Shown one piece after another: positions 1 through 64,000 of a stretch of DNA of 64,000 bases. The position numbers and the translations under genes were made by a program. Numbering within the stretch: position 1 is the stretch's first letter; each line of letters begins with the position of its first letter. Below the pieces are notes generated by a model. That model ran no database searches. It saw only the letters and a list, made by a program, of their open reading frames with translations, and was not told the DNA's origin. This stretch comes from an uncultured Spirochaetota bacterium (lineage in GTDB: Bacteria > Spirochaetota > Brevinematia > Brevinematales > JAOACQ01): assembly GCA_963768055.1 (NCBI GenBank), contig CAVYGN010000001.1:320001-384000 (forward strand), in the 5' to 3' direction.

Positions 1-1
1 C

Positions 2-271
2 GGATTTTTTATCCTTAAATATAAAACCGCAAACATCATCCTCCTTTACAAGGATTTTTCGGACCTGGGGCGCCTTGCGCGGACGGCGCTCGATTGCAGT
101 TCCGACAATAACTATATTGTTGCCTCTATTTCGGACCAGGCTGCACTTTTAAGATTGAAAGCGGAATACCATTCAAGGGTTAAGGCCATTTTCGCCTTCA
201 ATGGGGATTCCGAATTTAATTCCGAATGGATAACAGTGGAGCAAAAGAACAAATTTGCCTTAAATAATTAA
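2..271 (+). CDS. 3' end of an upstream CDS (partial, unknown product)
   Basis: Frame 2 is open from the window edge to TAA at 269-271, just upstream of aroQ. Confidence 0.5.
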   Translation, partial: GFFILKYKTANIILLYKDFSDLGRLARTALDCSSDNNYIVASISDQAALLRLKAEYHSRVKAIFAFNGDSEFNSEWITVEQKNKFALNN

Positions 272-286
272 CCTCAGGGGTTTATA

Positions 287-736
287 ATGGATACTATTCT
301 CTTTGTCAACGGGCCGAACCTGAATATGCTCGGAATCAGGGAACCGGACAGGTACGGGCATATGAGCCTGGCGCAAATCGAAAGCGGCATGAAAGACAAA
401 GCGCATGCCCTGGGTTTTATACTTAAAACTTTTCAATCCAACGGCGAGGGAGAGCTTGTAAGCTTCATACAGGCCGAGGGACGGAATGCGAAGGGGCTAA
501 TTATAAACGCCGGCGCTTATACCCACACCTCCATAGCGATAAGGGACGCGATCCTTTCCGTGCAATTGCCCTTTGTCGAAGTGCATATGTCGAACATCTT
601 CTCCAGGGAACAATTCAGGTCGCTGTCTTATCTCTCGGGAATAGCTGTTGGAATTATTTCCGGTTTCGGTGCTTATTCTTATGAACTGGCGGTCGAGGCC
701 ATGGCGCAATATTTAAAAAGGGGCGGCAATGCTTAA
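287..736 (+). CDS. aroQ: Type II 3-dehydroquinate dehydratase
   Basis: NGPNLNMLGxREP, INAGAYTHTSIAIRDA and VEVHMSNI signature motifs. Confidence 0.97.
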   Translation: MDTILFVNGPNLNMLGIREPDRYGHMSLAQIESGMKDKAHALGFILKTFQSNGEGELVSFIQAEGRNAKGLIINAGAYTHTSIAIRDAILSVQLPFVEVHMSNIFSREQFRSLSYLSGIAVGIISGFGAYSYELAVEAMAQYLKRGGNA

Positions 737-1490
737 AATTGGAGGATTAATAATAATACTGGCCCTCTTCGCGGCTACCCTGTCGAGAGCCCAGGACATC
801 GGAGATGTAAGAAAAAAATACCTTGACGGTATGACATATTTCGCGAATAACGATCTTAAAAGGGCCGAAGCGAATTTTAAAAACATAATCGGCATGTCCC
901 TTCCGAGGGGAACCCTTTTCGACCCGTTCATGGCGAAATCGTATTATTTTATGGGAGATATCGCATTTATCAAACAGGATTACCAGGGTGCGATAGATAA
1001 TTATAAAACCGTCGCCCGGGTGTATTACAACGAGGACATTTATTCCCGGGATATGTACAAACTAGGGAGGACCCTGGTTTTATCCGGCCGTCCTAACGAA
1101 GGCATAGCGATGTTAGAAGACTATATCTCCCGCTACGGCGATAAAGATTCCCTCGCAGACCATAGCTATTACTGGCTGGCAAAGGGTTACGCTAAAAATA
1201 ACGATTACTTCAAGGCTCTTTCGACATACCAGTTCATTCTTTCGAATTACGCGACAAGCGCGATGACTTTCGAGGTCAGAAATTCAATTTCGATCCTTAA
1301 GGATATTACGGAGAGGCAGAGCACTAACAGCGTCAACACCCTTCTTTTGAATAGCGGGAAACTTGACATGGAAAAAGAGATACTTGAAAAAATGTCGCGT
1401 CTCCTGGTTATCAAGCAGAGGCTTCTTGAGATAAAGGCAGCTAAGGTCGAGGCGCTTTCCAGGCTTAAAGAACAAAACGGGGTGGAATAA
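729..1490 (+). CDS. Exported tetratricopeptide-repeat protein (CpoB/BamD-like TPRs)
   Basis: Signal peptide, three to four TPR-like helical pairs (YYFMG, YKLG, YYWLA), C-terminal coiled coil. Confidence 0.75.
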   Translation: MLKIGGLIIILALFAATLSRAQDIGDVRKKYLDGMTYFANNDLKRAEANFKNIIGMSLPRGTLFDPFMAKSYYFMGDIAFIKQDYQGAIDNYKTVARVYYNEDIYSRDMYKLGRTLVLSGRPNEGIAMLEDYISRYGDKDSLADHSYYWLAKGYAKNNDYFKALSTYQFILSNYATSAMTFEVRNSISILKDITERQSTNSVNTLLLNSGKLDMEKEILEKMSRLLVIKQRLLEIKAAKVEALSRLKEQNGVE

Positions 1491-2999
1491 ATGAAATTAC
1501 CCTTTTTAATTGCAATATTTATATTTATCGCGGGAAGCCTTTTCGGTGAATGGATCGAGTTGTCTAACAGGTATGTAAGGATCCTGGCCGATTACGATAC
1601 GGCGAGGCTTACAATGTACGCCGCGACAGCCGGTACCAACGCGAAGACAGCGGCCTATAAGCCCCTGCTTTATTATTCAAATCCCTTGGCTTCCTTTGCG
1701 ACCATATCCATTAATAACCAGTACGGCATATTCGGGAGCGGCACGGGCTTTTTCAAGAAAAAGCCCTATATCCTGAAGGATAAAATAGTCTCAGAATGGG
1801 TGATGAAGGGAGTAACCGTGGTCCAATCGGCGGGCATCGTTGAGGGGCCCGTTTCAGGCGTTCCCGATACTATGAGCCTGACTTACTCATTATTAAACAA
1901 CACCCCTATGGATGTGACTGTTCAGATGAGGGTGGTCCTGGATCCTGTCCTTGGGACTTCTGTTCCAAAGAGGTTCAGCACGCCCGGGTACGGCAACATT
2001 ACTAAAGAGACATTGCTTTTTGACGATTCTATCCCGTCATTCTGGTATTCTTTCGATGATTACGACAATCCGGTTATTAAGGTCCAGGGAACATTCGATA
2101 ACGCGACAAAACCGGAAAAGATAATTTTTTCTTCGTGGGAAAAATTTTATGAAAACAAGTGGGATTTCCAGATCGATTCGTCGATGGATTTCAGGAGGCA
2201 AGGAACCGTGCAGTATGACAGTGCGGTGGGGATTTTCTACAAACCGGTTACTCTTTCAGGAAATATTTCAAACCAGATTACCCTCCTGTACGGCCTCTAC
2301 TTGCCTGGAATTATCAATGAAAAGGGAATGACATTGTCGGTTTCTGTCCCAAAGGAAGTTAACAGCCTGCCTGTGACGGTCGGCGCCGAACTAAAAAATT
2401 CGGGAAATTTTCCGCTTGCAAGGCTTACCCTGGAACTTGTAGCCCCAAGTAATTTCACACTGGCCCAGGGTGAAACAAACGTTATAAAATTTCTCAAAGT
2501 GGATACGAACGAATCGAGAAAGGTTTCCTGGAACCTGTCGGGCACAAGCAGTTTTAACGCCAATGCCCTCCTGGTCCGTGCTACGGCTTTGACTAACAGC
2601 AAAGCTACAAACGCGCTTATCATACAATCTGAAAAATTCTTCACTTACTACCAGCCGTCACAGACTTTAATCACGAATGCGGTCAATACCAACACTGCGG
2701 TACAGATTCCTCAGACTAACCTCACCAATCCCCTGACAAATGCAGCCACGACTTACGTTACCCCGAACCCGGCAATTTCAGCGGAGGAAAAAACCATCCT
2801 GAATGAGATCAAGGGCCTGGATAACCTTATCGATAAAATAAGCATTAAATATGAGATTTTGAAAGGAATATACAGGAATACCTACATAACCAACAGCAGC
2901 TTTTTAAGCGACCTGGACGACGATATAAAATATTTTGAAGAAAGGCTTAAAGGAGAAGAAGAAAGCCTTACTAATGATATGACGTACCCGAGAGAATGA
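1491..2999 (+). CDS. Exported hypothetical protein (beta-rich, TN-rich linker, C-terminal coiled coil)
   Basis: 502-aa ORF with signal peptide, abutting its neighbours in an operon. Confidence 0.7.
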   Translation: MKLPFLIAIFIFIAGSLFGEWIELSNRYVRILADYDTARLTMYAATAGTNAKTAAYKPLLYYSNPLASFATISINNQYGIFGSGTGFFKKKPYILKDKIVSEWVMKGVTVVQSAGIVEGPVSGVPDTMSLTYSLLNNTPMDVTVQMRVVLDPVLGTSVPKRFSTPGYGNITKETLLFDDSIPSFWYSFDDYDNPVIKVQGTFDNATKPEKIIFSSWEKFYENKWDFQIDSSMDFRRQGTVQYDSAVGIFYKPVTLSGNISNQITLLYGLYLPGIINEKGMTLSVSVPKEVNSLPVTVGAELKNSGNFPLARLTLELVAPSNFTLAQGETNVIKFLKVDTNESRKVSWNLSGTSSFNANALLVRATALTNSKATNALIIQSEKFFTYYQPSQTLITNAVNTNTAVQIPQTNLTNPLTNAATTYVTPNPAISAEEKTILNEIKGLDNLIDKISIKYEILKGIYRNTYITNSSFLSDLDDDIKYFEERLKGEEESLTNDMTYPRE

Positions 3000-3003
3000 T
3001 GCG

Positions 3004-4083
3004 ATGCGTAATTATTTTCAGGACCGGCTTTTAAAAACCTGCAAAAAACTTAAAGAGGGGGAAGCCCTCTATGTCAATCTTCCCGAAGAGGTTTACTACC
3101 TGTCGGGGTTTACGGGCGAAGATTCAAGCATCCTTATCATTCCGGGAGGGGCTTATTTTATTACAGACGGGCGTTATGTAGAACAATTCAATATCGAAAG
3201 AAAAATAGACGCCTCTCTCGAAGAGGTAAAGCCGGGCAGAAGGCTTATTCCGATTCTTAAATCGCTGATATGCGGGCTGAAGATCTCAACTCTTCTGCTG
3301 TCCCGGAGGGAAATAAGCCTTGAATTCGCCGATGAACTCAGAAAGGCTCTCGCCCCTGACGAACCCGAACTCAGGGACTCTAAAATAATCAAGGATATGC
3401 GCATCCGGAAGGACGACTACGAAATCGAGATAATCAGGAACAATCTCATGATAACTGAGCTGGGCTATAACATTGTGCTCCCCCTGATAAAAGAAGGGTG
3501 CAGTGAAAACGAAATAGCCGCCGAACTGGAGTTTTTCCTGAGAAAAAAGGGGGCTAAAGGCCAGGCCTTCGATACGATAGTGGCTTCCGGCCCCAGGAGC
3601 GCGATGCCCCATGGCACTGCTACAGGCAAAAAAATCCAAAAAAACGAAATAATCCTCCTCGATTTCGGGATAAAAAAAGATGGATATTGCTCAGACTTTA
3701 CAAGATGCTATAATTTAGGTAAAATAATCGACCCGAAAATCATTGTCATCCATAAAATTGTGCTTAAAGCCCTAAAAAAGGCCGAGGCGATGGTTAAAGA
3801 CGGCGTTAAAGCCGGCGAAGTTCATGGAGCCGTTTCCGATTTGATTCGGGACGCCGGGTACGGGGAATTTTTCACGCATTCCACCGGGCATGGCGTCGGC
3901 CTTCAGGTGCATGAAGCCCCTTCGGTGACGTCCGGCGAAGAAACGGTCCTTTCAGAAGGAATGATCATCACGATCGAACCGGGAATCTATCTTCCGGGGA
4001 TAGGGGGCGTAAGGCTCGAGGATATGGTCCTCGTGAAAAAAGAGGGGTGCGAGGTTTTGACAACTTCGGACTATGAACTATAA
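3004..4083 (+). CDS. Xaa-Pro peptidase (M24B family)
   Basis: DFG...YCSDFTR, HSTGHGVGLQVHE, TIEPGIY and GVRLED motifs; lies upstream of efp. Confidence 0.93.
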   Translation: MRNYFQDRLLKTCKKLKEGEALYVNLPEEVYYLSGFTGEDSSILIIPGGAYFITDGRYVEQFNIERKIDASLEEVKPGRRLIPILKSLICGLKISTLLLSRREISLEFADELRKALAPDEPELRDSKIIKDMRIRKDDYEIEIIRNNLMITELGYNIVLPLIKEGCSENEIAAELEFFLRKKGAKGQAFDTIVASGPRSAMPHGTATGKKIQKNEIILLDFGIKKDGYCSDFTRCYNLGKIIDPKIIVIHKIVLKALKKAEAMVKDGVKAGEVHGAVSDLIRDAGYGEFFTHSTGHGVGLQVHEAPSVTSGEETVLSEGMIITIEPGIYLPGIGGVRLEDMVLVKKEGCEVLTTSDYEL

Positions 4084-4095
4084 ATTGGAGGATAT

Positions 4096-4656
4096 ATGGT
4101 TTCATCTAACGACCTGAAAAAGGGGATTGTGCTTAAAATAGACGGCGATCTCTACTCGGTGCTCTGGTACCAGCACCATAAGCCGGGCAAGGGGGGCGCT
4201 ATAGTAAGGACAAAACTGAGGAATATCATTAAAGATACCGTAATAGAAAAAACATTCCGTGCCGGCGAAACTCTCGAGGATGTTTTCGTTGAAAGCAAGG
4301 AAGCCCAGCTACTTTACAGGGAAGACGATCATTTTCTTTTCATGGACAATGAATCCTACGAACAGTATTCCGTTCCCGAAGATATCGTGGGAGAAGCCTC
4401 AAAATACCTGAAAAACGAAATGGTATGCACTCTTTCTATTTACAAGGAAGAGATCATCGGCGTAGAGCCGCCGATGTTCGTTGATCTTGTCATTACCGAA
4501 ACAGACCCCGGGCTCCGAGGCGATACTGTAAGCGGAGGGTCTAAACCGGCGACTCTTGAGACAGGGGCGGTGGTACAGGTGCCCCTTTTCGTCGGAATAG
4601 GAGAGAAGGTCAGGGTGGATACAAGGGACGACCGCTACATAGAAAGGGTCAAGTAG
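4096..4656 (+). CDS. efp: Elongation factor P
   Basis: KPGKGGA loop, KPATLETG and VDTR motifs; GGAGG RBS. Confidence 0.98.
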   Translation: MVSSNDLKKGIVLKIDGDLYSVLWYQHHKPGKGGAIVRTKLRNIIKDTVIEKTFRAGETLEDVFVESKEAQLLYREDDHFLFMDNESYEQYSVPEDIVGEASKYLKNEMVCTLSIYKEEIIGVEPPMFVDLVITETDPGLRGDTVSGGSKPATLETGAVVQVPLFVGIGEKVRVDTRDDRYIERVK

Positions 4657-4664
4657 GAGGGGGG

Positions 4665-5144
4665 ATGATAGATATAAAGGATATCAAAAAACTTCAAAGC
4701 ATATTTATGGAAAGCGGCATAGGCGAGATCGAGGTGCGGCATGGCAGGGACGCCGTAAGACTTACGATCGGGCAGGTTAAGGGAAAAGCCCGGATCGTGA
4801 AGGCGGCAGCTGCGCCCGTACCTATCCAGGGCCCTTCGGGCCCTTTAACAAACGCTCAGAAGGCCCTTAATACCGATGAAACCAGGGCCGATTCCGGAAT
4901 TTACGAGCTCCGCTCAAAATGGATAGGTTTTTTTACAAGGCTTAATTCCAAAACCGGAGAGAACTATATAAAACTCAGGGACGTTGTAAAAAAGGGGGAC
5001 CTGGTGGGCCATGTAAGGGTCCTCGGGGTCCTGCAGGACATCAAATCGGAAATTAACGGCAAAGTCAAGGAAGTATTGGTGGAGGAAGGCCAGCCCATAG
5101 AATACGGCCAGCCTGTTATGCGCTTTGAAATTCAAGGAGAATAA
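4665..5144 (+). CDS. Biotin carboxyl carrier-like protein lacking the canonical biotinylated Lys (accB position)
   Basis: BCCP architecture (N-terminal domain, Ala/Pro linker, GQPIEYGQP) between efp and accC, but EAMK is replaced by RVLG. Confidence 0.85.
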   Translation: MIDIKDIKKLQSIFMESGIGEIEVRHGRDAVRLTIGQVKGKARIVKAAAAPVPIQGPSGPLTNAQKALNTDETRADSGIYELRSKWIGFFTRLNSKTGENYIKLRDVVKKGDLVGHVRVLGVLQDIKSEINGKVKEVLVEEGQPIEYGQPVMRFEIQGE

Positions 5145-5146
5145 TA

Positions 5147-6490
5147 ATGTTTAGAAAAATACTTATTGCCAACAGGGGTGAAATCGCTGTCAGGGTCATT
5201 CGGGCGGCAAAGGAGCTGGGAATACCGACAGTTTCAGTCCACTCCGAAGCAGACGAAAAATGCCTTCACACTCAATTGTCCGACCAGGATGTCTGTATCG
5301 GCCCCGCTCTTTCCAGCGAAAGTTACCTGAATATTCTTGCCATAATCAGCGCGGCTGAGATAACCGGAGCCGACTCAATTCATCCGGGATACGGATTCCT
5401 TGCCGAGAATTCGAAGTTTTCAGGCATCTGCAAGGACCATAAAATCACCTTCATCGGCCCTTCGGCCGAGGTGATCGACCTGCTCGGGAACAAGGCCGCC
5501 GCCAGAAAAACAATGAATGAGATCGGGGTCCCTATAACCCCCGGTACGGATATAATCACAAACCCGGCTGAAGCTGTTCAATTTGCCGGTGTATCCGGCT
5601 ACCCGGTCATTGTTAAAGCGGTCGCCGGCGGGGGCGGTAAGGGAATGAGGGTCGCATGGTCCGACGAGGAACTGACCAATATCATCCCGATCGCCCAGGC
5701 CGAGGCGAAATCCGCATTCGGAAACCCGGATGTTTATGTTGAAAAATATTTAAGGGAACCGAGGCATATAGAAATTCAATTCCTGGCCGATAATTTCGGC
5801 AACGTGGTGCACCTTGGCGAACGTGACTGCTCGATCCAGAGGAGACATCAAAAGCTTGTTGAAGAATCTCCGAGCCCCAGCCTTTCCCAAAGGATCCGCG
5901 AGGAAATGGGCGAGGCGGTCAAGAAGGGGGTTAAAAAAGTCGGCTATTCCGGCGCGGGAACAATGGAATTTCTCTTCGATACCGATGGTAAATTTTATTT
6001 TATGGAAGTGAATACGAGGATCCAGGTAGAGCATCCGGTCACTGAAATGGTAACCAACGTTGACATTGTTAAAGAACAGATAAGGATTGCGATGGGCGAA
6101 AAACTTTCTTTTACCCAGGAGGACGTAAGAATCAACGGAAACGCCATCGAATGCCGCGTTAACGCCGAGGATCCGTCTATGAATTTTATGCCGATGCCGG
6201 GCGTCATTACAGATTTCCATCTGCCCGGAGGGCCTGGGATCAGGGTGGATACCCATGGCTATGCGGGTTATGAAATCCCTAAGTATTACGATTCCCTGCT
6301 TGCGAAAGTCATCGCGTGGGGCAGGGACAGGAATGAGGCTCTCGCGAGGATGAAGAGGGCGCTCCAGGAATTCACTGCCTCAGGTATTAAAACGACCATA
6401 CCCTTTTATGAAAAGCTGCTTGAAAATCCCGATTTTCAGAGGGGCAGCTATTCGACAAAATTTCTGGACAATTTTAAATTCACCTGCTGA
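5147..6490 (+). CDS. accC: Acetyl-CoA carboxylase, biotin carboxylase subunit
   Basis: KILIANRGEIA, HPGYGFLAEN, GGGGKGM, RDCSIQRRHQK, EVNTRIQVEHPVTE and YDSLLAK motifs. Confidence 0.97.
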   Translation: MFRKILIANRGEIAVRVIRAAKELGIPTVSVHSEADEKCLHTQLSDQDVCIGPALSSESYLNILAIISAAEITGADSIHPGYGFLAENSKFSGICKDHKITFIGPSAEVIDLLGNKAAARKTMNEIGVPITPGTDIITNPAEAVQFAGVSGYPVIVKAVAGGGGKGMRVAWSDEELTNIIPIAQAEAKSAFGNPDVYVEKYLREPRHIEIQFLADNFGNVVHLGERDCSIQRRHQKLVEESPSPSLSQRIREEMGEAVKKGVKKVGYSGAGTMEFLFDTDGKFYFMEVNTRIQVEHPVTEMVTNVDIVKEQIRIAMGEKLSFTQEDVRINGNAIECRVNAEDPSMNFMPMPGVITDFHLPGGPGIRVDTHGYAGYEIPKYYDSLLAKVIAWGRDRNEALARMKRALQEFTASGIKTTIPFYEKLLENPDFQRGSYSTKFLDNFKFTC

Positions 6491-6502
6491 TCAAATGTTA
6501 AT

Positions 6503-7699
6503 ATGAATTCCATCATAATTAAACCCGGAAAGGAAAAGTCCATTCTCCGCCGCCATCCCTGGATTTTCAGCGGAGCCGTACTTCGGACTGAACCGATGGC
6601 GCCGGGGCCTGGACCGGGAGAGATTGTACAGATCAGGGACCATAAAGGCTCTTTCCTCGCGAAAGGATATTACAACCCCGCTTCAAAAATCTGCGCCAGG
6701 ATCCTTGAATTCAGGGAGGACGTTGCCATTGACTCCGCCTGGTGGGAGAGTTCGATAAAGTCCTCCATAGGCAGAAGGTCTTATCTTGCGGCGGATTCCG
6801 ATGCAATGAGACTTGTCTATGCCGAGGCGGATTTCCTTCCGGGACTTATAGTCGACCGGTACGGTAAAACAATAGTGATCCAGGCGCTTACCGCGGGCAT
6901 CGATAAAGTAAAAAATATGATCGCTGAAATCATCGATTCTATTTTAAAACCCGGGGCTATTTATGAAAAAAGCGATCCGGACATCCGGGCGCTTGAAGGC
7001 CTGCCGCCTTTGTCGGGCCCCCTTTCCGGCGGCAGCGTGCCCGCCTCCGGTGACATTGTAATAACGGAGAATGGCATACGCTACATCGTCGATCCGGTGC
7101 ATGGCCAGAAAACAGGGTTTTACCTCGATCAGAGGGACAACAGGATGATCCTGTCTTCTTACGCTTCCGGCAGAGAGGTCCTGGATTGTTTCTGCTACAC
7201 GGGAGGGTTCACCCTTGCGGCGTTAAAGGGCGGCGCGGCGTCGGCAGTATCCGTCGATACTTCTGAAGAGGCGCTTGAAGCCCTTAAAAAAAACCTGCTG
7301 AATAACAATATCCCCGCCGGGCGCTGCCAGGCTTTACGGGAAGACGCATTTACCCTCCTCAGAAAATACCGGGACGAAGGGAGGTTATTCGATATGATCG
7401 TACTCGATCCCCCTAAATTTGCGCCCTCCCGCAAGCACAGGGATAAGGCCATGAGAGCCTACAAAGACATAAACCTTCTCGCCATGAAGGCGCTCCGGCC
7501 CGGAGGCCTTCTCGCAACATTTTCATGTTCCGGAGGGATAAGTTCAGCCGATTTTAAAATGGCCTTAGGCTGGGCGAGTATAGACGCGGGAAGGGAAGTC
7601 CAGGCCGTTCGTACGCTGACACAGGCCCCCGACCATCCTGTACGGCTTTCTTATCCTGAATCGGAATATCTTAAAGGACATATCTGCCTGGTCATATAG
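6503..7699 (+). CDS. rlmI: 23S rRNA m5C1962 methyltransferase (RlmI family)
   Basis: RRHPWIFS PUA domain, GQKTGFYLDQR, DPPKF, FSCS and YLK motifs. Confidence 0.9.
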   Translation: MNSIIIKPGKEKSILRRHPWIFSGAVLRTEPMAPGPGPGEIVQIRDHKGSFLAKGYYNPASKICARILEFREDVAIDSAWWESSIKSSIGRRSYLAADSDAMRLVYAEADFLPGLIVDRYGKTIVIQALTAGIDKVKNMIAEIIDSILKPGAIYEKSDPDIRALEGLPPLSGPLSGGSVPASGDIVITENGIRYIVDPVHGQKTGFYLDQRDNRMILSSYASGREVLDCFCYTGGFTLAALKGGAASAVSVDTSEEALEALKKNLLNNNIPAGRCQALREDAFTLLRKYRDEGRLFDMIVLDPPKFAPSRKHRDKAMRAYKDINLLAMKALRPGGLLATFSCSGGISSADFKMALGWASIDAGREVQAVRTLTQAPDHPVRLSYPESEYLKGHICLVI

Positions 7700-7711
7700 G
7701 GGAGATGCCGA

Positions 7712-8536
7712 ATGGAATTCAAACCCGGATATAAGATACTTTCAGGCCTGCCTGAAAACTGCCTTGCCTTTCTTTTTAAAGGGGAACTTATGCTCCTCAG
7801 CGGAATAAGGGGTTTATATACGGTCCCTGAACTTCACGGAGAAGAGATCGCCAAAATGAACGCGGCGGACATTCAATTCATCGGTGAGATAGATGGAATT
7901 CCATGCATAGCCGGCGACCTTCCCGCCGATTTTCCGGCCGCCTCTCAAGCGCTTTTAAGGCTCTTTGAACTTTACGGCAAAACAGGCGACGCTATTTTCA
8001 AGGCCGCCTGCCTGGCTTATCATCTCGTGTACTGGATGAGGAACAATAAATACTGCGGAAAATGCTCTCACCCCATGTACGATTACGAACCCGACAGGGC
8101 CAGGCATTGTAAAAACTGCGGATATGTCGCTTATCCGAGAATTTCGCCGGCCGTCATAGTGGCTGTAGTGAGGGACGGCAGGCTGCTCCTGGCAAAGGCT
8201 TCCAGGTTCAGGAATAATTTCCACAGCGTTCTTGCGGGGTTTATAGAAGCGGGCGAGTCCGCCGAAGAGTGCTTAAAGAGGGAAGTTATGGAAGAGACAG
8301 GCATAAGCATAAAAGATATAAAATATTTCGGGAGCCAACCCTGGCCTTTTCCGGATTCCTTAATGCTGGCATATACGGCGAAGTATGAGTCGGGCGAGAT
8401 CAGCATCGACGGAAAGGAGATACTTGACGCCTCCTGGTATTCGCCGGAGGAGATTCCTGACGTGCCGGGCAAGATGAGCGTAGCGAGGAAGCTGATAGAC
8501 TGGTTTGTCGGGAAGTATTCGAAGGGGGCCGTTTAA
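7712..8536 (+). CDS. nudC: NADH pyrophosphatase
   Basis: Zn ribbon CGKC/CKNC, YPRISPA, Nudix box GE..EE...REV.EE.G, SQPWPFP. Confidence 0.95.
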   Translation: MEFKPGYKILSGLPENCLAFLFKGELMLLSGIRGLYTVPELHGEEIAKMNAADIQFIGEIDGIPCIAGDLPADFPAASQALLRLFELYGKTGDAIFKAACLAYHLVYWMRNNKYCGKCSHPMYDYEPDRARHCKNCGYVAYPRISPAVIVAVVRDGRLLLAKASRFRNNFHSVLAGFIEAGESAEECLKREVMEETGISIKDIKYFGSQPWPFPDSLMLAYTAKYESGEISIDGKEILDASWYSPEEIPDVPGKMSVARKLIDWFVGKYSKGAV

Positions 8537-8669
8537 ACAACCACGGCGGATCAGTGCGGCGGCAGCTACTCCTATCGGCCCTATCGAAAGACAGTTTGCT
8601 TATTTTTTTCGGCTTAATTAGTATATTTTCAAAAAATAGGATTTAATTTCGATAATAAAGGAGTATTTT

Positions 8670-9641
8670 ATGAAAAGAAAGATCTTCGTTCCCGGAATAT
8701 TGATTTATATTGTATTTATTATCACTCTTGCCTGCAATATTACACCGGCTGAAGATTTAAAAATAGCCTGGACGCAAAGAGCCATACCTTCGGCTAACTG
8801 GAATTCTGCGGCCTATGGAAACGGAGTTTTTGTCGCAGTGGCTTTTAAATCCGACAGGGCTGCGACATCGCCCGACGGGATAACCTGGTCGTCCCAAACC
8901 ATACCTGAGGGCCGTTGGTCATCTATAACCTGGGGTAACGGTATATTTGTCGCAGTAGCAGGCGTCGGAAAAATCAGAAAAGAATTTGACGAATCCTTCG
9001 GAACAATAGCCGCGACTTCACCTGACGGGATTAACTGGACTGCGCGAACCATGCCCAAGGGAGAATGGTCGTCGGTAACATGGGGAAATGGAATTTTTGT
9101 CGCAGTTAGCTTTAGCGCACAAGCCGCGACTTCACCTGACGGAATAAACTGGACTTCGCGAAATATGCCTAAGAATCAATGGTGGTCGTCGGTAACATGG
9201 GGAAACGGAGTTTTTGTCGCAGTTAGCTACGGCAGCGAAATAGCGGCGACTTCATCAGACGGGATAACCTGGACGGTCCGGACCCTTCCGATTTCCGATG
9301 GATGGCAGTCGGTCGCATACGGGAAAGGAGTTTTTGCGGCTATTGCCGACGGCTTATCGGTGGTATGCTCGCCGGACGGGATTACCTGGTCGAAAAACGA
9401 CCTTTCAGGCATTTCATCCATATGGGGGCGTAATAAAAACTGGCAATCAGTAACCTGCGGAAGCGGCTTGTTTGTCGCGGTTGACGATGCGTCCAATTTC
9501 GGTGCGGTATCGATTGACGGCATAACCTGGACGCAAACGGACTTTCCGGATGACGGCTGGTGGCATTCAATCGCTTACGGCAAAGGAACATTTGTCGTGG
9601 TCGGCGAGGGCAAAACATCATTGGTTTCTCAATCGAAATAG
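8670..9641 (+). CDS. Lipoprotein with about 7 tandem ~40-aa repeats (beta-propeller-like)
   Basis: Lipobox TLAC; repeated W.S(V/I).(W/Y)GNG.FVAV...ATSPDGI.W units, also visible as DNA repeats. Confidence 0.85.
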   Translation: MKRKIFVPGILIYIVFIITLACNITPAEDLKIAWTQRAIPSANWNSAAYGNGVFVAVAFKSDRAATSPDGITWSSQTIPEGRWSSITWGNGIFVAVAGVGKIRKEFDESFGTIAATSPDGINWTARTMPKGEWSSVTWGNGIFVAVSFSAQAATSPDGINWTSRNMPKNQWWSSVTWGNGVFVAVSYGSEIAATSSDGITWTVRTLPISDGWQSVAYGKGVFAAIADGLSVVCSPDGITWSKNDLSGISSIWGRNKNWQSVTCGSGLFVAVDDASNFGAVSIDGITWTQTDFPDDGWWHSIAYGKGTFVVVGEGKTSLVSQSK

Positions 9642-9668
9642 GGGTACGGCAGCTTAAATCGATTTTCG

Positions 9669-10052
9669 TTATTCGGACTTATTTACGAAATCGAGCACCT
9701 TGTCGCAGCCGGCGCCTATTATAAGGTCGTTTATAAGTATTTTCTTGCTGTTTATCCTGGGAGCGGTAAGGTTTGCGCTTTTTATGAGCTTTTCCCTTGT
9801 CTTATTCAGGATATCGACGATAAAATCGTAAAACCACAGCTTGAGGTGCACCTTATCCTCTGCGCTGTATTTATAAATAGCGCCTTTTTGCTTCAGAAGG
9901 GTGTCGCAGCCGTTTTTGATGACAAACTCGTTAAAAAGCCGCCTTTTCCCTGCAAAATAATCCTTCATGTACTTTTTTTGAAGCGAAAAAAACCTTTTAT
10001 AAACGTCCTTCGAAACCGTGAATGTGCTGAAATTTAAATCCATATCAGTCAA
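9669..10052 (-). CDS. Hypothetical basic protein with an internal duplication (possible tandem ribbon-helix-helix)
   Basis: Both halves end in similar motifs: KRRLFNEFVIKNGCDTLL and KKILINDLIIGAGCDKVL. Confidence 0.6.
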   Translation of the reverse strand: MTDMDLNFSTFTVSKDVYKRFFSLQKKYMKDYFAGKRRLFNEFVIKNGCDTLLKQKGAIYKYSAEDKVHLKLWFYDFIVDILNKTREKLIKSANLTAPRINSKKILINDLIIGAGCDKVLDFVNKSE

Positions 10053-10058
10053 ACCGCC

Positions 10059-10250
10059 TTAAAAAAGATTCAGGCTTGCCACTCTCTTTTTCGTGGCTTC
10101 TTTGAGCGCGGGTATAACTTTTTTCATTATCAATTTGTCCAGTATGGAAGGATCGCAATCGCGGATCAGAATCCTGCGCATCGCCTTATACTCGGACTCT
10201 AATTTTCTTTCCTCTTCGTTATCCGCATAGTCGGGAAGATTGATGGGCAT
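10059..10250 (-). CDS. Small hypothetical protein (63 aa)
   Basis: Strong AAGGAGG RBS; resembles the neighbouring 70-aa ORF. Confidence 0.7.
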   Translation of the reverse strand: MPINLPDYADNEEERKLESEYKAMRRILIRDCDPSILDKLIMKKVIPALKEATKKRVASLNLF

Positions 10251-10270
10251 AAGATCCTCCTTAATTAATA

Positions 10271-10483
10271 TTATTTTTTAACAGCCGTTTTAGCGGCTTT
10301 TGATTTATTCTTTACCTGGATGTCTTTCATCGCTTCGATGGCGGTTTTTATGAAGAGTTTTTTAGCATCCCTGTAGGACATGAACTTCAGGAAGTCCTTC
10401 ATAACGGCCTTGTATTCCTTCTCGATCTTTACGGCCTCGGTGTCTTCGGGATGCTTGTAAGTCAGAGATAAAAATATTGACAT
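10271..10483 (-). CDS. Small basic hypothetical protein (70 aa)
   Basis: GAGGTG RBS before the ATG at 10483; shares K.E.EYKA with the downstream ORF; Lys/Ala tail. Confidence 0.7.
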   Translation of the reverse strand: MSIFLSLTYKHPEDTEAVKIEKEYKAVMKDFLKFMSYRDAKKLFIKTAIEAMKDIQVKNKSKAAKTAVKK

Positions 10484-10754
10484 AACCACCTCTTTTTCCG
10501 GGATTGAAACCCGTTAATTAAATTTACAAACTAAAACATGAAAAGGCAATTAAATTTTTGTCTTTTCAACCCTTGACAAAAAAAGCTCAAAAAAACGCAA
10601 AACTAATAGCTTCGATAATCCGTAACATAACCCCGGTTACGGAAAAAAAACCTTGAAAATAAACCCCATAGAATTATAATAGATATCTGTTAGAAAATCA
10701 ACAAAAATTTATTACAGGAAATATTACAGATTAAAGGCTTATCGCAAAAGCCGG

Positions 10755-11732
10755 TTAAACCGTCCTTCTCTGTTTTAGCTGGTCCAGGAGGACTGCGATT
10801 AGCAAGATTATCCCTCTTACGACATATTGATAAAATGTTTGAATATTTAAAAGATTCATTGCATTTTGAATCGTACCCATTATCAATACGCCGACTATCA
10901 CGCCGAGTATAGTCCCTATGCCTCCGGAAAGGGATACTCCTCCCAGCACGCAGGCTGAAATAACATCCAGCTCAAAACCCTGGGAAGCATTCGGCTGACC
11001 GCTTGTCATCCTTGAGGCCAGAACTACGCCCGCTATGCCGGCGACAATTCCCTGTACCATAAAAATAATTATCCTTATCTTATCGACATTAATACCGGCC
11101 AGTCTTGCGGCTTCTTTGTTGCCCCCGACTGCCAGCGTATTACGGCCGTAAACGGTCCTGTTGAGAAGAACAATAAAAGTTACAAAACAGGTTATCATGA
11201 TCCATACCGGTATCGGAATACTCAGGAAGTCGGTGTTTCCTATGACATAAAAACCGGTATTGGTAATTCCTACAGCGATGCCTCCGGATAAAATGAAGCA
11301 CAAACCTCTAACTATCTGCATCATCGCCAGCGTAGTAATCAGCGCGTTGATCTTAAGTTTCGCCACGATAACGCCGTTCCCCAGCCCGACGACTCCGCCC
11401 GATAATACGCCGCATAAAGTCCCGAATAAAACATTATTCGTAGCCCTGATCATGACCGCGGCCATAACGCCGGTAAAAGCGACGACCGCGCCTACCGAAA
11501 GATCTAAATCGCCCGAAGCAAGGCTGAATAACATAGTACAGGCGACAAGCCCTATCGTCGATACGGCAAGAAGAATTCCTACGATATTTTCAAAACTGAA
11601 AAAATAAGGCACGGTTATAGAAAGGATAGCGCATAATATCAGGTAAATTATTAAAATACTCGCATTATCCCAGATGCTGAATTGAAGGGATTTTTTTTTA
11701 ACTGCCGCGGATTTATTTACAATTGTATTCAT
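10755..11732 (-). CDS. araH: L-arabinose ABC transporter permease
   Basis: CUT2 permease motifs (DLSVG, GGNKEAARLAGI, SACVLGGVSL); in an operon with araG and araF. Confidence 0.9.
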   Translation of the reverse strand: MNTIVNKSAAVKKKSLQFSIWDNASILIIYLILCAILSITVPYFFSFENIVGILLAVSTIGLVACTMLFSLASGDLDLSVGAVVAFTGVMAAVMIRATNNVLFGTLCGVLSGGVVGLGNGVIVAKLKINALITTLAMMQIVRGLCFILSGGIAVGITNTGFYVIGNTDFLSIPIPVWIMITCFVTFIVLLNRTVYGRNTLAVGGNKEAARLAGINVDKIRIIIFMVQGIVAGIAGVVLASRMTSGQPNASQGFELDVISACVLGGVSLSGGIGTILGVIVGVLIMGTIQNAMNLLNIQTFYQYVVRGIILLIAVLLDQLKQRRTV

Positions 11733-11750
11733 GAGATCATCTCCCTTTCT

Positions 11751-13241
11751 TTAAACAACGGGCAGGGCCAGCCTGAGCAATTTTTCTTCGGTAGCCTCGG
11801 AATGATCCAGCGAGGCATGAAGTTTTCCATCCCGCATTACGATTATCCTGTTGGAAATTCCTAATATCTCGGGAAGCTCGCTCGATACGACTACAATACC
11901 CATACCCTGTAAAGCCAGCTGCGATATGATCGAATAAATTTCCGATTTCGCTCCGATATCGATGCCCCTCGTAGGTTCGTCAAACAGGATCACTTCGACC
12001 CTTTCGGAAAGCCAGCGGGCTAAAATCACCTTCTGCTGGTTCCCGCCGGAAAGGTCCCTGACCAGCCGTTCGAGCGAAGGAGTTTTGATATTCAGCTTTT
12101 CGACAAAAAGCCTCGCATTCTCATTATCTTTCTTTTCATTGATAAACCCGAACCTTGTCATCAATCTCCTAACGCTTATATTGATATTTTCTTTAACGGA
12201 CCTGATCGGTATGACGCCCTCTTTTTTCCTGTCCTCGGGGCAGTAAACAATGCCGTTCTTTATAGCCTCCTCGGGGCTGTTGATTTTGACCTCTTTTCCT
12301 TTTAATTTTATTTTTCCAGCCTTTAATTTCATCGCTCCGTAAATCAGCTTTAAGAGTTCCGTCCTTCCGGCACCCACAAGTCCGAATATCCCCAATACCT
12401 CTCCCCTGGAAACCGAGAAACTGGCCGGCTCCGCCAGCCCCTTTCCCATTAAGCCTTCGGCTTCAAGCACTGGTTCCCCCCCGGGGCGCGGCGAATAATT
12501 ATAAATATCCTCAATGGAACGGCCTACCATTTTATTGATCAGCGTATCCTCATTGATCTTTGAAACATCGTTATAGGTTTCTATCCTGACCCCGTCGCGG
12601 AAAACGGTTACCTTTTCGCAAATCCCGAATATCTCTTTCAACCGGTGTGAAACATAAAGTATGACCCTGCCCTGCCTCTTCAATTCTTTGATAAGTTCGA
12701 AAAGCTTGTGGACCTCCCGGTCGGACAGGCTGCTCGTCGGTTCGTCGAATGCTATGACCTTGACATTCCGGATTAGGGCTTTTGCAATCTCCAGCATCTG
12801 TCTCTGGGCGATCGAAAGCGCGCCTACCTTTGCGGACGGATTGATTTTTTCCTCCATTGCCGCCAACTGCTTTAAAGCGTCTTCGCGCATCTCCTTTTTA
12901 TCGATAAAACCGAATTTTCCGGGCATATGTCCGAGCAGAAGATTTTCAGCGACCGTCAAATCGGGGACCAGGTTCAATTCCTGATAAATAACCGTTATTC
13001 CCGCATTGATCGCTTCCGCTGTGGACTGGAAAACCTGGGGCAGGCCGTTAAGCCTGATAACGCCTTTATCGGGCTGATAGAGCCCGCTTAATATTTTTAA
13101 CAGCGTCGATTTACCGGCTCCATTTTCCCCTACCAGGGCATGAGCGGTCCCTTCCTCAACGCCGAACGTTATATCGTTAAGGGCTAAAACCCCCGGAAAC
13201 CTTTTGGTTATTCCTTCGAATTGAAGATAGCTTTCCTGCAT
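11751..13241 (-). CDS. araG: L-arabinose ABC transporter ATP-binding protein
   Basis: Tandem ABC domains: GENGAGKST, IAFDEPTSSLS, LSGGNQQK, DEPTRGID. Confidence 0.92.
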   Translation of the reverse strand: MQESYLQFEGITKRFPGVLALNDITFGVEEGTAHALVGENGAGKSTLLKILSGLYQPDKGVIRLNGLPQVFQSTAEAINAGITVIYQELNLVPDLTVAENLLLGHMPGKFGFIDKKEMREDALKQLAAMEEKINPSAKVGALSIAQRQMLEIAKALIRNVKVIAFDEPTSSLSDREVHKLFELIKELKRQGRVILYVSHRLKEIFGICEKVTVFRDGVRIETYNDVSKINEDTLINKMVGRSIEDIYNYSPRPGGEPVLEAEGLMGKGLAEPASFSVSRGEVLGIFGLVGAGRTELLKLIYGAMKLKAGKIKLKGKEVKINSPEEAIKNGIVYCPEDRKKEGVIPIRSVKENINISVRRLMTRFGFINEKKDNENARLFVEKLNIKTPSLERLVRDLSGGNQQKVILARWLSERVEVILFDEPTRGIDIGAKSEIYSIISQLALQGMGIVVVSSELPEILGISNRIIVMRDGKLHASLDHSEATEEKLLRLALPVV

Positions 13242-13269
13242 GATCTCCAGCCTCTAAAATCTTATTTAG

Positions 13270-13296
13270 ATCCGGCCGGGACATCCCCGGCCGGAT
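13270..13296. terminator. Intra-operon GC-rich stem-loop between araF and araG
   Basis: Perfect 11-bp inverted repeat ATCCGGCCGGG-N5-CCCGGCCGGAT; partial terminator or mRNA stabiliser. Confidence 0.7.
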
Positions 13297-13307
13297 TCCA
13301 TAGCCCG

Positions 13308-14306
13308 CTATTTCGGAAGAGAGTCCGCCAGCCCTAAATCAGTCATAATCTTTACATATGTTTCCCTTGTTACGATAAAACCCGAGGTCAATGTCTTCAT
13401 AGGAGGCTGCTTCCCGTCCTTTACCCATTCGTAAAGCAATTTTGTAGTTTCATAACCATGTCTGTAAGGGCTTATTGCGCTAGTCGCATAGAAACCGTTA
13501 ACTCCCTCTTTTTTAAACTCGAGCAGGCCCGCTCCTGCGCCAAGGCCTATGCCTATCGTTGTCTTTCCATCGAAGCCCTTCCCCTCCAGCGCACGCACCG
13601 CGCCAATAACCGATTCCTCATTGCCGCCGGTGACGATCCATTTTTTTATCTTAGGGTTCTGGGTTAGCGCGACATTCGCCCCTTCCATTCCGCCGGGAAC
13701 ATCGAGAGTTTTGTTTACGGCGATGAAAATCTTATTTGCGGGGAAACCGGATTTTATCAGAGCATCTTTTTCAGCGTCGGTCCTCTGCTTGATGGTTTCC
13801 AGTTCGTCATGGGTAACTATCAAAGCGCCGGTATCGTTGACGTCCCAGCCGCGTTTCAGCATTTCATTATAGCAGGCCTTGCCGATATCGCTGCCGATCT
13901 GTGCCGAAGATATGCCCATATAAACGACTTCCTCCATTGGCTTGCCGTCCGCTCCGACGAACCTGTCATCCACGGTGATGACCTTCATGTTTTTGGAATT
14001 CGCCTTTTTCATGATAGCGGGCCCGAGCCTTACGTCAGGGGTGCAGATAACGAAACCCTGAACTTTCTGCGCCGCAAGGTTGTCGATAGCGGCCATGACC
14101 TTTTCCCCGTCAGTCGCGCCGATCTTGATCAAAGTCACGCCATTTTCATCGGCAAACTTCTGCGCGAACTTCCATTCGTTCTGGAACCAGAGTTCTTCCG
14201 GCTGTTTCACCAGGAACCCGAGCTTGATCTTTTCATCCGGGTACCCGAGGCCGGCGATAACAAACAAAACAACAAGCGCCAAACACAACTTCTTACCTAA
14301 ATTCAT
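13308..14306 (-). CDS. araF: L-arabinose-binding periplasmic protein
   Basis: KLGFLVKQPEE.WFQ.EWKFA, GFVICTPD.RLGPAI and VITVDD match AraF. Confidence 0.92.
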   Translation of the reverse strand: MNLGKKLCLALVVLFVIAGLGYPDEKIKLGFLVKQPEELWFQNEWKFAQKFADENGVTLIKIGATDGEKVMAAIDNLAAQKVQGFVICTPDVRLGPAIMKKANSKNMKVITVDDRFVGADGKPMEEVVYMGISSAQIGSDIGKACYNEMLKRGWDVNDTGALIVTHDELETIKQRTDAEKDALIKSGFPANKIFIAVNKTLDVPGGMEGANVALTQNPKIKKWIVTGGNEESVIGAVRALEGKGFDGKTTIGIGLGAGAGLLEFKKEGVNGFYATSAISPYRHGYETTKLLYEWVKDGKQPPMKTLTSGFIVTRETYVKIMTDLGLADSLPK

Positions 14307-14482
14307 AGGCTTCCTCCTTTTTTTATTTCGAAGTATAGTGTCCGATTTTAAGCCCGTTAATAACTTCAGATCGTTTCAGGAAACATTATAATAAAATTTA
14401 AGGGAGGAATCCCATATATGATATGTGTAAAATGATGGATGTTTTGAGAAAAAAAAGGAAAAGCGGGCGCTTTTCCGGCTGT

Positions 14483-15553
14483 TTACCCGGTCTGAAAGGA
14501 GTCAAGCCGCCTTCCTCTATAATTCGCAGGCGAAACCTTTACCTTATCTTTGAAAATCCTGGAAAAGTAATACGGGTCCTCGAAACCCAGTTTTTCAGCT
14601 ATTTCTTTTATTTCAAGGTTCGTATAGAGGAGCATCTCCTTGGCCTTTTCTATTTTTGTCTTGATAAAATACTGGTTGGGGGATAACCCCACCTGGATCT
14701 TAAACCGTCTCCTGAAATTTTCATAGCCCATATAAACGCTGCCGGCGACATTCTGGAAATCCAGCTCCCTGGAATTGACCTTTTCCTCTATAATTGCCTT
14801 CGCCCTGTAGATCGGATCGTAAACCTGGACAAATTGCGATTTTTCAGAAGATAGCAGCAGCTCGTTCAATCTCTCATTGCTTAGTTCCCTGCTGTTCTCA
14901 AGTTCCACGATCTTTGAATTCTTTAAATAAAACAGCTTATCTATCAGATTTTTCACATCGTCGGCCGTGCTGGGTATGACTATTATCCCCTTGCCTTTGT
15001 TTTTAAGCTCCCTTAAAATTGAAATAAAGGTATCGTACTGGCGAAGGCTCAAATATCTTGTTACATGATCGAAAATATAGTATTCGCAGTCCATGACCAG
15101 GACCCTCGATAATTCCACAATCATCTTTTCATTCGGGTTCAGGTCTTTTACTTTTATATTCAAATTAATAGGGACCTGGAGTTCCCGGAGGATTTGTTCA
15201 GCCCTTTCACGCATCGTTTTTTTGCTTATAAATCCGAATCTGGAATATTTATTTAAAGCGCCTAAAAAGATATTATCGAGAACTGTCAATTTATCGACTA
15301 ATTTATAATTCCCCCTGGCGATTCCTATCATCCTTATCCTTTCTTCCGCCGGAATATTTTTCGACTTAAAATAAATCTTTCCGATATCCTCTTTTTCTAT
15401 TCCGCAGAGAATATTTATCAAAAGGTTTAATTTATCGATGTTGTCCGATATGATGCCGCAGATCTGACCCTTGCCGACCTCGAAATTCACCTGATCCAGC
15501 ATCAGGGTATTTTCCTTGGTCATCAGCAAGCCTTCGACTTTCAATATTTTCAT
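14483..15553 (-). CDS. Degenerate ABC-ATPase domain fused to an AraC-family HTH regulator
   Basis: N-terminus follows a sugar ABC NBD with Walker A/B eroded; C-terminus has AraC motif AKEMLLYTNLEIKEIAEKLGFEDPYYFSRIFK; probable start MKILKV. Confidence 0.85.
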   Translation of the reverse strand: MKILKVEGLLMTKENTLMLDQVNFEVGKGQICGIISDNIDKLNLLINILCGIEKEDIGKIYFKSKNIPAEERIRMIGIARGNYKLVDKLTVLDNIFLGALNKYSRFGFISKKTMRERAEQILRELQVPINLNIKVKDLNPNEKMIVELSRVLVMDCEYYIFDHVTRYLSLRQYDTFISILRELKNKGKGIIVIPSTADDVKNLIDKLFYLKNSKIVELENSRELSNERLNELLLSSEKSQFVQVYDPIYRAKAIIEEKVNSRELDFQNVAGSVYMGYENFRRRFKIQVGLSPNQYFIKTKIEKAKEMLLYTNLEIKEIAEKLGFEDPYYFSRIFKDKVKVSPANYRGRRLDSFQTG

Positions 15554-15890
15554 ATATTTTCCTGTTTTACGATCATGCGCCCGGCATGCAGAAAATAAAT
15601 ATAAACTTCGCCTATTATGATAAATCAAGAATTTATTTTGTCAAATGGAGGGATTGTGATTATTTCATTTATCCCTAATTCTTCAGCTAATATTATCAAT
15701 GATACAGCAACTCCGCCTCCGGCGATCCATTTCAAGGATAACGCCCGCGGCAGCAATCGCGATTTCTTTAGCAGCATTATCAGTAAATCGGTATTATTTT
15801 GCAATTTTTATGACTTAACAATATTCTATCCCTGGTTGGAATTGTAAAATTCTGTCAATCATCCTGCAAAAGGGGAGGGCGGATTGGATT

Positions 15891-17195
15891 ATGAGGAGCC
15901 GAAAACTGTTGCAACTGTTATTGGGACTGATACTGATAAGTGCTTGTCTTACCGGGTGTGGGAGAAGTGTCGTCGAAACTTCCTGGAAGGATTATCTCAA
16001 CACAAATTTCAGCGCAGTTCATTTGTCCGTTAATGGCGATGCGAATGAGCATCTGATCTTTGGGGCGATACCCATTTCTCAGCCGGCACAGAACCTCTCA
16101 CCGGAGTTAGCCGCCTTTCTTGGAAGATGGGAGGGCTATGATTACAGTCCGCCCGTTAAAAAGGATAACAAGGGCATACTGGTCATCCGGGAAATTACAC
16201 CGCAGGGAGGCACAGCCTTCCTCTGGGCAGGCGCCAATCTTCAGTTCCCGTTCTGGGTTAAAGAGATTAAATTCAAAGTTGTGCCCGGTACAACGCCCTT
16301 GATTCAATGGCAAGGCGATCTGGCCGGTGGGCCGAATGGCCTGCGTGGGATGGGAACCTTCATGTTTACTTATGACCGCGATAAGCACGTCCTCAAAGGC
16401 GGCATTAATCTTCCAAGCGGAGCCGCGCTCAACGGGCCGTTCGAACTCAGCCGGAATAAGTCCTTCTATGTTTACCGGGACTACGCCAAATATCTGGCAA
16501 GCAAACGAATATATCCCAAGGAATTTCTCACGAGTAATCTGAAGCGCTATGGCAGCGGTTATCTGCTTTATTTGCCTGAAGGCTACGAAGCCAATTCCAC
16601 ACAGATCTGGCCGCTGATTATTTTTCTGCATGGCTGGGGCGATCGAGGCGATAACCTTTTCCTGCTGGCAAAAGCCAGCCCCTTCATGATGATCCGCGAG
16701 AAAGGCCCGCTGCCTTGCATCATCGCAGCGCCGATCTTGAATGTATCCGGCTCATATCGATCGTTTCCCCAAGAATATATGGATGGAGTGCTTAAAGAGA
16801 TCCTGATGAATTACCGGATCGATAAGAAACGGATTTACCTTACCGGCTTGAGCATTGGTGGCGAGGCAACCTATCGATTTGCACTACACCAGCCCGATAC
16901 ATTCGCGGCGATTGCGCCTCTGGCAGGCTTCGACGCCAGGTATTATCCAGCCGCGGGCTTCGTGCCATCGACCGAGCCTCTGGAACGACTCAAAAATTTG
17001 CCGGTATGGGCCATTCACGGTTCTGACGATATGGTTGTACCTTTAAAGGCCGATCGAAACACAGTTGATGCACTTAAGAAGGCCGGCGTGAATGTACGCT
17101 TTAGCATTCTTGAGAATCACGACCACGATGTTTGGACGGATACTTACTCGGATCCCAAGTTCTACGCCTGGTTGCTTCAGCATCGACGACCATAA
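15891..17195 (+). CDS. Lipoprotein with a C-terminal alpha/beta hydrolase (esterase/peptidase) domain
   Basis: Lipobox LTGC; FLHGWG, GLSIGG nucleophile elbow, HGSDD.VV, HDVW. Confidence 0.85.
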   Translation: MRSRKLLQLLLGLILISACLTGCGRSVVETSWKDYLNTNFSAVHLSVNGDANEHLIFGAIPISQPAQNLSPELAAFLGRWEGYDYSPPVKKDNKGILVIREITPQGGTAFLWAGANLQFPFWVKEIKFKVVPGTTPLIQWQGDLAGGPNGLRGMGTFMFTYDRDKHVLKGGINLPSGAALNGPFELSRNKSFYVYRDYAKYLASKRIYPKEFLTSNLKRYGSGYLLYLPEGYEANSTQIWPLIIFLHGWGDRGDNLFLLAKASPFMMIREKGPLPCIIAAPILNVSGSYRSFPQEYMDGVLKEILMNYRIDKKRIYLTGLSIGGEATYRFALHQPDTFAAIAPLAGFDARYYPAAGFVPSTEPLERLKNLPVWAIHGSDDMVVPLKADRNTVDALKKAGVNVRFSILENHDHDVWTDTYSDPKFYAWLLQHRRP

Positions 17196-17385
17196 AATTC
17201 ATTCTCGATCAAACTCTCTTATACTGGCAGAATTAGCTGGATCGCAAAATAATTAAAAATGAATATGCTTCGTCAAGTGAATAGTTCAGTAAAGTTTTTT
17301 AGTTTAAGCTCTGATTTTCTCGCCTTTAATTTATTTTAAACCAATTTACGGGATTTGTCAATAAACGCTAATTTGTTGCACCGTA

Positions 17386-17414
17386 TTGACATACGATAAA
17401 ATATCCATTATAAT
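17386..17414 (+). promoter_or_regulatory. Sigma70 promoter
   Basis: Exact TTGACA-N17-TATAAT, 67 nt upstream of the phosphotransferase ATG. Confidence 0.8.
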
Positions 17415-17481
17415 ATGTTCGCTTTTTTGATTTCGAACCATAATTAAATGTGTCGTTATATTATATAGAAAAGGGGATAAT

Positions 17482-18465
17482 ATGATTCCTGAAACAAAAG
17501 TTATTGCCGTTAAAAAAGCTTTGCAGGAAGCCTTTGGGGTAGATGAATACGAAGATATCAGGAAGTTGACCGCCGGTCTCTCACCCGACCTGATTTTCCG
17601 AATAGTCGTGAATGGAAAGCCGTACCTGCTCCGCGTCATCACCCGCCCAGCAACCGATTACGAACCGCGCCATTTCGCATGCATGAAGGCAGGCGCCGAG
17701 ATCGGCATTGCTCCCCGTATCCGGTACATGAGCGTACCGGACAGAATTTTGATAACGGACTTTATAGAAGCCAGGCCGTTTCCGCTCAATAAGGCAAAGA
17801 CCCTGATGGCCGATACTATCCGCCGGCTGCATGAACTGCCGCCTTTTCCCAGGGTGGTGAATTGGCTTGATTATGCCAATGGTTCCGTTCTGAGAATTCA
17901 GGAAGCAAAAATCCTTCCGGAGTCTGCGACTGGAGAAATCTTCCGGCTTTACAAGCGGCTTATGGATGTTTACCCGCGTGACCAGGATCTGGTTTCCTCT
18001 CATAACGACCTGAAGCCTGAAAATTACATTTTTGACGGGGAGAAACCCTGGCTGGTAGACTGGGAAGCGGCTTTTTTAAACGACCGCTATATGGACCTGT
18101 CCGTTGTAGCGAATTTTGTTGTCAAGAACGATCAGGATGAAGCGGAATATCTTCAGGCTTATTTCGGAAAACCTGCCGACGAATACATACGGGCCCGGTT
18201 TTTTCTGATGCGTCAGGCAGTCCATATGGCCTACTTCAGTTTTATCATGATGCTGGCCTCTATAGGAAAACCGGTCGATCCGGGCAATGAAAAAATAGAT
18301 TTCAGGGACTACCATGACCGCATGTGGGCAGGCGAAATCATCCTGTTTTCAGACGAAGATAGAATACGGTATGCCCGGGTCCATATGGAACAGGCTTTGA
18401 AGAATATGCAGACAAAGCGGTTTGAAGATTCGCTGAAAATTGTTTCCGATTACCGCAGGAAATAA
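17482..18465 (+). CDS. APH/choline-kinase-like phosphotransferase
   Basis: Brenner motif SHNDLKPEN and LVDWE. Confidence 0.88.
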   Translation: MIPETKVIAVKKALQEAFGVDEYEDIRKLTAGLSPDLIFRIVVNGKPYLLRVITRPATDYEPRHFACMKAGAEIGIAPRIRYMSVPDRILITDFIEARPFPLNKAKTLMADTIRRLHELPPFPRVVNWLDYANGSVLRIQEAKILPESATGEIFRLYKRLMDVYPRDQDLVSSHNDLKPENYIFDGEKPWLVDWEAAFLNDRYMDLSVVANFVVKNDQDEAEYLQAYFGKPADEYIRARFFLMRQAVHMAYFSFIMMLASIGKPVDPGNEKIDFRDYHDRMWAGEIILFSDEDRIRYARVHMEQALKNMQTKRFEDSLKIVSDYRRK

Positions 18466-18492
18466 TTTCGGAAAACCCGGCTTCCGGCGTTA

Positions 18493-18966
18493 TCAAAAAC
18501 CGGAGAGGGCGTTTTCCAGGATCAAAACCTTCATGCCCGAATGCCGGTATATTTTATTTTCAATATCATCTACATATACTATCGATGTTTTCAAACCGGC
18601 TTCGAGTTTATAACTTTTCCATGACGGATGAATTTTCCTGAACCTGTCCCAATATTCGGGGGCAGGGATCGATAAATATCCGGCGGTTTTAAAAGCGGCG
18701 CGGATAACGCCCGATGCGGCAATCGCGATTTCCGCCGATAAACCGGAAACGAGGCTGTTTACATTATCATCTGCACTGAGCAGCGAACAGTCATCCTTAC
18801 CGAAACTGATAAAAGCGCCGGATTCGATATTTTTTACTATAATCCTGCCTTTTAACATAGAATAAATATAATGCAGGCGAAGGGGGAATGAACCTGCTAT
18901 TGTCTTTTTGTCTTTAAATCTTAAGACGGCTTTTCCGATTCCTATAAATATTTCTTTATCGGGCAT
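18493..18966 (-). CDS. Hypothetical protein
   Basis: Probable start MPDKEIF after a purine-rich RBS; no recognisable motif. Confidence 0.55.
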   Translation of the reverse strand: MPDKEIFIGIGKAVLRFKDKKTIAGSFPLRLHYIYSMLKGRIIVKNIESGAFISFGKDDCSLLSADDNVNSLVSGLSAEIAIAASGVIRAAFKTAGYLSIPAPEYWDRFRKIHPSWKSYKLEAGLKTSIVYVDDIENKIYRHSGMKVLILENALSGF

Positions 18967-19156
18967 GATAACTCTTCCTACCTCAGTTAGATTTGAAAAT
19001 ATCCTTTGAGAATCCTTAAATAAAAGATTAAAGAATTTTGAGTTCAATGTCAATAAAATAAATGTCAGCCCGGCAAATTCGACCGGCATTTTTTTTGCTA
19101 ATACAAAGTTTTGTAATATAATAAAGTCCATTGCATATTTTTAAAAGGAAATATTT

Positions 19157-19606
19157 ATGGATTACGCCCCACTTATCTGGCTGGCTGTCGGCCTTATCGT
19201 CTGCGGCCTTGAAATATTAGTCACGGGATTTATAGTTTTCTGGTTCGGGGTAGGGGGCCTGTTAACGGCATTCTTCACACTAATAGGCGTGCTGCCCACA
19301 TTCGAGCTGCAGATAATTTTCTTCTTCATTTCCTCGCTTGCATTCCTTTTTGCATGGTTTTTCTACTTCAAAAAGCTGTTTAAAACCAACAAACATAACG
19401 ATTCCAGGGATCCTACGCTCGACGGCCTGACAGGCACCGTAATAAGCAGAATAGAACCGGGCAAACCCGGCAGGATAAGCCTGCATAAATCCTATCACAG
19501 CATCACCGAATGGAAGGCCGAATCGGAGGATATAATAGAAGAGGGCAGGGAAATAACAGTCACCGAGGCGAAGGGCATTTCCCTTACCGTTAAAGAAAAT
19601 AAATAA
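19157..19606 (+). CDS. NfeD-like membrane protein
   Basis: N-terminal TM helices plus OB-fold-like C-terminus; paired with an SPFH gene. Confidence 0.88.
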   Translation: MDYAPLIWLAVGLIVCGLEILVTGFIVFWFGVGGLLTAFFTLIGVLPTFELQIIFFFISSLAFLFAWFFYFKKLFKTNKHNDSRDPTLDGLTGTVISRIEPGKPGRISLHKSYHSITEWKAESEDIIEEGREITVTEAKGISLTVKENK

Positions 19607-19621
19607 AGGAGCGTATTTCTT

Positions 19622-20512
19622 ATGGGAATTATTTTAATTATCGCCGCAGTTGCATTTATCGCACTTGTACTGGTTTTGAAAGGGGTAAGGATAGTCCCGC
19701 AGGCCCAGAACCATATAGTAGAGCGGTTCGGCAAGTACGCGACAACCCTCAAACCCGGTCTGAACCTTATAAACCCCCTGTTCTCGAGGATCGCCGACAA
19801 GATCGATATCAGGGAACAGGTATTGGGGCTCCCGAAACAGAGCATAATAACAAAAGACAACGCGACCGTCCTGGTGGACGCCGTGGTTTTCTACAAGGTC
19901 ATGGACCCTTACAAGGCGGCGTACGGAATAGAGAACCTGGAGAACGCGATAATCAACCTCGCCATAACGACCCTCCGCTCCCTGATGGGCAAACTAACGC
20001 TTGACGAGTCGTTTTCCTCGAGAGACACGATAAACCAGGAACTTTTAAAGGCCCTTGACGAGGCTACAGATTCCTGGGGAACTAAGATCACCCGCGTCGA
20101 AATGAAGGACGTAAACCCGCAGGAGGACCTTGCCATCGCAATGGCCCTCCAGAAAAAGGCGGAGCAGGAAAAAAGGGCCACCATCCTGAACGCGGAAGCG
20201 AAAAAACAGGCGGCAATGACGGAGGCCGAAGGCTTGAAACAGGCGCAGATCCTGCAGGCCGAAGGACGCAAGGAAGCCGCTTTCAGGGACGCGGAGGCGC
20301 GGGAAAGGCTCGCCCAGGCGGAGGGCAACGCGATCAAATTCGTCTCCGAAACGCTGGCCCCTTCCGAGGGGAGCCCCCTAACATACCTTTTAGGGCAGGA
20401 ATACATAAAGGGCCTAACCAGGCTCGGAGAGTCGCAGAACTCGAAGTTCGTGGTATTTCCAGCGGATATTCTCGAAACTATTGGGAATATATTCAAGGAT
20501 AAAAATAAATAG
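19622..20512 (+). CDS. SPFH/band-7 (stomatin/QmcA-like) protein
   Basis: VERFGKY...L.PGL, ITKDNA.V.VD, Ala/Glu coiled coil. Confidence 0.93.
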   Translation: MGIILIIAAVAFIALVLVLKGVRIVPQAQNHIVERFGKYATTLKPGLNLINPLFSRIADKIDIREQVLGLPKQSIITKDNATVLVDAVVFYKVMDPYKAAYGIENLENAIINLAITTLRSLMGKLTLDESFSSRDTINQELLKALDEATDSWGTKITRVEMKDVNPQEDLAIAMALQKKAEQEKRATILNAEAKKQAAMTEAEGLKQAQILQAEGRKEAAFRDAEARERLAQAEGNAIKFVSETLAPSEGSPLTYLLGQEYIKGLTRLGESQNSKFVVFPADILETIGNIFKDKNK

Positions 20513-20618
20513 GCTGCGGAAAAAGATTTGCGGATTGCGCAGATGGGTCGCTAGGCCAAAGCCCCCTGCCTTTGCTTTATCAAAATCGAGAGGCTGTTTG
20601 ATAACAATATTGACGACT

Positions 20619-21365
20619 TCAAAAATCTTTTTTATTGGATTTGAATATTGACAAATAATTTATCAGCATTTCTTTTTCCAATCCGGCTACCAGATTATAA
20701 ATATCTTTATAATCCCCTTTTGAATCCGCTTCTCTTATTGCATGATAGTAATCCAGGCGTTTTTCATTTTTTATTATAATAGGGACATAATCGTTTTTCA
20801 TTAGTTCGAAGTTTAATAACAGCCTCGCTGTCCTTCCGTTTCCGTCTACGAACGGATGGATCTGTACAAAATCGGTATGAAGTCTGGCTGCTTTTTCAAT
20901 AGGGTGAAGATCTGAATTTTTATGCCATTCCATCATTTTTTCGATTTGCCCTTTAACCAAATAATGGTTCGGCGGCTTAAATTCCGATCCCTTAATATAA
21001 ACATCAACATTTCGATATTTACCCGCATTATCTCTGTCAATTCCTTTGAGAACAAGCTGATGAATATTTTTAATTGTCCACTCCGAGAAACCTTCTTTAT
21101 TTTCTATTATATCATAAACATAATTAATCGCCTCGAGATGATTGACCGCCTCAAGATGCTCTCTTAAAGATTTTCCTCCTACAGTAATACCTTCAAGGAC
21201 GACTTGAGTTTCTCTTAACGTTAACGAGTTTCCTTCAATAGCGTTTGAATTATAAGTCCATTTGAGCGAAATATTTTCTCTAAGACTTTTCAGACTTTCC
21301 ATTGAAAAAGGTCTGTATGAATCAAGTTCTTTTTTAAGATTATCAATTTCCTCATATTTTGCCAT
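20619..21365 (-). CDS. Fic-domain protein (class II)
   Basis: Catalytic HPFVDGNGRTAR and N-terminal inhibitory SNAIEGN motif. Confidence 0.93.
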   Translation of the reverse strand: MAKYEEIDNLKKELDSYRPFSMESLKSLRENISLKWTYNSNAIEGNSLTLRETQVVLEGITVGGKSLREHLEAVNHLEAINYVYDIIENKEGFSEWTIKNIHQLVLKGIDRDNAGKYRNVDVYIKGSEFKPPNHYLVKGQIEKMMEWHKNSDLHPIEKAARLHTDFVQIHPFVDGNGRTARLLLNFELMKNDYVPIIIKNEKRLDYYHAIREADSKGDYKDIYNLVAGLEKEMLINYLSIFKSNKKDF

Positions 21366-21685
21366 TTTATTATTTCCTTAATTAATTCCCGCCGGTGTCA
21401 CCTGCCTTTCTATAAAGAATTATAATACTGTAATATTCTTTTTTCAACAGATTCGAACTATTTTAACGGTGTAATAAGCGATGTAAGAATATATAATAGA
21501 GCGCTGTCGGCAAGTGAAGTAGGGGCATTGTATAACGAAAATAACCGTAAATAGGCGAATAAAAATGATGCCGACAGATCCTTCTTTGTAATGGGCGTTT
21601 TTTAAATTACTTTCTCTGCGGGCCCGGTTCAGAGCTTCATTATTCTGTACATAATATTGTACAGATAGATTTAATATCCGTCAAG

Positions 21686-23866
21686 CTACTGCACCGCTGC
21701 CGCATTTTCGCCGTTCCCGAGCGGCAGGGGATAGATCAGGTACGGCGCATCGGCCGGGCCGTAGTACGAGTTCATCAGATCCTGGGCCGACACTTTTATA
21801 TAGTAAGTCCCCGCAGCCAGGTTAGTGTTTATCTCGATAAACGCCATGTTGTTATACTCATTGGTCGTCGACGATACGGATATCGAGCCTTCGCCTGAAT
21901 ACTGGACTGTAGACAGCGCCGAGCTGTCCCCGCTGCTTGCCGACCGGAATGCCCCTCCTGCCTGATCGAAATTCTGCAGGACGTTCTGAGAACCGTCAAG
22001 CAGCTGCACATTTGACACAGGAGGGTTTCCGGCGACAGGGGTACAGAAAGTAAGCCTGAGACGTATATAACCTGATGAAGTCACTGTAATTTTATAATAA
22101 TCCGCCTGGCCTTCGCCCGCGATGAAGGCGACATTGGTCCGGACTATGATCGACGATGAAAGGGAGATCGACGTCGCAGGGGTCTGGTCCTCGGAACTTT
22201 GGTCTATTATACAAGCTTTGTATCCTCCAGTTACAATTGCAGTATCGCCTGATTCTATGCTTAAAGCACTCCATAAGTAATATGCTGAAAAATTTCCTTG
22301 GACCAATTGTGGAGTAAAATGATAAACCGAATTCTGTGTCTGCCCCCAGGCGGCGTTAGTGAACATGTCCGCGACCTGAGGATAGTCCTTGAACAACTGA
22401 ATATTAGAAGCGTTATGCCAGGTCTTTACGAAAGAGTTGTAGTACTGCTTAGGGAATAACGGGACCCATACCCCCATGTTCGTGGCGGTTTCCTGCCAGA
22501 TAGTAGTCTTCGCGTCGCTTAAATACTGGCTGAATAAACCCGCCAGTGTCGGGTCGAATTTCTGGAGATCGTTCAGGATATCGTAAAGCCTTACATAATG
22601 GGCCGCCGGATCGTTCGAGGGCTGGATGTACTTTCGCATGTTCGTGATATAAAACGCTATATCCGACGGTATCGATGTGAATGTATTATAAAATCCCTTT
22701 ATAGTGTTCGGCATGGAGGACGGAATATTCTGCTGATAGTTACCCATATCGCATTGTATAAGGTTTACGTTGACCTGGGTTGCGCTTGCCGCGTCCTGCG
22801 CTCCGTTTAAATAATTGGAATAGTTCCATCCCTGATTGGCTTCAGGTCCGGGAGAACCTATAAGAAAAGGCGTTACATTATAATAAGCGTAAATATCCTC
22901 CAGGTTTCCGCTGTAGCATGTATCGAACCCGAGTTTTCCCACCTGCCCGAATATAGTCGATATCGCCTTGTTTATCTGTGAATCGAAGAGGGTCATTCCT
23001 GTATTATCGTTAAAAAGTACTGATCCGAACTTTTTAAGGCTGGAATAAGGGTTGAAATTTCTCGGTTTTCCTATATTTCCTGTATAATAAGCCGACTCCT
23101 GGCCGGGCTGGATACTGCACGAGGTAAACATTCCGCCTAACGGGATCGACAAAATGCCTAAGGCGATCTCCTCATAGTCTATGTCAATCTTCGATTTCTT
23201 TTTAAAAGATATTCCGCCGTTAAGCGGCCAGATCCCGTCCCCATGTCCCCACATAATAAGAGTTATGCTGCTTCCCGGATAATTATAATTCGTCTTGAGA
23301 TAATTCAATACGTTTGATAATGTAACCGGGTTGCATGCGTCCGGATCGGGGGGCATATACACCCTGTCGAACCGTTCTATGCCTGCTGCAGAAGCCGTAT
23401 TATTGTTATTCGAGTTATTGTAATTTATGGTAAATAGTCCGCCGGGCTTGACCCAGGCCGGAAACACGTTGTAATCAACGGAAGCGTCGATATATATGAA
23501 TATCTTGGTGTTCCAGCCATTATAATAATTATAATCCCATACATTCTGCGAATAATTAAGACTATCGGCTACAAAAGTCTGGTTTATATTCTGAATCGCG
23601 TAAGACTGTAGATTACAGCCCGAACCCATATAAATCAGAATTATGTTATTCACTGGGTTACCGGTTGATTTCTTGAAGCTGTCCAGGCTGTATAAAAATG
23701 TATCCTTCCATATGGCTGGATGCTGAATACCGGAAGGCGTGGATGACGAAGAGGACGAGCTGCTTCCCCCGCTATTTCCGTTATTTCCCGGGGTTACCCC
23801 GCAAGCCGTATACGTTGAAAGTATTATCCCCATTAAAATAAAAACAATCGATATACTTTTCATCAA
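21686..23866 (-). CDS. Lipoprotein, clostripain-like (C11) cysteine peptidase with a C-terminal PPC-like domain
   Basis: Lipobox YTAC, poly-Ser linker, LIMWGHGDG (His), GFDTCYSG (Cys), GSPGPE..QGWNY; DYYKITV...LAAGTYYIKV. Confidence 0.75.
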   Translation of the reverse strand: MMKSISIVFILMGIILSTYTACGVTPGNNGNSGGSSSSSSSSTPSGIQHPAIWKDTFLYSLDSFKKSTGNPVNNIILIYMGSGCNLQSYAIQNINQTFVADSLNYSQNVWDYNYYNGWNTKIFIYIDASVDYNVFPAWVKPGGLFTINYNNSNNNNTASAAGIERFDRVYMPPDPDACNPVTLSNVLNYLKTNYNYPGSSITLIMWGHGDGIWPLNGGISFKKKSKIDIDYEEIALGILSIPLGGMFTSCSIQPGQESAYYTGNIGKPRNFNPYSSLKKFGSVLFNDNTGMTLFDSQINKAISTIFGQVGKLGFDTCYSGNLEDIYAYYNVTPFLIGSPGPEANQGWNYSNYLNGAQDAASATQVNVNLIQCDMGNYQQNIPSSMPNTIKGFYNTFTSIPSDIAFYITNMRKYIQPSNDPAAHYVRLYDILNDLQKFDPTLAGLFSQYLSDAKTTIWQETATNMGVWVPLFPKQYYNSFVKTWHNASNIQLFKDYPQVADMFTNAAWGQTQNSVYHFTPQLVQGNFSAYYLWSALSIESGDTAIVTGGYKACIIDQSSEDQTPATSISLSSSIIVRTNVAFIAGEGQADYYKITVTSSGYIRLRLTFCTPVAGNPPVSNVQLLDGSQNVLQNFDQAGGAFRSASSGDSSALSTVQYSGEGSISVSSTTNEYNNMAFIEINTNLAAGTYYIKVSAQDLMNSYYGPADAPYLIYPLPLGNGENAAAVQ

Positions 23867-23905
23867 ATTACCCTCCGAATAATTTGTCGATAAATAAAAT
23901 AATTG

Positions 23906-23932
23906 CCCCGCCCCTATTTAAAAGAGGCGGGG
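23906..23932 (-). terminator. Rho-independent terminator-like hairpin
   Basis: CCCCGCC...GGCGGGG stem followed by a T-rich tract on the minus strand, after the 727-aa gene. Confidence 0.65.
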
Positions 23933-23945
23933 TATCAGGTTTTAT

Positions 23946-26129
23946 TTAATTTCCCTGTACGATAGGTACTGCGGTTATATGTATGCATGCATTAGGGAAA
24001 TACTGCATACCGCTATAATCATAAGTTACATTTCCCGATGTTACTGAATAAACATTATAATCGGTAAACCCACCGCCCTGGTTATAAATTCTTTGGGTCC
24101 CGGTCTGGGTATAATTTGTAAATATATCTCCTTTTATAAGTGCTAAAGGTACATAATATATGGTATGGTTTGGGTCTTGGTATCCGCTAAAAGCACCGTA
24201 AGTACCGTTAGCGGCCGAAGTGAGTGGAGTGATGATACTCCAATTCCCGGTATATGTGTTGTATGTATTATTAGGTTGAGGATTACTTTGGGGAATATTT
24301 GTTGACGAGGTGCTCTGCGATCCCGACTGGCTTGGATAAGGCGGCAGATTTAAAGCCGGGAATGATACGGGCTTATAATTATACAGAGTTTTCCATACCC
24401 CTGTATAACGGTCAGTAAATAAATTATTGTTCGCAGACCTTGCATATGAACCACTTGATTGAAGATTTACAGTAGTCCTCATCTGGGCGCATACTATACC
24501 CCTGACTGAGTCGTTCATAGTGATAGACGGCCATTCGATCGCTTCTTCTGATATCGAGGGGCCCGTATATTGGCAATTTGCAGGGGCTATAAATATCAAT
24601 CTACCATTATTATTCACAGTTAATGCCGCATTCATGCTGACACTTCTACCATAAATATATACGTTATCATATATTTTTATTCTGTCGCAATTGAGAGCCT
24701 GCGGGCTGGACCATGTACCGGGATAAATAAGCTGAAAGGCATTGATTGATCCCGATATAGCTGTTATTTGCTGCGAAGGATTATCGATCCCCAGGTATGA
24801 AAAACCTATATTATTAACATTAGAGATATCGATCACTGAACTGAATTCCTGTGAAACATAATTGTTTCCTATTGCCGGCCATACCTGTATCGTTATATCC
24901 CCCCATTTTGCAAAAGGAAATCCGCCTACTGGGATATAATAACCGTTGGTATTTACTGTAAGGTCGTAGGTGATATTCGTAGTAAGTCCTGCAGTAAAAG
25001 GAGTTTTAACCGTCAATATGGTATTTCCCGAAGTATTGTCGATCAGAACGAACTTTGATGCGTTTACGACGCTTATTTTAAGATTCCAGTTGACCCACTT
25101 TTGCAGGGAGTTTAATTTTGTCCAGGTGTCAATAGTAGGCCTTCCATAGCCGTCGACCGCACCGAGATAATTATTATTCGTTAAATAAGCCATTGTCCAG
25201 ATCGGCGCTGCGTTCGAATAGAACAAAGCAGTCGTCGATGTGTCTTCCGGGTTCTTGCTTAAGAGGTTTAACGTAATGTATCCCTCCGGTGCAAAATTGT
25301 TAATGACCGGAGCCGGAAGCTGTGATACCGGCAATACCAGGTATGTGATGGAATTGTTGCTTATAAAATAAAGGTTGTCAATTTCAATAAGCGGATAATC
25401 GGGCAGATATGGTTGATTGGTTATGTATAGACTATACCTGTCGGCGGACATTATCGTACAGGAGCCGTTTATTTTCGTTTTCGAACCTGCTATTGAACCG
25501 CTGGCGTTTGTGTAGTAAATGTATAAAACCAACGCCGGCGAACTTACCATCTGGTTAGGCATTGAAAGGACGATCCTTGAATTATCCACATCATACGATG
25601 CCGTAGGACTGTTTGTGAGGGTAGTATTGCCGAAGTAATAGTTCGTACCCTGGTACGCCGTCCCGTTCAGGTCAATAAAACCTGTTACGCTTAATTCCGA
25701 ATACTGATTATACGAACTGCCGTTAGTTCCTGTGATTACGATCTGGTTTGCGCCCGCCCCGCCCTTCCCGCCATACCCGACATTAAAACCCTTTGTCGAG
25801 ACAGCGCCGCCAGCGCTTCCGGAGAAAACAAGAAGAGATTGGCCATTCCCCGTAAATACTGCCGTTCCCGTGGTCCAGTTTACGCCGTTTCCGTTGAAAG
25901 TGATCTGCACCTGGCCTGCGGATGGTACGGTTGTGATCGTAGGCGGGGCTATATTCTGCCCTTTCGATGGATTCGGGGCTGCCGATGAGCTTGTTGTAGT
26001 AATACTGTTTGTCGAATTGTTCATGCTCGGATCGTTCATATGGCAGGATGATGAAACAAGGAGCATAAGAACGCCGAATAAAGAAGAGAAATAATAAACC
26101 AAAAACTTTTTCACTTGTGGTGTAACCAT
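23946..26129 (-). CDS. Large Asn/Thr/Ser-rich beta-rich lipoprotein, unknown function
   Basis: Lipobox SSSC, low-complexity linker, GGAGG RBS. Confidence 0.8.
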   Translation of the reverse strand: MVTPQVKKFLVYYFSSLFGVLMLLVSSSCHMNDPSMNNSTNSITTTSSSAAPNPSKGQNIAPPTITTVPSAGQVQITFNGNGVNWTTGTAVFTGNGQSLLVFSGSAGGAVSTKGFNVGYGGKGGAGANQIVITGTNGSSYNQYSELSVTGFIDLNGTAYQGTNYYFGNTTLTNSPTASYDVDNSRIVLSMPNQMVSSPALVLYIYYTNASGSIAGSKTKINGSCTIMSADRYSLYITNQPYLPDYPLIEIDNLYFISNNSITYLVLPVSQLPAPVINNFAPEGYITLNLLSKNPEDTSTTALFYSNAAPIWTMAYLTNNNYLGAVDGYGRPTIDTWTKLNSLQKWVNWNLKISVVNASKFVLIDNTSGNTILTVKTPFTAGLTTNITYDLTVNTNGYYIPVGGFPFAKWGDITIQVWPAIGNNYVSQEFSSVIDISNVNNIGFSYLGIDNPSQQITAISGSINAFQLIYPGTWSSPQALNCDRIKIYDNVYIYGRSVSMNAALTVNNNGRLIFIAPANCQYTGPSISEEAIEWPSITMNDSVRGIVCAQMRTTVNLQSSGSYARSANNNLFTDRYTGVWKTLYNYKPVSFPALNLPPYPSQSGSQSTSSTNIPQSNPQPNNTYNTYTGNWSIITPLTSAANGTYGAFSGYQDPNHTIYYVPLALIKGDIFTNYTQTGTQRIYNQGGGFTDYNVYSVTSGNVTYDYSGMQYFPNACIHITAVPIVQGN

Positions 26130-26152
26130 AAGACCCTCCGATATATATTGTT

Positions 26153-26812
26153 TTAATGTGCTGTCGCATTTCCGGTATTCAGGAGATATCTGCTGCCCTT
26201 TATCGAAAGCCAGATATCGTAATGTCCGAAGGAATTAATCATAATACCTGACCCTCCCGTGCCAGTTATCTGCGTGTCAATAATGGTCAAGCCGTCAGAC
26301 CCGTATCCGTTGATAATAAATATTACGTTATTGTCCGCATCATAATAATTCCATTTTACCGTAATATGCTGAGTGTCGTTAGTAAACACTGCGCTGTTTC
26401 CTAATGCTGTTAGTGTTACAGTAATGGATTGAGACTGCATAACAGGCGAAGCTATTGTCAGGAACTTTTTTTCAGTAGTGATGCCGTCATACGTATAAAA
26501 AAATATATACGGTAGTTCGTCTGAATTAGAAATCCAGGAAATGTTCGAGCTTCCGTTCGCCGCAGTCGGTGATAACTGATAATATAAATCTGTTGAAGTA
26601 GTTATAATATCGCAATTGATCGAACATATTTGATAATAAGGATCGGTTGTCGGGCCTGTCCAGGTTATTGCGTATACATTAGGTGATGTTGTATTCGTAT
26701 TTGTATTGTTCTGAGGGCCCGGATCGGTATTGAAAAGACCGCAGGATGTAATAGATATTGAAGAAAGAAAAAAATAAATAATTAAGAAATAGATTATTGT
26801 AATATTTCTCAT
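26153..26812 (-). CDS. Asn/Thr-rich lipoprotein
   Basis: Hydrophobic N-terminus with lipobox ITSC, then an NNTNTNTT linker. Confidence 0.75.
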   Translation of the reverse strand: MRNITIIYFLIIYFFLSSISITSCGLFNTDPGPQNNTNTNTTSPNVYAITWTGPTTDPYYQICSINCDIITTSTDLYYQLSPTAANGSSNISWISNSDELPYIFFYTYDGITTEKKFLTIASPVMQSQSITVTLTALGNSAVFTNDTQHITVKWNYYDADNNVIFIINGYGSDGLTIIDTQITGTGGSGIMINSFGHYDIWLSIKGSRYLLNTGNATAH

Positions 26813-26821
26813 AAAAGTATA

Positions 26822-27574
26822 TTAATCAAATTTTCCGAAGCTATAAAACAATTCAATCCATAATCCGTTTTCTGTATAAGGATCGATGGCTTTTTTGTCC
26901 GTACCGAATTTTGTATTCCATTTATTTTCAAAAACAGGCCAATCAAAAGATCTTTTATTTATGTAATAATCTATTTCAGTATAATTTTCAATACCGGTCA
27001 GGTTATAATAATAAATCTCAGGAGCAGGCAGATTAATAAATATTAATAAGGGATCGGAATCAGGAATGGGATTAAAAGGGTCTTCAGGCTCAGATATAAG
27101 ATATTGATCACCAAGTTTAGCGCCGCAGCATATACAATGGTTCATCCAATATGATTTTCCAGCCTCTTTTGAGCGGTCCTTGTAAAAATATGAAAAATAT
27201 TTTCTGATGATCAATACGATTGACGGATCTATTAACAATGTATGTGAAATCAGGGCATTTTTATGAATGTTAGAATTATTATAAGTATCAGAATCTTCAT
27301 TGTAAATTATTGATTTAGCATTATCCTTTATAACGAACATCAATACAGGGCTCGGATTATCACATTTCCAGCAAGATTCCCAACTCCAGGCAAGTGCTAG
27401 TTTTCTTGAAAAAAGGTATATTGAATCCAAATCATCTTTGCCGAGCCATTTTTGGAATTTTGCTCTGGAAAGGTTTTCGGTTATATACCATGTATTATTT
27501 GTCTTGTCCCATAAAGCACCTGATTTTTTTGCCACATCTTTCTCATCGAATGGTACAAATAATCTTGTATCCAT
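26822..27574 (-). CDS. DUF5710-like domain protein with a putative Zn-binding region
   Basis: N-terminal LFVPFDEKDVAKKSGALWD....WYI; CWKC and HCICCG. Confidence 0.75.
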   Translation of the reverse strand: MDTRLFVPFDEKDVAKKSGALWDKTNNTWYITENLSRAKFQKWLGKDDLDSIYLFSRKLALAWSWESCWKCDNPSPVLMFVIKDNAKSIIYNEDSDTYNNSNIHKNALISHTLLIDPSIVLIIRKYFSYFYKDRSKEAGKSYWMNHCICCGAKLGDQYLISEPEDPFNPIPDSDPLLIFINLPAPEIYYYNLTGIENYTEIDYYINKRSFDWPVFENKWNTKFGTDKKAIDPYTENGLWIELFYSFGKFD

Positions 27575-27607
27575 AAAATACTCCTAAAAAATCCAAATCA
27601 ATACTAA

Positions 27608-28084
27608 TTAAAATTCATATCCAACCCCGGCTGTACCATCTAAAAAGGAATAAGCGGCAACTTCAGTAGTCATATCCATGAAAAATACTGAAGCATAAAT
27701 AAACGGACCATCCAGCATGCTTTCTCCTATAAAATATTTAGGCATTAACCCTGCAGTAAAAAATGCATATTGTAGAGGACTTCCATCCACGCTTGCAAGC
27801 CCTCCACCTGCGCATAAGTCTAGCTTAAGTCGCCATCGTTCGGGGAGGATCCTTATGACGCTAATTGCAGCGAGTCTTTGAAAATTATCCTGATAATCAT
27901 ATTTTAAACCAATGAATATCGGATAACCGATACCATACAGCAATGTTCCGTCAATACAATACGAATATGTAAAATTTGTTGTCGTGATATCAAATTGCAG
28001 GGATGTCCCTAAACTTATTTCGATATTGCCGAAAATTTTTTCGCAAATACATGATAGAATTAATAATATCAGCAGAACCTTCAT
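27608..28084 (-). CDS. Small outer-membrane beta-barrel-like protein
   Basis: Signal peptide, amphipathic Gly/aromatic strands, C-terminal GVGYEF beta-signal. Confidence 0.65.
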   Translation of the reverse strand: MKVLLILLILSCICEKIFGNIEISLGTSLQFDITTTNFTYSYCIDGTLLYGIGYPIFIGLKYDYQDNFQRLAAISVIRILPERWRLKLDLCAGGGLASVDGSPLQYAFFTAGLMPKYFIGESMLDGPFIYASVFFMDMTTEVAAYSFLDGTAGVGYEF

Positions 28085-28103
28085 AATGTTTCCTCCCGAT
28101 TCA

Positions 28104-30566
28104 TCATTTTAAATCAAAATTGTTTGATCTTATATATTGTGCAATTGCATTTCCGGTTATTCTGCTTTTATTCGAATCGAACCCCGATTTTAAAAGTCCT
28201 GTTGAATCGAGCCCTGATCGGATCAGATCAAATGAGCTTACTTCAGAGTTGTAGCTTATTGCGTGCCATTCTCTTTTTGCTTGTTCTGTAATATTTTTTG
28301 ATCCATATATAGCCGAATCAACGGTTTTCATTATTTCCTTATCACTTGAAGACATGTTTATTCCTGATTTATTCCAATCAATATTCTTTACTACATTGAA
28401 TAATTCCCCTGACAACTTATCCAGGTTCTGAGAATACGAATAGTGATCCCCGGAAGAAAAACTTTCATTTAGTCCGGAATTTAACAATTTATTTTGAATG
28501 CTCAAACCGAAATTCGAGGTAAAACCATCTGTGTAATCCTGATATGGTTGATATTTTTGCGCAGCAAAATCGGTTATCAGACGCCGCCAGCCATCTAATT
28601 TTGTCATACCATTATCATTGAGCATTTTATCTACAGATCCTTCGCTAACCGTTTTTACAACATCGGTGTTGCCTCTGTAACCACTCAGCTCAGTTTGACC
28701 GTTCAAAATACCCCTGTTCAGAATTGAACCTTCTTGCATCAATCTCATGTATTCCGGCCTGTTTTCGATGCCTCGAAGATAATCAGCTGCTTGTATCCTT
28801 TCCGTATTATTATTTTTAATAATCCAGCGGCCTTTTTCATCCATCATGAAGCCGTTTGCTGATAATTCATCCTTTTCGGTTTTTTTCAAGCCTCTTTGAT
28901 CATGATTCAGCGCTGTTAAAAAATCATGTGCTTTGTTCATTGAGAAACCCATTAATGACATATCTCCAAAGTTCTTTGAAAATCCCGATTGCGTCATAGA
29001 GGCCAGAGTCCCATAAGCTCTGTTCCCGAAAGACATATTATCAGTCAACACAGACGCGGTGTTAGCGGTTACAGACCCTGTGGATTCCTGGAACAGCTGT
29101 TCCCCGATCACATTCAGAGTCCTTGAACCCAGGCCGAATAAAGCGGCCATTGCTCCGCCGTAAACTATCGTCGTAACCCAGGGCATTACATTGTAAGTAT
29201 TTAATATTCCCGCCTGGGCCCTCTGGCTGAGGCCCGCTGCCGCACCGGCGAGGTTCATTGCAAAAACACCGTCCGTATATACGTCAGACGCGCATTCCAG
29301 GAAGTAACTTAAAGGCCCCGCGAATGACAATACAAAAAACGACACGAAATAAGACTTTACCACTCCTAACATATTCGGGAAAAACGATGCTATGAATATT
29401 GCCGGGAATATGAATATGAATAATAAAATGACGACATTGATAATCCCGCCTACTATCAATTTTAAAGTCGCCGCTTTTACGGCTGCCCCGGTTGATGATT
29501 CGATACTTGATTCAGTAAAGTCGAACATGCTGCGTGCGCCGTACAATCCGGATATTTTGTCCGAGTTAAGGTTAAATACTGTGGAAGTAAGCATATCTTT
29601 AAATGAAGAAATCTGGTTTATATCCGAATTGCTGTAACTAATTGCCTCAGCGATAATGTTTTTGTAATCCTCAGTGGTTAAAAAGTCCGGGTAGCTTGTA
29701 GAAAGATTGGATATCTGGCTGTCATAATATGTTGAAAGGTCTGATTTTAATTGATTATAGAAAGCTCCCTTTGATAACCATGTATGTATTTTATTAAGCC
29801 TGATGTCGTCATTAAACTGTGATATGTTTATTACATAAGATTGCATCCCTCTTTTCGGGTCGTAATCCTGAACCAAAATGTTGCTTTCCTGGGAATGGTC
29901 AGTCAGGCCCGGAACTCCGTTGTCATTCAAATAGTACATTTCCTGCAGGGCTTTTGACATATCGTTGTTAGCCAGGAAGCTGATATCGTTATTTCCGAGA
30001 TTGGAATGGAGATCGGGGAGCGCTATGTTTTTTAAAAACGAGGTGTAGCGCAGGGCCAGGTCCCCGTTATGGATATTTCCGCTGAGCAAGTCGCTGTATT
30101 CATCTACTTTATCAAAGAACTTGCCTCTCGCTCCGTCGTCGCTCATATTCCTCGCTGTATAAAACACCTTATCGATCACTATTTTCATGTTATAATCAAG
30201 GTCGTAGATAACTTTTAACATAAGCGCAGGGGCGAAAGGCATATTTTTTACATATATAGATGAAGCACCTGCTTCGGTAGTCAGATCGATAGGATTATAT
30301 TTAATTATCTGCACGTTGACTGTTTTCGAGAATAATAATATATATAAACCGATTATAGCAGCATAATTTCCTACCTTTACACGCTTGAAATCGCCATAAT
30401 TAAGAAGTATTTCACCGAAAAAAAACACCATTGTTATAAGAACAAGAGTATCTGTCATGCCATTATTCGTAAGAGCGGTCATAATATTCGAAGCCGCCTG
30501 TAAAACCGTCTGGTAAGTAGACAGATCCCCGTTATTCATGAATATGGAAATATCTCCATTTCCCAT
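28104..30566 (-). CDS. traG: TraG-like (F-type, VirB6-related) membrane protein
   Basis: 820 aa; N-terminal TMs, soluble region, second TM cluster around aa 365-480, soluble tail; last gene of the tra cluster. Confidence 0.65.
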   Translation of the reverse strand: MGNGDISIFMNNGDLSTYQTVLQAASNIMTALTNNGMTDTLVLITMVFFFGEILLNYGDFKRVKVGNYAAIIGLYILLFSKTVNVQIIKYNPIDLTTEAGASSIYVKNMPFAPALMLKVIYDLDYNMKIVIDKVFYTARNMSDDGARGKFFDKVDEYSDLLSGNIHNGDLALRYTSFLKNIALPDLHSNLGNNDISFLANNDMSKALQEMYYLNDNGVPGLTDHSQESNILVQDYDPKRGMQSYVINISQFNDDIRLNKIHTWLSKGAFYNQLKSDLSTYYDSQISNLSTSYPDFLTTEDYKNIIAEAISYSNSDINQISSFKDMLTSTVFNLNSDKISGLYGARSMFDFTESSIESSTGAAVKAATLKLIVGGIINVVILLFIFIFPAIFIASFFPNMLGVVKSYFVSFFVLSFAGPLSYFLECASDVYTDGVFAMNLAGAAAGLSQRAQAGILNTYNVMPWVTTIVYGGAMAALFGLGSRTLNVIGEQLFQESTGSVTANTASVLTDNMSFGNRAYGTLASMTQSGFSKNFGDMSLMGFSMNKAHDFLTALNHDQRGLKKTEKDELSANGFMMDEKGRWIIKNNNTERIQAADYLRGIENRPEYMRLMQEGSILNRGILNGQTELSGYRGNTDVVKTVSEGSVDKMLNDNGMTKLDGWRRLITDFAAQKYQPYQDYTDGFTSNFGLSIQNKLLNSGLNESFSSGDHYSYSQNLDKLSGELFNVVKNIDWNKSGINMSSSDKEIMKTVDSAIYGSKNITEQAKREWHAISYNSEVSSFDLIRSGLDSTGLLKSGFDSNKSRITGNAIAQYIRSNNFDLK

Positions 30567-30576
30567 GTTAAGACCT

Positions 30577-31407
30577 TCACCTGGTAAAATTTACTTTTCT
30601 GAATGCCAATGATCCGGTTACATAGATCTTGTATAGTTTCATCAAGGAACTTTCTATCTTGTCAGCGTAATCTTTTCCCTCATAAAGATTGAGTACCGAT
30701 CCATCCTTTATGACAAATCCGACGCAAGCGGGCCATTTACCGATACCGAATTCCGAGGCTATCCTTCCATCATTGTCAATGATTATGTCAGATACCTTGT
30801 TTAATACCTCATCCCGGATGTCTGTCTTTTCCGAGAATGAAGGGACAATAACAAATATTTTGAATCCATTATAGGAAAAATAACCGATGAGTTCTTCCGC
30901 GAACCTGGATAATTCCGACCTTCCTGCCTCACTATAAGACAGGAAAAAACCGAGTCTTACATTCCTTTTTATTTCTTCCAGGTCTTTAAACCTCGCCGGA
31001 TCTATATACCCGGACTCTTCCTTAATTTTATTATAAGCTTCTTTAAGTGTTTCTTCCGCTGCAAGCCTTCTATGGGCTATTTCGGCGGTGTACAATAAAT
31101 AATTCTCGGCGTCTTCAATCGAGGTAGGATTTACGGCTAATGATTCTTTAAGGTTTTTGTAAGCATCCCTTAGTTCCATTGCTGACATGCTTTTAATCTT
31201 GTCAATAATCTTCGATCTTTCATTAGGCAGTTCGGTATTCGTTTTTTCTTCTATCAGGTCGACAGTTTTATTGGCCCCTGTAAGGTAGAATCCCATTCTC
31301 GGGTCTTTTTGATAAAAACCAGTCCCTGAATTAACTGTATAGAAACCTGCGTAAGAATACACTATGGATAATATAAATGGGGTGATGGTCATAATTATTC
31401 TTTTCAT
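30577..31407 (-). CDS. traF: TraF-like thioredoxin-fold protein
   Basis: Signal peptide, LAVNPTSIEDAENYL helix typical of TraF, ASEFGIGKWPA thioredoxin-like end; no CxxC. Confidence 0.6.
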   Translation of the reverse strand: MKRIIMTITPFILSIVYSYAGFYTVNSGTGFYQKDPRMGFYLTGANKTVDLIEEKTNTELPNERSKIIDKIKSMSAMELRDAYKNLKESLAVNPTSIEDAENYLLYTAEIAHRRLAAEETLKEAYNKIKEESGYIDPARFKDLEEIKRNVRLGFFLSYSEAGRSELSRFAEELIGYFSYNGFKIFVIVPSFSEKTDIRDEVLNKVSDIIIDNDGRIASEFGIGKWPACVGFVIKDGSVLNLYEGKDYADKIESSLMKLYKIYVTGSLAFRKVNFTR

Positions 31408-31424
31408 AAATATCCTCTCAAATT

Positions 31425-32597
31425 TTATTTTATAGGTATGACGTCAATATTAAAGTCATGCATGGCTGTTCTTAATTCCTTGCATACGTTTTCGGCAGTT
31501 GTTCTATCTCCCGTCTGTGTCAATATTTTTGAAACAAGGTCTATGGTCACTATAGTATTCATGATCACGTCATGATATACACCGTACATAAAATCCCGTG
31601 TTATTTCATCAAATTCTTTGCCATGTCCTGAATAGTTCTTTTTCCATTGTTCTATCCTGTCATCGATCCCGTAGCGGACTATTACGTCGGAATATGTATT
31701 GATAAAGTTCTTAACCGGGGTTTCCAGGGTCTTCCCAAGGGCTTTATCATAGCAATATTGCTGGAACATGCTTTTCGTATCGTACATTGAAGCAAGCAAA
31801 CCGCCTTTTGTTTTCACATTATAATTTCTATCCAATGTAACCTGGTAAATGGTTACAAGATTCGACACTATCATATATCTGAAACCTTGATATTCATTAT
31901 TAGGGTCCATGAATATATTTGTTGAATTGTTCGTTTTCATTAAATTTATTAAATTGATCGCGTCATCGGAATAGTTGTTTACTATCTTCCCTTTTATTGC
32001 ACTATTTACATTGGATTCCCAATTCTTGAGATTTTCTTCCGAGCTTGAATAGAATATGTTGCCCGTCCAATCAAAGTTTGTATTTGACGGGGTACTTCCG
32101 TTATCCATCATGTATTTTGCAAGCTCATACCTGTGGTTTTGTATAGTTGTGAACAGGTTATCGTACCCCTGAGCTAAATTCATGTATTGGTCGATTTGCT
32201 GTAATATTTCGTCGCAATGATAATATTCCATAACTACTGCCAGAAATGCGGATATTGCCATATCAACATTATCAGGCGAGAATAACCATGAAATATGGTC
32301 ATAAACTTTATAAAACATATCTCCGGAACTGTTTATTGTCAGGTCGCCCTGCCAGTCTATGCCGTATGGTCCGAATTGCGGTATAATGGATTCTGCGGGC
32401 GGCATTGTAAAAGGCTGCCCTATCTGCTGGTCTATCCTTTTTGAAAATTGTATTCCGCCGTTATTCGTGCTTATTGAATTTTTCCATTCATTAGCCCAAT
32501 TTTGCCATTCGCCTTCAAACATTGTAACTGCGTCATAAGCAAATGATAATTGTATCGATGAAATGTTTATAACCATCATTATATATAAAAATTTCAT
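31425..32597 (-). CDS. Divergent TraH-like exported protein
   Basis: Signal peptide; size and position; PQFGPYGIDWQG weakly resembles the TraH GCGGID motif. Confidence 0.45.
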   Translation of the reverse strand: MKFLYIMMVINISSIQLSFAYDAVTMFEGEWQNWANEWKNSISTNNGGIQFSKRIDQQIGQPFTMPPAESIIPQFGPYGIDWQGDLTINSSGDMFYKVYDHISWLFSPDNVDMAISAFLAVVMEYYHCDEILQQIDQYMNLAQGYDNLFTTIQNHRYELAKYMMDNGSTPSNTNFDWTGNIFYSSSEENLKNWESNVNSAIKGKIVNNYSDDAINLINLMKTNNSTNIFMDPNNEYQGFRYMIVSNLVTIYQVTLDRNYNVKTKGGLLASMYDTKSMFQQYCYDKALGKTLETPVKNFINTYSDVIVRYGIDDRIEQWKKNYSGHGKEFDEITRDFMYGVYHDVIMNTIVTIDLVSKILTQTGDRTTAENVCKELRTAMHDFNIDVIPIK

Positions 32598-32601
32598 ATT
32601 A

Positions 32602-35124
32602 TTATCTCCGTTCTTCTTTTTCCAGGGCTATTTTTTCTATTGCTTCCGACAGGCTAAGCCCGTCCTTTTCAAGTTCTTTCACCCGCATAACCTCTTTCGC
32701 TTCCGATCCGAAAAGAGCTTTTTCAAACGGAGAGGCAATATGCCTTAAAAGCGTATTCCCGTGAGGAGTCATAAGCATAAATTCCGAGTATGAGCCTTTC
32801 ACTCCGCCTATGCTTCTGAATAATTTTTCTGTAGCCTCATTGGACAAGTTCAGCTTGTGTTCGTTTTTAAGCCTGTCGATCGATGCGGGTTTCTGCTGGA
32901 ATACTACCTGGTAAGAAGCAGTGTCAGCGAGGACCTTTGAATGTTCATTGCAATGAACGTCTTCCAGGGATTGAGTTCCTATAACTATCGAAGCGTAGCA
33001 TTTCCGGTATTGTCTGAAATCCTTTGATATCATTGGAGAAAGGTAAGGGTTGTCCTTGACATTATGGTATTCGTCGTAAGCTATGAATTTTTTCCTGTTA
33101 TAATGCTTTTTCGAATATACGATACTTGATATCTTTGAAAAAATAACCATGTATTCAAAAGTCAGCAGGGTTTCACCTATTTCTTTAACTGGAGGGAGTG
33201 CTATTGCGGTAAGATTGTTATCAAGGGAAAACTGCTTTTTTGAGGGGTTGCAAAGAGCGCCATATATCCCTTTCATTGAATAATTGAATAGCCTGTCCGC
33301 AAGGTTCGGATGTTTTTCTTTCTTTAACTCCGACATTACTTTCTCAACTGTTCCTTCAGAGCCATATTTTTCTGCCACCATTCTTATCGAACTTGACAGA
33401 TATCCAATCAAATCCTCGCCAAGTTTCTCTTTCGGGCTGGCCATAAACTGGAATATGTTTGTGAAATTGAGAAGTTCCTCCGGGCTGATGAACTTTCCTT
33501 CAAGGTTTAAGAATGGGTTAAATGAAATATCGTTATCTTTGTTATTGAAATCCACATATCGGCCGCCAAGAAGCTTTGTCGAGTTCTCATATGAATGCCC
33601 TACCTCGGTAATAACAATTATTGCGTCTTCAGCCAGGTAATTAGCCGCTATGGTCTGGATCAAAAAGGATTTTCCTGTTCCTGGAGGGCCGAATATTAAC
33701 ATCGCGTAATCGGGCGAATCCTCATCGAATATATCGAATAAATATAATTGGGACCTGCGGGTTATGAAAAATAAAGACGGCTTATATGTATTTCCCTTGA
33801 TATCACCGTAATAGGGCGCGATCGATGCGCAATTCCAGGCTGAAAAATGACGCTTCCTATCAAAAAAATCAAGGTTTTGAATATTAAAATTAAGAGGAAG
33901 CGAGTTAAGAAATATCGGGCATTTTATTAATGTTTCCTTTTGTGAAAGGTAACCCGCTCCCTCTATCTGCGAAGTAAGCTTTCTTGAAGAGTCGTTAATA
34001 TCATAGTGTTTTGAATTATTCCTTACCGCCATAAATGAAAGATATCCCTCATGAATATGGTTTCCATCATTGATATCTTTCTCCATTTTTTCAAGTTCGT
34101 TAACCTTCTCCCTTGCGTTCTTGAGTCTTTTCATTACATTGTATGTCGCCTTCTTTTTTTGTATCGTTTCCTTTAATGTCTCCTGCGACAATACCCTGAG
34201 ATTAAAGCATGATACGGTATTGGCGGGAACCTGGTTCCTGTCGGAAATATGGCTCCCAAGAAGGTTCGACGTTCCATATGGATAGATCGAAGAAGGATAA
34301 TTTTTTATTGTTGTTACCGATATTTCCGTTCCATTTGTTTTGATATACTTAGGGTTACTTAAATCAATATACATTTCGGAATCGAGCAGCTGCTCGGCTA
34401 TGAATTCGTCAGGATTGATCTTTGAATATCCGTCCCGGCCGAATAATCTGTCGAAATACCATTTAAGGTTATCGGGTGTGAAATCCGTGCATGGCGTCCC
34501 GGCTTGGATAAATAGATTGGTACATTCTTTCAAAATCCTTAAAACTCTTATTCTTTCATAATTAAAATCATTCTCAATTTCGGACTTTTCTAAACGGCCT
34601 GCTATAGCATTAAATAAATTCTTAAATCCCTCAGGGCTTATAATGCTTTTAATATATGAAACCCCGGTTCGGAATGTGAATAAGACCCTGAAATCCTTCG
34701 GGGTGTAGGTATCCGGGAATCCTCCCCTATATCCCGAATCTTTTGCTTTAAATATAGAATGAGCATTATCCATACAGTATTTTTTTAAAAGTTCGAAATT
34801 CGTCTTTTTCTTTGATATATATGTGCTGAGGTAAGGATCTATGAAATCAGTAGCAAAATTTATTACCTGGATCGAATCGTTCTCTTTTAAAAGGTCGATA
34901 GAGAATATATCTTTCAAAGCTTTTAGCCCGGCCTCGTCAATTCCAAGAATAGGGTAAATTTCAAGTATAAATCCGATCGATCCGTCTTTCATGTGGTAGA
35001 TCCGGTCGGTTTCATCATAATACAAATAGTCGATGAATTCGGAAGTTTTAATCCTTCCTCCGCCGCATAACAGTTCCCATAATGTATAATCAGGTCCATT
35101 ATAATGGACCTTTGATTGATTCAT
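32602..35124 (-). CDS. traC: TraC/VirB4 ATPase
   Basis: 840 aa; Walker A GPPGTGKS, Walker B FIAYDEYH, R.YRK..ASIVIGTQS.ED, KGSYSEF. Confidence 0.92.
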   Translation of the reverse strand: MNQSKVHYNGPDYTLWELLCGGGRIKTSEFIDYLYYDETDRIYHMKDGSIGFILEIYPILGIDEAGLKALKDIFSIDLLKENDSIQVINFATDFIDPYLSTYISKKKTNFELLKKYCMDNAHSIFKAKDSGYRGGFPDTYTPKDFRVLFTFRTGVSYIKSIISPEGFKNLFNAIAGRLEKSEIENDFNYERIRVLRILKECTNLFIQAGTPCTDFTPDNLKWYFDRLFGRDGYSKINPDEFIAEQLLDSEMYIDLSNPKYIKTNGTEISVTTIKNYPSSIYPYGTSNLLGSHISDRNQVPANTVSCFNLRVLSQETLKETIQKKKATYNVMKRLKNAREKVNELEKMEKDINDGNHIHEGYLSFMAVRNNSKHYDINDSSRKLTSQIEGAGYLSQKETLIKCPIFLNSLPLNFNIQNLDFFDRKRHFSAWNCASIAPYYGDIKGNTYKPSLFFITRRSQLYLFDIFDEDSPDYAMLIFGPPGTGKSFLIQTIAANYLAEDAIIVITEVGHSYENSTKLLGGRYVDFNNKDNDISFNPFLNLEGKFISPEELLNFTNIFQFMASPKEKLGEDLIGYLSSSIRMVAEKYGSEGTVEKVMSELKKEKHPNLADRLFNYSMKGIYGALCNPSKKQFSLDNNLTAIALPPVKEIGETLLTFEYMVIFSKISSIVYSKKHYNRKKFIAYDEYHNVKDNPYLSPMISKDFRQYRKCYASIVIGTQSLEDVHCNEHSKVLADTASYQVVFQQKPASIDRLKNEHKLNLSNEATEKLFRSIGGVKGSYSEFMLMTPHGNTLLRHIASPFEKALFGSEAKEVMRVKELEKDGLSLSEAIEKIALEKEERR

Positions 35125-35128
35125 TTTT

Positions 35129-35479
35129 TTACTCCATCCAATCGGCCCGTTTTAATACCATCATAATATCTGTCCTGGGAACTCTTATAAGGTCGCCTTG
35201 TTTCTTAGGCATGATAACAATCCTTTTGATGATCTCATTTCTTCTCAGCGGAACTATAAGGGTATCGTCATACTGTATTGTATACCCCTGTCCTGCGGTA
35301 AAATATTGCTGGTTTTTATCGGTATTTTCATATTCCTTTCCAGTAAAAGGATCTCCGGAACGCAAATACACTCCATGATACAATGACATTGTATTGTACG
35401 ATGTCGGTATCCTATTCTGGGTCATTGAAATGCATGATGACAGCATTGCTGCAACCATCAGTAATAGAAAATATTTCAT
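35129..35479 (-). CDS. traV: TraV-like (VirB7) lipoprotein
   Basis: Lipobox LSSC; VPLRRNE.IKRIVIMP...GDL resembles the TraV C-terminus; lies between traB and traC. Confidence 0.65.
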   Translation of the reverse strand: MKYFLLLMVAAMLSSCISMTQNRIPTSYNTMSLYHGVYLRSGDPFTGKEYENTDKNQQYFTAGQGYTIQYDDTLIVPLRRNEIIKRIVIMPKKQGDLIRVPRTDIMMVLKRADWME

Positions 35480-35499
35480 ATTTACCTTCCTAAACCCAT

Positions 35500-36186
35500 T
35501 TATTTTTCAACAAAATCTTTTGTAAAGAACTCTACAGGCGAAAGCCATGTAACCTCAATTTGCTTCGAATTGATTACAACTAATTCGGGAAGCGTTTCCG
35601 CGGCCATCTTGAGATAAAATGATGATATTTGCGCGAAACTGCTTGAACCTGCCTCCTCAATGACTGTGCCGGCATTGTAATTAGTATTATTACCAGTCCC
35701 GCCGATAGTTAGATTCCCTTTTTGAAGCCATACGGCTAATGATTCCATCGCCGATGCTATGGCGGCCATGGCCACCTGTTCTTCTTCATGGCTTATTATC
35801 GCATCGGCCACAATACCCTCCATACCCTTATAACTAACGAATCCATTTATATCTATATAGCGGGGTGTATTGTTATAATCATAATAGGACATCCCAGTAC
35901 ATTTGATCATGATCTTGCGGCCTGTAAAATCCCCAACTGCCCACCCGGTTACTACTACTCCGTCGACATTAATTTTTCTTTTGTTGGGGGCCTCAGCATA
36001 ACCTTTTAATTGGATCAATATCGGACGAGTCCCTGACGGCGCCCCTTCCATCGGCGCTGTCGCTGATATGAGAAGTATTCCACTCGCTGTAGTTCCGGGG
36101 AGGATTGTAGTTTTGACAGCTTTTTCATCTGTGAATATATATTTGTTAATAAGCAGAAGGAGTATTAAGGGTATCGTTTTTTTCAT
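35500..36186 (-). CDS. traB: TraB/VirB10 C-terminal domain encoded as a separate exported protein
   Basis: PGT...G.LL, AVGDF..RK, I.GFV...GMEGI, hydrophobic antenna helices, FYLKMA.ETLP; own GGGAG RBS and signal-like N-terminus. Confidence 0.8.
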   Translation of the reverse strand: MKKTIPLILLLLINKYIFTDEKAVKTTILPGTTASGILLISATAPMEGAPSGTRPILIQLKGYAEAPNKRKINVDGVVVTGWAVGDFTGRKIMIKCTGMSYYDYNNTPRYIDINGFVSYKGMEGIVADAIISHEEEQVAMAAIASAMESLAVWLQKGNLTIGGTGNNTNYNAGTVIEEAGSSSFAQISSFYLKMAAETLPELVVINSKQIEVTWLSPVEFFTKDFVEK

Positions 36187-36544
36187 TTTTATTCTCCCGT
36201 TTATCTTTAATGATTGTTACTTTCGGCGGCAGTTTTTCAAGGGTTTGCAGCTGCCGGGATAATGTTTCATTAGTTTTTTCCTGGCATTCGATTTCACTCT
36301 GGAGGTTGGAATTATTTATTTCCATTCTCTTTTTTATATCGTTATGATAGGCGTTTTGTTCTTCGAGTAGCAGGTCCGTGTTATAATTCGAGAATTTTAT
36401 TGTATTTCCTGTTATATTTTCCTTGCGATGACTGCCCTTGACAATTCCCCATAATAATGCGATTATAAGAACTGTTGCAGAGAATATTACTTGTATTCGC
36501 TTTTGTGATAATGCATTATGCGGGGTTTTTGGTTTTTCAATCAT
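36146..36544 (-). CDS. TraB N-terminal-like protein (single TM plus coiled coil)
   Basis: Probable start MIEKPK; TM segment then coiled coil; lies between traK and the VirB10 domain. Confidence 0.6.
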   Translation of the reverse strand: MIEKPKTPHNALSQKRIQVIFSATVLIIALLWGIVKGSHRKENITGNTIKFSNYNTDLLLEEQNAYHNDIKKRMEINNSNLQSEIECQEKTNETLSRQLQTLEKLPPKVTIIKDKRENKNEKNDTLNTPSAY

Positions 36545-36563
36545 CTTCTTTACCCATTCTTTT

Positions 36564-37358
36564 TTATTTTTGATAAATAACAAAGAGGCCGGTCTTTCTT
36601 CCTGCAGGTATGAAATATGAATCGATAAAAAAGGCCTCTGACTCTGAATAGCCCTCAAGTCTTTCGACTGAAGTAATGAAAGGAATCAGGTCGTCGTCTT
36701 TTAATTCCATATCAGGTCCGTTATTTCTTATTTCGAATACCCTCCCCGAATAACCGGCTGTCGTCATATCAAGGCATTCTACTATATCCGCAGATTTGAT
36801 TTGTGATATCAGCTTTTCGACTTTTTCTGTAAGGAATCCGGCAATAAGGTTTTCTTTCCCTTCAAGTATTTGATAATACGCGTTATAAATTTCATGGAAC
36901 ATGGATATTTCCTGTTCGGACAGTAATATCAGATCTCCGTTTTCATAGGTTTCTACATATTCTCCTTTCGATGTTTCTTTTTGTAATGAGTTTTCTTTTG
37001 TTATCGTATCTTCTATATTGAAAGCAAAAGTCTTAACGTTTTTCGATGGAATTAACCGGATAGGATAGACGCTGCCGTCGGATAATATAACGGTAATAGG
37101 AGATTCCGCCTTTGCAGACACCTGGAGAAAGTTCTTGTCCTTGGCTGCCCTCATATCATTAGTCGATACACTTGTCCAGATCGTCCTGACAATCTCAGGA
37201 AACTGTATTGTTGTATTCTGGTTATAAGGTATTTCAAGGATAGTTTCTTTTGCCGCTTTAATTGATACAGTCTCCTGGGTTTCAAAGGATTTTCCATAGG
37301 ATAGGACTCTTATATTTATTAAAAATACTACTGATGTTAAAAAAAGAAACTTATTCAT
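36564..37358 (-). CDS. traK: TraK-like (VirB9) protein
   Basis: Signal peptide, Y...L.P motif, C-terminal GRVFEIRNNG...IPAGRKTGLFVI; synteny. Confidence 0.7.
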   Translation of the reverse strand: MNKFLFLTSVVFLINIRVLSYGKSFETQETVSIKAAKETILEIPYNQNTTIQFPEIVRTIWTSVSTNDMRAAKDKNFLQVSAKAESPITVILSDGSVYPIRLIPSKNVKTFAFNIEDTITKENSLQKETSKGEYVETYENGDLILLSEQEISMFHEIYNAYYQILEGKENLIAGFLTEKVEKLISQIKSADIVECLDMTTAGYSGRVFEIRNNGPDMELKDDDLIPFITSVERLEGYSESEAFFIDSYFIPAGRKTGLFVIYQK

Positions 37359-37368
37359 TTCCCCTCCA

Positions 37369-37935
37369 TTAACCCTTTTTAGATTCTTGTATATCAGTGC
37401 TGTCGATATAAATACCGCTTATTGTTCTTTTAAAATGGATGGATATTTTTGTTTCATACTGCGCCGCCAGATTGTCTCCCATGTATGAAACCCTTGTTCC
37501 GAAAAGTGTAACTGAATATTTTGAAGGATCGATTTCGGTATCACCCTTCAATTCGAATTCGCTTCGCATTGAATACTTTAAAATTTTTGTATCGTAAAAA
37601 TTCCTGTATTCTTTGTCGTAATCTGCAGTCCTTTCAGGGGTGATCATCGATTTTATCATATCGAAATGAGATAAATAATTCTTTTCATTATAATTTTGAG
37701 TCTGATAAGCATATATTGTTGCGTAATACCTCATTACTGTTACAGGCATGTCAATGTCCGACAATTCCAGTACCTTATTGCTGATCCCCGGGATAATAAT
37801 AGGTTGTTTTTTTATCGCGGATACAGTAAGAATTAAAATCACGAGAACAGCCATTACAATCCTGTCTTTTGTTATTTGCATCCGGTATTTTGTTATTTCG
37901 TCAACGAGTTTGACCGTAAGGTCATTTCCTGTCAT
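37369..37935 (-). CDS. traE: TraE-like (VirB8) protein
   Basis: 188 aa; N-terminal TM followed by IIIPG, NTF2-like pattern; synteny L-E-K-B. Confidence 0.7.
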   Translation of the reverse strand: MTGNDLTVKLVDEITKYRMQITKDRIVMAVLVILILTVSAIKKQPIIIPGISNKVLELSDIDMPVTVMRYYATIYAYQTQNYNEKNYLSHFDMIKSMITPERTADYDKEYRNFYDTKILKYSMRSEFELKGDTEIDPSKYSVTLFGTRVSYMGDNLAAQYETKISIHFKRTISGIYIDSTDIQESKKG

Positions 37936-37946
37936 TTTAATATCCT

Positions 37947-38249
37947 CTATTCAAAAAGAACGCTATTTATTTTTTCTCCGGGCGGTATAGTTTTCAGGGG
38001 ATTATAGTATCCATAATGATATAATAAATGAATGAAATACCCTTTCGGTTTGTTCATCCTGAAATGCCTGAATATCATAATTGCCGCTATTCCTATAAAA
38101 AAAGGAAGGATATTCATGAATATCCACCCGGCTATCCCGGAAACAAAAGCGATCGCAATATCGGGTATGATAAATCCGTACATTTCTTCCCGCCGGTATA
38201 ACATGCTTATGATTTTAAACCTTTCTTCATTCATAACATAATCATCCAT
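37947..38249 (-). CDS. traL: TraL (VirB3-like)
   Basis: About 100 aa, two TMs, KPKGYFIHLLYHYG motif; TAATG coupling with the pilin gene. Confidence 0.8.
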   Translation of the reverse strand: MDDYVMNEERFKIISMLYRREEMYGFIIPDIAIAFVSGIAGWIFMNILPFFIGIAAIMIFRHFRMNKPKGYFIHLLYHYGYYNPLKTIPPGEKINSVLFE

Positions 38250-38548
38250 TACGATAATAACGCTACAGCCAGGAATGCGCAGATTGCCGTAACGCCTATT
38301 CTTATCCATGAAACCTGGCCGGTCGCTCCCTTCGAAAGCAGCAAAATGATGAACATTATTATAGCTATCACTCCAAGTATACCGCCGATGATAGTTTTAG
38401 CGCTATTGAGAAAAGTCTGGATAGACTGCAAGAAACTCAGGCTCTGGCTGGATAGGTCGCCGTTCGAGGAAGTCTGTGAGAACACATTCCCGTATAATGC
38501 TGCCAATAAGATGGAGGCGGCAGGTTTTCGCATTTTTTTTAAATTCAT
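38249..38548 (-). CDS. Pilin (TraA/VirB2-like)
   Basis: 99 aa; leader peptide plus two hydrophobic helices; immediately upstream of traL. Confidence 0.7.
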   Translation of the reverse strand: MNLKKMRKPAASILLAALYGNVFSQTSSNGDLSSQSLSFLQSIQTFLNSAKTIIGGILGVIAIIMFIILLLSKGATGQVSWIRIGVTAICAFLAVALLS

Positions 38549-38555
38549 ATAATCC

Positions 38556-38990
38556 TCACTTTAGAAAATAAAATTCTATATCGCTGCCGGGGCTCTCCCT
38601 GAATTCGAGGGCTGCCGGTTTCTCCATGTTCGACAGGACGCTTTCTATAAGCGTCTTGTTCGAATAACTGCATATTGCGACGGTTCTTTTTAGGGGGAAG
38701 TAATCGCCGATCTTATCGATGCAATACCTGACGGTCCATTGGCTTATCTCCTTTTCTTTTATGAGGAGAGGGGCGGAAGCGGTTTCAAGGGTTTCTTCAT
38801 GATTGTCATCGTTTCTCAGGATGGCATAGCAGTTTTGGGGTAGTATGTACAAGGAGCCGTCTTTTCTGGCTTCTTCTTTTTTTATCATGACGATATCGCC
38901 GCTTAATTTGCCTTTTTTGGTATAATCCGGAAGTTCCGTGCAGGAACAGGCAAGGGCCGCAATGAATAATATTGCAATCGGTTTTAACAT
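38556..38990 (-). CDS. Lipoprotein, first gene of the T4SS operon
   Basis: Lipobox ALAC/CSC; GAGG RBS. Confidence 0.7.
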   Translation of the reverse strand: MLKPIAILFIAALACSCTELPDYTKKGKLSGDIVMIKKEEARKDGSLYILPQNCYAILRNDDNHEETLETASAPLLIKEKEISQWTVRYCIDKIGDYFPLKRTVAICSYSNKTLIESVLSNMEKPAALEFRESPGSDIEFYFLK

Positions 38991-39078
38991 TTTCAGCCTC
39001 TATAATCAATAATAAATTGGTACTACCTATTAAAAAGTATCCGTGCCTTTTTTAAAAAATTCATATAAACGAGTAACG

Positions 39079-39107
39079 ATTATAAAACAATTTAATAATG
39101 ATGTCAA
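39079..39107 (-). promoter_or_regulatory. Sigma70 promoter of the T4SS operon
   Basis: Exact TTGACA-N17-TATAAT on the minus strand (tgtcaa 39102-39107, attata 39079-39084). Confidence 0.8.
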
Positions 39108-39347
39108 TAGGCGATTGGTAATATATTAAAAATATTTTTGAAGTGATATACTATATTGCGGACAAAGCCGGATAAGTGAATATATTTTTTCACATCCTCA
39201 TTTTTCCTGGTGTATCCGGATAATCGGAACCGGGTAATGTGCCGACAATCGATAATTGTCAATAATGCCTTTGACAAAGATGTTATTGTCATGGTATCAT
39301 TGTTATGGTACTGAAATGGGATCAAATATGGCAAAGGGGTTGGTCTT

Positions 39348-39839
39348 ATGGGAAATATCGATTTAATTCCGGATTTTCCAAATGAGGAAAAGTTAAAGCC
39401 CGTTGAAAGAGAAATAATAACCAAATGGACAAAAAAATACATTGACATGACTATTAGCGAAAATAAAAATTACAAAATTAGTGAAATAATAAAATCATGT
39501 TCGATCGAACATTTCAATGCAGTAAATATGCAAGAGGTGCTTGAAAAGTATGTCGGAAAGGTTGAAGAATTCATAGAATTTATTCAAAACGAATGGAAAT
39601 GGAAAATTACATTCAATAAAGAGAATGGGATAATCATTGCAGATGAAAACAAAAACTATTGTGTTTGCCCTTTAGTAAAAATGAATCTGATAAAATCAAA
39701 AAAATTGTGTTTATGTTCGGAAGGATTTGGTGAAAAAATGTTTTCTTATATACTGAAAAAAACGGTAAAAGCAAAAGTAATAAGATCATTTCTCAGGGAT
39801 GGGAAAAGCTGTATTTATAAAATAATCATCAATCCCTGA
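39348..39839 (+). CDS. Cys-motif hypothetical protein (DUF6144-like)
   Basis: CVCPLV...LCLCSEGF...C pattern. Confidence 0.6.
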   Translation: MGNIDLIPDFPNEEKLKPVEREIITKWTKKYIDMTISENKNYKISEIIKSCSIEHFNAVNMQEVLEKYVGKVEEFIEFIQNEWKWKITFNKENGIIIADENKNYCVCPLVKMNLIKSKKLCLCSEGFGEKMFSYILKKTVKAKVIRSFLRDGKSCIYKIIINP

Positions 39840-39905
39840 AAAAAACTCTAAGACCGGTTTAATTGTAAGGAGCATAATATCGCTGATAATTTAAAGAAAT
39901 TAAAT

Positions 39906-40409
39906 TTGATCGGATGCTGCGGAATATCCTGCGGGTTATGCCCGCGATATCATTCCAAAGCAAAATCCGGATGCCTTGGATGCGGACCGGACGGGCATTG
40001 CTCCTTCTGCTCTATCTTTAGATGCTGTCAAATGAAACGAACCTTTGAGACTTGTGCAGACTGTAATGAATTTCCATGTAATAAATTCAACAAATGGTTT
40101 GATACGGATAGTTTTGTTACTCATAATAATTGTCTTGTAAATATTCAAAAGATTAAAAATATTGGAATTATTGATTTTTTGAAGGAACAATCGGAAAGAA
40201 AAAATATTCTTGAATTTATTTTAGAGAATTATAATACAGGAAGGCTTATGAGCTTTTATTGCCTTGCATCATCCCTTTTAAATATTGAATCATTAAAAAA
40301 AGCCTTAAAGAAAATTGAAAACATTAATGAAAACAAAGCGAAATCATTCGAGATGATAATAAAAGAATACGGGGATAGTGAAAATATTTCCTTGAAACTT
40401 AGGAAGTAA
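39906..40409 (+). CDS. DUF3795-like Cys-rich protein
   Basis: GCCGISCGLCP, CLGC, C.IFRCC, TCADC.EFPC; true start may be the ATC at 39879. Confidence 0.75.
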   Translation: MIGCCGISCGLCPRYHSKAKSGCLGCGPDGHCSFCSIFRCCQMKRTFETCADCNEFPCNKFNKWFDTDSFVTHNNCLVNIQKIKNIGIIDFLKEQSERKNILEFILENYNTGRLMSFYCLASSLLNIESLKKALKKIENINENKAKSFEMIIKEYGDSENISLKLRK

Positions 40410-40729
40410 AATATCAGACTGGCTTATAGGAATATCCCTAACGATGATCTATACAAAATCGTATCCCGGAAATAATGTTCTTTCGGCTTTAACTGTAAAA
40501 ATATGAGTTCAACTGATTTGACTTACCAATGAATTATTTAACATTTGTCCGGCGCTTGTATTTCCGGCGCTTTTTTCTTTTGTTCTTTTGGAAAGCATTA
40601 AGGGCGGTTCCAATAACTTGCAATGTTGTTAGTAATTTGATTTCTAATTATAATAAAAAAAGGAACTATATTTATTGGAATAATTATAAATGGTTTGATT
40701 ATAATTCTTTGATCAAAAAGGAGTCGCTA

Positions 40730-41221
40730 ATGAAGGTGAATGATACCGGTGATGTTTCCGTAAAAGGCGAAATGCCGGCGGGTAAAAAGCAGAGAAGGTT
40801 ATGGAAATATTACAGCGCCGTTTTATGGAATATTATTTTTTTCTTTTTCATTAATCTTTATCCGCTCTGGATTTCAAAGACCCGGGGGGGTGTTACAAAC
40901 GATTATATAAAGGTGCTTCTGGCTATGGATGTCTCCGTCATCACAATTATTATTGGAAATGCGGTGCTTATTGCGTTCTCGCCGAAGCGGCTGCGGGAGT
41001 TGATCGAATTTTTCATATCGGTTACTTCGCTGATCTCTGTTTCAGTCTTTCTTGGTATTTTTCCTCTTGATTTTTCTCATATTGCCGGTTCCTGGCTGAA
41101 TACCGTTATAAGATGCCTTCTGATTGCCGGGATCGTCGGGACTTCCATAGGAACAATATCTTCACTTATTAAGTTTATAAAAGCAATTATGCTGACTGAT
41201 TCCAAAGTATTGCTATTGTAA
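40730..41221 (+). CDS. Hypothetical membrane protein (about 4 TM)
   Basis: AAGGAG RBS before the ATG at 40730; hydrophobic segments. Confidence 0.7.
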   Translation: MKVNDTGDVSVKGEMPAGKKQRRLWKYYSAVLWNIIFFFFINLYPLWISKTRGGVTNDYIKVLLAMDVSVITIIIGNAVLIAFSPKRLRELIEFFISVTSLISVSVFLGIFPLDFSHIAGSWLNTVIRCLLIAGIVGTSIGTISSLIKFIKAIMLTDSKVLLL

Positions 41222-41250
41222 CCGGACTAAATAAATTCGGAATTATATAC

Positions 41251-41279
41251 TTGACAAACCAAAGAAAATGAGTTATACT
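41251..41279 (+). promoter_or_regulatory. Transposase promoter overlapping the left TIR
   Basis: TTGACA-N17-TATACT. Confidence 0.7.
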
Positions 41280-41292
41280 ATTCTTGAAATAA

Positions 41293-42261
41293 ATGAATAG
41301 GAGAAAAAATATGAAATTTAATCTTCCTGAATATAAGAATATGAGCGAAATGGCTTATATTGATGTCTGCCGATTATCGGAAGATGAAGCGAGAACAATT
41401 TTAGAAAATATTCGCTGGAAGGATGGTATAATATGTCCTCATTGTGAAAGTAAAAATATTGTTAGAATCATCGGAAAAGCAAAAACCATAAGAGATGGTC
41501 TTATACGCTGTAAGGATTGCAGAAAGCAATTTACAGTTACATCCGGGACAATAATGCATGGGTCACATATTACATTAAGGCAATGGGTACAGGCTTATTA
41601 TTCAATGTGTTCTCATAAAAAGGGTGTTTCGTCTCTCCAGTTACAAAGAAACCTCGGATTACATACTTATAAATCCGCATGGCATTTATCCCATAGGATT
41701 AGGATGACGATGAAAAAGGAGCCTTTAGCAAATATGCTCAATGGACAAGTTGAAGTCGATGAAACCTATGTTGGCGGGAAGCCGAGAAAGGGAAATAACA
41801 GCAACAGCAAAAGAGGGCGAGGAACTGAAAAAGTCCCTGTAATGGTATTGGTTGAAAGAAACGGTAAAGCCGTATCTCATCCTGTTCCCGATGTAACCGG
41901 GGAAACATTAAAGTCAGCCATTAAAGAAGTAGTTAATAAAGAATCAACAATTATTACTGACGAATGGAGAAGTTATAACGGGATTGAAAAAGAGTATAAA
42001 GGCGGCCATAAAGTAATTAATCACGGGATAGGCCAGTATTCAGAGAATGGGATCAATACAAATACCGCCGAATCATATTTTTCACTCTTAAAGAGGGGAA
42101 TCGTAGGAACCTTCCATCATATTTCTAAAAAACATCTTTTCAGGTATTGTGCGGAATTTAATTTCAGATGGAATAACAGGAAAAAAAGCGATGGAGAAAG
42201 AACAGAAAACGCTATTAGGGGGATAGTCGGAAAAAGATTAAAATATAAGGGGGCTTTTTAA
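41293..42261 (+). CDS. IS1595-family (ISXO2-like) transposase
   Basis: Zn ribbon CPHC/CKDC, VEVDETYVGGK, TDEW..Y, NTAESYFSLLKRG..GTFHH.S.KHL..Y..EF.FR.N. Confidence 0.96.
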   Translation: MNRRKNMKFNLPEYKNMSEMAYIDVCRLSEDEARTILENIRWKDGIICPHCESKNIVRIIGKAKTIRDGLIRCKDCRKQFTVTSGTIMHGSHITLRQWVQAYYSMCSHKKGVSSLQLQRNLGLHTYKSAWHLSHRIRMTMKKEPLANMLNGQVEVDETYVGGKPRKGNNSNSKRGRGTEKVPVMVLVERNGKAVSHPVPDVTGETLKSAIKEVVNKESTIITDEWRSYNGIEKEYKGGHKVINHGIGQYSENGINTNTAESYFSLLKRGIVGTFHHISKKHLFRYCAEFNFRWNNRKKSDGERTENAIRGIVGKRLKYKGAF

Positions 42262-42911
42262 TGGATAGCATAAGTAAAGAGACTATACAGATTTTGTTTT
42301 TTCTAATGCCAGGATTATTAGCATCAATATTTGTAGAATCATTAATTGTAAGAAAAGGACGGGATCAGTTTACTTTAATAGTTGAAGCATTGATATTTTC
42401 AGTATTTATTTACATTACTTATCAATTAATTAACGGAAAAAAAATCATAAACTTTCTGGAAAATTATGATTATATGTGTATTACTCAATATTTAGAATTG
42501 GTTGGAATAAGTATATTTTATGGAATATTATTTGGCGTATTAATATACAGAGACGCTTTCCATTGGTTTTTCAGAACAATTAAGATCACAAAAAAAACAT
42601 CAAGAATGTCTATATGGAACGATATTATGGAAACAAATTTGGGAAAGAAAAATTGGGCAAATATCCATATGTCTAATGGTCAAATTATTATAGGTCAAAT
42701 TTATGGATATTCTGATAGTCCAGATAGTCAATATATATTTGTTGAGAATCCTTATCTTAAAAAGAATGAAGAAGAAATATTATCTCATCCTTATTATAAC
42801 CCTATTCTTTTGAAGAAAGGCAAAAAAAAATTAATTGATGGGATATTGATAACACCCGAAATGAAAATAGATTATATTGAATTTTTTAAAGATGAAACAA
42901 TTAAGAATTAA
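42261..42911 (+). CDS. IS passenger membrane protein (DUF6338-like)
   Basis: FLMPG, three TMs, SIW, then I.G.I...S; very AT-rich; coupled to the transposase stop. Confidence 0.7.
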   Translation: MDSISKETIQILFFLMPGLLASIFVESLIVRKGRDQFTLIVEALIFSVFIYITYQLINGKKIINFLENYDYMCITQYLELVGISIFYGILFGVLIYRDAFHWFFRTIKITKKTSRMSIWNDIMETNLGKKNWANIHMSNGQIIIGQIYGYSDSPDSQYIFVENPYLKKNEEEILSHPYYNPILLKKGKKKLIDGILITPEMKIDYIEFFKDETIKN

Positions 42912-43063
42912 TTATCTGATGTACTATTATTAGAGTTATTATTATTTTCTTGTGTAGTAGTTTCTGTTTGAGGGGTATCAAACAATGTGCTTATATCCTC
43001 ACCTTCAAGAGGTTCGTGATGACCGACTAATGATTTCCATACAACATTATTGGGGTTTGGCAT
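42908..43063 (-). CDS. 51-aa acidic Asn/Thr-rich peptide (not in the ORF track)
   Basis: MPNPNNVVWKSLVGHHEPLEGEDISTLFDTPQTETTTQENNNNSNNSTSDN; AAGGAG RBS and a consensus promoter upstream. Confidence 0.65.
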   Translation of the reverse strand: MPNPNNVVWKSLVGHHEPLEGEDISTLFDTPQTETTTQENNNNSNNSTSDN

Positions 43064-43094
43064 ATTTTATACTCCTTAATGATTTACCTAAAAT

Positions 43095-43124
43095 ATTATA
43101 AAGGAATTATATATATTATGTCAA
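43095..43124 (-). promoter_or_regulatory. Sigma70 promoter inside the IS, antisense to the transposase
   Basis: TTGACA-N18-TATAAT; the -35 lies within a 14-bp inverted copy of the left TIR core. Confidence 0.7.
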
Positions 43125-43147
43125 GTATATAAAAATGGGGTTATGAA

Positions 43148-43279
43148 ATGAGAAAGAGAAAAACGAGAACAAACGAAGGGAAAAAGTATGATAAACCAAT
43201 ATCGGCCTATCCCTTAAAACCCGAAGAATTGATAAAGGCTATTTTTGAGGTTAAGATAGATGGTTTGTCAAAGGTATAG
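43148..43279 (+). CDS. 43-aa basic ORF running into the right TIR
   Basis: MRKRKTRTNEGKKYDKPISAYPLKPEELIKAIFEVKIDGLSKV; stop lies inside the TIR. Confidence 0.45.
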   Translation: MRKRKTRTNEGKKYDKPISAYPLKPEELIKAIFEVKIDGLSKV

Positions 43280-43345
43280 TTCCGAATAAATTTTCAGAAT
43301 TTGCCAAATTATTTTTCTGATTAAATTACAATAATGGAGCTGGCG

Positions 43346-44535
43346 ATGCCTGTTTTTGAACCTGATGAATACGCAGGTTAAGTAAACTGACTGGTATAAT
43401 ACGAACCAAGAGCCTTGATTTGGTTCTTATCAGCTACCCGAGGGATATCTATTATTATACGGGTTCCTTGCAGCCGCTGTATTTCATAGTATCTACCGGG
43501 AATGAACCGCTTGCCGCGGCCAGAAAAGGCATCCCCAGAATAGAAGAAGAAACTGTTAATGTTGAAATAGCGCCGTTTTCAAATACGAATGAATTTGAGA
43601 AAATACTCAGAAGCAGGACATCAAAAAAGAACCCCGGAATCGGATTATGCTTCGAAACTATCAGCCATAAGTCATACAACAGGATAAGCGAAATTTTCCC
43701 GGGTTCTTTAATATCCGATATTTCCTGGGATGTAAGGCTTCTAAGAACCGTAAAAAGCATAAAAGAAATCGAGTTGATCAGGCATGCGGGAAAGATCATG
43801 GCAAGGATACCTGAGATACTTCTTTCGCGTTTTCATTCCGGAATGACCGAGCTTGAGATGTCTGTTATTATTGAGGATTATTTCAGGTCGGAAGGCCTCG
43901 GTTATAATTGCAGCCGTCAGGATGGGATCAATTTCGGCTTCGGAGTCTTCAGTGCCGGCATTAATTCCATGAATCCGACAAGGTTTGACGGGATCTGCTC
44001 AGGCAAAGGCCTTTCTCCGGCTATGCCTTTCGGGGCCGGACATTCGATGATTGGAAAGGGAGTCCCCGTAATTGCAGATTTCGGCGTAACTATGGAAGGT
44101 TATCATGCCGACCAGACAAGGATGTTCTGCTGGGGCAAGCCAAGCAGCCTTGTAATAGAGGCATATTCGGCAATGCTTGAGATCGAAAACGATCTGATTG
44201 ACTTCATTAAGCCGGGAATGCCATGGTATTCTCCATATGAAAGGTCGTTGAAACTCGCAGAAGAAAAGGGTTATGCAAGCTCTTTCATGGGATCGGGGAG
44301 AGAAAGGGTTAAATTTATAGGGCATGGCGTCGGGCTTGAACTCGATGAACCGCCATTCCTTTCAAAGGGTATGGATTATATAATCGAGGAAGGCATGGTC
44401 ATTGCCGTTGAACCTAAGGTTAGCCTTGCCGGGTATGGGGTTATTGGTGTCGAGGATACGATAGTTATAACAAAGGATGGGAACAACTATCTTACAGAAG
44501 CGCCCAGGGATTTTATTTGCAGCCGAGGCAAATAA
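43346..44535 (+). CDS. Xaa-Pro peptidase (M24) with an apparent frameshift near the N-terminus
   Basis: DFG..GYHADQTR, GHGVGLELDE, EPK, GVED; GGAG+ATG at 43346 (MPVFEPDEY) joins RLSKL...DLVLIS only by a 1-nt shift at about 43373. Confidence 0.8.
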
Positions 44536-44571
44536 TTATACCGGACGGGGACAGGGGAGGTCGGAGAAAAT

Positions 44572-45765
44572 ATGCCCTTAAAACGTTCCGTGGAAGAAAA
44601 AAGATTGAATATTATGCTTCATGCGTTACCCGGTTACATGAGAGCCGTAATAATGGAGCTTCGAAATAAAAAATTATCGCGTGAAGAAATAGCTGAAAGC
44701 TTGAGCCATATCGTAAGTATGACTGTTTTAAATGGAAATAAAAGGACCGGGCGTTCGAAATTTAAGGAAATGACGGATAGCGGCATTGAAATAGCTTTAA
44801 AACTCGGTATTATTGAAGAAAATAAGGGATCGTATTATCTCACTGGCGACGGCGAAAAAGTAGCCGGATTTATGCATGTGAATATATTTATATTCTTCAG
44901 AAGATTCTTTTCGATCGAAACCTCTATAAAAATATCCGTCTTTGTATTGATAATTCTAGGTATATTGAAGCTCGGCTTCGGCTTCGTTTCCGGTTCGGCC
45001 GGTTTGATAGCGGACGGTATAGACAATACCATGGATATATTGTCTTCCTTAATCGTATGGGCCGGCTTAAAATTAAAAAAGGAAAAAGCCTCTTCAGTAT
45101 TCATAATTGCTATGATGTTTATCTCTATAATATTCCTTGTTATAACGGGAATAGGTAAGATAATTGATCCGAAGCCTATCAGCGAAGGTATGCTCACGAT
45201 TGCAGTATCGCTTATAGCCGGTCTGACAATGATGATGCTTTCCCTTTACCAGGATGCGGCGGGTAAGAAAAACGGAAATTTTACAGTCATATGCCAGTCG
45301 GTTGAATCGAAAAACCATTTTTACATTTCGATCATGGTAAGCCTGGGCATCCTGCTGTCAATTGTTTCGAAAAGTTTGAAGTTTGACTGGCTGATTTACT
45401 CCGACGGAGCAGTTTCAATTATCATTACATTATTAATATTCAGGGCTGCGTTATCGCTGACTCTTTCTTTCCTGAAAGGAGGTGAAAACGAGGGGCAGGT
45501 CGCTGATTATCTCAAAGGCAAAACAAGGTCTTTTAAAAGGCGTTTCCTTTATAACTGGATAATGCAACAGCTTGCCGATGAAGGATTGACGGCAAACGAA
45601 CTGGTATCGAGGTTTAAGGACGAATTTTGCCGGACTCCTCCGGCAATCCTCAGCCTGACGGGATTCGGATATATGCCTGAAGACGCCCGGGACCTTGAAA
45701 TTCACCTCGATAAATTTATCAAAGAGAAAAAAATAAAGCTGGAAGGCGGGAAATATTATCGTTAG
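44572..45765 (+). CDS. Cation-diffusion-facilitator-like TM domain flanked by winged-helix-like domains
   Basis: KL..G..SGS.GLIADGIDN..D (CDF TM1-2); soluble termini ending in G.Y(Y)(L/R) wing-like motifs. Confidence 0.7.
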   Translation: MPLKRSVEEKRLNIMLHALPGYMRAVIMELRNKKLSREEIAESLSHIVSMTVLNGNKRTGRSKFKEMTDSGIEIALKLGIIEENKGSYYLTGDGEKVAGFMHVNIFIFFRRFFSIETSIKISVFVLIILGILKLGFGFVSGSAGLIADGIDNTMDILSSLIVWAGLKLKKEKASSVFIIAMMFISIIFLVITGIGKIIDPKPISEGMLTIAVSLIAGLTMMMLSLYQDAAGKKNGNFTVICQSVESKNHFYISIMVSLGILLSIVSKSLKFDWLIYSDGAVSIIITLLIFRAALSLTLSFLKGGENEGQVADYLKGKTRSFKRRFLYNWIMQQLADEGLTANELVSRFKDEFCRTPPAILSLTGFGYMPEDARDLEIHLDKFIKEKKIKLEGGKYYR

Positions 45766-46405
45766 ATTCCCCGCGATGCTGCTTTTCTGCGATATGCACC
45801 TTTAAAGGATACATTATCGATCCGCTTTTTATATGCGTTAAGCCGGCTTCTTTAAACATATTTTTGTATTCTTTAGTGCTGTAAAATTTAACATGCTCCT
45901 GTTCTTTTTTCTGTACTATTTTATTGATCCTTGCTGTTATAAAATCGTCAGACGTTACATCCAGGATATAAATTTTTCCTCCCTGTTTTAATACTCTTTT
46001 AACTTCAATTAAGACCTTTACAGGATTGAGATAATGGTGAAATGAATTTGTACAGATGATATTATCGAAGTAATAGCTTTCTAATGGTAAAGATTCGGCA
46101 CTTGCTTTATAAAAATGCACGTTCTTTAAACCGCGGGAATTTTCAATTGCTTTTTCTATCATTCCGCCGGAAATATCGATACCTGTAAAATCGCCTTCTC
46201 CGTCAAGGATTTCAGCGGCGTAGCGGACAGCCCAGCCGGTTCCGCAGCCTATATCGAGAAAATTCGATCCCTTTTTCAAATCCAGCGGCGATATAAGGCG
46301 TTTTTGCATGTACCTGAAATAATCGAACCTCTTTTCGTCGTAAGTCCGGGAACGCCTGCTCCACTTTTGTTCGTTGGCTTTTTCATGGCCTGTATTTGAA
46401 TCCAT
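45719..46405 (-). CDS. Class I SAM-dependent methyltransferase
   Basis: LDIGCGTG, GIDIS..MI, RVLKQGG. Confidence 0.9.
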   Translation of the reverse strand: MDSNTGHEKANEQKWSRRSRTYDEKRFDYFRYMQKRLISPLDLKKGSNFLDIGCGTGWAVRYAAEILDGEGDFTGIDISGGMIEKAIENSRGLKNVHFYKASAESLPLESYYFDNIICTNSFHHYLNPVKVLIEVKRVLKQGGKIYILDVTSDDFITARINKIVQKKEQEHVKFYSTKEYKNMFKEAGLTHIKSGSIMYPLKVHIAEKQHRGESNDNISRLPALFFSL

Positions 46406-46836
46406 TAGTCGCCTTTATCGAAATAACTCCGGGTCCTCTCCAGGTTGAGAATATCGTTTTTCTTTATAGCGGATAAAATCATTTCTTCCCTGGATTTGAA
46501 ATTATCATCAAGTTCGAATTCGTTGATATGTTTGAGCAAAGTTCCGTCTTTATGCTCTAAAAATATTTTAACAGTCAGCTGATATGCAAAAGGCGCCAGC
46601 GGCGGCATTCTGATTGTAACCAGTGAGAAATTCTCGGGAATAATGATTCTCTCCAGCTCCACATCTCCGGACGGGGTTCCCCTGGATATTGTGCGGAGCG
46701 ATCTTTCATTCCGGAATAATATTTCAGTATTAGCGGCAACAGGGTCGATTTTTTTCATGAATTCCGCTGCCGCCATTTCATTAAACGCTTTTTCCCTGGG
46801 GCATTTTAAAATTATTTCCTCGCATATCTTCGGCAT
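46405..46836 (-). CDS. SRPBCC/START-like hypothetical protein
   Basis: Size and strand/helix pattern; coupled to the methyltransferase. Confidence 0.5.
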   Translation of the reverse strand: MPKICEEIILKCPREKAFNEMAAAEFMKKIDPVAANTEILFRNERSLRTISRGTPSGDVELERIIIPENFSLVTIRMPPLAPFAYQLTVKIFLEHKDGTLLKHINEFELDDNFKSREEMILSAIKKNDILNLERTRSYFDKGD

Positions 46837-46884
46837 AATTATATCTCCTATATTATTGAAACGGCTATTATTGAATCGTCGGAG

Positions 46885-47188
46885 CTACCTGCCGGCCTGC
46901 GAGAACCCGAAGCTTAATAGGACGCTCATCAGAACAATTGCGGCAAAAAATATGACCCGCCCCCACTTATCCGGGCCTGCAACCTTGCCGAGCTTGAATA
47001 GGATATATCCTGCGGCGAGGTTGCCGAGCGCCCATAGCGTATTCACGACCGGGGGCGAAAGGCCCTTTCCCGGGGGATTTGCGAACGGAGTGGGAAATAA
47101 TTCACCCGATACTCCATGGATAAAGTGCGGGACGGTATTTACAAGAAAAGCCCGCGAAGAAACAAGCCAGGTAATTGTACCATTTCAT
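46885..47188 (-). pseudogene. Small membrane protein gene with two frameshifts (not in the ORF track)
   Basis: AAGGAG RBS; MKWYNYLACFFAG / LVNTVPHFIHGVSGELFPTPFANPPGKGLSPPVVNTLWALGN / RVIFFAAIVLMS require frame changes at T and G runs. Confidence 0.65.
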
Positions 47189-47205
47189 GGTCTGACTCCT
47201 TAATT

Positions 47206-48129
47206 CTATTTTCGTCTTTCAGCTTCCATTTCAAGAGTTGCCGGTTTGTATTGAAATAACGACAATAATTCCCGATGCAATTCAGGCAATTCCGAAACAT
47301 AAGATTGGGGGAAATTGTTTAATAATTTAATATAACCGAGCAGGTTATGAATAAAAAGCATATTGTCGGAAAATAAGGATAAAGGAGATGTCAGATTATA
47401 AGCTATCAACGGAAAAATAAGAGGTATTTTTTGGAATTTTATTTTCTTTTCCCAGACTTTCGATATCCTTTTTGCCGCATCCGGAAAAGAAAGAGCTTCC
47501 GGCCCAACCAATTTGATTCTTAATCCTGACAGATCTTCTCTTAAGGATGCTTGAGCGGCAATTTCTCCCAGATCTAAAGGGGATATTGTCGGGAGGCCGG
47601 CAGGGCCGCCGCCCGGGACCATCATTTTATTTCCCCGGATCATTGAAAAGAATATCTGCATAGAAGGGGGCGCTCCAAGTACCGTCCAGTTGAGATCTGA
47701 ACTTTTTAACCATAGCTCAACTTCGGCCTTTTCGTTCGCTGCAGCTAAATTGTGTTTGCCGGCAAATTCCCGGTTAGCTTCAAATACTGAAATGTAAACG
47801 ATCCTGTTGATTCCTTCATTTTTAGCCGTTTTTAGCATTGAGATTACAGCATCCTGTTCTATTTCCTTCAGACGTCTGATCTGTTTTGGAACAAATGCTG
47901 AAATTGCTATAATAATACAATCAACTCCGAATATGGCCTGTTTTACTGAAAAATTTGATAAAATATCTCCCGAAACAAATTCGACTTTATCACCCAGGGT
48001 TTCCCCGGCTTGTTCGATATTGCGGGTCATTACCCGGACGTTAACATCTTTTGACAAAAGACTTTTTACAATACAACGCCCATAATGCCCGGTCCCTCCC
48101 AAAACAAGAACGGTTTTTCTGTTTGCCAT
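47206..48129 (-). CDS. NmrA/atypical SDR NAD(P)-binding protein
   Basis: VLVLGGTGHYG Rossmann motif. Confidence 0.85.
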   Translation of the reverse strand: MANRKTVLVLGGTGHYGRCIVKSLLSKDVNVRVMTRNIEQAGETLGDKVEFVSGDILSNFSVKQAIFGVDCIIIAISAFVPKQIRRLKEIEQDAVISMLKTAKNEGINRIVYISVFEANREFAGKHNLAAANEKAEVELWLKSSDLNWTVLGAPPSMQIFFSMIRGNKMMVPGGGPAGLPTISPLDLGEIAAQASLREDLSGLRIKLVGPEALSFPDAAKRISKVWEKKIKFQKIPLIFPLIAYNLTSPLSLFSDNMLFIHNLLGYIKLLNNFPQSYVSELPELHRELLSLFQYKPATLEMEAERRK

Positions 48130-48130
48130 G

Positions 48131-48802
48131 TTATTTAACTACTCCTATTGCCATACCATCGTATCCCTTTTCTCCGATCGTCTGAATGACGGCAAAATCC
48201 GCCGCGGTGCATTTTTTAAGGTAATCATTCAGCCTTTGAACGCCCAGGACTTTAGGGTCTTCGGTTTTTTTATTAAGTATTTCCCCTTTACGAATGACAT
48301 TGTCCAATGCAATTACAGTTCCTTTTCTTGAGAGTTTGATCGCCCATTTTAAATATTCTACATAAGGAGGCTTATCAGCGTCGATAAAGATGAAATCGAA
48401 AGGGGCAATATTGCTTTCCAGTATTTCCGGCAAAATTTCCAGCGCTTTTCCGTTTTTCAGGGAAACTGTTTTATCGAGACCGGCTGATTTTATATTTTCT
48501 TTTGCAATAGCCCAATTACCTTTATCATACTCGATCGTTATAAGTATCCCGTCATGGCTTAAAGCCCTTGCCAGCCATATGGTGCTGTATCCGACGAGAG
48601 TCCCGATCTCCAGTATTTTTTTTGCTCCGCATGACCTGGCCAGAACCTGGAGAAATTTGCCCTGAACAGGCGTAATAGCGGCTTCCGGCATCGACGACCT
48701 TTTACAGGAGGCCCTGACAGTTTTCAGGACTTCGTCTTCCTCTCCGGTCCGTTCTTTGATATAATTATCAACTGATTTGAAAAGTTTTTTATTCATTTTC
48801 AT
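48131..48802 (-). CDS. O-methyltransferase (family 3)
   Basis: ILEIGTLVGYST, FDFIFIDADK, DNV. Confidence 0.92.
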   Translation of the reverse strand: MKMNKKLFKSVDNYIKERTGEEDEVLKTVRASCKRSSMPEAAITPVQGKFLQVLARSCGAKKILEIGTLVGYSTIWLARALSHDGILITIEYDKGNWAIAKENIKSAGLDKTVSLKNGKALEILPEILESNIAPFDFIFIDADKPPYVEYLKWAIKLSRKGTVIALDNVIRKGEILNKKTEDPKVLGVQRLNDYLKKCTAADFAVIQTIGEKGYDGMAIGVVK

Positions 48803-48944
48803 ATATAGTTTCCTTTGATTCCATTATTCTAATCCCTTCACAGGGATTTATCAAAATTTCGTCCGGACCGACGCCGCATTAACTGGACAAACATGCCCGG
48901 CCAAATTAGAATATTACAATGTTGCAAGGCAGGTAGATAACTTA

Positions 48945-50252
48945 ATGAGAAACAATATCATCCATCCGGGCGCGGATGAATTGACCTATGAAATAAGGGA
49001 AATCGTTGAAATCGGGAACAGGATCGAAAAAACAGGGGTTGATATATACTGGGAGAATATCGGCGATCCGGTTGCCAAGGGAGAAGAAGTTCCTGTATGG
49101 ATCAAGGAAATAGTAGCGGATCTTGTCAGGAATGAAAATCTCAGCTACTCCTATTCACCGACAAAAGGACTGCTTAAGACGCGGGAATACATAGCTTATG
49201 AAAGAAACCTGGAAGGCGGCGCTCAGATTGACGCCGACGACATACTCTTTTTCAACGGTTTAGGCGACGCGATCTCGAATGTTTACACTTACCTCAATAA
49301 AAATGCCCGGGTAATAGGCCCAAATCCGGCTTATTCGACGCATTCATCCGCGGAAGGGGCTCACGCCGGTTCGCCCCACATTACATACAAACTCGATCCC
49401 GATAATAACTGGTACCCGGATGTCGACGATTTAAGGGCAAAGATTATCAAGTTCCCTGAAATAAGCGGGATCCTGATCGTAAACCCCGACAACCCGACTG
49501 GCATGGTATATTCGAAGGACGTTATCAAAAAGGTCGTAGACATAGCAAGGGAATTCGATCTTTTTATTATTTCGGATGAAATCTATTCCAACCTGTATTA
49601 CGGAGGTTCCGTCCATAACAAGCTGGCTTCTGTAATCGACAAGGTTCCCGGTATCGGCTTGAGGGGAATATCCAAGGAATTTCCCTGGCCGGGTGCCCGC
49701 TGCGGCTGGGCTGAATTTTATAACCGGGATAAGGACGCCGCGTTCGCCAGGTATACCAAAACGATCATCGACGCTAAAATGCTCGAAGTATGCTCCACTA
49801 CCTTGCCGCAGAAAGCCCTCCCTATTGTCATGTCGGATAAAAGGTATTATCCCTATCTTTCCGAGCGCAACGCCCGGTATTGGGAAAAGTCGCAGATGGC
49901 TTACGATATTTTCTCGGAAGTGCCGGGGCTCAAGCTGAATAAAGCGTACGGGGCATTTTACATAACGGTTCTTTTTAAAGATGGTTCTCTTCGCCCCGGT
50001 CAATACCTGAAACCGGCGAATAACGAGGCGGCCGGCATCATAAAGCCTTTTACCGATACGCCTTACCTGGATAAATGTTTCGTTTATTATTTGCTGGCAT
50101 CGAGGGGGATCTGCGTAGTACCTCTCTCGTCCGGATTTAACTCCGATTTGTTCGGGTTCAGAATTACTCTGCTTGAGCCCGATATCGTCAAATTCAAGTC
50201 TGTCATGCTCGAAATCGCCGGCGCCGCAAGGGAATTTATCGATTCAAATTGA
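48945..50252 (+). CDS. PLP-dependent class I/II aminotransferase
   Basis: NIGDP, NPDNPTG, SDEIY, GISKE..WPG.RCGW. Confidence 0.92.
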   Translation: MRNNIIHPGADELTYEIREIVEIGNRIEKTGVDIYWENIGDPVAKGEEVPVWIKEIVADLVRNENLSYSYSPTKGLLKTREYIAYERNLEGGAQIDADDILFFNGLGDAISNVYTYLNKNARVIGPNPAYSTHSSAEGAHAGSPHITYKLDPDNNWYPDVDDLRAKIIKFPEISGILIVNPDNPTGMVYSKDVIKKVVDIAREFDLFIISDEIYSNLYYGGSVHNKLASVIDKVPGIGLRGISKEFPWPGARCGWAEFYNRDKDAAFARYTKTIIDAKMLEVCSTTLPQKALPIVMSDKRYYPYLSERNARYWEKSQMAYDIFSEVPGLKLNKAYGAFYITVLFKDGSLRPGQYLKPANNEAAGIIKPFTDTPYLDKCFVYYLLASRGICVVPLSSGFNSDLFGFRITLLEPDIVKFKSVMLEIAGAAREFIDSN

Positions 50253-50261
50253 TCCTGAAAT

Positions 50262-50819
50262 TCATTCTATGATCGTGTAATATTTCTCGTATTTCCTTGC
50301 AGGCGGCTTCAACTGCAGGTTTTCTTTTTTATATCCGAGGGCCAGGCCGTAGCAGGGCTCGTAGCCTTCGGGTATCGGTATCTTCGCAGCGTTCTCCTTA
50401 GAGTCGAAAAAGTATTTCGCGAAGCCTATCCAGCATGAACCGATATTAAGGCTCTCCGCCGCTATCATCATATTCGCTATGGCGGCGCAGACGTCCGCGA
50501 ACGGCGAGACCGCTTCCGTTTTTCCTGAAACGATGATCACTGTAGGAGCATGGTGGAAAATGTGAAGGTCTTCGTTTTTGCCGGCCTTTTCAATCCAGTC
50601 GATATCCGCGTATCTCATTTCGACTTTGCTGCCCCGGTTGAACGCATCGATCAATTCCCTGTTGCGTATTACGGTAAAATAACAGGACTGCTCGTTGTGC
50701 GCCGAGGGCGCCTGGATTCCGGCCTCGAGAATCGATAGCAGTTCGTCCTCTTTAATTTGTTCGCTCCTGTATTGCCGGACGCTTCTCCTGCCGGCTATGG
50801 TTTGAAGTACTTTATTCAT
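50262..50819 (-). CDS. Nitroreductase family protein
   Basis: RRSVRQY, APSAHNEQ, AESLNIGSCWIG. Confidence 0.92.
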   Translation of the reverse strand: MNKVLQTIAGRRSVRQYRSEQIKEDELLSILEAGIQAPSAHNEQSCYFTVIRNRELIDAFNRGSKVEMRYADIDWIEKAGKNEDLHIFHHAPTVIIVSGKTEAVSPFADVCAAIANMMIAAESLNIGSCWIGFAKYFFDSKENAAKIPIPEGYEPCYGLALGYKKENLQLKPPARKYEKYYTIIE

Positions 50820-50895
50820 CGTACCCCCCTGTTAATATAACTTCAAGTAATTAAATTTAGTAAAAATACTGCAATATTGCAAGGGCGCGCATGGC

Positions 50896-52533
50896 TTATT
50901 CCAGGCTAAGCCTCTCGTGTCCGTGGTACATCCTGTCCCGCAGTTTCCTGACTTCTTCATCCTCCAGGTATTCGTCGAAACGCATTTTCCTGTCTATCAC
51001 GCCGGAGGGGGTGAATTCTATGATCCTGTTTGCTATCGAGTCTATAAACTGGCGGTCATGAGAGGAAAAAAGCACCGCCTCCGGAAAATTGATCAGCCCG
51101 TTATTTAAAGCGGTGATGGATTCCAGGTCCAGGTGGTTCGTAGGTTCGTCAAGCACAAGAACGTTGGCGCCGGCCTGCATCATCCTTGACAGCATGCAGC
51201 GTACCCTTTCGCCTCCGGAGAGCACGCCGACCCTTTTCAACGATTCCTCTCCCGAAAAAAGCATCCTCCCCAAAAAACCCCTGACAGCGGTTTCATCCTT
51301 GTCCTTTGAATACTGCCTGAGCCATGCTATGAGATTGATATCGTCGTTGAAGTAGGGGCTGTTATCTTTGGGAAAATAGGCTTTAGTAATTGTCTCGCCC
51401 CATTTTACCAGTCCCGAGTCCGGCTTTTCCTCTTCCATTATTATCCGGAATAATATTGTTTTGGCAAGGTTGTTATGCCCGACAAAGGCGATCTTATCGC
51501 CCCGGTTTACCGAGAGGTTGAAATCCGAAAGGACCGGCGCGCCTTCGATCGCCTTATCGAGATTCTTGATATCGAGCACTCTTGCCCCGCATTCCCTGTC
51601 GGGCTTGAAAGCTATATAGGGAAAACGCCGCGAGGATTCCGGGATTTCTTCAAGCGTTAATTTTTCGAGGAGCTTTTTCCTCGAAGTTGCCTGTTTCGCC
51701 TTGGAGGCGTTCGCGCTGAACCTGTCGATGAAAGACTTCAGTTCCTTAGCCTGTTCCTCTTTTTTCCTGTTCTCGTCTTTCTTCTGCTTTAAAGCGAGCT
51801 GGCTCGCCTGGGCCCAGAAATCGTAATTGCCCGTATAGACCTGTATCTTGCCGAAATCGATATCGGCTATATGGGTGCAGACCCTGTTGATGAAATGCCT
51901 GTCATGCGACACGACTATAACTGTATTTTTAAAGTCGTAAAGAAAATTCTCAAGCCATGTAATGGATTCTATATCGAGGTGGTTGGTCGGCTCGTCTAGA
52001 AGGAGTATATCCGGGTTTCCGAATAAAGCCTGGGCGAGAAGCACGCGCACCTTGACCCCGCTTTCAAGCTCCTTCATTTTCAAATTATGGAATTCGTTCG
52101 ATATGCCCAGATTGGACAGCAGGCTCGCCGCGTCGGACTCAGCCTCGTAGCCGTTCATCCTGCCGAGCTGCTCTTCAAGATCGGCGGCCCTGTGGCCGTC
52201 CTCTTCTGAAAAGTCTTCCTTTGAATAAAGTTTCTTTCTTTCAATTAAGACATCATGCAGTTTCCGGTGGCCCATAATGACAGTATCGAGCACCTGAAAT
52301 TCGTCGAAAGCGAATTGGTCCTGGGACAACATGGCTATGCGTTCGTGCTTTCCATGGGTAACGGAGCCCTCGTTGGGTTCTGTCTCTCCGGACAGTACCT
52401 TGAGAAAAGTCGATTTTCCCGATCCGTTCGCACCGATCAGGCCGTAGCAGTTGCCGGGGGAGAATTTGATATTTACGTCCTTGAAAAGCAATTTCTTGCC
52501 GTACGACAGCATAAGGCCGCTTACTTCGATCAC
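50896..52533 (-). CDS. ABC-F family ATPase (YbiT/YkpA-like)
   Basis: Two NBDs without TMs; GANGSGKST, DEPTNHLD twice, LSGGE. Confidence 0.92.
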   Translation of the reverse strand: MIEVSGLMLSYGKKLLFKDVNIKFSPGNCYGLIGANGSGKSTFLKVLSGETEPNEGSVTHGKHERIAMLSQDQFAFDEFQVLDTVIMGHRKLHDVLIERKKLYSKEDFSEEDGHRAADLEEQLGRMNGYEAESDAASLLSNLGISNEFHNLKMKELESGVKVRVLLAQALFGNPDILLLDEPTNHLDIESITWLENFLYDFKNTVIVVSHDRHFINRVCTHIADIDFGKIQVYTGNYDFWAQASQLALKQKKDENRKKEEQAKELKSFIDRFSANASKAKQATSRKKLLEKLTLEEIPESSRRFPYIAFKPDRECGARVLDIKNLDKAIEGAPVLSDFNLSVNRGDKIAFVGHNNLAKTILFRIIMEEEKPDSGLVKWGETITKAYFPKDNSPYFNDDINLIAWLRQYSKDKDETAVRGFLGRMLFSGEESLKRVGVLSGGERVRCMLSRMMQAGANVLVLDEPTNHLDLESITALNNGLINFPEAVLFSSHDRQFIDSIANRIIEFTPSGVIDRKMRFDEYLEDEEVRKLRDRMYHGHERLSLE

Positions 52534-52675
52534 TATTTACCTTCCTGATAAAATTATTAGGGAATTTTATAGCATATAAACGCATATTTAGCCAGAAAAC
52601 TGCGGGGAAGGTGAAACTTGACAATCGGATAAATTATTATTAAGATAATATGAAATCATATTTAGGATTATCTTA

Positions 52676-53854
52676 ATGTGGATACCAAGATATCTTGAAA
52701 AAAAGATCGCTGAAGTGGTATTATCAAGGCCGGCAATGTTGCTGACGGGGATTCGCCAGGCCGGCAAAAGCGCCCTGTTGAAAAAAATGTATCCGGAAGC
52801 TTTATATGTTACTCTTGACAGGGTGATGACAGCCGCAAGCTCCGAAGAAAATCCCCATGCTTTTCTCGAACAATTCAAAGAAGAGGCCTGTGTAGTACTT
52901 GATGAAATACAATATGCCCCATCGCTTTTCAGGGAATTGAAAATAAGAATTGATGAAAACAGGGCCATATACGGAAAATGGCTGCTTACAGGCAGCCAGA
53001 AATTCTCCTTGATGAAAAACGCAAGCGAATCTCTTGCCGGCAGGATCAGCATACTGGAATTGGAAACTCTCAGTACTCATGAATTAAGACAAAGCGGATA
53101 TTTTCAGGAACTGGACGATATCCTCTGGAAGGGAGGATTTCCTGAAACATGGGCCGGCCGGAATATTGATACGGCCCTTTTTTTTGAGGATTATATTCAA
53201 ACTTATCTTGAAAAGGATCTCAGGGCCATCCTTCAGGTGACCAGTCTCAGAGATTTTCAGAGATTTATAAGGGCATGCGCCGCGAGGACAGGACAGCTTC
53301 TGAATCTAACCGATATTGCGAAGGACATAGGCGTAAGCTCAAACACTATAAAATCCTGGATAAACTCCCTTGAAACATCGGGGATTATTTTTCTTCTCCA
53401 GCCGTATTCTTCGAATATCGGTAAACGCCTTGTAAAAGCCCCGAAAATATTCTTTTCGGATCAGGGTTTATTGTGCAGCTTATTGAATATACACAGCCTC
53501 AATGATGTGAGAGGTCATATTTATGAAGGACGGATCTGGGAAAATTTTGTATTTACTGAAATTTTGAAGACAGCCGGTATACGTCCTTCGAAAAACCTTT
53601 TCTTTTACCGCGACCAGAACATGGTTGAGATAGATTTCCTTATTGAACTGGACAATAAAATTTTCCTGATCGAAGCGAAATCGGCGGAGATCGTCAGCGG
53701 TTCAAAACTCAATTTCAATAAGATTAAAAATCTCTTCAGGGATGTAAAAACCGAGTGTTTTTTGGCCTCAAGGATAGGAGAAAACGGCCTCCTCGAACTG
53801 AAGGATTACAGAATTTACAATCCTCTGAATTATTCCCCTGAATTCTGTTCTTAG
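52676..53854 (+). CDS. AAA_14 ATPase with a DUF4143-like C-terminus
   Basis: GIRQAGKS, LDEIQ, LTGS, ESLAGR, GGFP, EIDF..E....IEAK. Confidence 0.9.
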   Translation: MWIPRYLEKKIAEVVLSRPAMLLTGIRQAGKSALLKKMYPEALYVTLDRVMTAASSEENPHAFLEQFKEEACVVLDEIQYAPSLFRELKIRIDENRAIYGKWLLTGSQKFSLMKNASESLAGRISILELETLSTHELRQSGYFQELDDILWKGGFPETWAGRNIDTALFFEDYIQTYLEKDLRAILQVTSLRDFQRFIRACAARTGQLLNLTDIAKDIGVSSNTIKSWINSLETSGIIFLLQPYSSNIGKRLVKAPKIFFSDQGLLCSLLNIHSLNDVRGHIYEGRIWENFVFTEILKTAGIRPSKNLFFYRDQNMVEIDFLIELDNKIFLIEAKSAEIVSGSKLNFNKIKNLFRDVKTECFLASRIGENGLLELKDYRIYNPLNYSPEFCS

Positions 53855-53932
53855 CCTTTCTTATTCTTGACAAAAAAGGATTTCATGGTAGAATTTTGTT
53901 ATGACAGTATTATCTATTTAAATTGGAGGGCT

Positions 53933-54542
53933 ATGATGAGGCGTATCGGGATCAGAGATTTTATTTCTATTGGTCGCCGGTATTGTCTGCCCGGGCTTCT
54001 CGGGTTGTTTTGACGGAGTCAGCTTTTACCACGCCGATTATGCGGCCAAAGGCGGCGATCGAGATCGGAAATGTTTACAATTCACGGGAAACCGACTTCG
54101 GGAAATCCGAACCGGCTCCGGTGGGCAATATCAGGAGCAGAGGGCAGCTTAGGCTTACCCGATCCAATATATCTGCAAAAAGGCAAGACCATAACCGGGG
54201 AAGTAAAGAAAACGATAGAACAAGTTCTTACTCAAAGCGGTTTTTCGGTTGTGGAAAACGGCTCGCCGTCTCTTGAAGTTTACTTCAACTGTTTCTGGTG
54301 CGACGGATTCATGGCCGCAAAGGTTGAAGGCACCGTTGAAATCCGGCTGATCGCTTCCGGCAAATCGACCGTCCTTTATAAAAAGGAGGTCGATGAGATT
54401 ACTAGACTTTCAACCTATCATTGGGATATTTATGAAGTAGATTATACTTTCAGCACTAATGAACGATATAGGAAAGGATATCGCGGAAGTTGTCAAATCC
54501 GAGGAATTCCAGGCCGCTTACAAAAAAGCCGGGAAAATTTAA
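53933..54542 (+). pseudogene. Multiply frameshifted lipoprotein gene (YajG-like)
   Basis: GGAGG+ATG and a promoter-like TTGACA-N16-TAGAAT; coherent segments (FSGC lipobox; IGNVYNSRE..VGNIR; GEVKKTIEQVLTQSGF; DIAEVVKSEEFQAAY) lie in different frames. Confidence 0.6.
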
Positions 54543-54579
54543 TTAAACGGAATTAATGCTATCCCCTGGCGGGGTTCTT

Positions 54580-55140
54580 TTACTGAAATAGCATCATTTT
54601 GTCGTCCTTTGTCGTGTTGACGATATCTTCGAATAAAATTGCTGCAAGATATGCGCCGTTATTATTTTGAGTCCAGCTAGTATAAGGGTTTCCTACTACA
54701 TGAAGCTCAGCCTGCCACATTTTTTCTTTAGAATTATTATTAATGATTTCAACATTATAATACGATTCTTTAATCAGGCCGCTCCCTTGAAAAATAATGC
54801 TGTCCCCTTCTTCGATTGTGATTACCGCCGTTGGATTCATATCCGAGATGATTTTTTCGGTATCCGGTTTATCGAATTTATATTTATTCATGACCACGCA
54901 TTTAATATTGATAGATTTGTTTGTAAATTCGTCCCGCATAGCCTCTTCAAAATCATCATAAAATGTAGTATCTTCCCCCGTTGAAAAAAGCGCATGGTTT
55001 TTTCTTAAATGAAAATTGCATAGCATTACCACCGATGAAATTTTTTCATTAGAGTAAACGGGGTTTGCTTTTGAGATCACATCCCGCCCGCAGGAACTTA
55101 TGATTATCAGGCAGGTTAAAACAATCAATATCCTGTACAT
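54580..55140 (-). CDS. Lipoprotein, paralog 3 of a tandem triplet
   Basis: Lipobox ISSC; KANP.Y, FY.DFE, KIISDMNP, MWQA motifs. Confidence 0.8.
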   Translation of the reverse strand: MYRILIVLTCLIIISSCGRDVISKANPVYSNEKISSVVMLCNFHLRKNHALFSTGEDTTFYDDFEEAMRDEFTNKSINIKCVVMNKYKFDKPDTEKIISDMNPTAVITIEEGDSIIFQGSGLIKESYYNVEIINNNSKEKMWQAELHVVGNPYTSWTQNNNGAYLAAILFEDIVNTTKDDKMMLFQ

Positions 55141-55161
55141 ATATCCTCCTTTTGACCGCAT

Positions 55162-55740
55162 TTACTGGAACAGTATCATGCCGTCATTTCTTGTCGAATT
55201 GGAAATGGTTCTGAACAAAACCGATGAGAGCATTCCCCCGTAAAGTAAATACAACCCTCTTATTTCAATCTGAGCCTGCCACATCGGTTCTTTCGATTTA
55301 CTATCGATAATTTCAGTCTTAAAAAGTGAATATAAATTCCAGGGATCCCTCTTTTCGACGGTGCTCTCCTCTTCATCTATATTAATTATCACAGTGGGAT
55401 TCATATCGGAGATGATTTTATCGATATCCGGTTTTTTAAATACATATTTATTCATGACGACGCATTTGCTGTTTATATCTACCTTTGTAAATTCATCCTG
55501 GATGGTGTCTTCAAAATCATTGTAAAAATTGGTATATTCGGAAAATTTATTTATCAGCCGTTTATGAAAATTTCCTATTATGACAACAGATGAAATAGTT
55601 ACATTTGTGTATTCCGGATTCGCCTTTTTGATTTTACATATTCCAAAATATAACGGAAAGGTATTTGTATGTTGACACGTTCCTGTTTCGTAAAAACCGA
55701 TAATAATAAGGAAGGTTAAAACCAATAATCTTTTATACAT
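55162..55740 (-). CDS. Exported protein, paralog 2 of a tandem triplet
   Basis: Same motifs; N-terminus extended and lipobox not canonical. Confidence 0.8.
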   Translation of the reverse strand: MYKRLLVLTFLIIIGFYETGTCQHTNTFPLYFGICKIKKANPEYTNVTISSVVIIGNFHKRLINKFSEYTNFYNDFEDTIQDEFTKVDINSKCVVMNKYVFKKPDIDKIISDMNPTVIINIDEEESTVEKRDPWNLYSLFKTEIIDSKSKEPMWQAQIEIRGLYLLYGGMLSSVLFRTISNSTRNDGMILFQ

Positions 55741-55852
55741 ATTTATACTCCTTATAGAGCAATATATACGTATTTTAAATATCGATTATTTTATCGTCAA
55801 AAAACTGTAATGCGCAGGCAAATTAATAATTGTCCTGCTTTATAATATATAT

Positions 55853-56392
55853 TTACTTGAATAGCATCATCCTGTCTTTTCTCGTCGAGTTGGTGATATT
55901 TTCGAACAAAACTAAAGCCAGCGTTTTGCCGTTATTAAGTTCATTATAAAATATTAATTCGGTCCCATACACGTCGAATTGAGCCTGCCACATTTTTTCT
56001 TTTGAATTACTATTTATGATTGCGATATCATAAAATGATTCTACGACTAAATCCCCTTTCATTATACGATCCCCTTCATCGATAATAATTATAGCCTTAG
56101 GATTCAAATCGGAGATGATTTTATCGAAATCCAGTTTTTCGAAAATATATTTGTTAGTTACTATGCATTTGTTGAAAATATTTATCTTTATGAATTCATC
56201 CTGTAGAGCGTTTTCAAAATCATTGTAAAAATTGGTATTTAAAATCCCGCGTTGTATACTGCATATAATAACCGCCGAATGGATTCTTTCATTGTTATAA
56301 ACCGGATTAGCCTTTGTGGTTATGCCTGTATGTCCCACTCCGCAGTAACTGAAAATGACGAGGCCTGTTAATATTAAAAATATTTTATGCAT
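55853..56392 (-). CDS. Lipoprotein, paralog 1 of a tandem triplet
   Basis: Lipobox FSYC; same motifs. Confidence 0.8.
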   Translation of the reverse strand: MHKIFLILTGLVIFSYCGVGHTGITTKANPVYNNERIHSAVIICSIQRGILNTNFYNDFENALQDEFIKINIFNKCIVTNKYIFEKLDFDKIISDLNPKAIIIIDEGDRIMKGDLVVESFYDIAIINSNSKEKMWQAQFDVYGTELIFYNELNNGKTLALVLFENITNSTRKDRMMLFK

Positions 56393-56423
56393 TTATCCTC
56401 TTCTAAGGCTGCTTATGATCAGA

Positions 56424-56452
56424 ATTATAATTATCTGTCAGTTAATTGTCAA
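56424..56452 (-). promoter_or_regulatory. Sigma70 promoter
   Basis: Exact TTGACA-N17-TATAAT upstream of the paralog triplet. Confidence 0.75.
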
Positions 56453-56578
56453 TGCGAATGTCATTATGTGTGCCATTATTATTCGGGGTTTTGAAACAGG
56501 CCCGGATTTTCGATCCGGCGTCCTTGACAATTGTATAACAAAAGATTATATATAAAGAAAATTCGAGGAGGGTGCCAT

Positions 56579-57274
56579 ATGGAAAGGCCGAAATTGCTTT
56601 CTACAAGCCTGCACGACGAGACCTTCGCCGGGGTTTCCTATCATCTTGACGGGGAGGTGGTTCCCGCGTTAACCGTAGAATTAACGGAAAGCCAATCGGT
56701 TTATTTTGAGCATCATATATTGTTCTGGAAACATCCGAGCATCACAATGAGCATTCGGGCTATGAAAGGCATGATGAAGCGTATGATGGCTGGAATCCAG
56801 ATATTCATTACCGAGGCGAAAGGCCCCGGCCAGATATCTTTCAGCCGGGACGGGCCCGGGCATATCGTCAGCATCCATCTTAAACAGGGCGAGGAACTGC
56901 AGGTGCGCGAGCATCAATTTCTCGCGGCGACGGGAAATATCGACTATACCTTTGAGAGGGTGAAAGGGATCACGAATATGCTCATGGGAGGCACGGGGTT
57001 CTTTATCGATAAGTTCAAAGGCGCAGGCGGGGACGGTATTTTATGGCTTCATGGCTACGGGAATGTTTTTGAAAAAGTCCTGGCGGCGGGGGAGCAGATC
57101 GATGTGGAACCGGGCGGCTGGCTGTATAAAGATCCAGGCGTCAAAATGGATACCAACATGCAGAGAATAGCCTCGGGTTTGATCGCAGGCGTGAATATGA
57201 TCACCAACCGCTTTACAGGCCCCGGGAGGCTGGGACTTCAGTCTATGTATGTACACATACCTACTACTGAATAA
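56579..57274 (+). CDS. AIM24 family protein
   Basis: GPGQISFS...PGHI, GG.GFF..KF.G...LHGYG, FTGPGR..LQS; GAGGAGG RBS. Confidence 0.88.
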   Translation: MERPKLLSTSLHDETFAGVSYHLDGEVVPALTVELTESQSVYFEHHILFWKHPSITMSIRAMKGMMKRMMAGIQIFITEAKGPGQISFSRDGPGHIVSIHLKQGEELQVREHQFLAATGNIDYTFERVKGITNMLMGGTGFFIDKFKGAGGDGILWLHGYGNVFEKVLAAGEQIDVEPGGWLYKDPGVKMDTNMQRIASGLIAGVNMITNRFTGPGRLGLQSMYVHIPTTE

Positions 57275-57280
57275 CCAAAA

Positions 57281-57706
57281 TCAATTTTTTACGGTAAAAT
57301 AATTCGGCTTGCAAACTGAACAGCCGATGATATGCAGGCGCAGTTTTTTTCCCTCTTCCCACATTTTCCCGAGTACGTAGCCTTTCCCGCCAAGTTCGTT
57401 TTTACAGACGGGGCATATTCTTTTTACGGCTTTTCCGGGCGGATAGCAGGAGGGGCAGCCGTATAAAAGGACAAGTTTTTCCCTGCCGAGGGAATAAGCG
57501 GCGGTTTTGACCCTGTCCCCTTCCTTTATCATGGAACCGCAGACAGGGCAGGGGGTTTTTTTAAGGTTGAGTTCGACTGTACCGGTTTTATATTTTTTCA
57601 GGGCGAATAAAACGTTGCTCCTGATTATAAAATAAGCCAGAGCAAACACAATGAGGGAGATTGAAATAGTAGCGGTTAATTCTAAAATATGCCTTTCCTT
57701 TTTCAA
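57281..57706 (-). CDS. Membrane-anchored protein with four CxxC motifs
   Basis: N-terminal TM; CPVC, CPSC, CPVC, CSVC. Confidence 0.75.
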   Translation of the reverse strand: MKKERHILELTATISISLIVFALAYFIIRSNVLFALKKYKTGTVELNLKKTPCPVCGSMIKEGDRVKTAAYSLGREKLVLLYGCPSCYPPGKAVKRICPVCKNELGGKGYVLGKMWEEGKKLRLHIIGCSVCKPNYFTVKN

Positions 57707-57726
57707 ATAAAAAAAACCGATGGCTT

Positions 57727-58830
57727 CTAATCCCGGTTTGTCATCATATCCCTAACAAATCTTCCCGATACTGTTAAATCCCCGTCCGCCCATTGGCCGC
57801 CTGCTCCGGCCCCGTTTCTTAAAAAGGACGTGGTTTCATTGATGTCGGAAAGGGAATAATTACACCAGCTTATCTTCCTGCTGTTAAGGAACCTTACCCA
57901 TGTCCCGGAGCTTTCAAGATCCGACGGACCTGTCGGGTTGCTGCCTGTAGTCCCCCATTCCGTGCAAAATATGGGGATATCGGATAATTCCCTGTCTATC
58001 CTGTTGGTGAAGGATAACGGATGCGTGCCTGAATAAAAATGCAGAGTATACATAATATTGTTATATTTCAAGGGATCCTCAGCAGCCCGGTGAAGATCGA
58101 AACTCCAGAATTCAGTACCTACGATTATTAATGCTCCCGGATCGCCGGCTTTGATTACAGGTATTATATATTCAGCATAAGGTTTTATACTGGCTTCCCA
58201 TCCAGTATGATTTGGTTCATTGCAGATCTCGTAAATTACATGCTTTTTCGCCCCGTATAGAAATGCCATACGCTTGAAGAAATCATGGGCCTCCTGCCTG
58301 TGAAGGTTAGGGTCGCCGTCATACATAATATGCCAGTCGATAATGCAGTATATCCCGCATTTCTCGGTGATATCCACGGCTTTCCTTATAAAGTTTTCAA
58401 GATCAGGGTTTTTTAAATAGCCGGGTTCGAATACCTGTCCCCAATTCCCTCCCACGACCCAGAGAGGTACCCTAAGTACATCCATTTTCCATTTTTTTGA
58501 AAGATAAGAAACAGCTTCATAATTAATATATTTAGCTTCATAGTTAAGCCCCCTTATAAACAAACCCCTCAATTGCACCGGGTTTCCATGTTCGTTGCAA
58601 AGCTGCGTCCTTATAACCTTCAGCTTGCCGTATTTTGCGACAATCGAATCCTGCGGGTATATGCCGGGTATTCCTGAATTTGTAACAGGCAGACTTTCCG
58701 CCGCCTTAGTATTATTGGTTATCGCAGGATGATCAGGTTCGATGAAGAAAGACTCGACATCTATACACGATGTAAAAAAAACTGCTATTAAGGCAGCGAC
58801 AAAAACTCCTGCAAATGGCACAAATTTCAT
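57727..58830 (-). CDS. GH5 endoglucanase lipoprotein
   Basis: Lipobox FTSC; VQLRG, IIDWH, YEICNEP, HFYSGTH, TEWGT. Confidence 0.93.
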   Translation of the reverse strand: MKFVPFAGVFVAALIAVFFTSCIDVESFFIEPDHPAITNNTKAAESLPVTNSGIPGIYPQDSIVAKYGKLKVIRTQLCNEHGNPVQLRGLFIRGLNYEAKYINYEAVSYLSKKWKMDVLRVPLWVVGGNWGQVFEPGYLKNPDLENFIRKAVDITEKCGIYCIIDWHIMYDGDPNLHRQEAHDFFKRMAFLYGAKKHVIYEICNEPNHTGWEASIKPYAEYIIPVIKAGDPGALIIVGTEFWSFDLHRAAEDPLKYNNIMYTLHFYSGTHPLSFTNRIDRELSDIPIFCTEWGTTGSNPTGPSDLESSGTWVRFLNSRKISWCNYSLSDINETTSFLRNGAGAGGQWADGDLTVSGRFVRDMMTNRD

Positions 58831-58923
58831 AAATTTTCCTTAAAATCCTGCTATTAAGTCACCTGTTTGCAATGAAACCGCGGATGATGTTGTAATTTAT
58901 ATTAATTGAATGCTTTAAAAAAC

Positions 58924-61277
58924 TCAAAATTCCACCCTGAATCCTGCAAGGGGTATTATCGGCCAGTCTTTCGTTTCCTGACGCTGCAATTTTCCGTTGG
59001 TAACCGTGTATGAGTACGACGAAATATTGTCCCAATCGAGCGCGTTTATAACTTCTATATAAACAAATCCGCTCGCATACTGGCCTAGCAGGCCTTTAAG
59101 CCAGCCGACATCGACAGGAATAGTCAATTTCAAATCGAGCCTGAAATACCAGGGCGTATAAGCGCCGTCGTAATCCCCGTTAAAAAAGTAATACCGGGTT
59201 CCTCCGCTGACGTTCATGGATGTGAAATTTGTTACAGGAGTATAAGGGATTCCGCTCATGGCGGACAGTTCGGCTGAAAATTCCCACTCCTGCATGAAGT
59301 CGAAAAACGAAGCCTTATCTGGGTTTTTATAGTATGTCATCGATACAAGTGCCGATATCGTATGGGACCTCAGGTAGCTCGGTGTAAACCACTGGTTAAG
59401 CGGCGCAGTGTATGGATTGTTGGGGTCTTCCATGGAGCGGTTTGTCACTTCCTCGAATCCGTTCACGTAAGTGTAGGAGATCCATCCGGAAAGCCAGTCG
59501 CCTTTTTTCGGCTTTTTTTGTAAATATATATCCCCGCCGTAAACCGTCCTTATCCCGTTATTGTTATAATTGAGGACGGAATCGGTTTCCTCAAGATCGT
59601 AATAGTACTTGTAAAAGCCTTCAACCCTGAACATATAGTCTGAATCCGAACACTCGGCTCCTGCGATGGCATGGTAGACCTTTTCGCTTTTCAGGTTCGG
59701 ATTGCCGCCGTTGCTGTTTAATGACCAGACAGTTGGAAATTGGTCGTATAGGCCTCCCCTTGCATAAAAGTCCAGTTCTTTAGTCGCCTCCCACTTGATC
59801 CCGGCTTGCGGAGTGAATTCATTTTCACTGTTAAGCGTGAAATATTCGTCCCTGGCCCCTAATTCAAGAATAAGGGAGGGGATGAACTCCCAGTTATCCA
59901 TCAGGTAAGCGCTGTAATATGCCGTCTGCTCAGGGCCGATAGTATAACTGCTGTTCTGGTAATTGGTCCATGTCCCCTGCGGCGTAAGCAGGTATTCGTT
60001 AAATTGTTCGGTGCTGTAATCGGGGTTATTGTAGATGATCATGCCGCCCAACTGCATTTTATTGCCCTTTATGGAATTCAGGTAATAATCCGAGCTAAGC
60101 TGATAATAGTACAGGTCGAAATTTTCACTCCAGGACATCGCCGGATTCTGGCTGAAATTGTCATAGCCGATTGTCGGCATGGTTCCGGCTATTATGTCGA
60201 AAGAGTCCCCGCTGTCGAAATTGTGGGTGTATTTCGCACTGCCGACAAGGTTAAGTATCTGATAATTAAAGTTCCCTACGAGGTTATTGAAATTTTCAGG
60301 CGCATTGGTGTCTCCGGAAAAAGAATAATTCACCCCCTCGAAAGAAGCATAAGCGTCGAAGGTAATGTTGTCTTCAGGGGATAAGTCCCAGCTTACTTTG
60401 AGGATACTGTCCCAGAGGTAGGGATACTGCGTATTGGAGCTCTGGCCGTTTGTATAAATGAGAGGTACATAAAGATCGTAAAAGGTCCTTCTCATGTCGA
60501 AGGCGACAGTCAGGTTCGACGCTCTAGGCCCTCCACAAGCATTTCGGCCGATATGGGAGAAAGGTCGATAAAGCCCTTCCACCTGTCCTTGCTGCCTTTA
60601 ACGGTATCCACCACTATTACGCCGGAAAGGCCCTGTCCGTACATAGCCGGATATCCGGCTGTATAAAGGTCTATGCTGTCAACAACATACGGGTTGAACA
60701 TGGAAACCGTGTCCGCGCCGCCCCATCTCGTCGGTCTCGTTATATATATTCCGTCCATGCTTGCAATAAATTCGCTGCTGTCCCCGCCCTGAATATACAT
60801 CCTGCTGTCCATAACGCTTCCGCTGGATGAAACTCCCGGCATAAGCTGGAGGGTTTTAAACGAGTCGTTTATCAGAGTCTGGGAATTTGCGTCCAGTTCC
60901 TCTTTCTTCACTGTCGTCTCCGTGTCCGTCTTCCCCTTGTTTTTTTTCGATTCTACGTCGATCTCGCCCAGGGAATATACGGCTTTCTTCAGCCGGATGC
61001 CCATATCCTGATCAGCGCCGCTTATCGTTATAGCGTTTGAATATTTTTCATATCCGGGAAGGATCGCGTAAATAGTGTATGTTCCGGCGGGTAAATTTTT
61101 AAACACGCAGACCCCCCTATCGTCTGTCAGCATGTTCAGTTTAAGTTCTCCTAAAGAAATGCTTGCGTCCTCGAGGGTCTCGATGCCGTCCGTGACTTTT
61201 ACGGTCAGGTTCGCGGAAAATATACAGGCGGCTGCCGCAAAGAACAGGGCAAGTGTAACCGTTAATACCTTCATCAA
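58924..61277 (-). pseudogene. TonB-dependent receptor-like gene with a 1-nt frameshift
   Basis: Carboxypeptidase-like N-domain plus plug (LQLMPGV, AGYPAMYGQGLSGV) and barrel ending RVEF; relative to the paralog one G is missing at 60529-60531. Confidence 0.85.
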
Positions 61278-61548
61278 AATAATCCTTAATGAAATTTTAC
61301 GGATTTAATTGCAATTATTGTGCCATATCATATGTTGATATCCGGCAGAGGAAGATTTCTCCCCGCTGTAGCGGGATAAACCCCCGGGATAAACACTTCG
61401 TTCGAAATGACAGCTATGGTAAAAATGGCTCATTGGATTACCTCAGATCATATATGATATATCAATTTTGGTAAGGCTAAAAAATTTGAATTACTATCAT
61501 GTAATTGTTATATTATTTCATTGGATCAATTGCGTCGAAGGAGGAAAA

Positions 61549-62064
61549 ATGAAAATTCTTAGAGGAATTGTTTTAACTGCTGCGGCTTCAATCTGCCTGA
61601 CTTGCCTTTTATACGGCCTGGAAAAAAAGGAAGCGGCGCCCAAAGGAAAGATCGTTATCTGCGAGGACCGCGGTTTTTCCGGATTTCCAGAACGCTCCGC
61701 GGATCTTATGGCGGGTTTATTGAAGGCCAGGGGTTACGAGGTTGAAGTAATTAAAACCGACCTGAAAGCCGGGGACTTATCCGATATATATGCGCTGATT
61801 GTAACCGGCCCGATCTATGCGGGAAACCCCACCTGGAAATGCCAGGGATTTTTAAATAAAATCCCTTCCGGCGCAACTTTCCAGGTCCTGGTTTATGTGA
61901 CCTACGGGGGTGAAAAAATTCAGGGGGAAAAAGGCGTCGAGGACATGTTGAACAAAAAGAATATCAAGCTTACCGGTTATTCAGGCTTCAGGCAGCCCAT
62001 GGAAAAGAGCGACCAGGCCGGATGGAACAAAAGCATAGAGGAATTTGTAAATTTGATACAATAG
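61549..62064 (+). CDS. Exported flavodoxin-like fold protein
   Basis: AAGGAGG RBS, signal peptide, LIVTGPIYAG and VTYGG. Confidence 0.65.
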   Translation: MKILRGIVLTAAASICLTCLLYGLEKKEAAPKGKIVICEDRGFSGFPERSADLMAGLLKARGYEVEVIKTDLKAGDLSDIYALIVTGPIYAGNPTWKCQGFLNKIPSGATFQVLVYVTYGGEKIQGEKGVEDMLNKKNIKLTGYSGFRQPMEKSDQAGWNKSIEEFVNLIQ

Positions 62065-62091
62065 GTCAGGCCCTTGGGCCGCTGCGGCAGT

Positions 62092-64000
62092 TTAAAATTC
62101 CACCCTGAAGCCTGCAAGCGGTATTATCGGCCAGTCTTTCGTTTCTTTCCTTGTCAACTGCCCGTTAGTAACTGTGTAAGTGTATGACGTGACATTGTCC
62201 CAGTCGAGCGCGTTTATAAGTTCTATGTAAACAAACCCCCGGGTATACTGTCCTAACAGGCCTTTAAGCCAGCCGACATCGACCGGGATCGTCAATTTAA
62301 GATCGAGCCTGAAATACCAGGGTGTATATGCGCTATCGTAATCACCGTAATTAAAGTAATACTGGGTAAGGCCGTTGACATTCGCGGAAATGAAATTTGT
62401 TGCCGGTGTATAAGGCGCTCCGCTCATGGCCGACAATACCACGGAAAATTGCCACTCGTTCATAAAATCGAAAAATGAGGGATTGTCCGGATTTTTATAA
62501 TAAGTCATTCCTGCAAGTGCCGATATCGTATGGGATCTCAGGTAACTCGGGACGAACCACTGGTCCAGCGGGGTGGTGTAGGGATTGTTGGGGTCTTCCA
62601 GGGAGCGGTTTGTCACTTCTTCGAGTCCGTTTACATAAGTGTATGAGATCCATCCGGAAAGCCAGTCGCCCTTTTTCTGTTTTTTTTGTAAATATATATC
62701 TCCGCCGTAAACTGTCCTTATCCCGTTATTATTATAATTCTTAATGGAATCCGATTCGTTGAGGTCGTAATAATACTTGTAAAAGCCCTCCATCCTGAAT
62801 GAATAATCTTCGTCCGAGTAATCTGCGCCGGCCATCGCATGATAAACCTTCTGGCTTTTCAAATCCGGGTTGCCCGTATTGCTGTTCACTTCATAAACAT
62901 TAAATGGGAATTCGTGATATAGGCCGCCCCTCACATAAAAGTCGAGCTCCTTTGTGCTTTCCCACTTGATCCCGCCCTGTGGGCTGAATTCGTTTCCCTT
63001 GTTGAGCGTGTAATATTCCTCCCTCCCGCCTAATTCAAGTATTATTGATGGTACGATCTCCCAGTTGTCCATAAGATAGGCGCCGTAATAAGCTGACTGC
63101 ATAGGGTTGATCGTAGTGTTTATATCGCTGTAATTCGTCCAGACGCCCTGGGGGGTGAGCGCATATTCATTCAGATTTGCGCTTCCGTAAATGGGGTTGG
63201 CGTCGATAAATATTCCGCCGATTTGTATCTTATGGCCTTTTATGGAATTTAGATAAAAATCCGAGCTCAGCTGGTAGAGGTATTGTGTGAAGGTTTCATC
63301 CCAGGATATAGATTCGCTCTGGTTTAGCCGGTCGTAGCCGAATTCGGGCATGACGCCCGCAACGACGTCGAAAGAGTCCTCCGAATCGAAATTGTGGGTA
63401 TATCTCGCGCTGCCGATCAGATTAAGTATCTGATATTCGAAATTTCCCGAAAAATTCGCCGTGTTTTGGGGAGAGTTTGTATCGCCATAGGTATAATAAT
63501 TCATCCCTTCCAGTGAGCCGTAGGCGTCGAACGAAAGATTGTCTTTAGGTGTGATGTCCCAGCTCAATTTGAGGAGAGTGTCCCAGAGATAAGGCCACTG
63601 CACATTGGCATTCTGGTTGTTTGTATAGAAAAAAGGGATGATAAGATCGTAATAAGTCCTCCTCATATCGAAGACTACGGTCAGGTTCGATGCTATCGGC
63701 CCCTCGACGAGCATTTCGGCTGAAATAAAAGAGACGTCGAAAAAGCCCTTCCACCTGTCCTTGCTTCCGTTAATGGTATCCACGACAATTACGCCCGATA
63801 AACCCTGTCCGTACATGGGAGGGTAACCGGCGGTATAAAGGTCTATGCTGTCAACAAGATAAGGGTTGAACATGGATACCGTGTCCGGGCCGCCCCATCT
63901 TGTAGGGTTCGCTATGAATACTCCGTCCATGTTTGCTATCCACTCGGAATTGTCGCCGCCCTGGATATACATCCTGCTGTCGTCGGCGGACCCGCCCGAT
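62092..64000 (-). CDS. TonB-dependent receptor-like protein (5' end beyond the window)
   Basis: Close paralog of 58924-61277; plug motif and C-terminal GFRVEF. Confidence 0.85.
   Translation of the reverse strand, partial: SGGSADDSRMYIQGGDNSEWIANMDGVFIANPTRWGGPDTVSMFNPYLVDSIDLYTAGYPPMYGQGLSGVIVVDTINGSKDRWKGFFDVSFISAEMLVEGPIASNLTVVFDMRRTYYDLIIPFFYTNNQNANVQWPYLWDTLLKLSWDITPKDNLSFDAYGSLEGMNYYTYGDTNSPQNTANFSGNFEYQILNLIGSARYTHNFDSEDSFDVVAGVMPEFGYDRLNQSESISWDETFTQYLYQLSSDFYLNSIKGHKIQIGGIFIDANPIYGSANLNEYALTPQGVWTNYSDINTTINPMQSAYYGAYLMDNWEIVPSIILELGGREEYYTLNKGNEFSPQGGIKWESTKELDFYVRGGLYHEFPFNVYEVNSNTGNPDLKSQKVYHAMAGADYSDEDYSFRMEGFYKYYYDLNESDSIKNYNNNGIRTVYGGDIYLQKKQKKGDWLSGWISYTYVNGLEEVTNRSLEDPNNPYTTPLDQWFVPSYLRSHTISALAGMTYYKNPDNPSFFDFMNEWQFSVVLSAMSGAPYTPATNFISANVNGLTQYYFNYGDYDSAYTPWYFRLDLKLTIPVDVGWLKGLLGQYTRGFVYIELINALDWDNVTSYTYTVTNGQLTRKETKDWPIIPLAGFRVEF

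Follow-up and report, generated by a model that had tools for sequence, protein, structure and literature searches.

The open reading frame in the accB position of this Spirochaetota genome encodes a BCCP/AccB paralogue of 159 amino acids in which the biotin-accepting lysine is replaced by glycine. It covers positions 4665 to 5144 of the window, i.e., the whole stretch of 64,000 nucleotides that was analysed, and like all window features described here it lies on the forward strand. The assignment is based on the intact reading frame, family matches, an alignment, a structure model, and comparison with relatives. We think it moderately probable that this protein is a dedicated non-catalytic ACC subunit, which would be made together with AccC and would hold the BC-carrier assembly together, leaving the carboxyl shuttle to a paralogue with the AMK motif. 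The initial annotation had proposed a non-biotinylated ACC subunit or regulator in a bacterium, and this more general proposal is supported by the sequence comparisons, which would fit either role.

Gene structure and operon context

The lysine-less gene is part of a densely packed block. A gene for a PepP-like M24 aminopeptidase (3004 to 4083; matches to PF00557 and PF01321) opens the conserved order pepP-efp-X-accC and is followed by efp, encoding elongation factor P (4096 to 4656), for which all three EF-P Pfam domains were matched. A Shine-Dalgarno-like AGGAGG (4655 to 4660) precedes the ATG at 4665 and overlaps the efp stop codon. Downstream, accC (5147 to 6490) encodes a biotin carboxylase that scores 698.7 bits with TIGR00514, above the cut-off, and with a single PF02785 match genome-wide it is the sole one in the genome. 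A candidate ribosome-binding site for accC, AAGGAG (5134 to 5139), lies within the final codons of the BCCP-like gene. The lysine-less gene and accC are one tightly packed operon and are co-transcribed, and their translation looks coupled because only 2 nt separate the stop codon of the former from the start of the latter. The efp-accB-accC synteny that had been noted earlier is borne out, both by the spacings in the window (8 nt from efp and 2 nt to accC) and by the relatives, as the lysine-less gene lies directly upstream of accC, the place of a true accB, here and at all 27 order-level loci.

Family models recognize the protein with different success. PF00364 (Biotin_lipoyl) gives 28.5 bits, above its gathering threshold of 22.1, and TIGR00531 (BCCP) matches over the whole length with 95.1 bits, below its curated cut-off of 115.2.

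Hairpin and predicted structure

The codons AGG GTC CTC GGG at 5016 to 5027 encode R118-V119-L120-G121, the GGG of G121 lying at 5025 to 5027. HMMER aligns residues 2 to 153 to the E. coli BCCP chain 4hr7_B, without gaps over the stretch 103 to 153, and places G121 on the K of "veamkm" (chain residue 142) and R118, V119, and L120 on E, A, and M. The biotin-accepting Lys of the (E)AMKM hairpin, by which AccB/BCCP proteins are recognized, is therefore absent, and the protein has what is expected of a BADC, a BCCP-like domain without biotinylation motif. Conversion of GGG into any Lys codon takes two base changes, and the neighbouring E, A, and M have been exchanged as well. The initial annotation was thus right in every detail about Gly121 at the Lys position and the several differing codons, as it was in stating that a single base error cannot explain them.

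For BirA, the (E)AMKM hairpin must present a Lys at its tip. The EAMK hairpin, lost in the lysine-less protein, is what we take to be the BirA-recognised, CO2-carrying site, and we infer from the sequence that the 159-aa protein is unbiotinylated in vivo. Another lysine at the hairpin, with the one in "QDIK" as the obvious candidate, could have overturned this reading. That lysine, K127, varies among the 27 relatives (K in 13, V in 10, I in 2, T in 1, and R in 1), and there is no conserved Lys at the modelled tip. Across 36 sequences of the lysine-less family V117, V119, L120, G121, and Q124 are invariant, making the hairpin the most conserved stretch of the family; K103, K109, and K133 are invariant as well. 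The E that precedes AMK is present in all 30 canonical paralogues vs 3 of the 50 lysine-less copies. Loss of E118 plus K121 may stop the lysine-less protein from occupying BirA, an idea based on reported mutant work; a literature search for E119K gave nothing relevant.

The rest of the fold is kept, as had been claimed, both in the full-length HMMER alignment and in an AlphaFold2 model built from 36 sequences (mean pLDDT 77; C-terminal domain above 90), which superposes on 1bdo. Residues 1 to 35 (4665 to 4769) form the alpha/beta/beta motif of AccB (helix 4 to 13, strands 21 to 26 and 29 to 34), in which about 15 of 33 residues are identical with the E. coli AccB N terminus in the HMMER alignment. 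An Ala/Pro-rich linker follows (residues 37 to 77; 4773 to 4895) and is predicted to be disordered, with pLDDT below 50 over most of its length and a pN of 0.48 to 0.71. Residues 78 to 157 (4896 to 5135) make up a biotinyl-type beta-sandwich domain with thumb, for which pLDDT is above 90 and pN is low. The N-terminal motif, flexible linker, and thumb-bearing biotinyl domain of a full-length AccB are all present. The closest Foldseek matches are E. coli BCCP structures, 1bdo (rmsd 1.4 A, TM 0.89) and 4hr7. In the model L120-G121 is the turn at the hairpin tip between strands 113 to 119 and 122 to 127. Comparison of the copies also revealed a signature, KLRD, at residues 103 to 106 (4971 to 4982), where canonical BCCPs have K/E-V-G-D/Q.

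Conservation and selection

Order-level relatives were taken to be Brevinematales (Spirochaetota), judged from the source names of the nearest matches, which include the cultured Thermospira aquatica, whose orthologue is P0053. All 27 order-level orthologues have G at the lysine position and KLRD at 103 to 106. The block pepP-efp-X-accC is kept at the 27 loci, with efp adjoining the BCCP-like gene in every one and pepP found ahead of efp in most. A search of the protein database gave 111 homologues, and among the 62 closest (P0001 to P0062) the hairpin V-x-V-L-G occurs in 61 of the 61 that reach it, the fragment P0012 ending short of the hairpin and being left out. The xLG motif, whose conservation the initial annotation had proposed to check, is thus kept throughout the order and among the close database homologues.

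The nature of the constraint was measured against four genus-level relatives. For the C-terminal domain of the lysine-less protein, pN is 0.035 to 0.084 and pS is 0.72 to 0.85, i.e., saturated; the corresponding values for the canonical carrier are 0.052 to 0.089 and 0.58 to 0.89. The linker of the lysine-less protein evolves nearly freely (pN 0.48 to 0.71, pS 0.69 to 0.89). Mean identity of the C-terminal domain is 68% for the lysine-less copies and 64% for the canonical ones, calculated over 276 non-independent pairs from the 24 genomes with both copies. The C-terminal domain of the lysine-less protein is under strong purifying selection and is constrained like that of the true carrier.

The missing lysine could also be due to decay of accB into a pseudogene or to faulty assembly; beyond this absence nothing speaks for either, and we reject both with near certainty. 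The conservation data refute both: VLG and the order pepP-efp-X-accC are found in 27 of 27 relatives and the C-terminal domain is constrained, so the copy is not decaying, and the suspicion that relatives have AMK and this copy is on its way out proved unfounded. The gene has an uninterrupted frame preceded by a ribosome-binding site. In addition, a contig from a public run spans 4968 to 5194 with no difference listed, although this run may be the source sample itself.

Other ACC components of the genome

The genome (3.69 Mb in two contigs, 94.75% complete) holds a second BCCP of canonical type. This protein of 170 aa reads CIVEAMKIMNEI (IVEAMK) at the hairpin, scores 127.4 bits with TIGR00531, above the cut-off, and is encoded on contig 2 (1477863 to 1478375), with an aminotransferase gene ending 37 nt upstream and hisF downstream. 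Of the 29 loci from relatives, 18 retain the aminotransferase gene as a neighbour. The other PF00364 matches in the genome are an E2-like protein and GcvH, so the true carrier is encoded elsewhere than in the window, as the initial annotation had supposed. The search for another biotinyl domain with the MK motif and for birA, which it had suggested, also returned a single BirA with an N-terminal HTH (contig 1, 1070424 to 1071383).

Next to the AccC of the window, the genome encodes one AccD-type and one AccA-type carboxyltransferase, and FabD is present; the lysine-less protein therefore co-exists with a true BCCP and heteromeric ACC, as a BADC would. In AccD (contig 2, 140402 to 141247, reverse strand), two codons of the open frame precede an M-A-W start, which conforms to M-x-W, and there is a Cys4 ribbon of the CxxC...CxxC type. 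With these two features, the M-x-W N terminus and the Cys4 ribbon, AccD touches BC and BCCP in ACC tubes of E. coli. BioY is encoded on contig 2 (981530 to 981976), and no BioB match in the genome exceeds the cut-off, the best having 105 bits vs 225. Biotin auxotrophy, together with a repressor-type BirA, is probable for this organism. That its biotin economy is linked to the biotin-free subunit is only an idea.

Distribution in relatives and across the phylum

Of 41 relatives, 33 gave a match to AccC as well as to the lysine-less query, and the remaining 8 gave a match to neither. The 33 comprise the 27 order-level relatives and 6 genomes of a sister order, where the query picked up a more remote homologue of BCCP type. 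A canonical-type copy accompanies the lysine-less gene in 25 of its 27 genomes, the two exceptions being genomes 57% and 86% complete, and it reads EAMK in 24 of the 24 copies that were fetched (the copy of genome G026 fell outside this sample). The eight unmatched genomes (G020, G023, G028, G029, G030, G032, G033, and G034) belong to one family, f6, and have sizes of 1.5 to 2.3 Mb and completeness of 69 to 95%. With a canonical BCCP as query, six of them gave weak biotinyl-domain matches only, and the other two had no match. These eight small genomes of the order seem to have lost ACC as a whole.

In the sister order of the class (f7), the lysine-less gene has a different setting. At all three loci (L048, L049, and L050) it is not beside accC and is followed by a gene for a HisKA/HATPase_c histidine kinase. 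The hairpin reads IEVLGVLNEI at two of the three (L048 and L050), and KLRD is absent. At L048 (genome G035) the start of the kinase gene (1934 to 3253) overlaps the stop of the BCCP-like gene (1504 to 1941). This neighbourhood hints at another or an additional role of the lysine-less protein.

A search of 201 genomes of the phylum gave BCCP-type matches in 79, and 20 loci with intermediate scores outside the order were fetched. The lysine is absent in 19 of these 20, its place being taken by H (8), N (6), G (4), or Q (1); the remaining one reads S-L-K. accC directly adjoins 18 of the 20, the other two being cut by contig ends. The KLRD signature of 27 of 27 Brevinematales copies extends, as KLR[DE], to 15 of these 20 other Spirochaetota copies and to none of the 30 canonical paralogues. 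When five genomes with one match were searched again with the BCCP family, three of them were found to hold a canonical copy as well. In genomes with a single BCCP match the copy reads EAMK and lies directly upstream of accC in 21 of 21, a set picked by one query match, with which a very divergent second copy could be missed. One member of the lysine-less clade (P0124; locus L062, 2559 to 3029, of genome G043) has KLRD and lies beside accC, and carries a hairpin Lys in the non-canonical context I-S-L-K-I-P, perhaps as a reversion or as an intermediate.

When 65 AccC proteins were placed in a tree (443 columns), those encoded beside a lysine-less copy, 44 in number, fell on one side of a branch with an SH-aLRT of 88, so the lysine-less trait needs only one change. 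A single ancient origin would agree with this, as would a mere split of the phylum into two deep clades. On the same tree the arrangement is kept across at least a dozen family-level groups. No AccC position is fixed differently (at least 90%) between the 44 lysine-less-linked and the 21 canonical-linked AccCs, and AccC is therefore without a partner-specific signature.

The trees of BCCP itself are less clear. The free tree has a canonical clade (aLRT 91) and a mostly lysine-less clade (aLRT 84). With the hairpin columns removed (96 rows), the K/non-K state needs three changes. Placing every lysine-less row in one clade is marginally rejected (AU p 0.039), and a recent duplication within the order, with the Brevinematales paralogues as sisters, is not rejected (AU p 0.317). 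Because the trees are weak, the BCCP tree alone cannot date the duplication.

A profile search was run against 1.84 billion proteins, and 146 of its best 150 representatives were evaluated (four fragmentary or aberrant rows were dropped). Of these, 47 are without the lysine and 99 have it; the library carries no organism names, so these counts describe the family and not its spread beyond the phylum. A related-locus search of genome contigs with a diverse lysine-less alignment gave 78 canonical loci, mostly proteobacterial, and 2 Brevinematales loci among 80, and is uninformative on spread outside the phylum, as it was keyed on C-terminal patterns common to canonical BCCPs.

Discussion

The arrangement that we favour is one in which two copies of AccB appear to split the two jobs that a single AccB performs in E. 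coli, anchoring or assembly vs carrying, since the shuttle would be the canonical AMK paralogue encoded elsewhere. The operon with accC would supply the lysine-less protein together with biotin carboxylase, its retained AccB N-terminal alpha/beta/beta motif would allow oligomerisation, as in E. coli AccB, and its biotinyl-type domain with thumb would be able to sit on BC. The lysine-less protein would bind AccC and/or the true BCCP, and judging from its sequence we expect the net effect to be on assembly rather than inhibition. For E. coli, PMC11160672 describes ACC tubes in which BC and the AccD N terminus hold a parked BCCP domain at a non-catalytic site, models the first ~30 residues of AccB as an oligomeric hub that tethers the carriers, and considers BCCP to be about twice as abundant as BC. 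As far as the alignment and the model can tell, exactly these structural elements of AccB, the hub motif and the BC-docking domain, are kept in the lysine-less protein.

The C terminus offers a further difference between the copies. The motif G-Q-P-V/I-E-Y/F is present in 20 of 27 lysine-less copies and in none of the 30 canonical paralogues of the class, and the host's canonical BCCP is without the G-Q-P-V-E-Y/F motif that its lysine-less copy keeps. Among canonical BCCPs elsewhere the motif occurs in 41 of 99, in a sample biased towards the profile used. Such complementary retention is the pattern to be expected if one ancestral AccB had undergone subfunctionalisation. A broader proposal, which we put forward tentatively and hold to be somewhat less probable than not, is that much of Spirochaetota runs a five-subunit ACC. 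After one ancient duplication, the accC-linked AccB would have become a biotin-free scaffold contacting BC and AccD and forming the N-terminal hub, and the dispersed AccB would serve as shuttle only.

The same anatomy also fits negative regulation, as plant BADCs were first described as inhibitors; inhibition was the first model for them and is cited in PMC11926652. The lysine-less copy might compete with holo-BCCP on BC or CT, or form dead hetero-oligomers, and so throttle ACC. It keeps a BC-docking domain and an oligomerisation motif while CO2 carrying is impossible, and its hairpin, the most conserved stretch, suits a plug that still docks in the active site. However, a constitutive stoichiometric inhibitor of an essential enzyme, coupled to accC, would be an odd design, and it would have to have persisted over at least a dozen family-level groups in spite of a hairpin residue that differs by lineage (G, H, N, or Q). 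We consider inhibition, the main rival reading, unlikely. Far less probable still is that the protein remains a carrier that is modified at another lysine or by another ligase. The invariant K103, K109, and K133 could be taken as candidates, but in the AlphaFold2 model all three are away from the hairpin tip, and K127, which comes nearest to it, varies among the relatives. BirA needs the Lys at the (E)AMKM tip, and a canonical carrier is encoded in the same genome.

It is also conceivable, with a low probability lying between those of the last two proposals, that the protein is a regulatory or moonlighting one whose main partner is not ACC, for example an autoregulator of the operon acting via its N terminus, or a ligand of a signalling protein. 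Residues 1 to 68 of E. coli AccB repress accBC, as PMC11160672 states, and the N-terminal motif is kept here; the sister-order gene beside a histidine kinase gene at three of three loci, away from accC, would agree with a role in signalling. Autoregulation would, however, leave the very strong constraint on the C-terminal domain unexplained, and the lysine-less protein is unmatched in the same eight genomes as AccC. A non-catalytic subunit of ACC remains our preferred interpretation.

The heteromeric ACC of bacteria is regarded as having four subunits and is a target for antibiotics and metabolic engineering. A conserved fifth subunit derived from BCCP would alter the view of its assembly and stoichiometry, and the interpretation of plant BADCs would change too. 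The "accB" annotation is affected as well, as lysine-less genes are now named as the carrier, for example in the NCBI name of P0053. The lysine-less/canonical pair is a natural experiment that separates the structural role of AccB from its carrier role. If the broader five-subunit proposal is true, this would be textbook subfunctionalisation within an essential enzyme, the biotin demand of a biotin auxotroph (BioY present, no BioB over the cut-off) might be halved, and there would be a simple bacterial system, e.g., the cultured Thermospira aquatica, for the "glue versus inhibitor" dispute on BADC.

What is already known is the BCCP fold and family and, from plants, the principle of a non-biotinylated BCCP-like ACC subunit; our literature searches gave no description of a bacterial lysine-less BCCP or BADC-type protein. 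The closest structural relative is E. coli AccB/BCCP (PDB 4HR7 and 1BDO; TIGR00531), with which the protein shares the three-part architecture, the full-length alignment, the fold, the thumb, and the position of the gene directly upstream of accC. It differs in having RVLG for EAMK, in the KLRD signature, in a score of 95 bits against a cut-off of 115, and in that a second, canonical copy does the carrying. The epsilon subunits of actinobacterial acyl-CoA carboxylases form a family that is not known to be related to BCCP or derived from it. What they have in common with the role proposed here is that they are small and non-catalytic and are said to "glue" the holoenzyme, as cited in PMC11926652.

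In proposed function the parallel is with the BADC proteins of plants and green algae (Arabidopsis BADC1-3), which are likewise BCCP-like proteins without the biotinylation motif that exist beside true BCCPs and heteromeric ACC. BADC is reported as a "glue" for BC-BCCP in PMC11926652, and that paper and PMC11889953 propose BADCs as non-catalytic subunits of the BC-BCCP subcomplex. The likeness concerns the working principle. In contrast to BADC, the Spirochaetota protein is bacterial, is encoded together with accC in an operon, at the ancestral accB position, and keeps a recognisable AccB N-terminal motif. Its hairpin has VLG throughout the order; in the rest of the phylum the place of the lysine is taken by H, N, Q, or G. 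It is likely that the lysine-less protein is independent in origin from plant BADC.

What the first reader, a model, noticed from the sequence alone, without database searches (positions are those of the whole stretch)
28104..39107. Reduced F-type type IV secretion operon with no DNA-transfer genes, behind a perfect consensus promoter
Seen: a tightly coupled minus-strand run of lipoprotein, pilin, traL, traE, traK, split traB, traV, traC, traH-like, traF-like and traG-like, preceded by an exact TTGACA-17-TATAAT. No internal stops are visible and the VirB4 Walker motifs are intact. Known: F-type conjugation also needs TraD (coupling protein), a relaxase and TraW/TraU/TrbC/TraN. None of these, nor an integrase, tRNA or att repeat, is recognisable here, although both flanks are in view. 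Inference: a domesticated non-conjugative T4SS or pilus used for protein export, adhesion, contact killing or DNA uptake, rather than a decaying ICE.
Basis: partly seen in the sequence, partly recalled or inferred. Interest (0 to 1): 0.88.

Follow-up and report, generated by a model that had tools for sequence, protein, structure and literature searches.

The report
Stripped-down F-like secretion machine operon
This is an intact, evolutionarily conserved operon for a pared-down relative of the F-plasmid mating machine that lacks the known DNA-transfer parts, so it probably builds a pilus or exports surface proteins rather than conjugating.

Summary
The gene run and the exact TTGACA-17-TATAAT promoter are real. 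Family or profile evidence supports TraL, TraE, TraK, the TraB/VirB10 C-domain, TraC/VirB4 and TraG_N. The TraF call is weak, TraH rests only on a language-model lead, and TraV is positional.

The unit is longer than reported. Sixteen tightly packed genes run from the promoter (39107) to a strong hairpin terminator (23906), followed by a syntenic C11 protease gene.

The whole module, promoter included, recurs in one other genome, a MAG labelled Brevinematales (L001). Synonymous sites there are saturated and pN is 0.12-0.41, so this is not a decaying ICE.

No T4CP, relaxase, integrase, tRNA, TraW, TraU, TrbC or TraN was found in the 64 kb.

- One operon gene (DUF5710 plus zinc ribbon) belongs to a family found on 693 plasmid records, 594 of them typed conjugative.
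- The island has lower GC than its flanks and sits next to an IS and defence genes.
- The rest of the genome could not be searched.

Verdict: a new variant of the known MOB-less T4SS kind, function untested.

The parts
39079..39107 (-). Sigma-70 consensus promoter TTGACA-17-TATAAT
   Evidence: Read directly and scored 12/12. It is one of 3 perfect matches in the window. The -35, spacer length, -10 and the following CGT.ACTCGTT are conserved in L001.
38556..38990 (-). 144-aa lipoprotein, first gene, no known family
   Evidence: Lipobox-like ALAC at residue 15. No Pfam or NCBIfam hit. 54% identical to the L001 homologue.
38249..38548 (-). 99-aa VirB2/TraA-like pilin candidate
   Evidence: Leader plus two hydrophobic helices at 53-71 and 79-97. 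Weak Pfam hits to T4SS_pilin (E=0.016) and TrbC/VirB2 (E=0.087). It sits before traL, as in F-type loci. pN/pS is about 0.19.
37947..38234 (-). TraL (VirB3-like), 95 aa from the start shared with L001 (the ORF extends to 38309)
   Evidence: Pfam TraL E=2.3e-4, 21.8 bits, below the 24.4 cut-off. TIGR02762 E=1.5e-4. hhalign 2.6e-7. hmmsearch 1.9e-6.
37369..37935 (-). TraE (VirB8-like), bitopic
   Evidence: Pfam TraE 25.9 bits against a 24.8 cut-off. hhalign 1.6e-3. TM helix at 26-44.
36564..37358 (-). TraK (VirB9-like) candidate
   Evidence: hhalign against F-type TraK E=3.9e-4 over 199 columns. N-terminal match to the Bacteroides conjugative-transposon TraN model, 8.5e-5 and far below its cut-off. 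No Pfam hit. No PDB sequence hit.
36146..36544 (-). Bitopic coiled-coil membrane protein in the position of the TraB/VirB10 N-terminal part (the ORF from TTG reaches 36658)
   Evidence: TM helix. No family match. The assignment is by position only. Conserved in L001 at 61%.
35500..36186 (-). Stand-alone TraB/VirB10 C-terminal domain with its own start codon and hydrophobic N-terminus
   Evidence: Pfam TrbI 9.6e-9, 35.8 bits against a 35 cut-off. NF010289 F-type TraB residues 231-386. hhalign 4.5e-12. PDB TraB 7spb/7okn residues 217-387, E=6.5e-6. GGGAG-N8-ATG and the 41-nt overlap are conserved in L001, and the A7 run is not.
35129..35479 (-). 116-aa lipoprotein in the TraV (VirB7) position
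   Evidence: Lipobox LSSC. Sits between traB and traC as in reference loci. hhalign against TraV gives only E=0.024.
32602..35124 (-). TraC (VirB4 ATPase), F-type
   Evidence: PF11130 TraC_F_IV 8.4e-34. TIGR02746 1.4e-112, 377 bits against a 567 cut-off. 22-25% identical over 92-95% of its length to plasmid TraC proteins. Walker A and B motifs are invariant in 6 of 6 relatives.
31425..32597 (-). 390-aa secreted protein, possible TraH analogue
   Evidence: ESM Atlas: 22 of 30 hits are TraH clusters, score 0.91. Nothing came from Pfam, hhalign (E=0.32), the fold search or tblastn. The family has only 8 members among 1.84 billion representatives.
30577..31407 (-). 276-aa TraF-like candidate (thioredoxin-like, no CXXC)
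   Evidence: hhalign of a 5-sequence profile against TraF gives E=0.024 over 175 collinear columns. There are also local hits to TraW (0.019) and TrbC (0.051). No Pfam hit, no PDB hit and no tblastn hit.
28104..30566 (-). 820-aa TraG_N / VirB6-like polytopic protein
   Evidence: ESM Atlas: 30 of 30 hits are TraG_N, score 0.95. hhalign against TraG E=4.5e-6, residues 30-142 aligned to 25-133. At least 4 TM helices. No Pfam hit.
27608..28084 (-). 158-aa secreted protein, possibly a small outer-membrane barrel (inferred)
   Evidence: Signal sequence and C-terminal ...GVGYEF. No family. 72% identical in L001.
26822..27574 (-). 250-aa cytoplasmic DUF5710 plus Cys-rich (zinc-ribbon-like) protein of a plasmid-borne family
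   Evidence: PF18974 5.7e-15. The CxxC...HCxCC residues are invariant in 6 of 6 relatives. tblastn hits 693 plasmid records, 594 of them typed conjugative. There is a full-length hit on a Vibrio MPF_F/MOBF plasmid, and a homologue lies inside an IncI2 T4SS cluster.
26153..26812 (-). 219-aa lipoprotein, fast-evolving
   Evidence: Lipobox ITSC. 47-49% identical in L001. No family.
23946..26129 (-). 727-aa Asn/Ser/Thr-rich lipoprotein, the fastest-evolving gene and last gene of the operon
   Evidence: Lipobox SSSC. 37-41% identical in L001. No family.
23906..23932 (-). Intrinsic-terminator-like hairpin
   Evidence: 10-bp stem with 8 GC pairs, followed by a T-rich tail, 14 nt after the stop codon. 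A GC-rich hairpin lies at the equivalent intergenic position in L001, though there its T-tract was scored on the opposite strand.
21686..23866 (-). 726-aa lipoprotein-like C11 (clostripain-family) peptidase with a PPC domain, syntenic but beyond the terminator
   Evidence: PF03415 1.5e-12 and PPC 0.0063. 49% identical to the gene in the same position in L001.

Best explanation
This is a selectively maintained, island-borne, minimal F-lineage type IV secretion or pilus system with no coupling protein and no relaxase.

A consensus sigma-70 promoter drives one transcript of about 15.2 kb and 16 genes. The genes encode:
- a VirB2-like pilin;
- an inner-membrane platform: TraL (VirB3), TraE (VirB8), TraG_N (VirB6) and the sole ATPase TraC (VirB4);
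- an outer-membrane core: TraK (VirB9), a two-gene TraB (VirB10) and a TraV-position lipoprotein;
- one or two periplasmic assembly factors (TraF-like, possibly TraH-like);
- a small outer-membrane-barrel-like protein, a plasmid-type DUF5710/zinc-ribbon protein and surface-type lipoproteins.

Shown: gene content, integrity, conservation, purifying selection and absence of T4CP and relaxase in 64 kb.

Inferred: TraC alone powers pilin extraction and polymerisation, as in F-pilus assembly. With no cytoplasmic substrate receptor, the output is a pilus or pseudopilus used for contact or adhesion. It may also move Sec-exported, co-encoded lipoproteins (the 219-aa and 727-aa proteins and the C11 protease) from the periplasm to the surface in two steps, as Ptl does.
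For: - Core components were identified by family or profile searches and Atlas leads.
- All 16 genes plus the C11 gene are collinear with L001 at 37-81% amino-acid identity.
- pS is 0.53-0.83 (saturated) against pN 0.12-0.41.
- The promoter is conserved base for base in its hexamers and spacing.
- Gene spacing is tight and a single strong terminator follows the last gene.
- No T4CP, relaxase, integrase or tRNA was found in the window, nor in the 5 kb upstream of L001.
- Where F-type loci carry traD and the relaxase after traG, this operon carries other genes.
- Five of the accessory products have lipoboxes and three of them are the fastest-evolving genes, as expected for surface-exposed proteins.
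- T4CP-less T4SSs that make adhesive pili, export periplasmic cargo or take up DNA are established precedents (PMC12857230, section 20 read in full).
Against: - Only 64 kb of a contig listed as 1.8 Mb was visible. A T4CP far from virB4 is 'not uncommon' (passage in PMC12102498).
- The DUF5710 gene belongs to a family that lies mostly on conjugative plasmids, which could mean DNA is still handled.
- The TraH, TraF, TraV and pilin assignments are weak.
- No pilin-maturation genes (signal peptidase, TraQ/TraX) and no lytic transglycosylase were recognised.
- The split VirB10 might impair envelope-spanning signalling.
- There are no expression or structural data.
- Only one relative locus could be inspected.
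Confidence: 0.55

Rival explanations
1. It is the mating-pair-formation module of a still-conjugative or mobilising element. Its coupling protein and relaxase lie elsewhere in the genome, or are too divergent to recognise.
For: - T4CP genes are often distant from virB4 (passage in PMC12102498).
- The module has island features: low GC, different flanks in the two genomes, and adjacent IS and defence genes.
- The DUF5710 family is mostly on conjugative plasmids, and on an IncI2 plasmid it lies inside the T4SS cluster.
Against: - In the two reference loci that show them, traD follows traG (L002) or sits beside the relaxase about 2 kb upstream of traL (L004). Neither is present in 64 kb here or in the 22 kb seen in L001.
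- The mating-pair-stabilisation and pilus genes TraN, TraU, TraW and TrbC are also missing.
- No integrase, att repeat or tRNA was found.
Confidence: 0.2
2. It is a DNA-uptake (ComB-like) or DNA-release (GGI-like) machine. The pseudopilus binds DNA, and the cytoplasmic DUF5710/zinc-ribbon protein acts on the DNA.
For: - The component set matches ComB's as the review describes it: VirB2-4 and VirB6-10, with no VirD4, VirB5 or VirB11 (PMC12857230 section 20).
- The N-terminal DUF5710 module is shared with IncP TraC primase and ArdC-like zincin proteins.
Against: - No ComEC, ComH or nuclease partner lies in the operon.
- DNA binding by DUF5710 is not established. The AF2 model failed at pLDDT 35 and there was no PDB hit.
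- GGI-type release uses a relaxase and TraD (recalled, not from a call).
Confidence: 0.1
3. It is a decaying remnant of an ICE or integrated plasmid with no present function.
For: Many canonical F-type genes are missing. The location is island-like and next to an IS.
Against: All 17 genes are intact in two genomes whose synonymous sites are saturated, and pN is well below pS. The promoter and the SD-ATG of the split traB are conserved.
Confidence: 0.05

Closest known systems
F-type (MPF_F) conjugative T4SS of F, pED208 and related plasmids
   Same: - Gene order pilin-traL-traE-traK-traB-traV-traC, then traF/traH/traG at the end.
- TraC carries the F-specific N-domain PF11130.
- The TraB C-domain matches solved F and pED208 TraB.
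- No VirB11 or VirB5 was recognised in the family scans.
   Different: - No TraD, relaxase, TraW, TraU, TrbC, TraN, TrbI, signal peptidase or transglycosylase.
- TraB is split into two genes.
- The order after traC is H-like, F-like, then G.
- TraC is only 22-25% identical and falls below the TIGR02746 cut-off.
- There are extra lipoprotein, barrel and DUF5710 genes.
MOB-less MPF_F T4SSs in non-proteobacterial diderms (one Aquificae, one Protochlamydia; Guglielmini et al. 2013, PMC3548315, passages seen)
   Same: An F-class VirB4 locus without a relaxase, in a diderm outside Proteobacteria, proposed as an exaptation.
   Different: I did not inspect the gene content of those systems. This one also lacks a T4CP and four F-specific periplasmic or outer-membrane proteins. 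It forms a tiny family of its own.
T4CP-less VirB-type systems: Bordetella Ptl, Brucella VirB, Bartonella Trw, Helicobacter ComB (PMC12857230 section 20, read in full)
   Same: VirB4 is the only or main ATPase and there is no substrate receptor. The functions are two-step export of periplasmic cargo, adhesive variable pili, or DNA uptake. Candidate cargo genes lie adjacent to the machine, as in Ptl.
   Different: Those are all VirB/P-type systems. This one is of F lineage. That section names no F-type T4CP-less system.
Patescibacteria T4SS (PMC12102498, abstract and passages seen)
   Same: A lineage-specific T4SS, mostly without a relaxase, interpreted as co-opted for a function other than conjugation.
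   Different: That system is of the monoderm MPF_FATA type. T4CP homologues are common in those genomes.

Membership tests
MPF_F (F-type T4SS) | VirB4 of the TraC type with the F-specific N-terminal domain | tested here: met
   PF11130 scores 117.6 bits against a 28.1 cut-off. The best NCBIfam model is TIGR02746 TraC-F-type at 377 bits, below its 567 equivalog cut-off. Other scores: VirB4_CagE 119, the MPF_G-type traC_PFL_4706 95, TrbE 47 or less.
MPF_F (F-type T4SS) | Core TraL, TraE, TraK, TraB and TraV in F order | tested here: met
   hhalign gives TraL 2.6e-7, TraE 1.6e-3, TraK 3.9e-4 and TraB-C 4.5e-12. TraV gives only 0.024 and is otherwise supported by position and a lipobox. TraE and TrbI pass their Pfam cut-offs.
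MPF_F (F-type T4SS) | TraG_N (VirB6-like) protein | tested here: met
   hhalign 4.5e-6. Atlas: 30 of 30 hits are TraG_N. Pfam hmmscan gave no hit.
MPF_F (F-type T4SS) | TraF and TraH periplasmic assembly proteins | tested here: inconclusive
   - TraF: hhalign E=0.024 over 175 columns.
- TraH: only the Atlas lead, 22 of 30 hits.
- TraH negative results: hhalign E=0.32; Pfam 0 of 7 members; HMMER against 1.84 billion representatives found only 8 proteins, all of its own family; no fold-search hit.
MPF_F (F-type T4SS) | TraW, TraU, TrbC and TraN | tested here: not met
   At E<=1 among 946 six-frame ORFs there were 0 hits for TraN. The best hits for TraW, TraU and TrbC were E=0.21-0.41. None of the operon proteins without an assigned name matched TraW, TraU, TrbC or TraN better than E=0.018 in hhalign; w276 gave only short local hits. 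No Pfam hit.
Conjugative element (ICE or plasmid) | Relaxase plus type IV coupling protein | tested here: not met
   None of 65 window ORFs and none of 9 L001 flank ORFs gave a Pfam hit. The TraD HMM gave 0 hits. phmmer with 2 relaxases and a T4CP fragment gave a best E of 0.1. This covers only the 64-kb window and the 22-kb locus.
ICE | Integrase, att repeats or a tRNA target | tested here: not met
   0 tRNA genes. No integrase. No flanking direct repeat beyond chance-like matches of 30 nt or less. The only recombinase is an IS1595 transposase.
T4CP-less T4SS (Ptl, Trw, ComB kind) | No VirD4/TraD anywhere in the genome | not testable with these tools
   Only the window was available.

The most novel reading that the evidence does not exclude
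This is the first F-lineage T4SS that has permanently lost the coupling protein, relaxase and TraW/U/N/TrbC, and has split VirB10 into two polypeptides. It would be a lineage-specific machine, probably of Brevinematales spirochaetes, powered by VirB4 alone. It would build a pilus and/or place its own co-encoded, rapidly evolving lipoproteins and a C11 protease on the cell surface. That would be a new functional class of T4SS in a phylum where none has been described.
Probability: 0.25. Interest if true: 0.75.

Novelty: new variant of a known kind. Interest (0 to 1): 0.52.

Why it matters
MOB-less T4SSs of free-living bacteria are common but almost unstudied. The T4CP-less systems reviewed so far are all of VirB type.

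A conserved, strongly promoted F-like machine reduced to pilin, VirB3/4/6/7/8/9/10 and one or two helpers would define the minimal set needed for F-type pilus or channel assembly. It would also offer a natural test of whether VirB10 must be a single envelope-spanning chain.

It could reveal a new route for surface display of lipoproteins in a spirochaete-like diderm. The embedded DUF5710 protein links this system to an uncharacterised gene family that lies mostly on conjugative plasmids.

Tried and rejected
- AlphaFold2 of the DUF5710 protein from a 6-sequence alignment gave pLDDT 35.5 and was unusable.
- AlphaFold2 of the 390-aa protein from 7 sequences gave pLDDT 57, with only residues 210-390 confident. 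Its Foldseek PDB search gave 0 matches at E<=0.001.
- PDB sequence searches for the DUF5710 protein, the 276-aa protein and the TraK profile gave nothing meaningful.
- Pfam at E<=10 gave nothing for the 390-, 276-, 820-, 158-, 219-, 727-, 144- and 116-aa proteins.
- tblastn of the 390- and 276-aa proteins against plasmids gave only chance-level hits, 1 and 2 records at E of 2-7.
- Rfam gave 0 families in the window.
- The repeat search found no att-like direct repeats.
- PADLOC gave nothing for the operon's accessory genes.
- I considered Fic as a T4SS effector and set it aside. It matches SoFic/PDC-S04 defence-candidate models (2.4e-39) and has its own promoter.
- I considered a programmed frameshift joining the two traB ORFs and set it aside. 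The A7 run is not conserved in L001, whereas GGGAG-N8-ATG is.
- Complex prediction for TraK, TraB-C and the TraV candidate was unavailable.
- My first hhalign batch timed out and was rerun in parts.
- Literature searches: 'Brevinema' plus 'type IV secretion' returned 0 papers. A spirochaete phylum-wide genomics preprint contains no occurrence of T4SS or 'conjug'. 'Spirochaet' plus VirB4 plus TraC returned 13 papers; none of the 11 listed titles concerns a spirochaete T4SS, and I saw the listing only.

Full report
**1. Observation**

The minus strand carries an uninterrupted run of ORFs from 38990 down to 28104 and beyond. Gaps are 4-33 nt or short overlaps.

The sequence at 39107..39079 reads TTGACA, a 17-nt spacer, then TATAAT and scores 12/12. 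It is one of 3 perfect matches in the window. There are 8 matches with at most one mismatch, against 0.51 expected from shuffles. Consensus promoters are therefore a habit of this genome and not special to this operon.

ARAGORN finds 0 tRNA genes and Rfam finds 0 families.

**2. Extent of the unit**

Four further co-oriented genes follow: 27608-28084, 26822-27574, 26153-26812 and 23946-26129. The only strong minus-strand terminator lies at 23932..23906, with a 10-bp stem and 8 GC pairs, 14 nt after the last stop codon.

The inferred transcript is about 15.2 kb and holds 16 genes. A C11 peptidase gene (21686-23866) comes next.

**3. A second copy**

A genome scan with a TraC alignment returned one locus, L001. 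It comes from a MAG titled uncultured Brevinematales.

- Every gene from the first lipoprotein to the 727-aa lipoprotein is present there in the same order, at 37-81% amino-acid identity.
- The C11 peptidase follows there too, at 49%.
- L001 has two extra ORFs between traE and traK.
- Its upstream flank holds an MjaI-type endonuclease, a methylase-nuclease fusion and metabolic genes. None has a counterpart in the window.
- The promoter hexamers, the 17-nt spacing and about 12 nt downstream are conserved.
- A GC-rich hairpin sits at the equivalent intergenic site, although its T-tract was scored on the other strand.

Nei-Gojobori counts over 17 gene pairs give pS 0.53-0.83, which is saturated, and pN 0.12-0.41. 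All ORFs are intact in both genomes. This rules out recent decay.

The host label is tentative. A 74%-identical DUF5710 homologue on a contig of nearly the same length is named Smithella sp. by another source. I had no search left to place the window's housekeeping genes.

**4. What the genes are**

Well supported:
- TraE: Pfam 25.9 bits against a 24.8 cut-off.
- TraB C-domain: TrbI 35.8 bits against a 35 cut-off. It matches solved TraB 7spb/7okn residues 217-387 at 6.5e-6, and hhalign gives 4.5e-12.
- TraC: PF11130 8.4e-34 and TIGR02746 1.4e-112, below its equivalog cut-off. It is 22-25% identical over 92-95% of its length to plasmid TraC proteins.
- TraL: hhalign 2.6e-7; Pfam is just under its cut-off.
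- TraK: hhalign 3.9e-4 over 199 columns.
- TraG: hhalign 4.5e-6 and 30 of 30 Atlas hits to TraG_N.

The hhalign references were alignments I built from five annotated F-type plasmid loci. The E-values are per comparison, with 15 references tested per query.

Weak:
- Pilin: T4SS_pilin E=0.016, with two TM helices.
- TraF-like: E=0.024, but 175 collinear columns cover the thioredoxin-like core, which lacks the CXXC motif.
- TraV: lipobox and position only.

TraH-like rests on the Atlas lead alone, with 22 of 30 hits at score 0.91 and a low recognition value. An exhaustive HMMER search found only 8 proteins, all of its own family. None of the 7 I scanned carries a TraH domain. The profile comparison with TraH gave E=0.32. 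The partly confident model has no PDB neighbour.

**5. The split traB**

The VirB10 C-domain is a separate 228-aa ORF. It overlaps the preceding 132-170-aa bitopic coiled-coil ORF by 41 nt.

The GGGAG-N8-ATG and the overlap are conserved in L001. The A7 run is not. These are therefore two genes, not a frameshift or an error.

That the upstream ORF is the VirB10 N-part is inferred from position only.

**6. What is missing**

Pfam scans of 65 window ORFs and 9 L001 flank ORFs show no T4CP, relaxase or integrase.

HMMs from the reference loci were run against 946 six-frame ORFs:
- 0 hits at E<=1 for TraD, TraN, TraH and TrbI-F.
- Nothing better than E=0.21 for TraW, TraU and TrbC.
- Two relaxases, two integrases and a T4CP fragment gave a best E of 0.1.

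Where a reference F locus has traD and mobF after traG, this operon has a barrel-like protein, the DUF5710 protein and two lipoproteins.

**7. The DUF5710 gene**

The 250-aa cytoplasmic protein has an N-terminal DUF5710 domain (5.7e-15). It also has invariant CxxC...HCxCC residues. It is conserved at 62-78% in 5 relatives, including the 2.74-Mb contig that also carries the TraC and TraF-like relatives.

tblastn finds 693 plasmid records. Of these, 594 are typed conjugative, 52 mobilizable and 47 non-mobilizable. Thirty-one cover at least 80% of the query. Contexts seen:
- A full-length homologue lies on a Vibrio MPF_F/MOBF plasmid among maintenance genes.
- On an IncI2 plasmid the homologue lies inside the T4SS cluster.
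- On Clostridium perfringens plasmids it lies in an accessory region.
- The first 45 residues or so also occur in ArdC-like zincin proteins and in IncP TraC primase.

This is a footprint of conjugative-element ancestry and possibly of DNA handling. Its fold could not be obtained.

**8. Context**

- GC is 0.34-0.40 from 26 to 44 kb, against 0.42-0.51 in the flanks. The same contrast holds in L001.
- Upstream lies an IS1595 element bounded by 33-nt inverted repeats.
- Downstream lies a Fic protein that matches SoFic/PDC-S04 models.

The module therefore looks like an acquired island in a variable region, maintained by selection.

**9. Mechanism and comparison**

The set equals pilin plus VirB3, 4, 6, 7, 8, 9 and 10, plus one or two F-type helpers. 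That is the composition the 2025 review gives for ComB, and it resembles Ptl and Trw in lacking VirD4 (PMC12857230 section 20, read in full).

Guglielmini et al. reported MOB-less MPF_F loci in one Aquificae and one Protochlamydia, and predicted new exaptations among such systems (PMC3548315, passages). Their 2014 paper lists 12 MPF_F profiles and notes that TraW, TraU, TraF and TrbC are mutually homologous (PMC4027160, passages). That fits the diffuse weak hits of the 276-aa protein.

I rank the explanations as follows:
- A VirB4-only pilus or two-step surface-export machine: 0.55.
- A module whose T4CP and relaxase lie elsewhere: 0.2.
- DNA uptake or release: 0.1.
- A dead remnant: 0.05.
- The remainder is unassigned.

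**10. Novelty**

This is a new variant of a known kind. The kind, a MOB-less and T4CP-less T4SS, is established. The new features are the F lineage combined with loss of TraD and TraW/U/N/TrbC, the split VirB10, the embedded DUF5710 gene, and the very narrow distribution. TraC has 5 relatives at 40% identity or more, and the 390-aa family has 8 members.

I found no paper on a T4SS in Brevinema or Brevinematales. Supplementary tables were not available.

Noticed in passing
window 41229-43293: An IS1595-family element. 33-nt imperfect inverted repeats (82% complementary) bracket a transposase (41293-42261) and a DUF6338 passenger gene (42261-42911). A one-mismatch consensus promoter lies at 41251-41279.
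   Followed up: partly
window 20619-21365 (-): A Fic-domain protein matching SoFic/PDC-S04 candidate anti-phage defence models (2.4e-39). It has its own 11/12 promoter at 21447..21419. It is more likely a defence or toxin module than a T4SS effector.
   Followed up: partly
window 52676-53854 (+): An AAA_14/DUF4143 ATPase matching the PADLOC candidate system PDC-S01 (2.8e-89).
   Followed up: no
window 58924-61277 (-): A TonB-dependent receptor appears split into two overlapping ORFs: CarboxypepD_reg plus Plug at 60510-61277, and the barrel at 58924-60582. This could be a frameshift or pseudogene.
   Followed up: no
L001 6825-7728 (+): Two extra ORFs (175 and 138 aa, no family) lie between traE and traK in the relative and are absent from the window.
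   Followed up: partly
L001 2962-5024 (-): Directly upstream of the relative's T4SS promoter lies a restriction-modification pair: an MjaI-type endonuclease, and an N6/N4 methylase fused to a staphylococcal-nuclease domain.
   Followed up: no
window 17386-17414 (+) and 56424-56452 (-): Two further perfect TTGACA-17-TATAAT promoters, upstream of an APH-family kinase gene and of an unknown 179-aa ORF.
   Followed up: no
window 19157-20512 (+); L008 9100-10591: An NfeD/SPFH gene pair lies just beyond the Fic gene. The same kind of pair lies a few kb from the DUF5710 gene on an IncI2 plasmid. The NfeD proteins are 26% identical (E=0.005), so this is probably coincidence.
   Followed up: partly
window 27306..27278 (-): An 11/12 promoter-like site lies inside the DUF5710 coding region, about 465 nt upstream of the 219-aa lipoprotein gene. 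It may be an internal promoter.
   Followed up: no
P0013 versus L001: Taxonomic labels conflict. A DUF5710 homologue on a 117,942-nt contig is named Smithella sp. The near-equal-length L001 contig (117,793 nt) is titled Brevinematales. The host assignment is therefore tentative.
   Followed up: no
window 14483-15628 (-): An unusual fusion of an ABC-transporter ATPase domain with a C-terminal AraC-type HTH domain.
   Followed up: no
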